A DNA stretch of 64,000 nucleotides from Octopus sinensis (GCF_006345805.1 NC_043000.1:15128001-15192000); one strand, 5' to 3'. Numbered from the stretch's first letter, positions 1 to 64,000 are shown. Notes: generated by a model from the sequence alone, not told the origin. Translations and numbers: made by a program.

Positions 1-258
1 ATCTAAGCCATGTTTTGAATATCTATACTTTCACTAGTATTACATTGATACTTTTGGTATTTTATGCTGTTGTATGTGCAATTACATTGGTCCACTCCTC
101 CACCTTATGTTTTATGTACGTTGTGTAACAGTGCAAATATTGAGTAGTTTTTACACTCTGATTCCTCAATAATAATAAGAATATACTGGTATTTTTATTG
201 TCATTGACTATTCTTTCATTTACCAGTTTGGTACCTAGCTGTCTCATATTTGTATTAG

Positions 259-470
259 CTCTTGATACCAACCTGCCTATCTGTACCTAGTTCTATGATG
301 CAAATTTCTTGTTTAAAGTGATCTTAACATTTAATTTTAATGGAAATGTTAATTTATGTTCCAAACACCATCTTAATTATGGCAAAGTCATTTTATTAAA
401 TTCTTAACTATTTTCAAGATTAATTGAAACAAAGGCAAAGTAATTTAACAGGAATAGGGTAACAAAAGGG
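259..470. mobile_element. Degenerate piggyBac-like MITE
   Basis: Ends ttag|ctcttgatacc ... ggtaacaaaaggg|ttca resemble the TTAA|CCCTTT(T)GxTACC family seen elsewhere in the window. Confidence 0.45.
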
Positions 471-657
471 TTCATATTTCAATTAAGACATTTTGTTAAA
501 AAATTTATTATACAAAACAACATATTACAGTGGGTAACCTTTGTCTTTTAAGATGTTAATTAAAAAGTTAATAATACCTTGCCTCCCTTTTGAACTGTTT
601 TGAAGTTAACTGAATTGTGTAAGCAATTTGTTGGAAATATAGTGATGTGTGGTTTAA

Positions 658-1086
658 CCCTTTGCCTGTCCAAAGCATTTTTATAAGTTTCTCCCAAATG
701 GCCATGCTTGTTTTTAAGTTTTTAGCTAGGCCTTGCCTCATACATTCTGAGTAATATAAAGCTTTTCTTTCATAAGTGCCAAGTTACTCTGGTGGTTGAA
801 AAAAAATCGGGAAAATGTATCATATATGAATGCATGGATCATCATCATCATCTTCGTTTAGCGTCCGCTTTCCATGCTAGCATGGGTTGGACGGTTCAAC
901 TGGGGTCTGGTAAGCCAGAAGGCTGCACCAGGCTCCAATCTGATCTGGCAATGTTTCTGCGGCTGGATGCCCTTCCTAACGCCAACCACTCCGTGAGTGT
1001 AGTGGGTGCTTTTTATGTGCCACCTGCACAGATGCCAGGGGTTACTGTCTTGTGTATCACATGTAATACATAGGACTGGGAAAGGA
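658..1086. mobile_element. piggyBac-like MITE with nested RTE 3' tail (about 838-1045)
   Basis: TTAA|ccctttgcctgtcc ... ggactgggaaagga|TTAA imperfect TIRs, TTAA TSD. Confidence 0.65.
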
Positions 1087-2016
1087 TTAACCTTTAAAAT
1101 GTACAAATTTATCCACACAACAGTCTTACTCCTGGCAGAATGAAGGAAAGGAGAGTATATATGTATGTGTATATGTATATACACATACATATATATGTAT
1201 GTATATACATATATATATACACATGCATATATATGTGTGTGTGTGTATATCATCATACATCCGTTTTCCATGCTAGCATGGGTTGGACGGTTCGACCCGG
1301 GTCTGGTAAGCCAGGAGGCTACACCAGGCTCCAGTCTGATCTGGCAGGGTTTCTACAGCTGGATGCCCTTCCTAACGCCAACCACTCTGAGAGTGTAGTG
1401 GGTGTTTTTTTACATGCCACCGGCATAGGGGCCAGAGCAGGCTGGCAAACAGCCACGATGCAGAGTATGATCAAGGCTTACTAAAAAATAAAAATCTAAC
1501 TTCATCCACATCTCCACACAAGCTGCAATGGTTTTGTGAGCACGTGGTTTGCACAATTTTTCACAGGTAGGAAGGAGGCAAGACATTTGATCGCAGTATC
1601 TCAACAATAATGCAAAGTTGAAAACATGTAGCACCTAATGTGTATGAATGAAAAGCATCGGCAAATAAACGACACAAGTGAAGATGGATTGTGACTGATG
1701 GAGCTCAAAGATTCATCACAGCACAAGTTGAAACCTTAATAATAATCTTGAGCAGAGAAAGCTTTACAAAGTGATCAACATGATGCTGCTTCTCTCACAA
1801 CTCAACTCAAGCTCAATGTGTTATTTAACTTGTGAATCTTGTATTGACCTGCATAGTTATATGTAGGTCTAGAAAAGTTGAATTTGGTGGGCAGTCATTC
1901 TCAATATGTAGGATTATCATCACCAACAACTTACTGGTATAACATGAGGGAGTGGTGTTTAACAAAATTGGTGGTACTAGTATTCGTGTGATTTAATTTC
2001 TGTTCTTCTGTTTTAG

Positions 2017-2052
2017 GCCGAGTCCAATGATGCTACAGATAACAATACTGAG
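2017..2052 (+). CDS. HMGA-like AT-hook protein, internal exon (AESNDATDNNTE); upstream exon(s) and start codon not found in window
   Basis: ttctgttttag|GCCGAG...ACTGAG|gtattt; 36 nt, phase 0, open and in frame with the next exon. Confidence 0.6.
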
Positions 2053-2363
2053 GTATTTTCTTTCTCAACTATAACTTTTATTAATATCTCATTTAAAATT
2101 TAAGCCATAATTCTCTTGATTATAAATCAAATGATCACCGTCCACAGATAAAGAGGGAAATGGTCTATATGTGAAACAAGTTTATTCAGTAAATTGAAAT
2201 TAAGATGAAGTAGCGTTATTTAGTTTTTGTAAACCACTTATGCAAGAAGAGTTTGCATTAATTAAAAGTTTTCTTGATTACCATATGTTCTTTCCATATG
2301 AATGTTATTACCCCTAGATAATTTTCCTCTGTCATTATGTTCATGTGTATTATTGCGCACGCA

Positions 2364-3043
2364 CAATGGTGAGCGCAGCTAACCAAAAAGTTAGCTTTGC
2401 TAACTGCTAATCTAACTAAAAAAGTTAGCCTCGCAAACGCTAAAAAAATTAGAAGGTAAAGCTAACTTATAACTGCTAACTTTTATCATACGAATTTAGC
2501 TTCGGTTTGGTTTGCTCTGAAACCCTTAAAAACAGACCAAGAGAGCTGAAATTTTCATGTTGAAGCTTAGATACAGAGCTTTCCAAAAAGGTATAGCATG
2601 CCAAGATCAAATGATGATAAAGGTGTACGCAAATAATTAAATGAACAAATGAAATTAAGCATTAGTTTTTTTCAGTCAACATACACTTTATTTACTGTAC
2701 AAAAAGTATTAAATCTAAAAGGTATAGCATAGGGATCATGCCAAAATCAGATGACAGTCAAGGTGTACTATTCTGGCTGGGCCTTCTCCATCACCTTGAC
2801 ATGATGATGGTTGCCCTTCATAAACAATAACGTGCCTGATGGATGCTTCAAGACATGCCCACAACAAACAGGAACAAACGTATGAATTTTGTTAGCAGAT
2901 TTAAAGTTTGCGGAACTAAATTTAGCTTGAGCTAATTCGTCTGTTAACAGTTTCCAAAGTTAGCAGAGATGCTAATCCACTAAAGGAAAAGTTAGCTTTA
3001 CTAATTAGCTGTTTGCAGATTAGCAGAACCGTGCCCGCTACTG
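2364..3043. mobile_element. hAT-type MITE
   Basis: TIR caatggtgagcgc / gtgcccgctactg; 8-bp TSD cgcacgca / tgcatgca (two C>T changes); subterminal gctaac repeats. Confidence 0.75.
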
Positions 3044-3328
3044 TGCATGCATATAGATATTCAATTAGTACAGATCTAGCAGAGATGTTTGAAGACCATA
3101 CTTTGTTGAGGTCTAATTAAATTAGGAAGGCATAGAGTAATTCTTAGAGGATAACATGAAATGAGTTGAGCAAAAGTTTGACAGAAACATGTAGCAAATA
3201 GGTGATATAAGAAAGAAACGAAAGTCATGGAAAGGGGTGGAGGAATTTCAATGTGAAAAAAAATTCATTGATTCTGTTCTCTTCAATATGTCTTTCAATA
3301 GTTTTGAATTTTTCTTTATTATTTTCAG

Positions 3329-3385
3329 GTGAAAGTTAAGAAAAGCCCTGGTAGACCTAGGAAACCAGAATCTGAAAAGAAGAAG
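3329..3385 (+). CDS. HMGA-like exon, AT-hook 1 (VKVKKSPGRPRKPESEKKK)
   Basis: attttcag| ... AAG|gtatgt; 57 nt, phase 0; PGRPRK core. Confidence 0.85.
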
Positions 3386-4783
3386 GTATGTACATACATA
3401 TTATATAGTTACTCTTGTTTATTATTATCTTAAGGGCTGTGAAGATTACTAAACTGGAATAGTTGCTTCAATCATCCATATTTTGTTGCCCTGCGTTTGA
3501 GTACCCCATCAGGAACAAATTTGCTTCATAAGTACATTGGACAGGAATCAAGTTCCTGTCAAAAATGTACTTGTGTTTCTGTAAATAATGAAATTTTACA
3601 GATATCTTGTTATGTCATCATAAGAATTATGTTCTGAATGTGTCTGTAGTTTAGTTTATATATGTATAATTTTAATATACTATGACCAGTTTTTTTGTTG
3701 GTTGGTGTGTCAAGAACTTTTACTTTTAATGAAAAGGTTTTAATGAAATGATTTTACTGAGACTTGGGTACTTTCACGTCAGGTGATGCATAAAACAATC
3801 AAAGTATTCTGACAGGATCAGTCAGTAACCATCCTACTGACTCCAGCAGGAGACAGTTGTGGCACTGTTTTCTTAGCTTGTGGTTTTTCCAGGGACAGGG
3901 TCCTGACCTGAAGCCTAGCCATGTGTATTTAGGAAAGAGACTATAAGTGGAGCTGTCTCTCTTGTCTACTAGCTGAGGTCCATAAAAGATAGTGTGGGTT
4001 GCTTTCAGTCTTGGACACTTAGCCAACATATCATGTACTTTAGCCCACCAGTTGAGGTGTGGTACCAGGGTGTGGCACTTGGAACCAGTGCATAAGAGAT
4101 TTAAGGAGTGAGTGAAAACCAATGATGCCTGTCCACCCGAACAGGTAGGGAGCAGCTTGGTATGCTTCAGAGGTACTATCTCTATCCAGAGTTTCCTGCA
4201 CTCTAATGAAATAACCTAGACGAAAATATTCAATTAATTGTAGGATCAATAAGGATATTTACCATGATGTGTATGAAATGATTAAGCAGACAGGAATTGT
4301 ATTATGTGAACAGTAAATGATCTGATGATGAATGTGGGATTTCAAGAAATCTGGCAATTTATCAAAATGCAAAATATACTGCACTTGTGTAACAAATGTT
4401 GCAACCCTTCGTATTGTTATTGACTTCTCTTTTTACGTGTTTCAGTCATTCAATTGTGACCATGCTGGAGCACTGCTTTCAAGGGTTTTAATTGAACAAT
4501 TTGACCCCAGTACTTATTTTTTTAAAGTCTGACAGTCTCTTTTGCTAAACCTCTAAAGTTGTGAGGACATAACAAACCAACGCAGTTACCAAGCAGTGGT
4601 GAGGAGACGCACACAATTTCCATGTATCAGATTCACTCACAAGACATTGGTTGGCCCAGGGTTATAGTAGAAGACACTTGTCCATGGTAACCTATCGGTG
4701 GAACTGAACCCCAAACCACATAGTTTGCAATTATTTAAGATATTGCTTTGTTTTTTCACAAAGCTTAGTCTATCAAGATGATA

Positions 4784-5156
4784 TCTTTATATATAAAACT
4801 GTAGTTGTGTGAGTGTCTGTCCCCTTCGATTTAGATTCCTAACTACTCCCACATTTTGCGGTGCAGTTTAATCAAAACTGGGTATCTTATAGTCGTGATT
4901 CATATCGAGCCCTTCTGGGTATTAGCATGAGTCTACGATTTTAAAAATAATTTACCATCATTTTTTTCCATTTTCATGCATATTTTTTTAAAGGGAAGTA
5001 ACTCTCTAAAAATGTCTACGATGAGTCAACGATTTTTAAAAAAATTTTACCATCATATTTTTTCTATTTTTAATGCATTTTTTGGCTATAACTCTCTAAA
5101 AATGTTGTATAGTTATTTCCCTTACAAACCCGAGCAACGCCGGGCGATACTGCTAG
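4784..5156 (+). mobile_element. Non-autonomous Helitron-like element
   Basis: A|TCtttatatataaaa ... hairpin CCCGagcaacgcCGGG ... CTAG|T. Confidence 0.75.
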
Positions 5157-5329
5157 TTTAAGTATAATGTAATGAAATATACATGATCATGAGGTAAATG
5201 ATTGCAGAATTTGAATTTTAAAAGCAGATTGATTACAAGTATTTAATGAATATATTAGTAAATATTTTGCTGTATTAACTTCATTTCTATGAATAGATAA
5301 AAAGTAATCTTCTGTATTCCCTTTTTCAG

Positions 5330-5377
5330 TGGGTTCCAACAGGTCGTTCAAGAGGAAGGCCAAGAATTCATCCAGTT
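5330..5377 (+). CDS. HMGA-like exon, AT-hook 2 (WVPTGRSRGRPRIHPV)
   Basis: ctttttcag| ... GTT|gtaagt; 48 nt, phase 0; resembles the VPTPKRPRGRP context of vertebrate HMGA. Confidence 0.88.
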
Positions 5378-5546
5378 GTAAGTTATATTACAACTTGTAA
5401 TTTCTACTTGGGCATATCTTCTATAATATTTGTGCTAATTATTGTAGTTACTATTTTTGAAATGTGGAAGACATATTTATTAAGCTGTATAATGCTTAAC
5501 CGAGTACATTTTTATAAATTTAGTGTCTTTATGTATATGATGGAGT

Positions 5547-5934
5547 GGAGGCGCAATGGCCCAGTGGTTAGGGCAGCGGACTCGTGGTCGTAGGATCGTG
5601 GTTTCGATTCCCAGACCGGGCGTTGTGAGTGTTTATTGAGCGAAAACACCTAAAGCTCCACGAGGCTCCGGCAGGGGATGGTGGTGATCCCTGCTGTACT
5701 CTTTCACCACAACTTTCTCTCACTCTTACTTCCTGTTTCTGTTGTACCTGTATTTCAAAGGGCCGGCCTTGTCACTCTCTGTGTCACGCTGAATATCCCC
5801 GAGAACTACGTTAAGGGTACACGTGTCTGTGGAGTACTCAGCCACTTACACGTTAATTTCACGAGCAGGCTGTTCCGTTGATCGGATCAGCCGGAACCCT
5901 CATCGTCGTAACCGATGGAGTGCTTCCATCCATC
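5547..5934 (+). mobile_element. tRNA-derived SINE, family A (young). Related copies: 13886-14268(-), 55615-55994(+); same head with other bodies at 38252-38548(-), 48349-48620(+), 57349-57650(+)
   Basis: Head ggaggcgcaatggcccagtggttagggcagcggactc...ggtttcgattccc with pol III A/B boxes; copies carry TSDs (e.g. atattcacaac at 55601/55995). Confidence 0.85.
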
Positions 5935-6959
5935 TGTGATGGAACTTTTTTGCTTTTTAAATCTACTCTAATTACAGGTAAATTCATTGAAATGTAAGTT
6001 TATTAAAATTTTGTTTAAATATCACCTTTTAGAATGAGTTCATCATCATATTTACATCAATATCCACTTTCCATGTTGGCATTGGTTAGGAGGGTTATCA
6101 CAACTCGAGCCAGTTCTTATTCAGAATTACTACTCTCTTAGACAGGTTGAAGGGCCACATCTTGCTTGTATGTCATTTTTGGCTTGGTTTCTATAGCTTG
6201 ATGCCCCTTCTATCACCAACCACTTTACAGTGTACTTGGTGTATTTTGTCATGATGCCAAAACTAGGGTCAGTCATCTCCTCAACTAGACTAAAGGGTTC
6301 TCGTGACTTAAATTGTCTCTACTCACTGGTTACTTTACAATGTTAGTTGGGTGCATTTTATTATGGCATCAGCCTTTGTGAAGTGGCCTTATACTTAAGT
6401 AGAGTCCTTGCTACTGTAGGATGTGTTTTACTCAAGGCAATCTGATTGAGTAAAACAATAAGTAGATCTGTGACAGAATACTAAGATAAAAGAAGCAGGA
6501 ATATGATGGTTGGGAGAGATAGAAAAGGCGAGAAATAAAGGTGGACAATGGTAAGGGTGAGTGAGGGATATCTGTAATGTGGTCTGGAGGGATGGAGTGA
6601 TTACTGGAAGCATAGAAATGGCAGTGAGCCAGGCAAAGTGCTTAGTATTTCATCTATCTTTCTGTTATGAGGTCAACTTTGCCTTTCATCCTTTTGGAGT
6701 CAATAAAATAAGTACTAGTTGAGTACTGGGGTCAATGTAATCAGCTTTACTCCTGGGTATGAGTACAAAAATCTGCCTCCCTTTGCCAAACCATGTTGAA
6801 TTGTTGTGGTAGTGTAGGCTCATCAGACCAGCATGATCTCAAGCTATTCTCTGGTGGAGAGAACATACTGAGGCCCTCATCTTGCAGTGGACTGAACACA
6901 AGTAATTCAATCCAATCCAGTTGAAAAGTGTGATGGTAAGAGTGTAACAGGTACCATAG

Positions 6960-7139
6960 TTACTCTTTTACTTGTTTCAGTCATTTGACTGTGGCCATGC
7001 TGGAGCATCGACCCCAGGACTTATTCTTTGTAAGCCTAGTACTTATTCTGCCAGTCTCTTTTGTTGAATTGCCAAGTTATGGGGGCGTAAACACACCAGC
7101 ATCGGTTGTCAAGCGATGTTGAGGGGACAAACATAGACT

Positions 7140-7198
<59 letters not shown>

Positions 7199-7320
7199 GA
7201 CGGGCTTCTTTCAGTTTACGCCTACCAAATCCACTCACAAGGCTTTGGTCAGCCCGAGGCTATAGTAGAAGACACTTACCCAAGGTGTCACGCAGTGGGA
7301 CTGAACCCAGAACCATAGGT
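6960..7320 (-). mobile_element. tRNA-derived SINE, family B with internal (TA/CA)n. Further copies about 18150-18480, 19670-20080, 36390-36750, 46320-46650, 51360-51785, 53520-53920, 57880-58255, 61780-62150
   Basis: Repeated body ttactcttttacttgtttcagtc...ctaccaaatccactcacaaggctttgg...gggactgaacccggaacc. Confidence 0.85.
7139..7198. repeat. (CA)n(TA)n microsatellite inside a SINE; similar tracts near 1155-1245, 47645-47830, 48278-48345, 51570-51625
   Basis: Directly visible dinucleotide runs. Confidence 0.95.
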
Positions 7321-8713
7321 TTGTGATGGGTGGATGAGGGAAGAGTATTTAATATATGCAAATCTAGTACCATCTCTGATTACATAAGTAACGTGAAAAA
7401 AAGGTAAGTGATAGAAATGAATTAGCTAGTATTCATATACATTAAGTAGATGAATTGTAGCATTTTCAGGGGAGCTTGAGCCTGTAATACAGGCTACGCA
7501 TAAAGGTAAAATAGCTTTTAAAAAAAGTTTGTTTTATAAAATGAAAATTGATATGATACTTTTTTATAGCAATTTGTGAACACTAGTGTTGTTGGTTACA
7601 TGTTTCCAATTGGACAATCCCTGATTTACTGTGTATTTTTGATGGAGTGTGAAACCTAATGCAAGGAACTTCACCTGTAAAGTTTTTTTTTTTGTTTTCT
7701 TGGTGTTTATTTCCTACACCAATATAAATCTATAAAGTGTAAATATATATATATATATGTGTGTGTATACACTGATATACATACACATTCGACTTTTCAC
7801 ACAGTTTCCCTCTACCAAATTCTACTTGCGAGTTATTATTGAACATGAGGCTAAGGTAAAAGATACTTGCCCAGTACTGTGTTGTATTGGAATTGAACTT
7901 TGAGTCCATGAAGTTACAAAGCAAGCTTTTTAACCATGCAGTCGTGCCAATCAAAATTTCATGGAAAAATGTAGAATATCCTCCTTTCATAATGCATTCT
8001 TGCAGAATATGTACAGCAGAAAGTTGTTTCAGTTGACTGCTCATCAGGTGTTTTCTTTTTCCTACTGTAAGCATTTGCAGAATACAACTGGGAAATCATA
8101 TTCTCTGCACCCAATCTTGCAATCTTTGAATTTGTTTCCCTTTCCCTCTTGTTTTACAGAGGTTGGCTGAATTTAAAGTTATATCCTTCTTTCAGACTTT
8201 TTTCCTTTCTCACAACTGACTCTCCACCTTGCCTCTTTATTTTATAATTTTTTTTACAAATGATTTGTTCTCAATTGCACTGCAACATCAACTTGAAAAC
8301 TGAAAATGGTTGTATTACTTTTGAACTTCTCTTTATTCAGTATATAGTAAATAATCATAAAAATATTCATATTTACTGTATATTAAACCAAGTATTACCA
8401 CTACTTACTGCCCAATCTTTCAACCAAGTTACAGCGTCTCATCTGATTCAACCAATCTATACAGTCTATGTTACCATTGTAATTGATATTTGCAAATGGT
8501 GTACCATTTTCATTCATATGTCATGCATATGTAGACAGAGAATGAATTTACCTCTTATATCTGTGCAGTCAGTAGCAAATTTCCTTTCTGCTTTTAGATT
8601 ACCTTTTTATTTTTAAAACTGTATTATTTGTATGTTGTCACAGTTAAATCCTCTACATGCCTGATTGAACTATGGAACTGATCAAAATTTAATATTCAGC
8701 TTCAGTTATGGTA

Positions 8714-9226
8714 TGAGAGTAATAATTTCAAGACCACATCATACCCTTGGTCACACTGACAAGCACAGTTGTTTCTCTTCCCTTCTGCAGTGAAAGTTAA
8801 AACCACAGCAGCACCTAACTTTTGCATCAGAGATTTTATTCTTTTACATCCCATTTTGTAGGCTCTTTTGGCCTGTAGTAACCGGCCTTCATGTCTGGTA
8901 TTCCTTTTGTCCTTGACTTAATTGTTCCTTTGTACAGAGTCCAGAAGAGTCTTGTATAATTAATGGGTTGTAACATTTTCTTTCCATACTGGGTGCACTA
9001 TTTCTGAAATGATAGATTTTTTATTCATTTAGTTATTTGTGCCTTTTCTTTACTTTCTTAGGATCATAACAAGGTAAAGAAACCTAGAGGAAGACCACGT
9101 ATAAAGCCTGTAAGTTGTGCTTTCTTTAAAAACATTTTTAGTTGTGTTTCAATTCTTCCAGGATATGGGAATTATGTAGTTTTTTTTCTATAAAGATTTT
9201 GCTGTAGGATTATGTTTGGTATGCTA
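8714..9226 (+). repeat. Local segmental duplication, copy 1 (contains exon 9062-9109)
   Basis: About 510 bp matching 11111-11357 plus 12630-12887 at roughly 95% by eye. Confidence 0.9.
9062..9109 (+). CDS. HMGA-like exon, AT-hook 3 (DHNKVKKPRGRPRIKP)
   Basis: tactttcttag| ... CCT|gtaagt; 48 nt, phase 0. Confidence 0.82.
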
Positions 9227-10105
9227 GGTATTGTAGTATAAATTGGTTCTTGTAACTCTTTCATCACTATATCTCTAATTAAAATAAATGTCTAATAGTA
9301 ATTAATGAGTGGTTTTGCTTCAGTAACTCCTATCAGTGTTCAGATTTTCAGAAGTATGCCATTAGGCACATATCCTCGGGGAAATTGGATGGAAATAAAG
9401 GAGATGTTTTTAAACAAAATAGCTTTCTATTTCTAATCAAATGTTCCATATTAGAATCAGAAATATCTTTTAGGAAGGAATTTTAAAATTTGTTTATAAC
9501 TGAGGATGACAAAAGTAAAACAGTGTGCCATTCTAAAATTAAACACAAATAATACAGTACCACTAGCACCAGATTTTAGTTCGTTATGACTAACTATTAC
9601 CAAAGTAGCCATATTTTGTTCTTTTGAAGTTGAGTTTGTTACAAACAATCATCATTGTCATCATTTGAATGTCCACCTTCCATGCTGGCATGGATTGGAC
9701 AGTTTGACAGGATCTGATGGACCCAAGAATGGCATTATGCTCCAGTGTCTGCTTTAGCATGGTTTCCTAATGCCAACCACTTCACAGTGTGTAATTGGTG
9801 CTTTTTTTTTTTTACCACCCAGCACTAGTGAGGTCACCATGTAGCTTGCAAGATTATGAACCCTGGGTGGGGTGTAGGAGCTTTATTCGAGAATGTGAGA
9901 AAAAAGGGCCTGAGCAGAATACGCTTCTTGCTGGAGGACACATTCTGTTTTATGTTGAGTCAGAGCATATAAAATGTCGTTTATATATCCAGTTTGTAGA
10001 TTAAATCTAAATAGTGTTCAATTAGTCTTTATTATTGTATTTGTTGTTTTTTCATTATTAGTTAATTTGTTATACATTACTTATGTGATTTATTTGTTTT
10101 TCCAG

Positions 10106-10153
10106 ATGGTGCATAAAGAAAAAAGACCAAGGGGCAGACCACGCAAAAATGCA
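10106..10153 (+). CDS. HMGA-like exon, AT-hook 4 (MVHKEKRPRGRPRKNA)
   Basis: tttttccag| ... GCA|gtaagt; 48 nt, phase 0; KRPRGRPRK canonical AT-hook. Confidence 0.88.
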
Positions 10154-11357
10154 GTAAGTCTATTTTCTCTTTAGATTAGATTGACTTGAATGTTAGTATT
10201 TAGTCACAGCAAATCTATGATTAAAGGGTCACTAGCTGTGACAAAACTATTTTTTTATTCAGACCTAGTTATTCTGCAATGTGGTGCCCTTTTGTGCTGT
10301 CAAAAGTAATGCTTGTCTATTCAGATTGTTTTGAATTAATCCTGTATATCTCATGGCTTTGAGATTTTGATGAGGAATCTGTTAATTTTTAGAATGATAT
10401 TGTAGGATTGGTGTAAGATCCTAAATCGGGCTATCATCATCATCATTGTTTAATGTCCATTTTCCATGCTAGCATGGGTTGGACAGTTCGATCAGGGTCT
10501 GGGAAGCCAGGAGGCTGCACCAGGCTCCAGTCTGATCTGGCAGTGTTTCTACAGCTGGATGCCCTTCCTAATGCCAACCACTCCATGAGTGTAGTGGGTG
10601 CTTTTTACGTACCACAGTTTGAACATAAAACAGGTGGAATATTTTGGCTGGATATGGCCTATTTAAATGCTAAAAAGTTAAACCTTGTCATGTTTAGTGA
10701 TGGTATTTCTCTGAAGATGGTAGATGCATGCTTGAGAGCATTGTAAGTACCTCATTTGTACTTCAGAATGGTTATTTTGGCAACCATATGTACAAAAGCA
10801 CAAATTTGAAGATTTGTTCACAAAATTATCTGGAGTTTTATTTCTAAAAATTTGTAGTATTTTTCTTCCAAAGTCCTTAACTTCACTGCTGTGATCATGT
10901 GATTGACCAAACAAATATTGTTATGAATTGCTGATCACAATGTGCTTTGCATTGTTTTAGCTTTTAAATGATGCTACTGCACTGGCTCGGTGAGCAGGCC
11001 AACATTCCCTTTGATTGGAAGATTACTCCTTTGCAGGTAGGGTTACAGCTGAGTGGGCTGGAGTGGAGTGAAATGGAGTGTTTTGCTAAGAACACTGCAG
11101 CAATTGCAAGAGAGTAATAATTTCAAGACCACATCATACCCTTGGTCACACTCACAAGCACAGTTGTTTCTCTTCCCTTCTGCAGTGAAAGTTAAAACCA
11201 CTGCAGCACCTAACTTTTGCATCAGAGATTTTATTCTTTTACATCCCATTTTGTAGGCTCTTTTGGCCTGTAGTAACCGGCCTTTATGTCTGGTATTCCT
11301 TTTGTCCTTGACTTAATTGTCCATTGTACAGAGTCCAGAAGAGTTTTGTCTAATTAA

Positions 11358-12629
11358 CCCTTTCGTTACTATATTTCTGACCAAAATACACCCCTCATGA
11401 GTTTCAATTAAATTGATGATGATGATGATGATGAATCATGAATTTAGGCTTGTTTCATTAAATAACTGTAACTTTTTTACTTATCAACATATTAATGTAT
11501 TTGGAACATAATTAAAGAAAGGGTTCTTAATCAATTCTATTGCATAACTTTTGTCTCAAAGTGACTTTAATTACAGGTAAATTGAGCAAAAGGTAAAAAT
11601 ATTAAAATTTTAAAATGAGCAAAAGGTAAAAATATTAAAATTTTGTTTAAACATCACCATAGAAAATGAATCATCAGCTAATATTCAAATGGGTATGCAA
11701 CAAGATTTTGATAAAGAAGAATTGTGCACATCACTAGATCATCAGTTGAATTTAATGCACAACAGGTGTACCATAAAAGTGGAATAAACTGGAATCCACC
11801 GCAAGTTTGACCGAACTAAAGAAATCGGTCAAAAAATAATATACGGCCCTGGTTATGGTATGGAAGTGATAAATTCCAGACCACATTGTTCCCTAAGCCA
11901 TGCTGACTAACATTAGTTTCCCTTTATAAAAACTTAATCCATGCAGTACCCAGTATTTACTTCACAAATTTTCCGAACTTTGATCCCCCATTTTGTGTTT
12001 GTTTACAATCTGCGAAACAGTTTGCTTCCACAGTGATCACTCCAAACAAGCATACTGAAAAAAATAAAGTCTAATGGTTTCGCTTCCTAAGAAAGACTAT
12101 AGATAAACTCTATCTCCTCAGAAAAATTGCTAATAAAAACATTTTCAAAGTTTTTTTACTTCATTCCGATGTAAAGTCGTCTTTGCTGTCGCCAACGCCG
12201 CTTTGTTTCTTCGGAATCGCTGCTTTCGGTTAACGGATAAAAAAAATATCCTATTCATTATTGTACATCACGTGCTTTTGGACCTCATTCATTCTTTTTC
12301 TCGATATCTCCCTATTTTCTGTTGAAAAAGCTTTAAATTCGGTATCAATGCTTGATAACATGAAACTCCTATCCATTTTCAAAGTTGAAGAAAAATCGAT
12401 GCCGAAAAAAATGTAGAAAGAAATCTTCCAAAATTCACTGAGTTGAGATATCACGTCAAGCAATGTCGGATACTATAAGCCAACTATTTACAAAGTGAAA
12501 TCACATGTTTTAACGAATGTACCAACGAGATTTAGGCTCAAATTTACATTTAAATAACAACAGGTTCTCTCGGCCAGGTTGGTATTATGAACCAAAAAAT
12601 TTTACCCGGCCGGGTTAGTAACGAAAGGG
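11358..12629 (-). mobile_element. Internally deleted piggyBac-type DNA transposon inserted in duplication copy 2
   Basis: TTAA|CCCTTTCGTTACT ... AGTAACGAAAGGG|TTAA perfect 13-bp TIR; minus-strand remnant KWGIKVRKICEVNTGYC at about 11941-11994 resembles the piggyBac transposase K(Y/W)GIK...TGY motif; empty TTAA site in copy 1. Confidence 0.88.
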
Positions 12630-12731
12630 TTAATGGGTTGTAACATTTTCTTTCCATACTGGGTGCACTATTTCTGAAATGATAAACTTTTCATTCATTT
12701 AGTTATTTGTGCCTTTTCTTTACTTTCTTAG

Positions 12732-12773
12732 GATATGGTAAAGAAATCTAGAGGAAGACCACGTATAAAGCCT
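12732..12773 (+). CDS. HMGA-like exon, AT-hook 5 (DMVKKSRGRPRIKP), paralogue of exon 9062-9109
   Basis: tactttcttag| ... CCT|gtaagc; 42 nt, phase 0; flanking intron sequence duplicated with 8714-9226. Confidence 0.75.
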
Positions 12774-13743
12774 GTAAGCTGTGCTTTCTTTAAAAACATT
12801 TTTAGATGTTTCAATTCTTCCAGGATATGGGAATTATGTAGTTTTTTTTCTATAAAGATTTTGCTGTAGGATTATGTTTGGTATGCTCGGCCACACACCT
12901 TCACTGTTGTAATTCATAAAATTTAGTCAGCCTACCATTTTGAAATTTATGAATCTGGTCTTCCACTTGTGTAGGCATAGTACTATATCACTGTAGCATA
13001 AGTGTTTTTCTAGAACATTGGACGAATATCAAATTAATATTCATTTATTCAAGTTCTGTTCAATGGTTCCTAGAGATGCTTTTATGATGAAGGCTGTTTA
13101 AAACAATCATGCCAAATATTGATTTCAAATTTTGGGGCAAGGCCAGCAGTTTTGGGGAAAGGGTAAATCGATTACGTTGACCCCAGTGCTCAACTGATCA
13201 TCATCATCGTTTAACGTCTGCTTTCCATGCTAGCATGGGTTGGATGGTTTGACCAGGGTCTGGGAAGCCAGGAGGCTGCACCAGCCTCCAGTCTGATCTG
13301 GCAGTGTTTCTACAGCTGGATGCCCTTCCTAACGCCAACCACTCTGTGAGTGTAGTGGGTGCTTTTTACGTGCCACCGGCACAGAAGCCAGTCATGGCGG
13401 CGCTGGCAACGGCTACGTTTGGATGCTTCTTTTTCATGGCACTGGTATCACAACTACAATTTCCATTGATTTTTGATCAATTTCGATACTTATTTTATTG
13501 CCCCTTTAAATGATGAAAGGCAAAATCAACACACACTCACAATGGCTTCTTTCAGTTTCCATCTACCAAATGCACACACAAGGCTTTTGTCAGCCTGGGG
13601 TTATAGAAAAAAAAATACTTGCCCAAAGTGCCATGTAGTGGGACTGAACCCACAGTGGTTAGAAAGCAAACTTAACCGTACAGCCATACCTGATCAAATA
13701 CATTCATTCGAATGTTATGTAATCATTTTTCTCTCTTTTTCAG

Positions 13744-13773
13744 ACTGAAGATGGTGAGAACAAGCCGAAAAAG
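13744..13773 (+). CDS. HMGA-like linker micro-exon (TEDGENKPKK)
   Basis: ctctctttttcag| ... AAG|gtattg; 30 nt, phase 0. Confidence 0.7.
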
Positions 13774-13885
13774 GTATTGAAGTTTCCCTTTTAACCTCTT
13801 TCAGTTTCGTTTTGGGAAATTTACATTTTTATGTTGAGGGAGGTGTTACAATTACAACATGGTGTCTGTCATTTTGCCATTACTA

Positions 13886-14268
13886 ATAGGAGCACTCCGT
13901 CGGTTGCGACGATGAGGGTCCCTGCTGATACGATCAACGGAACAGCTTGCTCGTGGAATTAACGTGCAAGTGGCTGAGCACTCCACAGACACGTGTACTC
14001 TTAACGTAGTTCTCGGGGATATTCAGCGTGACACAGAGAGTGACAAGGCCGGCCCCTTGAAATACAGGTACAACAGAAACAGGAAGAAAGAGCGAGAGAA
14101 AGTTGTGGTGAAAGAGTACAGCAGGGTTCACCACCACCCCCTGCCGGAGCCTCGTGGAGCTTTAGGTGTTTTCGCTCAATAAACACTCACAATGCCCGGT
14201 CTGGGAATCGAAACCGCGATCCTACGACCGCGAGTCCGCTGCCCTAACCACTGGGCCATTGCGCCTCC
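13886..14268 (-). mobile_element. tRNA-derived SINE family A, antisense in the HMGA-like intron
   Basis: 13-bp TSD tttgccattacta (13873-13885 / 14269-14281); about 95% identical to 5547-5934 by eye. Confidence 0.9.
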
Positions 14269-14441
14269 TTTGCCATTACTATTGAAGGCCAGATTAGATA
14301 AGATTAATGTGAATGTATAATTTGTTTTAAATGCCTTTTTGGTACTTGTTTATGTACTCGGTAGAGCACTGAATTTCATAGTTTTGGAGAAGTGTTGTTG
14401 TTCTAATTTATAATCCTGTGTTAACCATTTCTTTCTCTCAG

Positions 14442-14489
14442 GTAACTGGGCGTGGAAAGAGGAGACCAGGAAGGCCCAGGAAAGAATAA
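14442..14489 (+). CDS. HMGA-like last coding exon, AT-hook 6 and stop (VTGRGKRRPGRPRKE*)
   Basis: tttctctcag| ... TAA|gtaaga; 48 nt; stop codon sits immediately before a donor site. Confidence 0.85.
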   Translation, partial: VTGRGKRRPGRPRKE

Positions 14490-14931
14490 GTAAGACATTT
14501 CAGTAATTTTATTAAAACTCTATCATACATTGAACTTTTTGGTTATTTCAAAGTGACATGTTTGATCAATTCTCCGGTATTTCTCTCACATTTTTTTTTT
14601 TTTTTTTTTTTTAATATACATGTTTCAGGTTTTATAAGAGTGACTCTGAAATGAATTTTGAATACAATAAATAAATAGAAATCAAGTGTGACTCATGGTG
14701 GACTTAAAACTGGATTTTCTGTTTTCAAGTGTGTAAACAATATTTGGCAAAATATTTCCATCAATCCATCTATTTTCTCCACCCACTATTTATAGGAAGC
14801 TTGTAGGTGTAGTCTTCAGGCACATCCTGTATAGAGTTCTATCAGCAGTAACCATCAATTCTTGGTTAATCTCAAAATTAAGATTTACTGGTTTAAATCC
14901 TTTCTACAAAGACTTATTGATGGCAATTTAA

Positions 14932-15148
14932 CCATTTAGCATTCAGATTACTCTGTTAAACACAATGCTTATTTATTCACATTGTTTTGTACTAATCATG
15001 CATTATCTCATAGCTTTGAGGTTTCAAAGAGGTGATTGTTTATTTTTAGAATGACATTGTAGGGTAGGTGGGAGAGCCTGGATCTGGCCAGTTTCAATGT
15101 CAAAACAGAATATTTGGGCCGGATATGGCTGGTTTAAATGCTAAAGGG
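14932..15148. mobile_element. piggyBac-like MITE (ccctttagcatt family; partial copies near 10620-10680, 51172-51350, 63850-64000)
   Basis: TTAA|ccatttagcatt ... aatgctaaaggg|TTAA. Confidence 0.75.
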
Positions 15149-15601
15149 TTAAGGAGCAATCATCTTTTAACCTCCAGCTTCCATGCTAGCAAAGGCCAGA
15201 TAATTTGACATGATCTGAGAGGTCCAAGGGCCACTTCATGCTTCAATATCAGCTTTGGCTTATGTGACCTTTTAATTTGCAGAAAATTCAAACTCTTTTT
15301 TTCATAGAGGATCAAAATCTTCCTTCCATGAACATTTGATATACAACTTCAGTTATTAATTAGATCAGATTACTGAAGATTTATTTTCATATAATGATTT
15401 CAAAAGGTAATCAACAAGAGAACATGAGAATTTTTCCTCACGGTGATTCTGCATGATAGAAAAAATCCTAAATCAGTTGCTAAAATGTTAAGAAATGGAT
15501 GATATTGTGAGTTAAATAATAACAATTTGTTTATGAGTATGTTGTCTCCTTCCATTGTACTGAGAATTCATAAAGTAAAATGTATATGTTTTTGTTTTCA
15601 G

Positions 15602-17400
15602 GATCCCTTTAAATACATCTGAATAATGCTAGGAGCAGTATGTTGGCATCAAAAGACTTCTCATCTTCATCTATATCACCTAATAGTCTTACATCACCTA
15701 AGTCGGGTCCAAGAATGGACTAAAGCCTTTTTTTTTAAACGTGGCTGCGTGCAAGTGACTGTGTGTATGCATGCAATTTGACTGTTTTCAATTCCAGTTC
15801 ATATATAAGAATCTTTTATTCAAAATATGCACTATTTTCATCCTTTTAGCTAAATTTAAAATAAAAAAAAAAACGTTTATAGGTAAACTAATCAGATAAA
15901 TTCTGCTGGCACAGCTGTGGTATAGCATCATCCTCATCATCATCAGATACACTGTTTGTTAATCAGAGTTTATGCTGCATAAGTTAGGATGCAACAGATA
16001 TCTGAGGTAATTAGTATGTTTATCACTGGCATGTTATTATTCATCTGCTTAGAACAAATAGTAACATGAAATGTGAAAACTAATGCACTGCCATCAAACC
16101 TTCCCATTAGAAAATCTAGTATTTTATTTTCTCTCTTGATTTGTTTTTATAGATAACCTGTCCATTTTGATTGATTTATATAATAAATTAATTCTTAGTG
16201 AATTGGTAAAATTTTGTCTCTTCTGTGTTATGCATTATTTTCATTATTACTGTTATTGCCAATTATTAACATTTCTTATTAGTTAGTTGATAGAGAAATG
16301 GGCTTTCTATCACAAGAACATTTACTCAGAAATCAAGGACATTGTTAACGAGGGATTTTTTTTTCTATATTCTCTTAGTCTTTCTCTCTATTTTTGACCA
16401 ATTTAAACACTAAATTGAAAGTGATAAATTTAACATGTATTAAAATATTTTTTATAAAGCTGAAATATTTTCTCAATTACGCATCTCCCAGCTAATAATG
16501 TCTAGGATCATTGATTCAGATTGTAGAGGATCGTTTACTGAATCTCATTGCCTTCTTATCTGTGGTCCATTGCTTTAGTAATATCTCTTCACTTTGCTTT
16601 GACATTCCTCTTTCATAGAATAAGCTACAATCTAGCTTTTTTTTTTTATTATCATCACATCTTTTCTAGCCTATCACAATTATACAAGAAATAGCCATCT
16701 CCTTGGTGTATGTGTGTACGTTTGAGAGCTGAATGATCCTTATAATCTTTTCAGATTATTCTAAATTTACTCCATCTTTGGATTCATCAACCAAAATATT
16801 TTTATTGAAACAAAAAAAGAGAAAAGGTGTGACCTGCTGTTGTCCTTGGTTCATCACTAAATTTGTTGCTTTTATCAAAGCTTGAGAATGAGTATTTCAC
16901 CTCTTCTCCTTCCTTTTAAAAGCCCTAACAATGAAATTTTCAGAATTTTACAAAGCATGACACAATTACTTATGCATACGCTTTGTTTTCACATAGTAGT
17001 GTCTCCGTTTTAATTTCAAATTTGCCTGTAGTATTCCTTATTTCAATTTTTATCTTCCTCTCAATTTTGTAATGTTTAACTTTGCTGCTTTTTTTTTTTT
17101 AAGTCAGTGCGAGCAATAGGAGGTGATTTATTGCATTTCATTTTGGGAATTGAAGTTAGATGAAATTTAAGCAGTGACTCTCATTAATTTTTTTTTTTTT
17201 AAATAAAAAAGACAAAAAAATACCTTAGTATTTTGTCACTGAATTTTAATTGTAAGATATAGTTTTAATTTTGTTTTGCTTTTAAATTCCATTGCCAAAC
17301 TATTTTTAAATTTCAAGAATGTCTTGTTTATCAAGCTGTACAGGAAATCAATGTTATTTTTATTTGATACAAGGGTTTTTAGATTGTATTCATTTTCAAG
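15602..17400 (+). other. Probable non-coding terminal exon / long 3'UTR of the HMGA-like gene (3' end approximate)
   Basis: Acceptor gtttttgttttcag|GATCCC at 15601/15602; about 1.8 kb U-rich stretch with no recognisable SINE or LINE; AATAAA near 16180 and 17202. Confidence 0.5.
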
Positions 17401-19329
17401 ATTTCATTAAAAAAAATTAGATTTCTACAAACAGCAGTATTTTGTTGTTGCTTGTGTTTAATTGATAATTTTTAACTAGTTAATGATACATCATTTTAAT
17501 GTCTGCTCTTCCATGCTTGCATGGTTCAGACAAAATTTACTGAGGTAGATTTTCTATGGCTGGATGCCCTTCCTGTTGCCAACCCTTGACTGTTTCCAAG
17601 CAGTGTAATATTTCCGCCATACCCAGCTTTGTTCTTGCAGCAACACTCATTCACAACTACCACACAATATCAAGGAATAGACGGGGTGGGTTCACATGTG
17701 CACACAAAGACATATGATAGGTTTCTTTCAGTTTCTCTCTACCAAGTCCATTCACACAGCATTGGCTGTCCTGGGGCTTTGCCCAAGATGCCACACAATG
17801 GGACTGAAACCAGAACCATGTAGTTCAGAAGTAAATTTCTTACCATACAGCCATGCCTTTGCCTACAAGTGTGTTAATGTTGAGCAAAGCAAAAGGATTT
17901 CTCTTGCAAGTAAAATTGTTAAACAAAGGTATCTTTCAACATTGTAGCAAAGAGTTTATACTTCATCATTCAGTTTAATTACTGAAATCATATTGTCAGT
18001 TTTTCAGATTGAACTGCAACAATTATTCACTTTGCAACTTTGTGGTTTTAGTGTCAGTCTGACCGCATGGCACCTTCAGTAAGTGTCTCCTGCTATAGTT
18101 CCAGGCCAAATAATTCTTTATGAGTAAATTTAGTAGATTGAAATTTCCTGGCCACATGGTTCCGGGTGCAGTTTCACTGCATGGCACTTTGGGCAAGTGT
18201 CCTGTACTATAGCTTTGGGCCTACCAGAGCCTTGTGAGTGAATTTGCTAGATGAAAACTGAAAGAGGCCTCTGTGTGTGTGTGTGTGTGTATCTATCCTC
18301 CACCACCAACCTACAACTGGTGTTGGTGAATTTGTGTCCTCATAACTTAGCGGTTCAGCAAAAAAGACCAGTAGAATAAGTACTAGGTTTACAAAAATAT
18401 AAGTGCTGATGTCGATTTGCTCACAGTGCCACAGCATAGCCACAGTCTAATGACTGAAACAAATAAAAAGACAGATAAAGATAGGCATTGTAAGATGTGG
18501 GCATGATTGTATGATTTTGGAAATTGCTTTGCAACCATGTTGTTAGGGGTTTCGTCCTTCTGTGTAGCACCCTCAGCAAATGTCTTCAACTATAGCCTCA
18601 GGATGACCAAATGACTTGAGTGAAATTTGATTTGCAGAAACTGTACAAAAGCCTGTTTAAACATTCATACTTATATTTGTATGTGTTTCTGCATATCTTC
18701 ACTGGGTGAGTTAAAATGGTGATAACATCTATAATTATTACATCCCATAGATTGGTGGTTTCAGCATATATGAAGACCAGTGAAATAAAAGGGAAATTTT
18801 ATTTTAAAAGCAAGTATCCGTTGGCAACAGGAAGAGAGCATTCATCCGTAAAATGTTACTTCATTAACTCACATTCAAACCATTTGCCAAAATTTAACCC
18901 TTTCACAGCCTGTGATTTTCAATTCAATGAAGAATTTGGTATAAAGTTTATGTTAAACTAGGGCTTGAAATTTAAAGGTACATAAACCTATGATGGAATG
19001 GTTTGAAATATGAACTATTTAATAAAAAGAAGAAAAAAAATTTTGAGTCTGAGGCTGGTTGGTATAAAATTTAAAAAGAAAATGAAGTGGGATATTTTAG
19101 AATCAAAATATCAATTCACAAAGTGTTTTGAGTTAAGGTCCTTTAGTTTGTCACCAGTTTTATGCTATCTTGCAATATCACCAGTGATGCATGTTCCCTA
19201 CTTGTGAATTTGTGATCCAAAGGATTACATGCTTTGTCATCCAAAAAGTTATAACACACACACACACAAAAAAAAGGCAGAACTACTGCTATAAAGGTGG
19301 TTGTGCTCAGTACTAAAATACCAAATGTA

Positions 19330-20330
19330 AATTATGGGAGCACAAGTTCATAGTGATCAGAGGCTGACTGGAGGGTATCTGTAAGAGCAGCCATAAAATT
19401 AATTCATTCAAATGTGGAGAGCTCTCGAGTAGTAGCTGATAACTTCCATTACTTAGGTGACTTGTTACAAAATCCTAGTAAGAGTAAAAATGAAATGGAA
19501 GTCCATGGAGCTACTCAAATGAAGAGTGAAGTGCATGATAACCTGTGTGTGAAGTATGGTGTTGGATAGTAAGTGAAATATGTCCACTGATTCTGGATTG
19601 TTTACAAAAGCTAGAAAGGAATGAAGTAGACATTCTTTGTGGGATGTTTAATATTAGTGTACATAAACAGGCGTAGGAGTGGCTTTGTGGTAAGTAGCTT
19701 GCTTGCCAACCACATGGTTCTAGGTTCAGTCTCACTGTGTGGCACCTTGGGCAAGTGTTTTCTACTATAGCCTTGGGACGACCAAAGCCTTGTGAGTGGA
19801 TTTGGTAGACAGAAAATGAAAGAAGCCTATCTATATGTGTATGTATGTATATATATATGCATATACATACATACATATACGTCTGTGTTTGTCCTCCCCA
19901 ACATCACTTGACAACCGATGCTGGTGTATTTACGTCCCCGTAACTTAGCGGTTCGGCAAAAGAGACCGATAGAATAAGTACGAGGCTTACAAAGAATAAG
20001 TCCTGGGGTCGATTTGCTCGACTAAAGGCAGTGTTCCAGCATGGCCACAGACAAATGACTGAAACAAGTAAAAGAGTAAACAACAGAATGCATACTGAGA
20101 AAAAGGCTGACTATAAAAAAGAATCACATGTAGCATGCAAACGACTAGAAAACTGACATGGAGGAGGAAGACTTAAATAAGAGTGCAAATGGAAGAATCA
20201 TGTAGACTACATGAGAAGTGGTGAAAGCTAATCCCCAGAGGCTGAACTTCACTGAGATGGAGAAAGGACTACAAGTAGCATGCTGTGCTAGAGGAGACCT
20301 ATCAAAGTACAACATGCAATCATGGAAAGG
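19330..20330 (+). mobile_element. Old degraded RTE LINE remnant interrupted by a family B SINE
   Basis: Remnant gtagtagctgataacttccattacttaggtgac (VVxDNFHYLGD) and a C-terminal-like segment similar to the 41200-41947 RTE. Confidence 0.4.
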
Positions 20331-21836
20331 TAAACCCGAAATATTGATTTCAAATTTTGGCACAAGGCCAGCAATTTCAGGAGGGTCTAAGTTGATTACA
20401 TCAACCTCAGTGCTCAACTGGTACTTATTTTATCAACAAAAAAGTCATGGGCAAAGTTGACCTTGATGGAATTTGAACTTAGAATGTAGAAAAAGGACAA
20501 AATTCCACAGATTTTTGCTTGGTGTGCTAATTGTGCTGCCAGCTCACTGCTTAAGTGGACTTGAAATATTAATGATCATTTCCTCTACCAAGAAGTCACG
20601 CTATACACCACAGCAGTTTATAGTACGATCAGCATCGCCTTACTGGCATGTGAAAAAACATTCGAGCGAGGTCGTTGCCAGTGCTGCTGGACTGGCTCCT
20701 GTGCAGGTGGCACATAGAAAACACCATTTGAGTGTGGCTGTTGCCAGTACCGCCCAACTGGCACCAGTGCAGGTGGCACGTAAAAGCACCCGCTACACTC
20801 AGAGTGGTTGGCGTTAGGAAGGGCATCCAGCTGTAGAAACTCTGCCAGATCAAGATTGGAGCCTGGTGCAGCCATCTGGTTTGCCAGTCCTCGGTCAAAT
20901 CGTCCAACCGATGCTAGCATGGAAAGCAGATGTTAAACGATGATGATTCAACCTACTCAACCAGGATCCATGTAAAATTTTGTTAGAAATTTATGAGCAA
21001 TAAATTGCTTATACAACTACAATACACAAAATATTTTACTATTATACAATTAGGAATAATGCAGTAGGATATTTTTTTTATATGCATCGAATGTCTATGG
21101 AGGTCCAGTAGAGCAAAATAGGAATCTAAGAGATCCATAGCCAAAAGATGGTTGAGAACTGCTGATGTATATATATATATATATAAAACAGAGTTTGTGT
21201 GTACGTTCCTTATGGATTCGGAAACTGAGTTGCCAATTTTGACGTGTGAGGTATCAAAAGATTCAGTAATCTTTCGGCTGCCAAATAGTGTATTTTTGCA
21301 CAACTCTTTTTTTTTTTTTCTACAAAAATAACCTCAAAAACTAGGTTGGGTCCCACAATTTTGAGGTCTTTAGCTAAAGGAGGCAGCTCTGCCTGAACAA
21401 TCTTTATGTCTTAGAGCATAATGAGAAAATGTTTAAAATATTTAGAGTTTTACCAGGAAATGAAGCTTCGAAGCTATGCCGTCAACTTAGTATTATTTAG
21501 TAGATAATCTTTTGATGTGAAGTATATTTGTGTTTTGTTTAGTCCACAGTTGCCACTGATGCAGCAGACCTTTTTTTTTTATTCCTGCATTGTGTACCAC
21601 CACTGGTACATAGTATAAATTTTTAAAAACTGATATTTTAATGAACCTGATCGTTATTATACATGATTTATGTTTTAGAAATGAAGGCTAATAACTAGAT
21701 TTTGCAAATTTATAACATATATTCCTGTTTCATTATGAAAACTTATCAATAATAATGAAGTAAAATATGTAATAAGAAAAAGCAACTGAGCAAGATGCTG
21801 GTGAGGCTTAATGGCTAAACTCAGAGATGTGTTTAA

Positions 21837-22057
21837 CCCTTTCATTACTGTATTTATTTTGAGATTTTCTGTGTTTCTTTCAGTTAATTTTAAATATAAC
21901 AAAGAACTTAGTAAAATAACTTAGTTATCATTCAGCTAGTGTTATGAACATAAATTGTGGCTTAGGTTTGGTGGAAGATTTTAATTCAAAACTTACGAAA
22001 ACAAGACATTTGTACTCAGAGCCAGAACCGGTTTAAGCCGAGTTGGTAACGAAAGGG
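21837..22057. mobile_element. 221-bp piggyBac-like MITE with the same TIR type as 11358-12629
   Basis: TTAA|CCCTTTCATTAC ... GTAACGAAAGGG|TTAA. Confidence 0.8.
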
Positions 22058-22299
22058 TTAAAGTGTTAAGAACTCTGTTGAAATTATTAACTTATGCCAT
22101 AGGAGCATCAGGCAGTTATATGGTATTGCAACAGTAAACTTCTAATATATGTAAGGATTGGCTCGGCAGAATGAAGTTCTGGTGGCCAAATGCCAACACT
22201 TGTTTGTAGACGAATTGCTGCCAAAACTATTCCTTTCCATCCCACCATGTACACACTGAATGTGAAAGTACTACCAGTTTCATCAAAAGCAACAAGGCC

Positions 22300-22870
22300 A
22301 CCAGATTGGAAATGTATTCTTCATTATGCTCAAATATTCCATCCTAAAGCTTGCTCTTCAGTCGTTCATTTTCATCTGTCTCCACAGGGATATAACCCGA
22401 TCAGTGTATTCCATTCCCTCAGAGAAGAACAACTTGAGCCAGCCAATTACTCTCCTGCCACACTCTTCATATGTAAAATGTGAGGGAGACGGCTATTAAC
22501 AGCCTCCAATATCTTAAACCCCTCTCTCTTCCTTTTTAAAGACCACCAATATGGCTTTTATAAAACCAGGTCTACTGTAGACCTCTCTTGTGTCATCAGT
22601 GACTCTCACTCTCAAGAAATTTGGCGAATAATGCTGTTTTTGTCTTTCCACTGTGTCTGGCAATGAAATTCCTGTCAGTTGCCCTTTCACGGGTTCCATC
22701 CATCTCAACTCTTGAATCAATGGTTTCCTGTCTGATCATATTACTGCAATGGACTGATGTAAGTCTCTCTGACCCACATTCTATCAACTTGAGCATGCTC
22801 TAGAGTCCGGTTTCTTCCTTCTGTACATTCAAGATTTACTTGCCATCACTTCTACATCACACACCAAACC
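22300..22870 (+). mobile_element. Degraded L2/CR1-like reverse transcriptase remnant
   Basis: Residual PANY..., DHQYGF..., RSTVDL... and FLSD-like segments broken by frameshifts. Confidence 0.35.
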
Positions 22871-23104
22871 TTGACTCAGCCTAAACCTAAAAGGATAAAA
22901 TGGAGGAGACTAGCAAGAAAAACAGATAGTGACAGCTTTATCTGTTGGTGTGTTAAGAACTCGGTAACAATATTTTGGAAAAGAAATAAAAAAAAATTTT
23001 TTTTTAATTTAGTAGTTTGTCCAATTAACTATTTGAAAATAAATGCCATCCACTTGGTGACTGTAATATCCCAAACATGTATCTATCTTTTTATCACTTC
23101 AATA

Positions 23105-26100
23105 CGAGGATCAGCTGAAATGTTCATAAGTTGACCCAGATACTATTATAGAATGTGACGAAATGAGGTTTATTTTTCAACATTGTCCCCTTTGTGGCCC
23201 ACACATTTCCATTGGATCCCATTAGTGACGATGTCCTCAGTTGACGAACTATGGTCGTCCCTCAAAGCATATGTAATCTGGTTGACTGACCAAGCAGTTC
23301 CCGTTGGGCTTCCCAATAAGAAGAAACACAAGCCCTGGGTGACGAAGAAGGTTAAACGAGAACTTCGACTCAGAGATATTGCTTGGGCTAAATTCAAAGA
23401 TCTAGATTCGACTGCAGCTTTTGAGGTGTACAAAACTCAACGAGACCGAGCCGTGAAAATTGAAAAAGAAGAACACTTCAGATATGAATACAGAATCGCG
23501 GCAAACGCCAGTCGCAATCCAAAAACCTTCTTTGCCCATGTCCAACGGAATTCCCGCTTGAACAACCAAATTGCAACGTTGGTAGACTCAACAGGTGTAT
23601 CGATTGAGGACCCTTATCAGCAGAGTCAGTTATTTGCCAAGGCTTTTTCAACTATTTTCAAACAAGATGATCGTCGTGAACCCCCTCCATTTGATAGATC
23701 GGTACCTCCAATGCCTAGATCGGGCATCACTCGGGACGAAGTCAAACGCGTTATTCAAGGCCTCGATGTCAACAAGGGTCACGGCATACACCCACAGGTT
23801 ATCAAAGCGTTGGCTCCGGTCATCTGCGAACCTTGAACACTTCTATTCAATATGTCATTGGCGACGGGTGTTGTACCTGCGGACTGGAGAACAGCGATAA
23901 TCTGCCCAATTTTCAAGAAAGGGAGTTGCGAAGACCCGCTTACCTACCGACCAGTTTCCCTTACTTCAATAATCAGCAAGATGTTCGAAACCATCCTTAA
24001 GAAAAGTATGTTGCTCCACCTCCAAAACACAGCCTCTATCTCCGATTCCCAACACAGCTTCGTGCCGAAGAGATCAAGCTTGACCAACTTACTGGTAATG
24101 GAAGAATTGGTGACACGTATCCTGGATGATGGTGATGCTGTTGACATCGTTTTATTGGACTTTGTCAAAGCTTTTGACTCGGTTAACCACCACCTATTAC
24201 TTGTCAAGCTTCAAGCATATAGTTTCCATCCGGATATTGTACGATGGGTTGGTGCCTTCCTCTCAGATCGCTCCTTCCAAGTTAATGGTTCGCTGTCCGA
24301 CGTCTCCAGTGCGAGCAGTGGTGTGCCTCAAGGTTCAGTGCTTGGGCCCCTATTATTTTTAGTCTTCATAAATGACTTGCCCGATGACCTCATGCAACAT
24401 ACCCTTCTATTTGCCGATGATGTCAAACTGGTCGCTCCTCGTGGTGATATAGATGATCTTCGTCGATGCCTCCACCAAGTTTAGAGATGGTCTAACGAAT
24501 GGGACCTGTGTCTAAACATGTCAAAGTGCTGTCATCTGCCTGTTGGCTCTTCTGCAACTCAACTTGATTTCGAGCCGGGTCGTCTGCTGCTGGAGAGGAC
24601 CAACCAGGTAAAGGACCTGGGTATCTTGGTGGATTCTTCCTTTTCGCCTTCGGCCCAGTGCGTCCATGCTGCCAACAAAGCACGCTGAGTTCTGTTTTTG
24701 ATTCGACAGTCATTCGGAATTCTCGCAGCAGCCATATTCCTACCACTCTATGTCACGCTGGTGAGACCCATATTGGAGTACGGGATTCAAGCCTCTTCTC
24801 CTTATCTCCTCAAAAACATACATCATCTCGAAAGAGTCCAGAAGCTGGCTACCCGCATGGTTCTTGGTCTCAAGCATTTGTCTTATGAAGGCTGAAGACG
24901 CTCGACCTTTATTCTCTAGAAAAACGCCACCACCGCGGTGATCTCATTCTTGCTCACAACATCATAAGCGGAAAGTGTAACCTCTCGAAAGAGCTGTTCT
25001 TCACTCCTGCTCCAAAGCGTCGGCTGCAGGGTCACTCCGAAAAGCTCTATCTGCGACGATTTCATCTCAATCGAAGGAGAGGGGCTTTCTCCGTCCGGGT
25101 TGCGGATCCGTGGAATAAGCTGCCGGACGATATAGTGAAGATGCCGACGACCGCTCGGTTCAAAGTCTCTCTTGACCAGAAATGGCCTGAACTCTTTGCA
25201 TGAACACCCTCCCTGTACATAACTCCATGTCCCCCTACATGGCCTTGCTTTTTGCTTTTTGAGCCAAAAAATCAACTTAACTTACCATGTTGGGCAAGAA
25301 AGTCATCAGCAGCCTATATGACATTAGTGCAATACTAGTTCCCAGCCAAGTGCTTTTTCATGTTGGGGAATATGGGGCCAAATCAAGAGAATAGGGAGGG
25401 TGATCAATCAATTTAAAGCCACAGTTACACACAGCAACCATTGAAACCAAGGACTTGTGTGCTACGACATTGTCCTCATGAAACCAAACCTCTTTTGTCA
25501 GTTTTCTGCGCATTTGGTCTTCATAGCCTTTCGTAATTACCTCAGCAATTTGGGATGGTACCCACCATTGATGGTGTGGCCCTTTTGAAAATAATTTTGC
25601 ATCCCCCCAAAACAGGCCATCACCTTCTCTGTAGATAAAACAACCTTGGCTTTTTGGGAGCAGGTAAGGAGAAGTGTTTCCACTGAATGGATTGTCTCTT
25701 TGTCTCTGGTTCAAAGAGATGCTGACAACACTCATCCTGGCTTAAGAAATGTTCAAAGAAACTAGCTGGATCTGCTTTAAATAATGTCAGATTTTCCTGT
25801 GATATGATCAGCCAGGTGTGCTTTTGATTAGGTGTCAATAGATGTGACATCTACCGAGCAGAAACTTACCAAGCTCATTGTTCAGAACATTCTCAGCTCT
25901 CTTACAAGATATTCTAGTAGCATTGGCTATCAATCACATGTCATCCATCACTGAGTTAAACACGATCAATATTTTCATTAACGGTGACAGTTGCAGGACG
26001 TCCAGGCTTTGGGTCAACCTCCAGACTCTCCCCTCCTCTCCTAAACTCAGCTGCCCACTTTTGTACTGTTGATAAAGCTGGAGTGTCATACCCTAATGCA

Positions 26101-26363
26101 GCAACAATGTCAACATGAATATTGGTGGCTAAACCGTTTTACCACAGGTGCAGGATAACAACACGATGCCAAATTTTGTCCATTTTCAAGGAATGTTGCT
26201 GCCAGTTACTTTTGAAGTGTTCTTTGAACAGTCAGATATCATTTTACTTGGAAAGAAGCAATGCAGCTGTTAATAAAATGTGTTGAAATTAATGCATGCA
26301 ATATTCTGTAGCTCTTGCACCACTTCTTTGTAGTTAGCTTGTGAACTTCTCGGATCACCCTCG
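23105..26363 (-). mobile_element. Decayed mariner element split by a CR1-type LINE
   Basis: TA|cgaggatcagctgaaatgttcataag ... cttgtgaacttctcggatcaccctcg|TA imperfect TIRs; minus-strand HEDNVVAHKS...HPPYSLDLAP (ORF 25358-25735) matches mariner HDNA...HPPYSPDLAP. Confidence 0.7.
23221..25285 (+). mobile_element. 5'-truncated CR1/L2-group LINE, ORF2 (reverse transcriptase) pseudogenised
   Basis: YRPVSLTS, VPQGSVLGPLLFLVFINDLP, LFADD motifs; in-frame stops at 23834, 24482 and about 24686, frameshift near 24890; ORF ends 25203; 3' hairpin CCATGT-ccccct-ACATGG and (TAAC)-type tail. Confidence 0.92.
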
Positions 26364-26427
26364 TATTATAAAAAGTAAATGAAAGTTTAGCGCTCGTTCA
26401 ACTGAAGTGTAATAGTCAAATTGATTT

Positions 26428-26838
26428 GGATCTTCTCGGTTTGAACGGCAGTTTTTAACATAATTTCTAGGTAACTAAAAAATTTTAAACTTCGTATACT
26501 GGTAGAATGTGTTTATAAAACATCTTTTTCTCTTGGCTTTATTGAGAAAATTCTATAGTTTGTAAGATATTTGTTGTTTTTTTCTTCAATTTCTGCAATT
26601 TCAACCAATCAGCGACGTCTATTGAGTTAAAAAGCATTCTGTGCTGTATGAATATGTCCCTCGTTTAAGAAACAGATTGGGTTTATTTATATTTCTGAAG
26701 AAAAAAAGATACCCTTCCCCCAAAACCCTAACCCTAAAACAGATTGAAATGCAATAGATCGATACTAGGGTCATAATTATGGGGGACAATTTCATATGAC
26801 ATCGCTAGAAAAAACAGCCGTTCAAACCGAAAAGATCC
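26428..26838. mobile_element. MITE with ggatctt(c/t)tcggtttgaacggc TIRs
   Basis: About 22-bp inverted termini ggatcttctcggtttgaacggc / gccgttcaaaccgaaaagatcc. Confidence 0.8.
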
Positions 26839-27226
26839 TAGTTTATGAACTTATCAGACCACCCTCGTATTATAAAAAGTAAATAAAAGTTTAGCGCTTA
26901 TACATCTGAAGTGCAATAGTCAAATTGATTCCGAAGGAATCCAAACATTCTGCCCCAATTCTTAAATTAGTCCTAGTTTGGTTTATCGTATCCTCTAACC
27001 TTTTAGGTCATTTCGATGTCACTCAGACTTGTTTATGCTGTGGTATAACTAAGGAAAACTAACTTTATTCCTCTACATAGAAAGATTAAAATGAAACTCT
27101 CGTCCAAATTCGGACGAGCTATTTGAATTGTATGTTTTAGTCTTCTTTCACAAGTCAGCATCTTTCACAAGTAATAGGAGATGAAGTGTCGATGTCTCAT
27201 TTGGTTACACGATCAATGTATGTTAG

Positions 27227-27600
27227 AAAGGCGGCGAGCTGGCAGAAACGTTAGCACGCCGGGCGAAATGCGTAGCCCTATTTCGTCTGCCGTTACGTCA
27301 TAACTTTGCCTTTCATCCTTTCGGGGTCGATAAATTAACTACCAGTTACCCACTGGGGTCGATATAATCGACTTAATCCGTTTGTCTGTCCTCTCTGTTT
27401 TTAGCCCCTTGTGGATAATAAAGAAATAGGTATTTCGCCTGCCATTACATTCTGGGTTCAAATTCCGCCGAGGTCGACTTTGCCTTTCATCCTTTTGGGG
27501 TCGATAAATTAAGTACCAGTTACGCACTGGCGTCGATGTAATCGATTTAATCCCTTTGTCTGTCCCCTCTATGTTTAGTCCCTTGTGGGTAATAAAGAAA
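27227..27600 (+). mobile_element. SINE family C with tandem partial duplication just upstream of MRPL11. Other copies 28058-28275(+), 33568-33795(+), 34520-34712(-), 63480-63670(+)
   Basis: gaaggcggcgagctggcagaaacgttagcacgccgggcg...gactttgcctttcatcctttcggggtcgataaatt repeated in each copy. Confidence 0.85.
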
Positions 27601-27744
27601 CAGATCACGCTATGTGAGACTCGTGTTCATGTCATCTGCTCTCATTTTGCAACCCAATTACTTTAAAAAAAGTGAAATTGTAAGACAGTCAGGATTATGT
27701 CTCTTGATCAAGGGAGATAATCGACACAAACGACATTCAGCAAG

Positions 27745-27903
27745 ATGGCTTCTAAAGCTGGGAGAAAATTTGGGAAAGCTGCTGGCATGGCTGGTAAACA
27801 AGTTATGGATAAAAGTAAGCAGAGGCAAACTCAGACCTTAAAACCTATTATACCATGTGGCAAAGCTGTAGCTGCTCCGCCATTAGGACCTCGACTCGGG
27901 CAG
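27745..27903 (+). CDS. MRPL11: Mitochondrial ribosomal protein L11 (uL11m), exon 1
   Basis: MASKAGRKFG...LKPIIPCGKAVAAPPLGPRLGQ|gtaagt; the uL11 PPLGPxLGQ motif; 159 nt. Confidence 0.95.
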
Positions 27904-28933
27904 GTAAGTCTCAGAATATAGTCAAGGTTGTTTAAGGGCACGTGTATAAATATCGGTCGTGTTTTTGTTTTCCCCTTATATTTAGATAGTTGTTTGAATA
28001 ATTCGAAAAGCTACGACATTGAAAGCAGTACACAAGTTAGAGGTATTTGTGTTTAAGAAGGCGGCGAGCTGGCAGAAACGTCAGCACGCCGGGCGAAATG
28101 CGTAGCCGTTAGGTTCTGAGTTCAAATTCCGCTGAGGTCGACTTTGCCTTTCATCCTTTCGGGGTCGATAAATTAAGTACCAGTTACGCACTGGGGTCGA
28201 TGTAATCGACTTAAACCGTTTGTCTGTCCTCTCTGTTTTTAGCCCCTTGTGGTTACTAAAGAAATAGGTATTTGTGTTTAAGTGGACTTCGTTGAATATT
28301 GTTTTTACTTTGTTTACTGTCAATAATTCGAAGTCAACTTTGTCTTTCACCCATTCATTGTCCTGTATAGGCTAAACTAAGGGCCCTGGCACAATTTCAC
28401 TTTTCGTATCAACTGCATGAACCCTTCCTCCGAAAAAAATGTCTGTGTAAGAAATGCAAATAACTAGTGCAACTGTAGTTAAACATAATTTCATACTAGC
28501 GATGCAGGTATCAGTTGAGACTAAAAGAAAAAACAAAAACATTGTGTATTTCTAGGGTTCTGGTTCGGTATCGATTTCTGTTTGGAATTATCTCCTTAGA
28601 ACGTCGCTTGATATAGTAATTTGAAACATCAATTATCTACCAGAGAATATTTGGGATACCTTAATCAGAAACTACCCATTTTAAACTTGGTGTCCCAAAG
28701 CGAACCAAAATAACAATAGATGTAAGATTTAAAAAAATTCTTATTGCATTTCTTTAATATTGTATGAATGAATATACGTGTATGGTGAAAGTACCATTCT
28801 GTCTAGAGATTTCATAACTTATTTTCTTGTAACAGTATGTTTAAACTAAATTCAACAGTTTAGTCATTCCTCTGTTATTGTGATCCCTTATGACCGTTGT
28901 ATCCTATAATCTAAATGTTTCTGTTTTCTACAG

Positions 28934-29029
28934 CTTGGTGTTGCGATAGGAACGTTTTGTAGAGATTTTAATGAAAAGACTGCTCATTTTAAACCTGGCA
29001 TCCCAATGCGTACCAAAATCACTGTAAAT
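28934..29029 (+). CDS. MRPL11: MRPL11 exon 2
   Basis: ttttctacag|LGVAIGTFCRDFNEKTAHFKPGIPMRTKITVN|gtaaga; 96 nt. Confidence 0.95.
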
Positions 29030-30995
29030 GTAAGATTATTTTTGTTTTATTATTCTTTTGTAAAAAAGATATAATTTACAGCTCTGTAATCTGGTACACT
29101 TCTGTTTAAACCATTTCACCACTCTTTTGCATATGTAAATAAATATTAAATGTTAACTTTTCATCTAGTTATTAAAGAAACGTCTCCTCATAATTGAATC
29201 ACTTTCGGTAGTTATTGATTATCATCATTGTTTAATATCCATTTTCCATGCCCATGCATGCATAGGTAGGACGGTTGACAGGAGCTAGCCAGGTAGAAGA
29301 CTACCCTAGACTACTGTGTCTGTTTTTATGGTTGAATGCTCTTCCTAACATCAACCACTCTTCAGAGTTGACTCGGTGCTTTTTACGTAGCACTAACACA
29401 GACAAAGTTAGTTTTGGCATGATTTTTACAGCTGGATGCCCTTCCAAATGCCAGCCACTTTCCACTGTGGACTGGATGCTTTTTATGTGGTACCGGCACT
29501 GATTAGTTTGTATAAAATAAATCACATTGTTGGGAACTTTATCTTCGACTTTAGTTGGGCCACATTTCAAAGAATGTGAGGGTATTGCATGTGTGAGGTG
29601 TTAACTATGTTGAGCAATAAGCCTAACAAAACTACTGGGTTATGTTAAGTCTATCACATTCACTTGTTTCTCAGGTATTTTTTATGGAATTCAGTCTTTT
29701 GTATGTATATAGTCCAGGCCCTTCGTCAGCCTGAACGAGACGACTGGATGCTGATGAATAGGTACAACTGACTGGACATTCAGCCTGTTTTGGCAACTGC
29801 ACTTTTTGGTGTTGGAGGCAAACCCACAGAAATATATACATAGATACAAAGAGAGAGACAGACATATTGGTATTAATTGAACGCACTTAACATAAACATT
29901 TTCCTTCTCATACGCATAGAGAAATATGCTCATATTCACATAAATAGAAACAAAGAGGAAGGGAAGGAGAGAACAAGAGGAACATTAGCATGCCTGTTAT
30001 CAAATAAGTCCATATCGAATCAGCAACACCAAAATAGCTGTGGCAAAACATCTCATACCCCTTTGTCAGGGAAGGGTTAGGGCTCTATTCTTGCAAAGAG
30101 AGAAAGCTACAAAGAATGAGGGAAGGAAATTGACTGAAATGAGTATTGAAACTGCATGGAAAGCAGTTTTCCAAGCGCTTACTGCCATTATTTAGTACAG
30201 GTTTGTATTAGAATCAGAAGGGCTGTGAGACTAAGATGCTGTGCTATTGACCGCATTCTAATGAGTTTAGACTTTGGTATGGTACATAACTTTAATTACC
30301 CTAGTTTGCCTGATTAATCCAAAACATTTCATAGCTGAGTATATAAAAAAAATGGGTAAAGGGGAGAGGAACAGATATTAAGAAGGTGATATAGATCTTA
30401 TTTGAGATGGAAATTTGGCTGAATGATACTGAAGCACAGTAGTGACCAAGATGATTTGTAAGCTAACAAATCAAATTTTAGTAAATATGAAAATAGCATA
30501 AACAGGGGTGATTAAAGATGGGAGAAAAAAAGATAAGAGGATAGATTAGTGGTTGTTTATTGTATTCACTATTAAACAGTTTGTGGAGGCGTGTGGCTTA
30601 GTGGTTAGGGTGTCAGCACCATGATCGTAAGATTGTGGTTTCGATTCCTGGACAGGGCAACGCATTTTGTTCTTGAGCAAAACACTTCATTTCACGTTGC
30701 TCCAGTCCACTCAGCTGGCAAAAATGAGTAATGCTGCGATGGACTGGCGTCCCGTCCAGCTGGGGAACACATACGCCATAGAAACCGGGGCTCATGAGCC
30801 TGGCTAGGCTTTGAAAGGGTGCATTTATTGTATTCACTATTAAACAGTTTAAGCTGTGTTGTGATATTCACAATATTTAATTTTGATCATTTTGTCAGAT
30901 TATTTTTCTTCTCAATTGTAATTATAAACTATTTTCTTGTGTGATAGGAAAATATTTCTATTAATCAACTTATCATCCAATGTTTTATCTATTAG

Positions 30996-31089
30996 CCTGA
31001 TCGCAGTTACCAACTTGATTTGTTAACTCCACCAACATCATATTTCCTCAAACAAGCAGCAGGCATAGAGAAAGCAGCTATGGTGGGAG
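30996..31089 (+). CDS. MRPL11: MRPL11 exon 3
   Basis: tctattag|PDRSYQLDLLTPPTSYFLKQAAGIEKAAMVG+G|gtaaga; 94 nt, ends phase 1. Confidence 0.95.
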
Positions 31090-31494
31090 GTAAGATGTGT
31101 TTTATTTTGAATTAGTTTCTACAGTCGCGTGTGTGTGTGTCTGTGTGGCTTTACCATTCAATGTCTGTTTTCCATGCTAGCATGGATTGGACAGTTTCAT
31201 AGGAGTTGGCTTTCTAGAGAACTGTGCAAAGCTCCTGTGTCTGTTTTGGGCATGGCTTCTATGGTTGGATGCCCTTCCTAATGCCATCCACTTTACAGAA
31301 TGTATTGGATGTTTTTTTTACAGGCATTGGCACTGGTGAGGTCACCAAATAACTAGCAAAACAAACTTCCTCATTAAGTGGGTGCAGTATTGAGGGCTGT
31401 GGCTTTAATGCCAGGTGATGAGAGGTGTGTACAATTTAAAATAAAAAAAGCGGCTTTTTGTGTTGTTGCAGGGGCTAGAGTCGGTTATCTTTTA

Positions 31495-31869
31495 TCTAAT
31501 CTATAAAATGAAGAAGGTGAACATTGATATAAATTGGATTTTTATGTAAAAAGGGGTCTAAATGGGGTTGGAAGGGGATTAAAATTTACAGGAGGGGGTA
31601 ACTTGAGTCGAGAAATTGATTGGGAGACATTTTGGGAAGCTACAGTGGTTGCTTTGCTGTGAAAACAGGGATTTTATTGATTTTGGGGGTCTAGATTGGA
31701 CACCTTTTGCCCGTTTTCAATCAAATTTTCAACATGGTAAAGTGAAAGCGGATTTGTAATTTAAGCGCAGAAAATGGGTTTGAAATTTTGAAAATTAAGG
31801 CAAGATTTAAGAAACAGAAAGTAACAAGCACACCCACACCTGTGCGCAGAGCGGGTCACCTTAAGCTAG
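31495..31869 (+). mobile_element. Non-autonomous Helitron-like element in MRPL11 intron 3
   Basis: A|TCtaatctataaaatg ... acctgtgcgcagagcgggt hairpin ... CTAG|T. Confidence 0.6.
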
Positions 31870-32484
31870 TCAACCATATTAATTCTGATTTAAACAGTCT
31901 AAAAGGAAGCAACTCCCAATTTTTGGTTTTCTTTTTCTGTCCTCTTATCCTTTTTGGGACTTTTTTTTTTCAAAAAGCACTGACCATGTTGTATATTTGT
32001 GTCTGAAAGTTTGCTTGAAAATACACAAGATGCTATATAAGCTTGTCCAACAATTGTGTTTCCACAACATGGAACTAACAGTGGCTTGAATTTAAATCCT
32101 GTGTATATTAAATGATATCTCTCGCTGGATGAGGTACGTTTTTGTTGATCACACCAATAGCAGAACAGTACATTTTATATATATATATATATAAAATAAC
32201 TTCTTTAACTGAACCAGTTAAACAAAAGTGGATGTTAATTGATGATACTGGTTATTATTCAAATTTTTTCTAATTTATATATATATAATATATTATATTT
32301 TGTGAAATTTGATTTAGTATTTCTGAATTGAATTTTTCCCTTAAGTTTGGAATAATGAGTGTGTGTGTGTTTTCTTGATATCACATAATGGTTGTATACG
32401 ACCATCACCATCATGCTAGTGAGTTTCCAGTTTTTTGTAGAAAACATGTCTAGCTATGAGACAATATTATCCTGCTTGGAAACA

Positions 32485-32690
32485 GTTAGTTAGTTAGTTA
32501 ATTTTGGCTCAAAAGCAAATAGCAAGGCCATGTAGGGGGACATGGAGTTAAGTACAGGGTGGTGTTCATGTAAAGAGTTCAGGCCACTTGAAGTCAAGGG
32601 AGGCTTTGAACAAAGCGGTCGTCGGCATCTTCACTATCTCGTCTGGCAGCTTGTTCCACGGATCTGCAACCCGGACGGAGAAAGCTCCTG
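32485..32690 (-). mobile_element. 3' end of the same CR1-type LINE family as 23221-25285
   Basis: Reverse complement of 25085-25280 including ccatgtagggggacatgg and (gtta)n tail. Confidence 0.85.
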
Positions 32691-32860
32691 AGAGTTGGCA
32701 ACAGAGAGGACGCCTAGCTGTAAAAAGATTTACCTCTACAAATTCTGACTGAACCTGTTAAACAAAAGTGGATGGTAATTGATGATGCTGGTTATTATTT
32801 CAAAGATTGGTAATAAAAGATTGTATTACTTCTGAATAATTCCTTTTATTTTCATTTCAG

Positions 32861-33123
32861 GAGGTGAAGTATCTGGAAAGCTTACCTTAAAACATATTTA
32901 TGAAATTGCTAAAATTAAAAGTGAAGATCCAGCATTCTTAGGTCAATCCTTGCAGAACATTTGTAAGGGCCTTATTGGAACATGCCGGTCATGTGGCATT
33001 AAGGTTGTCCCGTCACTAGATGTTGAGGAATACACTGAATTTTTGGAGGAGAGACGTGCTTTTGTGAAAGCAGAAGAAGAGAGACTTGAAGAACTGAAGC
33101 AGGCAAAGATGTTACGAATATGA
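32861..33123 (+). CDS. MRPL11: MRPL11 exon 4 (to stop); total protein 203 aa
   Basis: ttcatttcag|(G)GEVSGKLTLKHIYEIAKIKSEDPAF...CGIKVV...KMLRI*; phase matches exon 3. Confidence 0.95.
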
Positions 33124-33420
33124 GACATAGAGAAGAAAATAAAATATTTTTTAAAAAAAGAAAGGGATATATCTTAACTCTGTAATTTTCTACTGTTTGC
33201 TGGTGCACTTATCACATTTGATAGTCCTGGGGTCGATTTGCTTGACCCAATACCAAAACATGTCACGAGTATGACATGTTTTGGTATTGCTGACTTATTT
33301 AACCCGACATGTTTTGATGTTTCTCTCTCCTCACCTTGCTCTATGTTTGTGTGTGTGCATCTTTGTCTTTATGTGTATGAGGAGAGGGAAAGTGCTTACA
33401 GCAAATCTGTTCAATTAATA

Positions 33421-34500
33421 TACAGGGTGTCCATTAAGTCATGGTGCAATGCTACCAAATTACTCCATTTCTAAGCTTGAACAATCAGAACTGATAGAGA
33501 ATACAGTTTTTCAACAAGGTGGGGCACCTTGTCACTTTGCTTTGCAGGTTAGGTAGTTTCTAACTAGAAGGCAGCGAGCTGGCAGAAACGTTAGCACGCC
33601 GGGCGGAATGCGTAGCCGTATTTCGTCTGCCATTACATTCTGAGTTCAAATTCCGCCGAGGTCTACTTTGCCTTTCATCCTTTCGGGGTCGATTATATAA
33701 GTACTAGATACGCACTGGGGTCAATATAATCGACTTAATCTGTTTGTTCCCTCTGTGTGTGTAGCCCCTTGTGGGCAGTAAAGAAATAGGTTAGGTAGTT
33801 TCTGAATGAGAAATTCCCTAACAGCCCACTTATGGATGCCTTTCCTCCCTTGGACACAAAGACCTGTTGAGGCAAGCGAAGTCGATATCGAACCTCATCT
33901 GACGACAGGCACCCATGCCAACCCCCTCTGCTTGCGAAGACATGTTGGGGCAAGTGAAATCGGAATCGAAATTGAACCAATCCTATGACTAGCACCCGGC
34001 AGATGCCAGGGTCCCTGGACAGGTGGTACGTAAAAAGCACTATCCGAATCTTGGCCGATGCCAGCGCCGCCTCGACTGGCTTCCGTGCCGGTGGCACGTA
34101 AAATGCACCAATCCAACCGTGGCCATTGCCAGCCTCGCCTGGCACCTGTGCGGGTGGCACGTAAAAAGCACCCACTACACTCACGGAGTGGTTGGCATTA
34201 GGAAGGGCATCCAGCTGTAGAAACATTGCCAGATAAGACTGGAGCCTGGTGCAGCCTTCTGGCTTCCCAGATCCCCGGTCGAACCGTCCAACCCATGCTA
34301 GCATGGAGAACGGACATTAAACGATGATGATGATGGATTGAAAGAGGTGGACCATTATTTTGGCCTCCATTTCACCAGATTTGACTCCATTGGATTTCTT
34401 TTTATGGGGACATGTGAAAACTATTGTTTATTCAGCTAAGCATTAACCTTTAGAAGACTTGAAAGCAAGGATAATTGATGTGATTGAAGGTGTTAAAATT
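33421..34500 (+). mobile_element. Old Tc1/mariner-superfamily remnant carrying nested SINE C and RTE tail (33810-34334)
   Basis: TA|cagggtgtcc end at 33421; WIERGGPLFWPP-SPDLTPLDFFLWGHVK at about 34335-34420 (one-base frameshift). Confidence 0.55.
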
Positions 34501-34708
34501 TTTTTAAGAACTACAGAATTATATTTCTTATTTCTTTACTGCCCACAAGGGGCTACACACAAAGGGGACAAACAAACGGATTGAGTCGATTATATTGACC
34601 CAGTGCGTAACTGGTACTTACTTAATCGACCCTGAAAAGATGAAAGGCAAAGTCGACCTCGGCAGAATTTGAACTCAGAACGTAGTGGCAGACGAAATAC
34701 TGCTAAAC

Positions 34709-35218
34709 CTTTTGCCATTACATTTTTAATCAACCAAATATGAACCATTTTGTTCCACAATGCGTCTCCATCTTTCCTTTAACTTGAAAATACCCTCTTC
34801 CCAGAATTGAGGTGGTTTCATGGCAAACAATTCATCAAGGTATCTTTTTAGGTCATCCAAGGAATTGAAATTTTTACCATTAAGACTATTCTGCAGAGAC
34901 CTGAATAAGTGGAAATCCAAAGGAGCAATATCTGGTGAATATGGAGGGTGGGGTAACACATCCCAGCCGAGCTGCAGCAATTTCTGTCTGGTTCCCAAAG
35001 CATCAAGTGCCGAAAATGAACTTTCTTATCTTCCATTTTAAAGGGTTACAAAATTAACACAGGTTATAGGAACATAAATCTTCTTCAATGAACAGATAGC
35101 TTAAACTGTACTCTAAATGGAGGTGTATTCAAATCCTATTTTATGGACACAACCTTGTTCTAAAATAAGTCGAAAGGTAAGCTACTATAAATCAGCATGA
35201 ACTTTCTGGACAACCCAA
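34709..35218 (-). mobile_element. Internally deleted mariner (SETMAR/mellifera-like)
   Basis: TA|ttgggttgtccagaaagttc TIR; N-terminus MEDKKVHFRHLMLWE joined out of frame to C-terminus TRQKLLQLGWDVLPHPPYSPDIAPLDFHLFRSLQN...EQNGSY. Confidence 0.85.
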
Positions 35219-35879
35219 TATAATCATGAGCTGAATACCTTAACCACAAAGCCACATGCCTTCATGGCTATGGTAATAAGCACTTGCTCAATATGCCAGG
35301 CAGTGAGATCAAACCCAAGATCCATCTTCGTAACCACTCAAACATACCTGTACTCATGTTGACATGACTGGTTCTGCACTGTTGAACTCCTGTAGGAGAA
35401 ATTCCTAGAAAAACAGGTAAAGGTTGGTGACTGGAAGAGCTTTATCAATTTATATTTGTTTTCCAAGCAAGTATGGGTTGGGCAGTTTGACAGAATCTGG
35501 CAAGCTGCAGGGCTGCATTGAGCTTCAGTGTTAGCTTTGGCACAGTTTCTATGGTTTGAGGCCCTTCCTAACGCCAACCATTTTACATTGTGTACTGGGT
35601 GCGTTTTTGAATGCTGCTGGCACCAGTGAGTTTCCCAAGCAACTTGCAAGACATAAAGAGCAGAAAAGAAAAGAAAAAAAGGACTAAGTGGCGAGGTGGT
35701 TGTATGCCAGGTATTGAAAGGCCAAAATATGATAGCGGGACAAGTACAGGTGTCTTGTTACAGAGGTGATACATGGCTACGACACATTGTATAAGGGTGG
35801 GTCTCAACTGGAAAATTGTGCCTCAAATAACTCTCTGTCCAAACCTGGCAAAAGGTCATCTCATGTTGTTAAGAGAAAA

Positions 35880-36200
35880 TATGCAATTGGATGCATTAAA
35901 CAATCTTTTGTTTATCCTTCTGATACTCCTGAAGCAATGAAAGGCTTGTTTATGGAAATCTTACAAAAGTTTCAATTGCACAGAATTTGAACAATTTTTT
36001 GAAAAGAATATTTTGGGTTCAAAATACTTCTGCTTCTGGCCAAGCTCATGGGCATCCTCAAATCTCAACTCACTTCAAATATGTGCATCTATTGAAATCA
36101 TTTTCATTTCACCAAACACAACTTCATTACTTTACAGCCTAGATCAGGTAGTTATGGTTTTCGAGGTATATTATCTTAGAAGTCAGTTGATTACAGTGAG
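35880..36200 (+). mobile_element. pogo/Tigger DDE_1 transposase remnant
   Basis: Fragments ...AHGHPQ... and IFISPNTTSLLYSLDQVV match the PPNTTSLLQPLDQG motif. Confidence 0.55.
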
Positions 36201-39200
36201 ATATTAGTCAGTCAAAGAATTCTTGAAAAATTATATAATGCAAGTAATGAAATGAATAATATTAATGATTCTTGGGAAGAAGTTATACATGTTTCATTGG
36301 AGTGTTCAAATCTAAATAACTACGAATCAGTTTTAATGAAAAACAGTTGTGTGTAAATGGTGCAAACAGGATTTGAATAAGTTAATGCAGGCAACCACAT
36401 GGTTCTGGGTTCAGTCCCACTGCGTGGCACCTTGGGCATGTGTCTTCTACTATAGCCTCGGGCTGACCAAAGCCTTGTGAGTGGATTTGGTAGACGGAAA
36501 CTGAAAGAAGCCCGTCGTATATATGTATATATATATATGCGTGTGTGTGTTTGTGTTTGTCCCCCTAGCATTGCTTGACAACCGATGCTGGTGTGTTTAT
36601 GTCCCCGTTACTTAGCGGTTCGGCAAAAGAGACTGATAGAATAAGTACTGGGCTTACAAAAAAGAATAAGTTCCGGGGTCGAGTTGCTCGATTAAAGGCG
36701 GTGCTCCAGCATGGCCGCAGTCAAATGACTGAAACAAGTAAAAGAGTAATATTCAGGACTTATTGTTTGCTGACAAGAGAGATCTTTATGTTTGTACATG
36801 TTAAAGAGTTAACAGAACTGCGAGAGTGAAGACTCTTTTGTAACCAGTTTTAACAACAAAGATTTTATCTAAAAACTTCAATGAAATAACTTGTGTTTAA
36901 AGGGAAGAATTAGAGATTCTTTAATCTCTAATTTTTTTTTAATAAAATAAAAAGATTAACAAAACTGGTAATACCATATCTATATTGTATGTTTCATCAT
37001 CATCATTTACTGTCTGTTCTCTACACTGGCTTGTGTCGACAGTTTAACAGGAGCTGGCAAGCCAGAGGATTGCATCAGGCTCCAGTCATCTATTTTGGTA
37101 TGGTTTCTCTGGCTAGATGCCCTTCCTAACATCAACCACTTTACAGTGTACCAGGTGCTTTTTACATGAAAGACAGTGTGTATATGTTAATGATTAGGAG
37201 CACTATAAGCCTACTGTATTTCAAATAACTACATTAGTGGCATATTCTGATCTAATCGATGACTGATTTGTCACACAGTATCTTGCTGGACATTTTATTT
37301 AGATGGTACACATATTAGTATAGTTGGATAGTGCTCACACACCATATCTCTGAGCTGGAGTTAAATTAAAATAGAAGCTTTTATATACATCCCTTATACC
37401 AGATTTAGTTATTTTCCTTCACAAACTTTTTCATATTCACCTATAAACATGGAACAAACTGCTGGCATCAGTTGTTAGTTGTCGGAGCACTGCATCCTTC
37501 AAAATTTTCATGCTTTCTGAGATTTGCCAACACTACACCTGATTTTCTCCCCTCCATACACACGCAAGCATGTATCTGACTCATACACTGTTCGCTTTCC
37601 AGACATTATGCGCACTTTTGACAAGTTGTGGTGCATCTGAGCACTGTATACAATAATTTCATTATTATTATTTTTATTATTATTTGTGCGTATTGGCTTT
37701 AGTGATAAGGGCATTTGCAATACAGAGCTCAAGTCCAAAGTTTGTGGTTTTTCTATTACAATTCCTTGTAACCCAACTAAATATAAATGTCACTCTCACT
37801 TCAAGTTTGTTTGCTTAGTAACAGGAAAAATATTTAATTGTACAAATACATGCTCTAACAATAAACATATCTCCAGATAGAAACTTGATATATGTGACAA
37901 GTAATGCAATATCAAAGTTAGGGTTTAGAGCCTTTGACTGTGCTGTCTGTCAGTTTAACTACTTTGACACCAAGGTCAACTAGTTAACATTACTGAAATG
38001 GTGTCATCAGAGCCTCCTTACATCTAATGATAGAAATGAAAGGTAACTGTTGATTAGATGTTAAACAAAAATTAATTCATAGAATATGAGATAAAGTGTT
38101 TTTTAGGAATTCAATGAATTTACTTTTATGTATTGTAAGACAAGTGAAAATTATTACTGTCATCTTCTGGTCACATTCACCATTGTATTGCTCATGAACC
38201 GTATCATATAAAGTAGTGATATTGCTTTTCTAAGTTGTACTTACACATAGTGATCACCGTGACTATCAGATGTTGCTACACATCGCTGATCACGATGCAC
38301 TTCGCATTGTTTTAGCCTTCAAATGATGCCACCCCGCTGGCTAAGCAAGCAGGCCAACAGAAGAAAGAGTGAGAGAAAGTTGTGGTGAAAGAATACAGCA
38401 GGGATCACCACTAGCCCCTACTGGAGCCTTGTGGAGCTTTAGTTGTTTTCGCTCAATAAACACTCACAACGCCCAGTCTGGGTATCAAAACCGCAATCCT
38501 ACGACTGCGAGTCCGCTGCCCTAACCACTGGGCCATTGCGCCTCCACACTTACACATAGTACCCATATGTAAGACCGTTGATACAGAATGACTAAGCTGA
38601 CATGTATCAATAGTTTTTTTGTCACAAATCTTGAGTCAGTTAGTTGTAGTAGCTTGCCTGGTGTTGTAAGGCCCTAGGTTGTGCTCCTATGAAATGATTA
38701 TTTGTGGCACAAGCTTTGGAGATAAATCATTAAGCTAACCACTTTTGGTATAAATGCAATGTTGTTACCAGTTGGAACTCATAAACAAGCCATTCACTGT
38801 GTTTTGTCACAGAGAAAATTTCTCATTGTAGACAAATATTGATTTTTCCTCCATCACAAAATACAGCGAATCATCATCATCATCATTGTTTAACATCGGT
38901 TTTCCATGCTAGCATGGGTTGGACGGTTCGACCAGGGTCTGGGAAGCCAGGAGGGTGCACCAGGCTCCAGTCTGATCTGGCAGTGTTTCTACAGCTGGAT
39001 GCCCTTCCTAAAGCCAACCACTCCATGAGTGCAGTGGGTGCTTTTTATGTGCCACCGGCACAGGGGCCAGAGGAGGCTGGCAACGGCCATGAACGGTTGG
39101 TGCTTTTTCACGTGCCCCCGGCACGGATGCCAAACACATCATCAACATTTAACATCTGTTTTCCACGCTGGCATGGGTTGGATGGTTTGACAGAAATTGG

Positions 39201-39535
39201 CCAGGCCAGGCCAGGAGCTGCACCAGGTTCCACAGCCTGTTTTGGCTCAGTTTCTACGGTTGGATGCCCTCCTTAACACCAATCACTTTACAGAGTGTAC
39301 TGGGTGCTTTTTACATGGCACCACCACCAGTGCTTTTTATGTGCTTTCCACATGGCACCTTGGTTTTAGAATCTCAGTTCTACTGTGGTGGGCAAATTAA
39401 AAAAAGAAACAAATAAAGAAAAGATGCAGTATCAAATGAAATTTGATTTTTCTCATTGATATTTTATAACGATGTGTTGTAAGACACCAGATTGTTACCA
39501 ACACCAGAAGGGAGAGAAAAATCAACACTCATTCT

Positions 39536-41947
39536 ATCATCATCATCATCATCATCATCATCATTTAGCGTCCGTTTCCATGCTAGCATGGGTTGGACGG
39601 TTCAACTGGGGTCTGGGAGCCGAAGGCTGCACCAGGCCAGTCAGATCTGGCAGTGTTTCTACAGCTGGATGCCCTTCCTAACGCCAACCACTCCGAGAGT
39701 GTAGTGGTGATTTTATGTGCCACCGACACAGGTGCCAGACGAGGCTGGCGAACGGCCACGCTCGGATGGTGTTTTTATGTGCCACCGACACAGGTGCCAG
39801 ACGAGGCTGGCAGACGGCCACGCTCGGATGGTGTTTTTATGTGCCACCGACACAGTGTCCAGATGAGGCTGGCAGGTGCCAGACGAGGCTGGCAGACGGC
39901 CACGCTCGGATGGTGTTTTTTTGTGCCACCGACACAGGTGCCAGATGAGGCTGGCGGACGGCCACGATCGGATGGTGTTTGTTACGTCCCCAAAGCACGG
40001 AGGCCAGTCTATGCGGTACTGGCTACGGCCACGTTCGGATGATTTTTTCTTGTGTGCCACCGGCACTGGTACCACAAAGATACAAATTCCATTTATGCTC
40101 ATCTATTTTGATTTGTTTTGATTTGATTTGATTTTCACTTGCCTCAACAGGTCTTCACAAGTGTCACAAGAAGGAAGGTATGCACAGGTGGACTGTCTAC
40201 GTCGCCGGTCTTCGGATGGTGTCTTTATGTGCCACCGACACAGGTGCCAGATGTGGCTGGCGAACGGCCACGATCGGATGGTTTCTTGTGTGCCACCGGT
40301 ACTGGAACCACAAAGATACAAATTCCATTGATGTTCATCTATTTTGATTTGGTTTGATTTTCACTTGCCTCAACAGGTCTTCACAAGTGTCACGCGTGTC
40401 ACACACTTGCCTCAACAGGTCTCCACAAGTGTCACACACTTGCCTCTGCCTCAACAGGTCTTCACAAAGTGTCACACACTTGCCTCTGCCTCAACAGGTC
40501 TTCACAAGTGTCATAAGAGGGAAGGTATGCACAGGTGGACTGACTACGTCGCCGGGTTTGGATGGTGTTTTTATGTGCCACCGACACAGGTGCCAGGTGA
40601 GGCTGGCGAACGGCCACGATCAGATGGTGTTTGTTGTGCCCACAGCACGGAGGCCAGTCGATGCGGTACCAGCTACGGCCACTTCGGATGGTTTTCTTGT
40701 GTGCCACCGGTACTGGAACCACAAAGATACAAATTCCATTGATATTCATCTATTTTGATTTGGTTTGATTTTCACTTGCCTCAACAGGTCTTCACAAGTG
40801 TCACACACTTGCCTCAACAGGTCTTCACAAGTGTCATAAGAGGGAAGGTATGCACAGGTGGACTGACTACGTCGCCGGGTCTTCGGATGGTGTCTTTATG
40901 TGCCACCGGCACAGGTGCCAGATGAGGCTGGCGAACGGCCACGATCGGATGGTGTTTGTTGTGCCCACAGCACGGAGGCCAGTCGATGCGGTACTGGTTA
41001 CGGCCACGTTTGGGTGTTTTCTTGTGTGCCACCGGCACTGGTACCACAAAGAATACAATTCCACTGATGTTCATCTATTTTGATTTGTTTTGATTTGATT
41101 TGATTTTCACTTGCCTCAACAGGTCTTCATAAGTGTCACAAGAAGGAAGGTATGCACAGGACTGACTACGTCCCAGGTCGGGGCCACGGGTTATGGCCTG
41201 ACTAGTCTTGCCGGGTCTTCTCATGCACAGCATACTTCCATTGGTCTCGGTCTCTAGACATTTCCTTAGTGAGACCTAAAGTTCGAAGGTCGTGCTTCAC
41301 CACCTCGTCCCAGGTTTTCCTGGGTCTACCTCTTCCACAGGTTCCCTCCACTGCTAGGGTGTAGCACTTTTGCCACAACTATCTTCAGCCTTTCTTGTCA
41401 CATGACCATACCAGCGCAGCCGTCTCTCTTGCACGCCACAACTGACGCTTCTTAGGTTCAGCTTTTCTCTCAAGGAACTTACACTCTGACGATTATGAAC
41501 ACTGACATTACACATCCATCGGAGCATACTGGCTTCATTTCTTGCGAGCTTACGCATATCCTCAGCAGTCACGGCCCATGTTTCACTACCATGTAGCATG
41601 GCTGTACGTACACATGCATCATACAGTCTGCCTTTTACTCTGAGCGAGAGCCTTTTGTCACCAGCAGGGGTAAGAGCTCTCTAAACTTTGCCCAGGCTAT
41701 TCTTACTCTAGCAGTTACACTTTCAGCACACCCCCCCCGCTACTGACTTGGTCTCCTAGGTAGCGGAAGCTATCAACTACTTCTAGTTTGTCTCCCTGGA
41801 ACGTGGCAGAAGTTGGTCTCTGCATATTTCCAGTGTTTATTGCTCCTGAGCATTTGCCACAGACAAAAACTATTTTCCTAGTTAGCCTTCCTTTGACATT
41901 GCTGCACCTCTTATGTGTCCATAGCTTACACTTGGTGCATCTTATAA
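39536..41947 (-). mobile_element. 5'-truncated RTE-clade LINE with an expanded, internally repeated 3'UTR and (GAT)n tail
   Basis: Minus-strand CTKCKLWTHKRC...CGKC, EVVDSFRYLG, MLHGSETW, RRLRWYGHV, GRGRPRKTW; stop at 41201-41203; tail ...ctaaatgatgatgat. Confidence 0.9.
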
Positions 41948-42469
41948 GCCTGTAAAAAATTAAAATGACATGTATATTAAATATACACACACAGCCATGA
42001 AACTCTGAAGCAAAAACAACACCTCCTTGCTACTGTCACTATTTAATGTCTCAACATCAATATATGAAATTTATTTTGGTGACAGTTTAAAAGTTGTTCA
42101 GTATTAAAACATATTTTTTTTTTAGTAGTTTGAAAACAACCAAAATTGTAATTCAATGTTGAAAGATGATTCGCTTCACTCAGTGAAATTCTTGTAGTTG
42201 TCATTTTTAATATATTCAGTACTTGATTTGGATTCTCACAGGGAATTACAAATCGGGCACTTTTTATATTTCCTGGCACGCAATCACTTAAAGATGTATA
42301 AATTTATTTTTTTTTGTTGTTGAAAATTCTATAGGAATAATGAAATGATAGCAACAGGGATGGGGGCTATTTCTTGGAATCAACATGGATAACACTTTGA
42401 TTAACGTTCTTTGACTTGATAAAATATATATTATAAATGATACAAACAGGGAAAAAAAAATTATAAATT

Positions 42470-44502
42470 ACAAAAAAAAAAAAAATGTAGTTTATTCAGC
42501 GTCAGAACAAACTAGACAGCAGTTCCTTTGATGGAAATCAAACAATACCAAGGGATGTTTTGTCAGAAAATTTTTTTTGCGACATTAAAAATGGTATTTG
42601 TAACAACAATAACAACTGTTGATATTGTGATGCAAAACTGAGATTTCAGCTACTATAGAAATAGCTTTATATCTGAGAATTTATAAAAAAATCAGAAAGT
42701 ACACAAAATTTAAATAAGAAGTACACAAAAATATAAAATAAATTACACTCATTGATTATATGGAAAATCCATCACAGACTGGGATTGAAACTTCATTATT
42801 TGTGAAACAAACTTCTAACTCTAGTCCTTTAAAAATGATCTCCTATGGACATTTCCAATTAGTTGCAGTTAAATAGCTTTAAAAGAAAGAAAAATATATT
42901 CACTGAATGGAATAACTTGGCATAAAATATCTGTTTTTATTTGCATGATAGATATTTTTCTAAAACTGTATCAGTGTTATTTAAAGAAAAATTTCCTTAA
43001 GACCACGGAAATAAATCGCTATATAATTAGTTACCTTCTTAATAACTCAGAACAGCCACCCCAATCAACAACTGGGACATCGAGCCAATGAGGGAACCTT
43101 TACATGATCACTCTACCTGCTAGAAATAGCAGCCAAATTCCATCAAAGAACAATACCCTAGCATTTTAAATGTGGAAAGAACATACTGGACAATGTAGTC
43201 CTATACACCTCTAAAAAGATGGGGCTGATTATGGGTGGAACATCTCTGATCATAGGTCTGGGCTGATTGGGGGCTAAACGACAATGATTGAGACAGTGGC
43301 AAAACAGTTATATATGTTATTCAACAGAGAAACCATTCAAAGTATTTGAAGGCTTGAATTTAGCAACGAGAAACAAAATTTAGAATGAAAAAAATTAATA
43401 AAATTTCAAATTGAATCCAAATTAAACTGGCTGTGAAATTTGCTTTGAAGAGAAATTCTATTTTATGCAACTAAGCTAAAGCAAAATGCATTCTCAACAT
43501 TGCAGTTTGATTTTTACCAAAGTTGTTTGAAACAAAGAGCACAAAAAAGGATCAGCAAAGACCATGAATTCAACACCACAAGAAATCTGATGCGTTTATT
43601 TTATTGAATTATTTTCAATTAAAAGAAAATAAGAATTCAATAGATTAGAAAAAGAATGTAAAATGTACTCCCCTCCACTCCACCTTGCTCCAAAAAGTTT
43701 CTCATTTTCACAGCTGTCAAAAATTGTGATGAATGCAGCCTTATCAAACATATCCTGGTTTATGTACATATGAACCATAGCCTAATTTTAGTACACAGCT
43801 AAGGAGAGGTAGGTCTACACCGTTAGAAAGATACACTGAAAATATAACCCAACTGTTAGCTAGAAGTGTGGAGTCCTAATGCTGAGGAAGCCGTGCCATG
43901 TTACTGACGAAGTATGAAATGACGGAGACAAAATACGTTTCTGAGTATTAGCAAATGAATTTTTTTTCTTCTTTAAATAAAAACATATATATGTGAGTTC
44001 TGCCCCAAAGGAGAAGACAATCTAACCAACAGGAACACCTTAAAGTAAGCTGAGTGCAGCTTCTGAAAGAACAACACCGTTTGCATCTCCTACTGGGTTA
44101 GCTAGTTTTCGTATCTTCAGTTCACATCAGATAGAGCCATATTAAACGGGGAGAAATCCAGTGTGATTAGAGCCACAGAAAACTGGGACAAATCAGTTGG
44201 TTTAAGGAAACAGAAAACTGTTTCTTATATACTTATGTTATTTTGTTTTATATCGAATATATTACCATTGATGTTAATAACAAATAACTGACAGCACCTG
44301 TAACTCTTAAGCACCTGCAACCCTTAAGCACAGCTTGGTGAACTGTAATGACAAGATTTTCATGTACTGAGCCATGATAAATTGGATCAACCTGCCAGGA
44401 GTTCTGTTCATGAAGTAGTAATAGCTATGTGGAAATACAAAATATTTTCATGCTGTCAAAGAAAAATAAAGGCCAGAGCCCGTCAAGAATAATTTATTCC
44501 TT
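42470..44502 (-). other. NAA30: Probable NAA30 3'UTR (end approximate)
   Basis: Largely repeat-poor AT-rich stretch after the stop; minus-strand AATAAA at about 42491-42496 followed by a U-rich tract. Confidence 0.4.
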
Positions 44503-44640
44503 TCATTTCAACCAGAGTTTTAACCGTAAAGCATCCACTCCATTCAAATAATATCGAAAAAGCCGTTTATCTCTTACAAATCCGAGATTTTCATATAGTT
44601 TAAGAGCAGCTTTGTTTGTGATTTCAGTCTCTAATACCAC
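44503..44640 (-). CDS. NAA30: NAA30 last coding exon
   Basis: tcttttctag|[45 protein letters not shown]; near-identical to the C-terminus I recall for human NAA30. Confidence 0.97.
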
Positions 44641-44934
44641 CTAGAAAAGACACAAAAAAAAAAAACAAAGGAAAAAATTTATATTTTGGTTTAAAATAAA
44701 AACAAAATGTCAAAGCATTTACATTTGATGCTCAACTATTAAATCTGTCAATATCTAACAATAACAATTGCATACATACACAGATTCTCCCAGGGAATTA
44801 AAGGACAAAACCCCCAACAAAAAACAAAAAAAAAAAAAACAACCTACAAAACATTCATTTTATGTTAGCAATGAACATATTTTGCAAACAATGGTCCAAC
44901 CAGAAATATTTTAATATTCATATTAATAATAATT

Positions 44935-45845
44935 ACATGATGCCTGTGTGCAAACAGCCATGCTACCCAGCAGTGAAACATGGGTTGTGACTGCCAAGGA
45001 CATGCGTAGGCTTGTAAGAAATGAAGCTAGTATGCTTTGCTGGATGTGTAGTGTCAGTGTGTACGCATGACAGAATGTAAACATCTTGAGAGAAAAGTTG
45101 AGCATAAGAGGCATTAGATGTGATGTGCAAGAGAACCGACTGCACTGATATGGTCCTGTGATGCATATGAATGAGGACAGCTGTGTGAAGAAGTGCCGCA
45201 CTCTAATGGTGGAGGGAACATGTTGGAAGAGATAGATCCAGGAAGACATGGGACAAAGTGGTGCAGCATGATATTCAAATGTTGGGCCTCATGGAGGCAA
45301 TGAGAGTGACTGAGACCTTTGGCAGTATGTTATTTTTGAGAAGACCCATCAAGCCAAATGAGATTGTAATTGTGGCTGATGCCAATGTTATGTGACTGGC
45401 TTGTAAAAAGAATCTTTCGAACATTGGGTGATATGCAGTGCTTGAGAAGACCTGTCAGGCCAAGTGAATTCTAGTCATGGCTGGTGACATATAAAAAGCA
45501 CCATTCAAATGTTGGGCCCCACAAATGCAGTGACAGGTGGCCAAGACCTTTGACAATATATTGGCACAACTGGCACATGGAAGAAAAAAAAAAAACGTTC
45601 GCGCGAGGTCGTTACTTGTGCCACTGGACTGACTCCTGTGCAGGGAGCACATAGAGAACACCATTTGAGCATGGCCATTGCCATTACCACTTGACTGGCC
45701 CTCGTGCCGGTGGCACGTAAAAGCACCCACTACACTCTCAGAGTGGTTGGCGTTAGGAAGGGCATCCAGCTGTCGAAACTCCTCAGTCAAATCGTCTAAC
45801 CCATGCTAGCATGGAGAGCGGACGTTAAACAATGATGATGATTGT
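44935..45845 (+). mobile_element. Older RTE LINE fragment (C-terminus plus 3'UTR) in the last NAA30 intron
   Basis: ACVQTAMLPSSETW...RNEASML; ends aacaatgatgatgat. Confidence 0.8.
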
Positions 45846-46450
45846 GCTTGAGAAGACCTGTCAAACCAAGTGAGATCATAGTCATGGTCGATGCCAGTGT
45901 CATGTAACGGGCATGTAAAAAGCACCCACTACACTCTTAGAGTGGTTGACATTGGGAAGGGCATCCAGCTGTGAAAACCATGCCAAATCAGATTGGAACC
46001 TAGTGCAGCTCCCCGGCTTATCAGTTCTCAGTCAAACCATTAAACCCATGGTAGCATGGAAAACAGACGTATGATGATGATGATGAATATTGGTTTCAAA
46101 TTTTAGCACAAAGCCAGCAATTTAGAGGGGGAAAAAGGTAAATCTATTATATTAAACCCAGTATTCAGTTGATACTTATTTTATCAACCCTGAAAGGATA
46201 AAAGGCAGAATTTGAACTCAGAACACAAAGATGCGTGAAATGTTACAAAGCATTTTGCCCAGCATCTTAACAATTCTGCCAGCTCGTCACCTTATCAATA
46301 ATAATAATAATGATGATATTACTCTTTTACTTGTTTCAGTCATGTGACTGTGGCCATGCTGGAGCACCGCCTTTGGTCAAGTAAATCGACCCCAGAACTT
46401 ATTCGTTGTAAGCCTAGTACTTATTCTATCAGTCTCTTTTACCGAAATAT

Positions 46451-46489
<39 letters not shown>

Positions 46490-48060
46490 TACGACAAGCT
46501 TCTTTCAGTTTCTGCCTACCAAATCCACTCACAAGGCTTTTGGTCGGTCCAAGGCTATAGTAGAAGACACTTGCTCAAGGTGCCACGCAGTGGGACTGAA
46601 CCTGGAACCATGTGGCTTGTAAGCAAGCTACTTACCACACAGCCACTCCTATAAACTAATTTGACAGACAACCAGTCAAAGTGGCTGGTGAGGTTAACTG
46701 GTTGAACAATTGTTGGCAAAATACATTCAATGCTAACATGAAACCAAAGGTCCTTGCTTCTTTCAGGTCATTATTATTAATGCACACACTGACTCATACA
46801 TACAACATACTTAGACACAGTTTCTATAAACCAAATTGAATTCTCAGGCTTTAGTCAAGCTTTTATGTTGTACATAGTTTAATAAAAGTCACAATAAAAA
46901 AAAGGCATGATGCAAGATTGAAGATGTAATTCACTTCTAGCAGGATTAGAGGAACATAATTTAATACAATGACAGTAAAAGAGACAGACATATGTGTATA
47001 AAACAATAATGAACAAAGATGTTAAAATAAGTCAATGACTTGAGTGCTGTTGTTGTTTGACCTGCTTGAAATAATAGCCAATGCTCCCCATGCGTTTGAA
47101 CAAAAAAAGACATATTTGATATGGTAGTTTCAGATACAATATATATAAATATAAGACAGGGTGATCAAGACTGGAATGCCCTTGATCAAAGGTCTACTCA
47201 ATCAGAGGTTATCTAGAGTTAAATATCATCATCATCATTGTTTAACATTCTTTTCCAAGCTTTCATTGATCAGATGGAATTTAATGACTTAGATTTTCCA
47301 TAGCAAGATGCCCTTCCCTGTTTCCAAATAAGGCAATATTTTCCATACCTGACATGTTTTTCACAGAATACTAGGAACAAATAACATTGCTTGTATGACA
47401 GTGATGCTTGCTTATAAAACAACACATGCCAAGACAAAACTACACACACACACATATGCATGTGTGTATGTAAGAGGCTTCTTTCAGTTTCTGCCTACCA
47501 AATCCACCCACAAGGCTTTGGGTAGCTGGGCTATGGTAAAAGACACTTGTCCAAGGTGCTGCATAGCAAGACTGAACCTAAGAACAGATGGTTGGGAAGC
47601 AAGCTTATTGACTCACAGCCATGTCTGTTACATTTATGTGCGCATATGTGTGTGTGTGTGTGTGTGTATATGTTTATATATTGGTATATATCGTGTTCTG
47701 TATGTATGTGTATGTATATGTATGTGTGAGCGGGTATATGTATATTGTTTACGAATGAGTGTTGTATGTGTGTGTGAGGAAGTATGAATAAGTAATGTGT
47801 TGAGTGTATGGGCATGTGTGTGTATATATAGTTTATTTTTTGTTTTTTGTTTTTTGCTTGTGGTTTTTTGGTTTTTGTACATCTTTAAATATGAGAATTT
47901 TAATAATAGGTTTTTTTATATTCAATTGTTTATAGGGTTTATTTTAGATTATATATATTGATTATATATAGATTATATATTTTTATTTTTATATTCTTCC
48001 ATTGATAATTTTATTATTTTAAATTATATTTTAAAATATTGATATTTTTAGATCGAAAAT

Positions 48061-48104
48061 CCACCTGAAGAATGTCGGTAGCAGACATGAAACAATTGTA
48101 GTGG
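48061..48104 (+). ncRNA. Minimal type-I hammerhead ribozyme
   Basis: Stem I CCAC/GTGG; core CTGAAGA; stem II ATGTC-GGTAGCA-GACAT; GAAA; palindromic stem III ACAATTGT; GUA cleavage triplet (cut after 48100). Confidence 0.85.
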
Positions 48105-48273
48105 CGGTTTATTTAATTTATATTAAAATTTTATGTATTGATTAAGTCTTTCCTTGTTTGATTTTAAAATAGTGGTTTTGTCTCGAATTATATTATATAA
48201 TATTTTACTATAAAATTGGATTTAACCCTAAATCTGATTTTTCCCTGTAAATTTGGATTCATTCCCTAATATT

Positions 48274-48332
<59 letters not shown>

Positions 48333-51300
48333 CATATATATATTGTGTGGAGGCGCAATGGCCCAGTGGTTAGGGCAGCGAACTCGCGGTTTCGATTCCC
48401 AGACCGGGCGTTGTGAGTTTATTGAGCGAAAACACCTAAAAGCTCCATGAGGCTCTGGCAGGGGGTGGTGATCCCTGCTGTACTCTTTCACCACTCTTTC
48501 TTCTGTTGGCCTGCTCTCTTAGCCAGCGGGGTGGCGTCATTCGAAGGCTAAAACAATGCGAATGCATTGTGACCAGCGATGTGTAACAACATCTGATGGT
48601 CTGGTCGGTCACGTGATATATATTGTACAGAATGAAGTTAAAACTTGTGTGCTTTATGAACACAGCTATAAGTAGATAATTTGAAACCTGTATCAGAATT
48701 ACAAGCTTTACCAGATGTGACTCTACTAGGAAGTTACTTTAACAATAGTATTACCAACGAAACTTGAAGTCGCTTCTTGATCTTTGCTTTGCAACCTTTC
48801 AATGTGCAAGTGAGCTATTGTCCTACTTATTTCAATGAAATCACATGTTAAATAATGACAATTCATTACTCTAACAGCCAGCAATCACTTAAATTATCTG
48901 CTTCTAACTCAAAGTAGTTGTCTCCCTTAGCCATATTTTAGTTTGGTGATTTTTCCATGAGACAGCAAGCATTGCAATTTAAGAATTTTTCTTCTGATTC
49001 ACATCCATTTATCCATGCTTTGTATAGGTGACACATTTTATTTGTACTTGCTTGTTGAAGTTCAATCAAACAAACTGGAGCAAGCAGAGTTGGATGTCAT
49101 GCTGACAATGACAAAAGTAGAATTTTAACTTATGACCATGTTGACAGATGTCCAACACAGCAAATTGTTATATGATCTATATAACACACACATGCAGTCA
49201 ATCCAATATATTTATACCACACACACACACATAATTTACATTAATTTAACTAATTATTTAGGTCAGATAAAGACAAACAACAGAGTGACAAACTAAACAC
49301 CTTATGACACCTTATTCATTACCCTGCTTTACATAATTAACCATCATTAATTAATGTCCACTTTTCCATGCTTGCATGGGTCAGACAAGTGGCTGAGGTA
49401 GATTTTCTACAGCCAGATGCCCTTCCTGTTGCCAAGCCTTACCTGTTTTCAAGCAAGGTAATATTTACCTAAGGCCAGACCTGTTTTTCATGGAAAACTG
49501 GAAATGAACAACTTCGCTAGTATGATGATGGTGCTCATTTACATCCATCACATGATGTCTAGATAAGGACACACAAAAACATACATGTACATATATATGA
49601 GAAGCTTTTCTCCCAGTCTTTGTCAACCGAATCCACTCAAAAAGCTTTGGTCGGCTCAGGTGCTGCACAGTAAGCCTGAACCCAACATCACATGGTTAGG
49701 ATGCAGTCTTCTTAACCACACAGCCATGCCTGTGTTTCAGTTTAAATTCAGCATGAATCAACTTTGCCAATTATCCACAGTGGGGTCAAAGTCCCTTCAT
49801 TACCCAAACGCCTTTACAAAATTGTCTATGTACCAGAAGGGAAATATATAATCGTGATAACATTCAGTTAAGGTCTTATAGTTAGTCATTATCTTAATGG
49901 AGTTGAATTTCCTTGTATATTTCAATATTGATCAAAGCTAGTTCGGTGTAGCCACAATGAAGTATACAACCATTAACATTTATTTTTTTACTTATAGCAA
50001 TTAAAAGGTTCAATAAATGACAAAATTTATATTTATTGTTAGAACAAATGTGTTACTTCCCCAGCTGGAAATTCGATCTTTTAAGTGGCAGAAGAGGATT
50101 TAATTGTTGTTAAACTAGAAAAAGCAAAAAATATGTCTTTAGCATGGTAAAAAGCAGGATTTTAAATGCATCACCTGTGGTCAAGCAAGCAAATCTTTAT
50201 CCAGTCAATTTGTTCAAATGTTCCACATTCTTTTAATAGATTTAATATCTAATTATTCTGTGTTAGTCAATTGTCTTTAAGCCTTTTAATTAGGGGTTCT
50301 TTAATTCTATTGTTATAGTTTTTAAGTGAATTAACTGTAAAACTCTTAGAATGTTGGTTTTCTTTCAGTAGACAGAAAGCCATTTTTGTAAAGAAGAGGA
50401 AAAGATTGTCTGACTAAGTCTTAGTCAAGGAATGGCACTTATTTTCATCACCCTACGAAGATTATAAATATAGCTGACCCTGGACAAATTTAATCCCCCA
50501 AATTTTAATAACTGAACCAGAAAGTGAAAAATCTAGCTAAGCATCCAACATTCCCCATTTGTACTCTAGTTTGTTAATAACATTCCATACAAGAGCTGGT
50601 ATATGATGATACATATATATTTCGCCTTACTAGCACTTGTGCTGGTGGCACATGAAAAAACATTCGAGCGAGGTTGTTGCCAGTGCCACTGAACTGGCTC
50701 CTGTGCAGGTGGCACATAAAAAGCACCATTTGAGCATGGCCATTGCCAGTACTGCCTTATTGGCCCTTGTGTCAGTGGTATGTAAAGCACCCACTACACT
50801 CTCGGAGTGGTTGGTGTTAGGAAGGGCATCCAGCTGTAGAAACTCTGCCAGATCAGATTGGAGTCTGGTGCAGCTATCTGATTCACCAGGCCTCAGTCAA
50901 ATCGTCCAACCCATGCTAGCATGGAAAGCAACCGTTAATCGATGAGGATAATGAATACTATAGAAAGTGTTGGGAAAGAAACACAAACAAGAATTGTATG
51001 CAGAGAATTTACTAAGTGCATTAATGAATAAGTAGGAGAGAAGAGGCTGTATTAATGATATGATAGTTTCAAATTATGTATCATGTTCTATGACTGAGTT
51101 CATATTACAGTTAAAAGTAGAAACAGAATGGTAAAAGTTGTGATAAGTTGGTTGTTTAATAGTGTGATGGTAACCCTTTAGCATTTAAACCAGACATATC
51201 CAGTCCATATGTTCTACCAGTTTTATACTGAAACTGGCCAGATCCAGCCTCTCACACCTACCCTACAATGTCATTCTAAAAATAAACAATCACATCATTG

Positions 51301-51580
51301 AAATTTCAAGGCTCTGTGATAATACTTGATTAATTTTTAAAATATGGATAAGCTTTACATTTACTCTTTTACTTGTTTCAGTCATGTGACTGTGGCCATG
51401 CAGGAGCACCACCTTTAGTCGAGCAAATCAACCCCAGGACTTATTCTTTGTAAGCCTAGTACTTATTCTATTGGTCTCTTTTGCCAAACCGCTAAGTTAT
51501 GGGGACGTAAGCACACCAGCATCGGTTGTCAAGCAATGTTGGGGGAACAAACACAGACACACAAACATATATACATACAT

Positions 51581-51623
<43 letters not shown>

Positions 51624-52544
51624 CGACGGGCTTCTTTCAGTTTCTGTCTACCAAATCCACTCACAAGACTTTGGTCGGTCCGAGGCTATAGTAGAAGACA
51701 CTTGCCCAAGGTGCCATGCAGTGGGACTGAACCCGGAACCATGTGGTTGGTAAGCAAGCTACTTACCACACAGCCACTCCTACACCTTAAATTAATCTGA
51801 ATGCTTAAAGAGTTAAACTTGTGGCAGGCCAGAGGCTGCCAAGAGGAAGTCAGATTCAGTGAAGAAAAAAAAAAGAGCCTTTTTAAACGAAAAGAATATA
51901 TGATTTTCCAAATTTGGCTGCTAGGCAAAATATCTCATTGACTAAAATAGACAATTCTTTGTGGAATCATTTACTCAAGTGAAGAAATGGAATACTAAAT
52001 TGAAGAAAAAATAGTAAACACTACAATATAACAAGCTGTGGAATAACTTCTTTAATGAATAAAAGCTATTATTAACAACAACCATTTTTGCTTGAATTTC
52101 ATCAGTTTGCTTAAGATTTTGAACTCATTTTATTCTTAACAGATCAAGTGTTTTCATAGATTGGCCATCCTTACTACAATTTAGTATGCGATTTCTAATA
52201 CAATGTTCTATGATTATAAATGATGTGTCATTGTTTATTTTCAAAGATTTAAAGTAATAATTGATTGGATGATACCCATAGTCTCAGATAGTCATGCTAG
52301 GGAGTCCAACTGGAAAGTCCAATAATGATGAGGAGGTGCCTGAGGATTCTGTCACTATGACTCTCCCAGAAATAATTGGCAGAGAAAATGGATGGCTGGA
52401 TAAAGTAACAATGGTTTTTAACAGTGGCACAAGGCAACAAATTTTAGGGAGACATGGATCTGTTAAACCAACCCCAGTATTAATTTTATTGACCCTGGAA
52501 GGCAGTTAACCACAGTTGGATTTCAGTTCAGAACAGAGAGACAT

Positions 52545-52848
52545 CATCATCATCGTTTAACGTCCGTTCTCCATACTAGCATGGGTTGGACGGTTCGACT
52601 GGGGTCTGGGAAGCCAGAAGGCTGCACCAGGCTCCAGTCTTATCTGGCAATGTTTCTACAATGTTGGATGCCCTCCCTAATGCCAACCACTCCGTGAGTG
52701 TAGTGGGTGCTTTTTACGTGCCACCTGCACAGGTGCCAGGCGAGGCTGGCAACGGCCACGGTCGGATTGGTGCATTTTACATGCCACCGGCACGGAAGCC
52801 AGTCGAGGCGGCGCTGGCATCGGCCACGATTCGGATAGTGCTTTTTAC
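52545..52848 (-). repeat. Short RTE 3'-tail copies, the most abundant repeat here. Also about 838-1045, 1246-1460, 10433-10615, 13197-13460, 20640-20947, 38870-39125, 50630-50950, 53072-53340, 58827-59010, 59027-59290, 60735-61100, 62455-62652
   Basis: catcatcatcgtttaacgtccg...ccatgctagcatgggttggacgg...gcccttcctaacgccaaccactc matches the 3' end of the RTE at 39536-39720. Confidence 0.85.
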
Positions 52849-54034
52849 TAATAATAATAATAGTGTCAAATTTTGGCACAAGGCCAGCAATTTTGGGGAA
52901 GTGGGTAAGTCAATCACATCAACTCCAGTGTTCAACTGGTACTTATTTTGTCAACCCCCAAGAGGATGAAAGGCAAAGTCGATCTCAATGGAATTTGAAC
53001 TCAGAACATAAAGATGGGCGAAATGTTGTCCAGTATTTTGTCCAGTATGCTAACAATTCTGCCAGCTCACCACATCATCATCATTGTTTGATGTCCGTTT
53101 TTCAAGCTAGCATGGGTTGGACGGTTCAACCGGGGTCTGGGAAGCCAGGAGGCTGCACCAGGCTCCAGTCTGATCTGGCAGTGTTTCTACAGCTGGATGC
53201 CCTTCCTAACGCCAACCACTCTGTGAGTGTAGTGGGTGCTTTTTATGTGCCACTGGCACAGGGGCCAGAGGAGGCTGGCAACGTCCACGATCAGTTGGTG
53301 TTTTTTATGTGCCACTGGCACGGGTATCACAACTACAATTTCCATAATAATAATAGTGGATTCAAAATTTTGGTGTGAGGCCAGTGATTTTGGGGAGGGG
53401 GTAAGTTGACTACATTGATTCCAGAGCTTAAATGGTACATATTTCACTGACCCCAAAAAATGAATGGCAAAGTTGATCTCAGAGAATTTAATCATAATAT
53501 TGATAAAAACTTCACATGTAGGTGCAGGAGTGGTTGTGTGGTAAGTAGCTTGCTTACGAACCACATGGTTCCGTGTTCAGTCCCACTGTGTGACACCTTG
53601 GGCAAGTGTCTTCTACTATAGCCTCGGGCTGACCAAAGCCTTGTGAGTGTATATGGTAGATGGAAACTGAAAGAAGTCCGTCATATATATGTATGTGTGT
53701 GTGTATATATGTGTGTCTGTGTTTGTCCCCACCAACATTGCTTGACAACCGATGCTGGTGTGTTTACATCCCCGTAACCTAGCGGTTCTGCAAAAGAGAC
53801 CGATAGAATAAATACTAAGCTTACAAAGAATAAGTCCTGGGGTCGATTTGCTCGACTAAAGGCGGTGCACCAGCATGGCCACAGTCACATGACTGAAACA
53901 AGTAAAAGAGTAAAGAGTATGATGAAATGCATGAAATAATTTTGAAATAAGATGAAGCAAATTAAAGTTTAAAATTAAACACTTAAATAAAATCAAGAGG
54001 AGGATTTCCTTAAAAGATAAAAAACAAAACTCAC

Positions 54035-54090
54035 CTCATCACAACCATCAGCAAGCATTGCTCTAATGGCTTTTAGAACTAAATTGGAGC
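54035..54090 (-). CDS. NAA30: NAA30 penultimate exon
   Basis: tttcgcag|(G)SNLVLKAIRAMLADGCDE|gtgag; 56 nt, phase 1 to phase 0. Confidence 0.93.
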
Positions 54091-54240
54091 CTGCGAAATA
54101 TAATAAAATAAGGGAAAGTTGATGTTAGGAAAATGCACAGAATTAAATACAATTAGAAAATAAGGATCTTATTAGAAGAGTTACTCTAGGGAAATATGTA
54201 ACAAATTGTTACAGAAAATTTGTTGTTCATTTAGAAACAA

Positions 54241-54748
54241 CTAGCAGCATTGCCCGGGTATGTAAGAGCCCCTGGAGCAGACATGATGCTTGCTGTGAAT
54301 TAAAAAAAAAATTCCTGCCAATTTGTGAAAGATACTGTCGAAAATATGTCATCTTGAATTTGAACGCGATTTCCCAAAATGGCATGATTTTTATCAATTT
54401 TTTCTGATGGTAAGGTATTGCATGGAAAACTAATGTCAGAATTAAGTTTCTTAGGGTAACATTAAGCTTCACCGTGAGTTTGGTGAAAATCGATTGCAAG
54501 TTGCGAAAACTACAACAGAAAATGTGTTGCAAATAAAAAGCTTAGATTCTCGACCCCCATGTCGAATTTATCGATTTTTTTCAGAACTGGGGAGACTTTT
54601 CAAAATTTTCGCTGCGTTAGTTTTGAATTATGACATTGGGCTATGTGTGTGTCAAGTTTCATCAGAATCGGTTGAAAGCCGTGGTTAGGGTGAGAGTACA
54701 ACCTGACAGACACACAGACACACAAACAGCCATCTATATATAGAGAGA
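54241..54748 (-). mobile_element. Non-autonomous Helitron-like element in a NAA30 intron
   Basis: Minus strand A|TCtctctatatatag ... cccgggcaatgctgCTAG|T. Confidence 0.65.
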
Positions 54749-56237
54749 TTATCTATAACAGTTGTTTAAAGAAACAGTAATTAAGTCTTGTGAAGGTGTG
54801 TGGCTCAGTGGTTAGGGATGTTCAGCTCATAATCTGAGGTCATGAGTTCGATTCCCAGCACTGTGTTGTGTCCTTGAGCAAGACACTTTACTTTACATTG
54901 CACCAATCCACTCAGCTGGTGAAAATGAGTTGTACCTGTAATTCAAAGGACCAGTCTTGTCACATTCTGTGTCATGCTGAATCTCCCAGAGAACTACATA
55001 CATGCGTGTCTGTGGAGTGCTCAGCCGCTTCATTAATTTCACAAGCAGGCTGTTCCTTTGATGGGATCACATTTGGAACACCTTATCTTTGTTCGCTACA
55101 CCTCACCAATGTTGGTACCATGTAAAGAGCACCCAGTCCACTCTGTAAAGTGGTTGGCATTAGGAAAGGCATCCAGCCATCAAGCCTGCCAAAACAGACA
55201 GTAGTAATATTGTGTAGTCCTCTGGCTGACCAGCTCCTGTCGAACTGTCCAACTCGTACCAGCATAGAAGACTGACGTTAAATGACAAGGATAAGGAAGA
55301 AAGCCATCTGCTCGTCGATAAGGCCTCTCTTATTAAAAATCCTTAATTTTTGGCCCATCATCATGCTCTTTTACTGATCCTTCTATCACTTCAAGAACAG
55401 TTTACTGTTCAGATTTCACTCATTGCACCATTTTGTAGACTACTTACTTTTCATATAGAGTTTTTCTCACTAATCTCTACCAAACACATAAGTCCTTTAC
55501 TTTCTCTACCAAACACATAAGTCCTTCACTTTCAGTATGGCTACTCAGTAGAACTTATTTTCACTGTATGCCTTCCTCTAAGAGCTTGACATTCACCAAG
55601 TATATTCACAACGTGGAGGTGCAATGGCCCAGTGGTTGGGGCAGCGGACTCGCGGTCATAGGATCGTGGTTTCGATTCCCAGACCAGGCGTTGTGAGTGT
55701 TTATTGAGCGAAAACACCTAGAGCTCCACGAGGCTCCGGCAGAGATGGTAGTGATCCCTGCTGTACTCTTTCACCACAACTTTCTCTCACTCTTACTTCC
55801 TGTTTCTGTTGTACCTGTATTTCAAAGGGCCGGCCTTGTCACTCTCTGTGTCACGCTGAATATCCCCGAGAATGCGTTAAGGGTACACGTGTCTGTGGAG
55901 TGCTCAGCCACTTACACGTTAATTTCACGAGCAGGCTGTTCCGTTGATTCGGATCAACTGGAACCCTCGTCGTCGTAACCGATGGAGTGCTTCCATATTC
56001 ACAACACGAATTTATTCCTTGTAATCATAGTGATCTTTTCCCCAGCTGTTATGAGCAATATTGGCGTTAGGAAGGGCATCCAGCTGTAGAAACTCTGCCA
56101 GATCAAGAGTGAAGCCTGGTGCAGCCACCTCAGTAATTTGTCCAACCCATGCTAGCATGGAAAGCGGACGTTAAACAATGATGATGATGATTCAGTCTTC
56201 TTTCAACAAAATTTTAGTACAGTCTGTCTATACTTAC

Positions 56238-56361
56238 CAATTTTTCGCCGCCTATACTCAGCATCAACAGCAAGCATAGCTATGTATCCTCTTCTTATAA
56301 CTCCTTGGTGGATGTCCAATTTGCAAACTATGGCACCAACACATTTACTGCCATCCATACA
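56238..56361 (-). CDS. NAA30: N-alpha-acetyltransferase 30 (NatC catalytic subunit, MAK3 homologue), internal exon
   Basis: Minus strand cttacag|[41 protein letters not shown]+G|gtaagt; 124 nt; GNAT motif A. Confidence 0.95.
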
Positions 56362-58696
56362 CTGTAAGAGATAAAAAAAAAGAAGGTGAGTTTCTTTGAT
56401 AAAAGCCTCATTAAATTAGGAAAATACAACAAACAATTTAAATGAGAACATTGATAAATGGCGACCAAACATTCCTTAAGTTGAAGTGACCCCAGCACTT
56501 ATTCTATTGGTCTCCTTTAGTTGAACCGCTATGTTATGGAGATGTAAACACGTCAACACCAGTTGTCAATTGATTGTGGGGGACAAATACATACACAAAG
56601 ACACATATATACAACAGGCTTCTTTCAGTTTCCATCTACTAAAGCCACTTACAAGACTCTGGCTGGTCCAAGGCTATAGAAGATGACACTCACCCAAAGT
56701 GCCATGCAGTAGGACTGAACCCGGAACCATGTGGTTAGAAAGCAAGCTTCTTACCACAGTTTGGGAAGCAAACATCTTTACTTCATCAAATTTGCCATAA
56801 AGGCATTACAAAGAAGCAAGTGCAGGCTGGACAACAACGCAAATGAAATAAATGATGAGAGAAGCAAATGATGCCTGTTGATCAATGCCCCTCGAGATAA
56901 TTGTTCTTATTTTTAAAACACAAATGAGGTAATGAACCTCTTACAGTAGCATGGCTCAGTGGTTAGAGCGTCGAGCTTACGATCGTGAGGTTGTGAGCTC
57001 GAATCCCGGACCAGGCTGCGTGTTGTGTTCTTGAGCAAAGCACTTTATTTCACGTTGCTCCAGTTCACTCAGCTGTAGAAATGAGTTGCGACGTCACTGG
57101 TGCCAAGCTGTATCGACCTTTGTCTTTCCCTTGGATAACACTGGTGGCGTGGAGAGGGGAGGCTGGTATGCATGGGCGACTGCTGGTCTTCCATAAACAA
57201 CCTTGCCCGGACTTGTGTCTAGGAGGGTAACTTTCTAGGTGCAATCCCATGGTCATTCATGACTGAAGGGGGTCTTTACCCTTACAGTAACATAAATTGA
57301 GGCGCTGAGCCTCTTATCAGTCAAAGAGTTCCAAATCAATCCAGGCAGTGGAGGCACATGGTCAAGTGGTTAGAGCAGCGGACTCGCGGTTGAGGGATCA
57401 CAGGTTCGAATCTCAGACCGGGCGATGTGTGTGTTTATGAGCAAAACACCTAAGCTCCTTGTGGCTCCGGAAGAAGGTAATGGCGAACTTCTGCTGACTC
57501 TTTCGCCACAACTTTCTCTCACTCTTTCCTCCTGCATCTTGCAGCTCACCTGCGACGGACTGGCGTCCCGTCCAGGTGGGGAACCTATACACCAAGGAAA
57601 CCGGAAACCAGCCCTTACCAGCCAGGCATGGCTCGAGAAGGAACAAACAAACAACAAATCAATCGAGGCGCCAACTCTCACTCCACCTCACCGATCAAAC
57701 CTCTCGCTGCCTGCAGGTAATCCCGCAGTAGCAAGTCGGGGACCCAGAAAAGATAATTAAATTCCTCCTTAGAAAAGGCATCCATTATCTTATAAAAGTA
57801 ACTCTCCTCCATGACCCCCGCAGCCACCTACGGAGGCCAATGTCGGCTATCATTGCAGGTCGGGACCACCAGTTCCTGACCTCTTTTACTTGTTTCAGTC
57901 ATTTGACTGTGGCCATGCTGGAGCACCGCCTTTAGTCGAGCAAATCGACTCCAGGACTTATTCTTTGTAAGCCTAGTACTTATTCTACCGGTCTCTTTTG
58001 CCGAACTGCTAAGTTATGGGGACATAAACACACCAGCATCGGTTGTCAAGCGATGTTGGGGGGACAAACACAGACACACACATACATATATATACACCGG
58101 GCTTCTTTCAGTTTCTGTCTACCAAATCCACTCACAAGGCTTTGGTTGGCCCAAGCCTATTGTAAAAGACACTTGCCCAAGCTGCCACGCAGCGGGACTG
58201 AACCCGGAACCATGTGGTTGGTAAGCAAGCTACTGACCACACAGCTACAACTGCGCCTGCAAACTTCTTACCACACAACCATGCCTATGATAATCAACCA
58301 CATGCATGCTGAACAGTGAGAATCAAAATAATGACTTGCACACTTATTCTTAATTCAGGCAGATTCAAAAGTGAATAAGCTAATTGCTGTTGTGTTTTGT
58401 CACAAGTGAACAACAACTTTACGACGAACATGTGCTCAGAACACATTTCATTCATACAAGTACTAATGAGCTGAAAGTGAGTTATTCATCGTACAAAAGT
58501 TGCTCTCCAGTAATGAAACACAGTGGCAATTAGCATATGTTCAAATCTGCCAGAAAATGTATTAGGAGTAAATATGCAAGTCACCATTTGTATGCGTGTG
58601 TGTATATATATATATATATTCAGATGGCTATGGTACCTAAGTTGAAGGCACCAGAATTTAGTATGGTATTCATACAATTTAAAATAAGGTGATTAT

Positions 58697-58826
58697 AATC
58701 AAAATAAGCAACAAGGATATCCAGAGGTAATGCAGTATGATCGTTTCATGCAACTCCATTCAAAAGGAGTTGCATGAAACGATTGCACTGCATTACCTCT
58801 CGATATCCTTGTTGCTTATTTTGATT
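58697..58826. repeat. Near-perfect inverted repeat (61-bp arms, 8-nt loop)
   Basis: Arms 58697-58757 and 58766-58826 differ at 4 positions. Confidence 0.95.
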
Positions 58827-59862
58827 GGCACGTAAAAAGCACCCACTACACTCTCGGAGTGGTTGGCATTAGGAAGGGCATCCAGCTGTAGAATCTCTGC
58901 CAGATCAAGATTGGGGCCTGGTGTAGTCATCTGGTTCGCCAGCCCTCAGTCAAAATCGTCCAACCCATGCTAGCATGGAAAGCAGACGTTAAATGATGAT
59001 GATGATGATATATATATATATATATATAGGTGGCACGTAAAATGCACCAATCCGACCGTGGATGATGCCAGCCTCGCCTGGCTCCAGTGCAGGTGGCACG
59101 TAAAAAGCACCCACTACACTCACGGAGTGGTTGGCGTTAGGAAGGGCATCCAGCTGTAGAAACATTGCCAGATAAGATCGGAGCCTGGTGCAGCCTTCTG
59201 GCTTCCCAGATCCCCGGTCGAACCGTCCAACCCATGCTAGCATGGAGAACGGACGTTAAACGATGATGATGATGATGATGATGATGATATATATATATGT
59301 ATACATACACACAGTAATACCTTACTTAGGCTTCTTACTACACCATCATGCCTGCACCTTTAAATATTATATAAGACACTATAGAGTATATGAGTGAAAT
59401 CATTATATATAAAAATACATTTCTAACCTTGTTGTGAAGAGAGAAGAAACAAGCATAACATCTGAAGGTTTATAGTTTCAATTTAATTACAGCTCCATTA
59501 GCTTTAATGTAATCAGAACCACAGGTTATCTCAATCAACAGTTTATCGCTCTATATGTACAGTAAATTCCAAGCATCCATGTTGGTGCCATGTAAAAGAC
59601 ACTTGTGTTGGTGCCATGCAAAAGAGACCTGTGCTGGTCCCACGTGAAAAGCACCCAGTACACTCTGTAAAGTGGTTGGCATTAAGAAGGGCATCAAGCA
59701 GTAGAAATCATACCAACCCAGACAATTGGAGCCTGGTGCAGCCCTCTGGTTTGCCAACACCTGTCAAACTGTCCAACGCATGCCAGCAAGGAAAATGGAT
59801 GTTGAATGATGATATTGAATATTAGACATGTGAATCAACTCTATATACTCTATACCATCATT

Positions 59863-61479
59863 TTTTGATTCCTGGACCGGGTGACGCATTGTGTTCTTGA
59901 GCAAAGCACTTCAATTCACACTACTCTAGTTAACTCAGCTGGCAGAAATGAATTATTCTGGGACAGACTGCTGTGTCATCCAGGGAGGAATATATGCACA
60001 AGAAAAACTGAGAAACCAGTCCTTTGCACCTTAGGAGTAATGTTGACAACCCTCATAATGGCTGTATGGTTTTCATGCTAGCATGGGTTAGATGAGACCT
60101 GTTGAAGCAGTTCTTTGGCTGCAACTAATTTCTAAGTTAGGTGCTTCTCCCTTTGAGTGACATCATTGAATATGTTGTTTTATGATAGATATAAACAATG
60201 ACCCCACCTAAACAGTGACACTGCTTTTCTACACATCATCATTTAATGTCCGCTTTCCATGCTGGCATGGGTAGGATGGTTTGACTGCAAACCGGTTAGA
60301 CAGAGTGCTGCACCAGGTCCCAATCTGATTTGGCATGGTTTCTACAGCTGGATGTCCTTCCTAATGTCAACCACTCCATGAGTGTAGTAGGCACCTTTTA
60401 CATGCCATTGATGTGATACTGGCTTTGGCCACGACTATGATCTCACATGACTCGACTGGTCTTCACAAGCATGGTATACCACCAAAGGTCTAAATCACCT
60501 GTCACTGCCTCTGTGAGGCCCAATGCATGAACGGTGGTTTTTACATGCCACCGACACAGGTGTCAGTCAGACAGCACTAGCATATCGGCCATGATTACGG
60601 TTTCACTTGGCTTGACAGGTCTTCTCAAGTACAGCATATCACCCAACGTTTGAAGAGTGCTTTTTATGTGCCAGTTATGCAACACTGGCATTGGCCAGGA
60701 CTATGAAGACAAACAAATACACACACACACACAGAGTATACATCATCATCATCATCATTTAACGTCCATTTTCCATGCTAGCATGGGCTGGACAGTTCGA
60801 CCGGGGTCTGGGAAACCAGGAGGCTGCACCAGGCTCCAGTCTGATCTGGCAGTGTTTCTACAGCTGGATGCCCTTCCTAACCCCAACCACTCCGTGAGTG
60901 TAGTGGGTGCTTTTTACGTGCTACCAGCACAGGTGCCAGGCAAGGCTGGCAACGGCCATGGTCGGATTGGTGCTTTTTACGTGCCACCGGCACAGAAGCC
61001 AGTCAAGGCGGCGTTGGCATCGGCCACGTATGAATGGTGCTTTTTATCATCCGTATGTGGCCGATGCCAGCGGTGCCTTGACTGGCTTCCGTACTGGTGG
61101 CACTACATACATACATACATATATATATACAGACACATATACAAATGGCTGAACAATTTCCAGCCACTAATTTCACTCACAAGGCATTGATCAGCTTGAA
61201 GCTATAGAAGATGCTTGCTCTGTGTCATGCAGGGGAACCTAAAATGACATAGTCGTGAAGCAAACTACTTAACCATACAGCCATTACGAGGGTTGTCAAC
61301 ATTACTCCTAAGGTGCAAAGGGCTGGTTTCTCAGTTTTTCTGGTGTATATATTCCTTCCTGGATGACACAGTAGTCTGTCCCAGAATAATTCACTTCTGC
61401 CAGCTGAGTTAACTAGAGTGGTGTGAACTGAAGTGCTTTGCTCAAGAATACAATGCGTCATCCGGTCCAGGAATCAAAA
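59863..61479. repeat. Local inverted duplication: 59863-60071 versus 61271-61479
   Basis: 209-bp arms with about 11 differences; includes a SINE body plus non-SINE flank. Confidence 0.9.
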
Positions 61480-64000
61480 CCGCAATCTTACGATCTTGAG
61501 TCCAACATCCTAACCACTAAGCCATGCACCTCCACAACCATACAGCTATATATGTATAGATATATATGCTATTTTGTGAGAATGAGCTGGTATGAAGACA
61601 ATTATAATTAATGTGGTACACCATACATCTGTTCAGATAACGTTGATTTGATGGTGATCTAATGTACGACACAAACATTTGATCACTATAAACAAATCAT
61701 TTGTGCAGGTTGTTCAGCAAAAACTGAATACACATATGTCGTCTCCAACAAGAAAGTTCAACACACACTCTTTTAATTTTTTCAGTCATTAGACTGTGGC
61801 CATGCTGGAGCACCGGCTGTAGACGAGCAAATCAGCCCCAGGACTTATTCTTTGTAAGCATAGTACTTATTCTATCGGTGTCTTTTGCCGAACCGCTAAG
61901 TTACAGGGATGTAAACACACCAGCATCAGTTGTCAAGCGATGTTGGTGGGGACAAACACAGACACACATACATATATATATACATATATACAACAGGCTT
62001 CTTTCAGTTTCCGTCTACCAAATCCACTCACAAGGCTTTGGTCGGCCCGAGGCTTAGTAGAAGACACTTACCCAAGGTGCCATGCAGTGGGATTAAACCC
62101 GGAACCATGTGGTTCATAAGCAAGCAACTTACTATACAGCCACTCTTATGCCTAATATATACATTAGAAACGAAAGTAGTATTTTATCAAAATAGCAATC
62201 TGTATATCTTACTTAACATGGATACATGGTAAGAAAGGAAGAACACTGTAGCATTCATCTTGAGAAAGCATCTTGAGAAAGCTGCATATCCGTGTGTCAC
62301 GGGTATCAAATATCCACTATCATCACATACTTAGACAAATTTCATCTCTACTGATATAGAAAAACAGTCATCAAAAAGTTGCTGGTTTGCAAATAGCTGG
62401 CATATAGGACAAAAATTTGTGACAAAAGCAGTATTGGTTTTAGTTGTTAATCATTGTGCACGTAAATTGCACCAATCCGTTGCCAGCCTCGCCTGGCACC
62501 TGTGCGGGTGGCGTTAGGAAGGGCATCCAGCTGTAGAAACATTGCCAGATAAGACTGGAGCCTGGTGCAGCGTCCTGGCTTCCCAGATCCCCGGTCGAAC
62601 CGTCCAACCCATGCTAGCATGGAGAACGGACGTTAAACGATGATGATGATGATTCTATATCAGTAGAGAGAAAAAGTTGTCCAAGGATGCTGTTGCTAGC
62701 AGATACCTGCAACTAATAATGCTCAAAGAAGCAGAAATCCAGGCTTAACACTTCCACTGCCACTGTTGAATGTTTCTCATCAGCTACTAATATACTTCTG
62801 AGCTTTTTAGAACTATCTATATGAGACACTTTCTCAAGACAAATTCTGTAGTGTTGTGGCTTTCTCACAGTACAGCCATGTTAAGTAAGATATACAGAGT
62901 GGTTTTCTGAACTAATACTGCTTCCATCACTAAAAACAAATTTTTACCTATCCTGTCAGCTATATGCAACACCAGTGACGTTTTAATCAATGTTTCTCTA
63001 TATGAGTAGAGATGCAATTATAGTGGATACTTGCTACCACTAAGGTACAGATATGTAGAAATCCCAGATCTAGCAATTCCACCACTGTAAATGGACTTTT
63101 CCCCCCCCCCACTACTGATACTTCTGTGCATTTTAGCCTAATACATCGATATAAAATGCTTTCTCAAAAATATCATCATGCTGTGGCTTTCTCATAGTAT
63201 AGCCATGTTAAATCAGATATACAGACTGAGATATATTTATATGTCAATGCTGCCTGGCTGGCACCTGTGCTGGTGGCATGTAAAAAGCACCATTTGAGCA
63301 TGGCTGATGTCAGTGCCACCTGACTGGCACCTGTGCCGGTGGCATGTAAAAAGCACCATTTGAGCATAACTGATGTCAGTGCTGCCTGTGCCAGTGGCAT
63401 GTAAAAAGCATCCACCACACTCTCAGAGTGGTTGGCATTAGGAAGTGCATCCAGCTGTAGAAACCTTGCCAAATCAAAGGTGGCAAGCTGGCAGAATCAT
63501 TAGCATGCCAGGTGAAATGCTTAGCGGTATTTCATCTGCCGTTACGTTCTGAGTTCAAATTCCGCCGAGGTCGACTTTGCCTTTCATCCTTTCGGGGTCG
63601 GTTGACGTAATCGACTTAATCTTCTTGTTTGTCCCCTCTATGTTTAGCTCCCTGTGGGCAATAAAGAAATAAGAAACCTTGCCAAATCAGATTGGGGCCT
63701 GGTGCAGCCTCCCAGCTTACCAGTTATCAGTCAAACTGACTGACCCATACCAGCATGGAAAATGGACAGTAAACGACAATGATACATATATGTTCATTAT
63801 TAGCAACAGAAGCAGTATTAAATCTAAATAGCATTCTGTATATCTTGCTTAACTCTTTAGCATTTAATTGGGCCATATTTGGCCCAAATATTCTGCATGT
63901 TTTATGTTAAAACTAACCAAACCCAACTGCTCTTACCCACCATGTAATGTCATTCTAAAAATATAGAAACACACCATTGAAATCTTACGCTACAAGATAA

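What the first reader, a model, noticed from the sequence alone, without database searches (positions are those of the whole stretch)
2017..14489. Modular HMGA-like protein: six AT-hooks, one per phase-0 micro-exon, no acidic tail
Seen: eight GT-AG micro-exons (36, 57, 48, 48, 48, 42, 30, 48 nt), all phase 0, give a 118-aa partial protein with six GRP hooks; four of the six hook exons are exactly 48 nt, and the protein ends on a hook. Established: vertebrate HMGA1/2 have three hooks plus an acidic C-terminal tail, and Drosophila D1 is a many-hook satellite-binding, chromocenter-bundling protein. Inference: a lineage-specific HMGA expanded by repeated duplication of a roughly 48-nt hook exon. 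Any exon can be skipped in frame, so splicing could tune DNA-binding valency in a genome full of (AT)n tracts. The ORF track misses all but one of these exons.
Basis: partly seen in the sequence, partly recalled or inferred. Interest (0 to 1): 0.72.

Follow-up and report, generated by a model that had tools for sequence, protein, structure and literature searches.

The report
Octopus tail-less six-hook HMGA-like gene
The eight tiny exons are real and belong to an already annotated Octopus sinensis gene for a small DNA-binding protein with six AT-hooks; one hook per exon is an old animal layout, and only the sixth hook exon is a recent duplication.

Summary
Eight AG/GT-bounded, phase-0 exons on the + strand (36, 57, 48, 48, 48, 42, 30, 48 nt) encode 118 aa with six GRP hooks. 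The TAA stop is the last codon of the last hook exon.

The window is Octopus sinensis (100% identical to CM016862.1). With two upstream exons outside the window, the protein equals RefSeq XP_029635208.1, "high mobility group protein HMGI-C isoform X1" (144 aa). RefSeq also lists isoforms that skip E6 (X2) or E5+E6 (X4). An O. bimaculoides cDNA confirms every shared junction, including splicing straight after the stop into a 3'UTR exon at 15602.

- One hook per roughly 45-57-nt phase-0 exon also occurs in a bivalve and an annelid relative, and is described for human HMGA2. The layout is ancestral.
- Only one duplication is recent. The E4 unit was copied to give E6 after the O. bimaculoides split and before the O. 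sinensis/O. vulgaris split. A piggyBac-like MITE then interrupted the copy.
- Loss of the acidic tail is real in octopus. The bivalve Tegillarca, the annelid and an unidentified relative keep a tail.

Close precedents are Xenopus XHMG-AT-hook and Drosophila D1. This is an ordinary new member of a known kind.

The parts
2017..2052 (+). E1 (third coding exon of the gene), 36 nt, AESNDATDNNTE. An acidic, S/T-rich patch with no hook.
   Evidence: for coordinates and AG/GT; the O. bimaculoides cDNA L007 aligns 2015-2054 at 97.5%. Part of XP_029635208.1.
3329..3385 (+). E2, 57 nt, VKVKKSPGRPRKPESEKKK. Hook 1, with a variant PGRP core.
   Evidence: The homologous hook is KRGRGRPRKPE..KKK in P0003, P0004, P0007 and P0023.
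5330..5377 (+). E3, 48 nt, WVPTGRSRGRPRIHPV. Hook 2, of the 'TGRxRGRP' type.
   Evidence: The same hook type occurs in Sinanodonta (YISTGRPRGRPRV). In Lamellibrachia it sits in a 48-nt phase-0 exon (MSSGRPRGRPKKSHVE).
9062..9109 (+). E4, 48 nt, DHNKVKKPRGRPRIKP. Hook 3, and the parent of E6.
10106..10153 (+). E5, 48 nt, MVHKEKRPRGRPRKNA. Hook 4, and the only stretch that passes Pfam AT_hook on its own.
   Evidence: Absent from RefSeq isoform X4.
12732..12773 (+). E6, 42 nt, DMVKKSRGRPRIKP. Hook 5. A recent duplicate of E4 with a 6-nt in-frame shortening at its 5' end. It is a cassette exon: present in RefSeq X1 and X3, absent from X2 and X4.
   Evidence: Absent from the O. bimaculoides genome locus and cDNA.
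13744..13773 (+). E7, 30 nt, TEDGENKPKK. A hook-less spacer exon, comparable in place and size to the 11-aa linker exon 4 of human HMGA2.
   Evidence: PMC11291832 for the HMGA2 linker exon.
14442..14489 (+). E8, 48 nt including TAA, VTGRGKRRPGRPRKE*. Hook 6 (PGRP core). The stop codon is the last codon of the exon and is followed directly by the donor GTAAGA.
   Evidence: the cDNA joins position 14489/14490 to 15602. The KKVT(S/G)RG..GRP motif is conserved in P0007 and Sinanodonta.
15602..16319 (+). Terminal non-coding exon (3'UTR). The 3' end was not determined. AATAAA occurs at 15860 and 16182.
   Evidence: L007 bases 463-1166 align to window 15602-16319 at 93%. for the poly(A) signals. The O. 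vulgaris model CAI9722082 also uses the 14489-to-15602 junction (reading).
8715..9228 (+). Parental 514-bp duplication unit, made of E4 plus flanking intron.
11110..12890 (+). Daughter duplication unit carrying E6 (11110-11357 plus 12630-12890), split by a 1272-bp insertion.
   Evidence: 97.2% and 94.1% identity by blastn; 97.2% over 505 aligned columns, with the tree ((sin1,vul1),(sin2,vul2)),bim.
11358..12629 (.). piggyBac-like non-autonomous element (MITE) with a TTAA target-site duplication and terminal inverted repeats CCCTTTCGTTACTA / TAGTAACGAAAGGG. It lies about 100 nt upstream of the E6 acceptor.
   Evidence: Sequence. The empty site TAATTAATGGG is visible in copy 1. The insertion is present in O. 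vulgaris too, as a 1276-nt gap.

Best explanation
Region 2017-16319 is the body of the single annotated HMGA-like gene of Octopus sinensis (RefSeq 'HMGI-C', LOC115210677).

Structure (shown):
- There are ten coding micro-exons, all phase 0. Two of them lie upstream of the window. A 3'UTR exon follows.
- The product is 144 aa, very basic (pI about 11.6, 35% K+R) and predicted disordered.
- Exon A holds a conserved N-terminus (MSSRNAKRGRKD). E1 holds a short acidic patch. E2-E6 and E8 each hold one AT-hook. E7 is a 10-aa spacer. There is no acidic C-terminal tail.

[quoted passage not shown] Five or six hooks on one flexible chain give multivalent, architectural chromatin binding. Without the C-terminal acidic tail that modulates vertebrate HMGA, the protein would behave more like tail-less multi-hook proteins (Xenopus XHMG-AT-hook, Drosophila D1).

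Evolution (shown): one hook per micro-exon is inherited from a lophotrochozoan or older HMGA gene. Octopus keeps five old hook exons. The sixth, E6, arose from a roughly 0.5-kb duplication of the E4 unit in the O. sinensis/O. vulgaris lineage.

Splicing: E6 is annotated as a cassette exon, so isoforms carry 6 or 5 hooks (annotation, not verified by reads here). The 5-hook form restores the ancestral O. bimaculoides-type protein.
For: - Exon coordinates and splice sites.
- Exact identity to XP_029635208.1, and isoforms X1-X4.
- Window 100% identical to O. sinensis CM016862.1.
- Upstream exons A and B.
- O. bimaculoides cDNA L007 is 98-100% identical to its genome locus, spliced at all orthologous sites, and joins the stop-bearing exon to a UTR exon.
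- O. bimaculoides has a single E4 unit and five hooks.
- Duplication timing.
- Hook-per-exon layout in Tegillarca (exons of 69, 57, 42 nt and others) and in Lamellibrachia (48, 45, 27, 48, 42, 54 nt, phase 0).
- Acidic tails in those relatives and in P0007, but none in octopus.
- Only Pfam AT_hook matches.
- AF2 gives pTM 0.15 and no secondary structure.
- HMGA2 exon-to-function map: PMC11291832.
- Tail-less multi-hook precedent with exon duplication and isoforms: PMC3723657.
Against: - No O. sinensis or O. vulgaris reads were examined. E6 inclusion and skipping rest on RefSeq models.
- Isoform X4 (E4 joined to E7) could be a mapping artefact, because the last 26 nt of E4 and E6 are identical.
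- The O. vulgaris 'X2' model is a dubious frameshifted splice.
- DNA binding, nuclear localisation and any effect of hook number are untested.
- Orthology to vertebrate HMGA1/2 is not demonstrated. Similarity is largely low-complexity hook sequence, and a defining HMGA feature, the acidic tail, is absent.
- Two hooks have PGRP rather than RGRP cores and may bind weakly.
Confidence: 0.85

Rival explanations
1. One reading: a cephalopod-specific HMGA whose six hooks arose by repeated duplication of a roughly 48-nt hook exon, with free exon skipping tuning valency for (AT)n tracts.
For: - E6 is a true duplicate of E4.
- Four hook exons are 48 nt.
- Squid-like transcripts P0003 and P0004 show an independent duplication of a three-hook module.
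- RefSeq isoforms differ in hook number.
Against: - E2, E3, E4 and E8 are distinct hook types shared with bivalve, gastropod, annelid and unidentified relatives.
- 48-nt phase-0 hook exons exist in an annelid.
- Apart from E4 and E6, no hook exons share intron-level or nucleotide similarity.
- Only 13 (AT)n runs of at least 12 nt occur in 64 kb, which is unremarkable.
Confidence: 0.12
2. E6 is a young, effectively neutral duplicate that is mostly skipped. The working protein is the 5-hook form (X2, equivalent to the O. bimaculoides type), and 'valency tuning' has no biological meaning.
For: - The duplication is recent: 97% identity between copies.
- The E6 donor is GTAAGC against GTAAGT for E4.
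- A 1.27-kb MITE sits about 100 nt upstream of the E6 acceptor.
- The X2 isoform restores the ancestral protein.
Against: - E6 keeps an intact frame, acceptor and donor in both O. sinensis and O. vulgaris.
- RefSeq ranks the E6-containing form as X1.
- At 42 nt there is no power to test selection.
Confidence: 0.3
3. It is not an HMGA orthologue at all, but a convergent multi-AT-hook protein like Drosophila D1 or Xenopus XHMG-AT-hook that RefSeq named by best hit.
For: - It has no acidic tail.
- Hook similarity is low-complexity.
- The Xenopus multi-hook protein P0125 and D1-like names appear among weak hits.
- The authors of PMC3723657 exclude tail-less multi-hook proteins from the HMGA family proper.
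Against: - Relatives with the same N-terminus, hook order and 'KKVTSRG' C-terminal motif do carry acidic tails (P0007). More distant relatives with the same hook-per-exon layout (Tegillarca, Lamellibrachia) also carry tails, and that layout is shared with HMGA2.
- No other HMGA-like Octopus protein surfaced in three database searches.
Confidence: 0.2

Closest known systems
Vertebrate HMGA2 (HMGI-C) and HMGA1
   Same: - A small, basic, disordered protein made of AT-hooks.
- Each hook is encoded on its own exon, followed by a short (10-11 aa) hook-less spacer exon (PMC11291832, citing Chau et al. 1995).
- RefSeq names the octopus gene HMGI-C.
- From memory only: the internal HMGA2 exons (87, 51, 33 nt) are also multiples of three.
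   Different: - Six (or five) hooks instead of three.
- The exon after the spacer encodes another hook plus the stop, rather than the CK2-phosphorylated acidic tail.
- The stop sits at the very end of the penultimate exon.
- The only acidic patch is N-terminal (E1).
- The tryptophan follows the first hook exon, not the third hook.
Xenopus XHMG-AT-hook1-3 (Macri et al. 2013, PMC3723657)
   Same: - Non-canonical HMGA-like proteins with 6-8 hooks and no acidic tail.
- Hook number was increased by internal duplication, including a species-specific duplicated exon ('exon 7bis').
- Isoforms with different hook numbers arise from one locus by differential splicing.
   Different: - The Xenopus proteins are larger (about 327 aa).
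- No specific sequence relationship: P0125 matches at E = 2e-3, through hooks only.
- The Xenopus proteins coexist with a canonical Hmga2. No canonical tail-bearing HMGA was found for Octopus.
Drosophila D1 chromosomal protein
   Same: A multi-AT-hook protein. UniRef labels the bivalve relative P0018 'Chromosomal protein D1-like'. D1 and HMGA1 bundle AT-rich satellites into chromocenters (PMC5957525, listed).
   Different: D1 has about ten hooks and is larger (from memory). No satellite binding or chromocenter role is shown for the octopus protein, and no sequence relationship beyond the hooks was tested.
Lophotrochozoan HMGA-like genes (Tegillarca granosa KUTeg_022132, Lamellibrachia satsuma LSAT2_031651, Sinanodonta woodiana ACJMK2_016001)
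   Same: - The same hook types and order.
- The same micro-exon, phase-0, one-hook-per-exon layout in Tegillarca and Lamellibrachia. The Sinanodonta locus could not be fetched.
- The terminal 'K(V/I)TSRG..GRP' hook is shared with Sinanodonta.
   Different: Tegillarca and Lamellibrachia keep an acidic C-terminal tail (6-10 D/E in the last 20 aa). Sinanodonta keeps only a short, weakly acidic end (3 of 20). Octopus has 1 of 20. Hook numbers differ: 5, 6 and about 10.

Membership tests
HMGA (HMGI/Y, HMGI-C) family | Three or more AT-hooks (GRP core flanked by basic residues) | tested here: met
   Six GRP cores: four RGRP and two PGRP. Pfam AT_hook scores 18.0 bits against a cut-off of 17.4.
HMGA (HMGI/Y, HMGI-C) family | Small protein (about 100-150 aa) with no other domain | tested here: met
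   144 aa. AT_hook is the only Pfam family at E<=1.
HMGA (HMGI/Y, HMGI-C) family | Intrinsically disordered | tested here: met
   AF2 on a 5-sequence alignment gives pTM 0.15, mean pLDDT 61 and no secondary structure apart from one 3-residue turn. This is a prediction only.
HMGA (HMGI/Y, HMGI-C) family | Acidic, phosphorylatable C-terminal tail | tested here: not met
   - The last 20 aa contain 1 D/E.
- TAA ends the last hook exon.
- No D/E-rich open frame occurs on the + strand anywhere in 1-17000.
- The cDNA splices from the stop into a non-coding exon.
HMGA (HMGI/Y, HMGI-C) family | Gene structure: each hook on its own exon, then a short linker exon | tested here: met
   compared with the HMGA2 description in PMC11291832.
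HMGA (HMGI/Y, HMGI-C) family | Orthology with chordate HMGA (phylogeny, synteny, the W after hook 3 for the HMGA2 type) | tested here: inconclusive
   - W is present but follows hook 1 (KKK|W).
- The downstream neighbour is a Ribosomal_L11-family gene, which from memory is not an HMGA1/2 neighbour.
- No phylogeny is possible on hook-only similarity.
HMGA (HMGI/Y, HMGI-C) family | Minor-groove binding to AT-rich DNA, architectural function | not testable with these tools
   Needs EMSA, footprinting or CUT&RUN.
Non-canonical multi-AT-hook proteins (Xenopus XHMG-AT-hook type) | At least six hooks, no acidic tail, hook number varied by exon duplication and alternative splicing | tested here: met
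   against PMC3723657. This is a resemblance in kind, not a shown homology.
Drosophila D1-type satellite bundlers | Binding and bundling of AT-rich pericentromeric satellites | not testable with these tools
   No localisation or binding data. Only the multi-hook architecture is shared.

The most novel reading that the evidence does not exclude
Coleoid cephalopods have lost the acidic regulatory tail of the ancestral lophotrochozoan HMGA and now change hook number quickly and independently. Octopus did so by a single-exon duplication (E4 to E6) that is still a cassette exon. A squid-like lineage did so by duplicating a three-hook module while its last hook decays. On this reading, hook valency of the only HMGA-like architectural protein is an evolving, splice-regulated parameter in these repeat-rich genomes.
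Probability: 0.3. Interest if true: 0.4.

Novelty: new member of a known kind. Interest (0 to 1): 0.22.

Why it matters
The value is mainly in annotation and evolution. The locus shows that the HMGA one-hook-per-micro-exon design predates the protostome-deuterostome split or is at least lophotrochozoan-wide. It shows that the acidic tail can be lost. It also shows that hook number grows by exon-unit duplication, here caught at a young, datable stage with the new exon annotated as alternatively spliced. That makes a small, clean natural example of exon duplication giving a cassette exon, and a possible handle on how AT-hook valency affects chromatin binding. It does not open a new kind of system. 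The gene is already in RefSeq, and the architecture has Xenopus and Drosophila precedents.

Tried and rejected
- ARAGORN on 1-20000, to test whether the tRNA-looking SINE heads are tRNA genes: none found.
- Literature search for the SRA runs behind P0004 and P0007 (SRR7548197, SRR32924703), to name their organisms: no paper found. Those transcripts remain taxonomically unassigned. A third database search with P0007 found no named close relative and no tail-bearing Octopus protein.
- Genome loci for Sinanodonta P0018 and Patella P0019: not on record. Their exon maps could not be made, so Tegillarca and Lamellibrachia were used instead.
- Scan for a hidden acidic-tail exon on the + strand of 1-17000 at >=7/12 D/E, and of 13774-17000 at >=6/12: nothing.
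- Search for further hook exons in the introns or on the other strand: none. The only other GRGRPRK in the window (41330, -) carries a GRGRPRKTW motif of the transposon type.
- Literature search for cephalopod or mollusc HMGA: nothing specific.
- The idea that P0002 (108 aa, starting 'MKPE') represents an alternative start was rejected. Its cDNA contains the full upstream ATG in frame, so the short ORF is a gene-caller choice.
- The O. vulgaris 'isoform X2' was rejected as evidence for a different C-terminus. It needs a GT inside E6 and an AG inside E7, and it frameshifts.

Full report

Yes. Reading the window and locating the exon strings by script gives eight + strand segments:
- E1, 2017-2052 (36 nt)
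- E2, 3329-3385 (57 nt)
- E3, 5330-5377 (48 nt)
- E4, 9062-9109 (48 nt)
- E5, 10106-10153 (48 nt)
- E6, 12732-12773 (42 nt)
- E7, 13744-13773 (30 nt)
- E8, 14442-14489 (48 nt, including TAA)

Each is preceded by a pyrimidine tract plus AG and followed by GTA/GTR. All lengths are multiples of three. The joined product is AESNDATDNNTE | VKVKKSPGRPRKPESEKKK | WVPTGRSRGRPRIHPV | DHNKVKKPRGRPRIKP | MVHKEKRPRGRPRKNA | DMVKKSRGRPRIKP | TEDGENKPKK | VTGRGKRRPGRPRKE*. That is 118 aa with six GRP cores.

A six-frame search of all 64 kb for GRP[RK] finds twelve hits. Six are these exons. Of the other six, one (41330, -) carries a GRGRPRKTW motif that looks transposon-derived; the rest were not characterised.

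Most of the exons lie in stop-to-stop frames of only 23-45 codons. This is why an ORF track would miss them.

**2. What is it?**

A protein search with the 118 aa hit an Octopus cluster at 1.9e-47. An exact-sequence look-up followed, using the 118 aa prefixed with the N-terminus seen in the O. vulgaris hit. It shows that the protein is XP_029635208.1, 'high mobility group protein HMGI-C isoform X1 [Octopus sinensis]', 144 aa.

The window is 100% identical over 15,489 nt to O. sinensis CM016862.1 (GCA_006345805.1). It is about 97% identical to O. vulgaris.

Two further coding micro-exons lie upstream of the window, both phase 0:
- Exon A: MSSRNAKRGRKDPPNSE, 51 nt coding, at window-relative -5127.
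- Exon B: IVAKEMKPE, 27 nt, at window-relative -957.

Transcript evidence comes from L007, a Logan contig from run SRR32601320. L007 is 98-100% identical to the O. bimaculoides genome locus, exon by exon. It is spliced at the orthologous sites of A, B, E1-E5, E7 and E8. It then joins the base after the stop codon to an exon that starts at window 15602 and runs to at least 16319. So the stop codon really is the last codon of the penultimate exon, and the last exon is 3'UTR.

No D/E-rich open frame exists on the + strand anywhere in 1-17000. The absence of an acidic tail is therefore genuine, not an artefact of a partial model.

**3. Properties of the protein**

- Composition: 144 aa, 50 K+R against 17 D+E, pI about 11.6.
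- Domains: AT_hook is the only Pfam family matched.
- Structure: AlphaFold2 on a five-sequence alignment gives pTM 0.15 and essentially no secondary structure. This fits an intrinsically disordered protein.
- Hook cores: four are canonical RGRP (E3-E6). E2 and E8 have PGRP.
- Acidic residues: the only cluster is N-terminal, in E1 (AESNDATDNNTE). It aligns with EEES..ASDE-type patches in relatives.

**4. How old is the layout?**

O. bimaculoides has exons A, B, E1-E5, E7 and E8 at orthologous places, with five hooks and 130 aa. It has only one copy of the E4 unit.

*The E4-to-E6 duplication.* In the window, a 514-bp unit containing E4 (8715-9228) recurs at 11110-11357 plus 12630-12890 and carries E6. 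A five-way alignment gives these identities:
- O. sinensis against O. vulgaris orthologous copies: 98.8-99.0%.
- Paralogous copies within a species: 97.2-97.4%.
- Every copy against the single O. bimaculoides unit: 93.0-93.5%.

The duplication therefore happened after the O. bimaculoides split and before the O. sinensis/O. vulgaris split.

The daughter copy was later hit by a 1272-bp element with a TTAA target-site duplication and CCCTTTCGTTAC... terminal inverted repeats, which is piggyBac-like. O. vulgaris carries it too. No other pair of hook exons shares nucleotide or intron similarity.

*Relatives outside Octopus.* Transcripts P0003 and P0004 (organism not identified) start MTSRSKRGRKD, close to the octopus N-terminus. 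They carry six hooks, made by duplication of a three-hook module, and their last hook has decayed to KRSKPKK. Other relatives:

| Protein | Organism | Hooks | C-terminus |
|---|---|---|---|
| P0007 | unidentified | 8 | acidic tail |
| P0018 | bivalve Sinanodonta | about 10 | ..KITSRGDIRRSRGRPPKKVQEKNATESID |
| P0023 | bivalve Tegillarca | 5 | acidic tail |
| P0022 | annelid Lamellibrachia | 6 | strongly acidic tail |

*Exon maps of two relatives.* I mapped two of these proteins onto their genome loci:
- Tegillarca has one hook per small exon: 69 nt, about 57 nt and 42 nt, with the last hook fused to the tail.
- Lamellibrachia has 48-, 45-, 48- and 54-nt hook exons with 27- and 42-nt spacer exons. 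The cleanly bounded internal exons are multiples of three.

Human HMGA2 is described in the same way. Exons 1-3 each encode a hook, exon 4 encodes an 11-aa linker and exon 5 encodes the acidic tail (PMC11291832, citing Chau et al. 1995).

The modular, phase-0, one-hook-per-micro-exon design is therefore ancestral. It is not a cephalopod invention, and only one of the six hooks is a lineage-specific addition.

**5. Splicing**

RefSeq lists four O. sinensis isoforms:
- X1: all exons, six hooks.
- X2: lacks E6, five hooks. This reproduces the O. bimaculoides-type protein.
- X3: a later start.
- X4: E4 joined to E7, four hooks.

I could not inspect reads. X2 is unambiguous in sequence terms. X4 should be treated with caution, because the last 26 nt of E4 and E6 are identical, so short reads across E6-E7 can be mis-assigned to E4-E7.

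The O. vulgaris entry CAI9722082 ('X2') requires a GT inside E6 and an AG inside E7 and frameshifts through the stop. It is useful only as independent support for the 14489-to-15602 junction.

**6. Mechanism**

Shown:
- The gene structure and the transcript-supported junctions.
- The six hooks and the lack of a tail.
- The recent exon duplication.
- The annotated isoforms.

Inferred from family knowledge:
- Each hook binds the minor groove of AT tracts.
- Several hooks on a disordered chain give multivalent, architectural binding.
- Loss of the C-terminal acidic tail removes the intramolecular and CK2-regulated modulation known for vertebrate HMGA. The protein should then act more like tail-less multi-hook proteins.
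- The conserved N-terminal acidic patch might substitute for the tail. This is speculation.
- Inclusion or skipping of E6 toggles between six and five hooks.

**7. Comparison and novelty**

The closest precedent in kind is Xenopus XHMG-AT-hook1-3. These proteins have 6-8 hooks and no acidic tail, and carry internal duplications including a species-specific duplicated exon. Isoforms with different hook numbers come from one locus (PMC3723657). Those authors place such proteins outside the canonical HMGA family.

Drosophila D1 is the other multi-hook reference. The HMGA review states that Hmga genes occur throughout animals (PMC7013770). I found no paper on cephalopod HMGA.

Because the acidic tail was tested and is not present, I file the gene as a non-canonical, tail-less HMGA-like gene, not a canonical HMGA. 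It most probably descends from the lophotrochozoan HMGA gene.

**8. Verdict**

- Observation: confirmed.
- Interpretation: partly supported.
- Novelty: a new member of a known kind, and the gene model is already public.
- Interest: low to moderate (0.22). It rests on the datable E4-to-E6 exon duplication with cassette behaviour and on tail loss in cephalopods.

Noticed in passing
window 5547-5924 (+) and 13891-14268 (-): An inverted pair of about 378-bp SINE-like repeats, 95% identical. They lie in the introns that bracket E4-E7, whose exons sum to 168 nt, a multiple of three. Such inverted pairs can favour looping-out, exon skipping or back-splicing (circRNA). More copies lie at 55613-55996, 38356-38547, 48347-48501 and 57347-57534. 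ARAGORN calls no tRNA in either arm of the pair (only 1-20000 was scanned).
   Followed up: partly
window 11358-12629: A 1272-bp piggyBac-like non-autonomous element with a TTAA target-site duplication and terminal inverted repeats CCCTTTCGTTACTA / TAGTAACGAAAGGG. It is inserted in the duplicated E4 unit about 100 nt upstream of the E6 acceptor. It is shared with O. vulgaris and has no second copy in the window.
   Followed up: partly
window 15989-16006 (= L001 33391): The O. vulgaris annotation starts the next gene (Ribosomal_L11 family, 156 aa) with a tiny exon, MQQISE|gt. That exon lies inside the HMGA-like 3'UTR exon as defined by the O. bimaculoides cDNA. It is probably an ab initio artefact or a read-through model.
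   Followed up: partly
window 23852-24484 (+) and about 41330 (-): Retroelement remnants. One is an ORF with Pfam RVT_1 (E = 9e-26). The other is a GRGRPRKTW motif on the minus strand, of the kind seen at retrotransposon ORF ends. The same motif occurs in the O. bimaculoides intron (L002 13131, -). These account for some of the non-gene GRP hits.
   Followed up: partly
window 841-1038, 1257-1435, 10433-10615, 13197-13391: Four copies, 88-92% identical, of a roughly 180-bp octopus interspersed repeat (..CATCATCATC..TCCATGCTAGCATGGGTTGGA..) in the introns and upstream region. The (AT)22 run at 7153-7196 sits next to another repeat. In all there are 13 (AT)n runs of at least 12 nt in 64 kb.
   Followed up: no
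L003 / L004 (Logan transcripts SRR7548197, SRR32924703): P0004 and P0003 carry a duplicated three-hook module and a decayed last hook (KRSKPKK). P0007 keeps the 'KKVTSRGRGRPKK' hook followed by acidic stretches and further hooks. The source organisms could not be identified. They would date the tail loss.
   Followed up: partly
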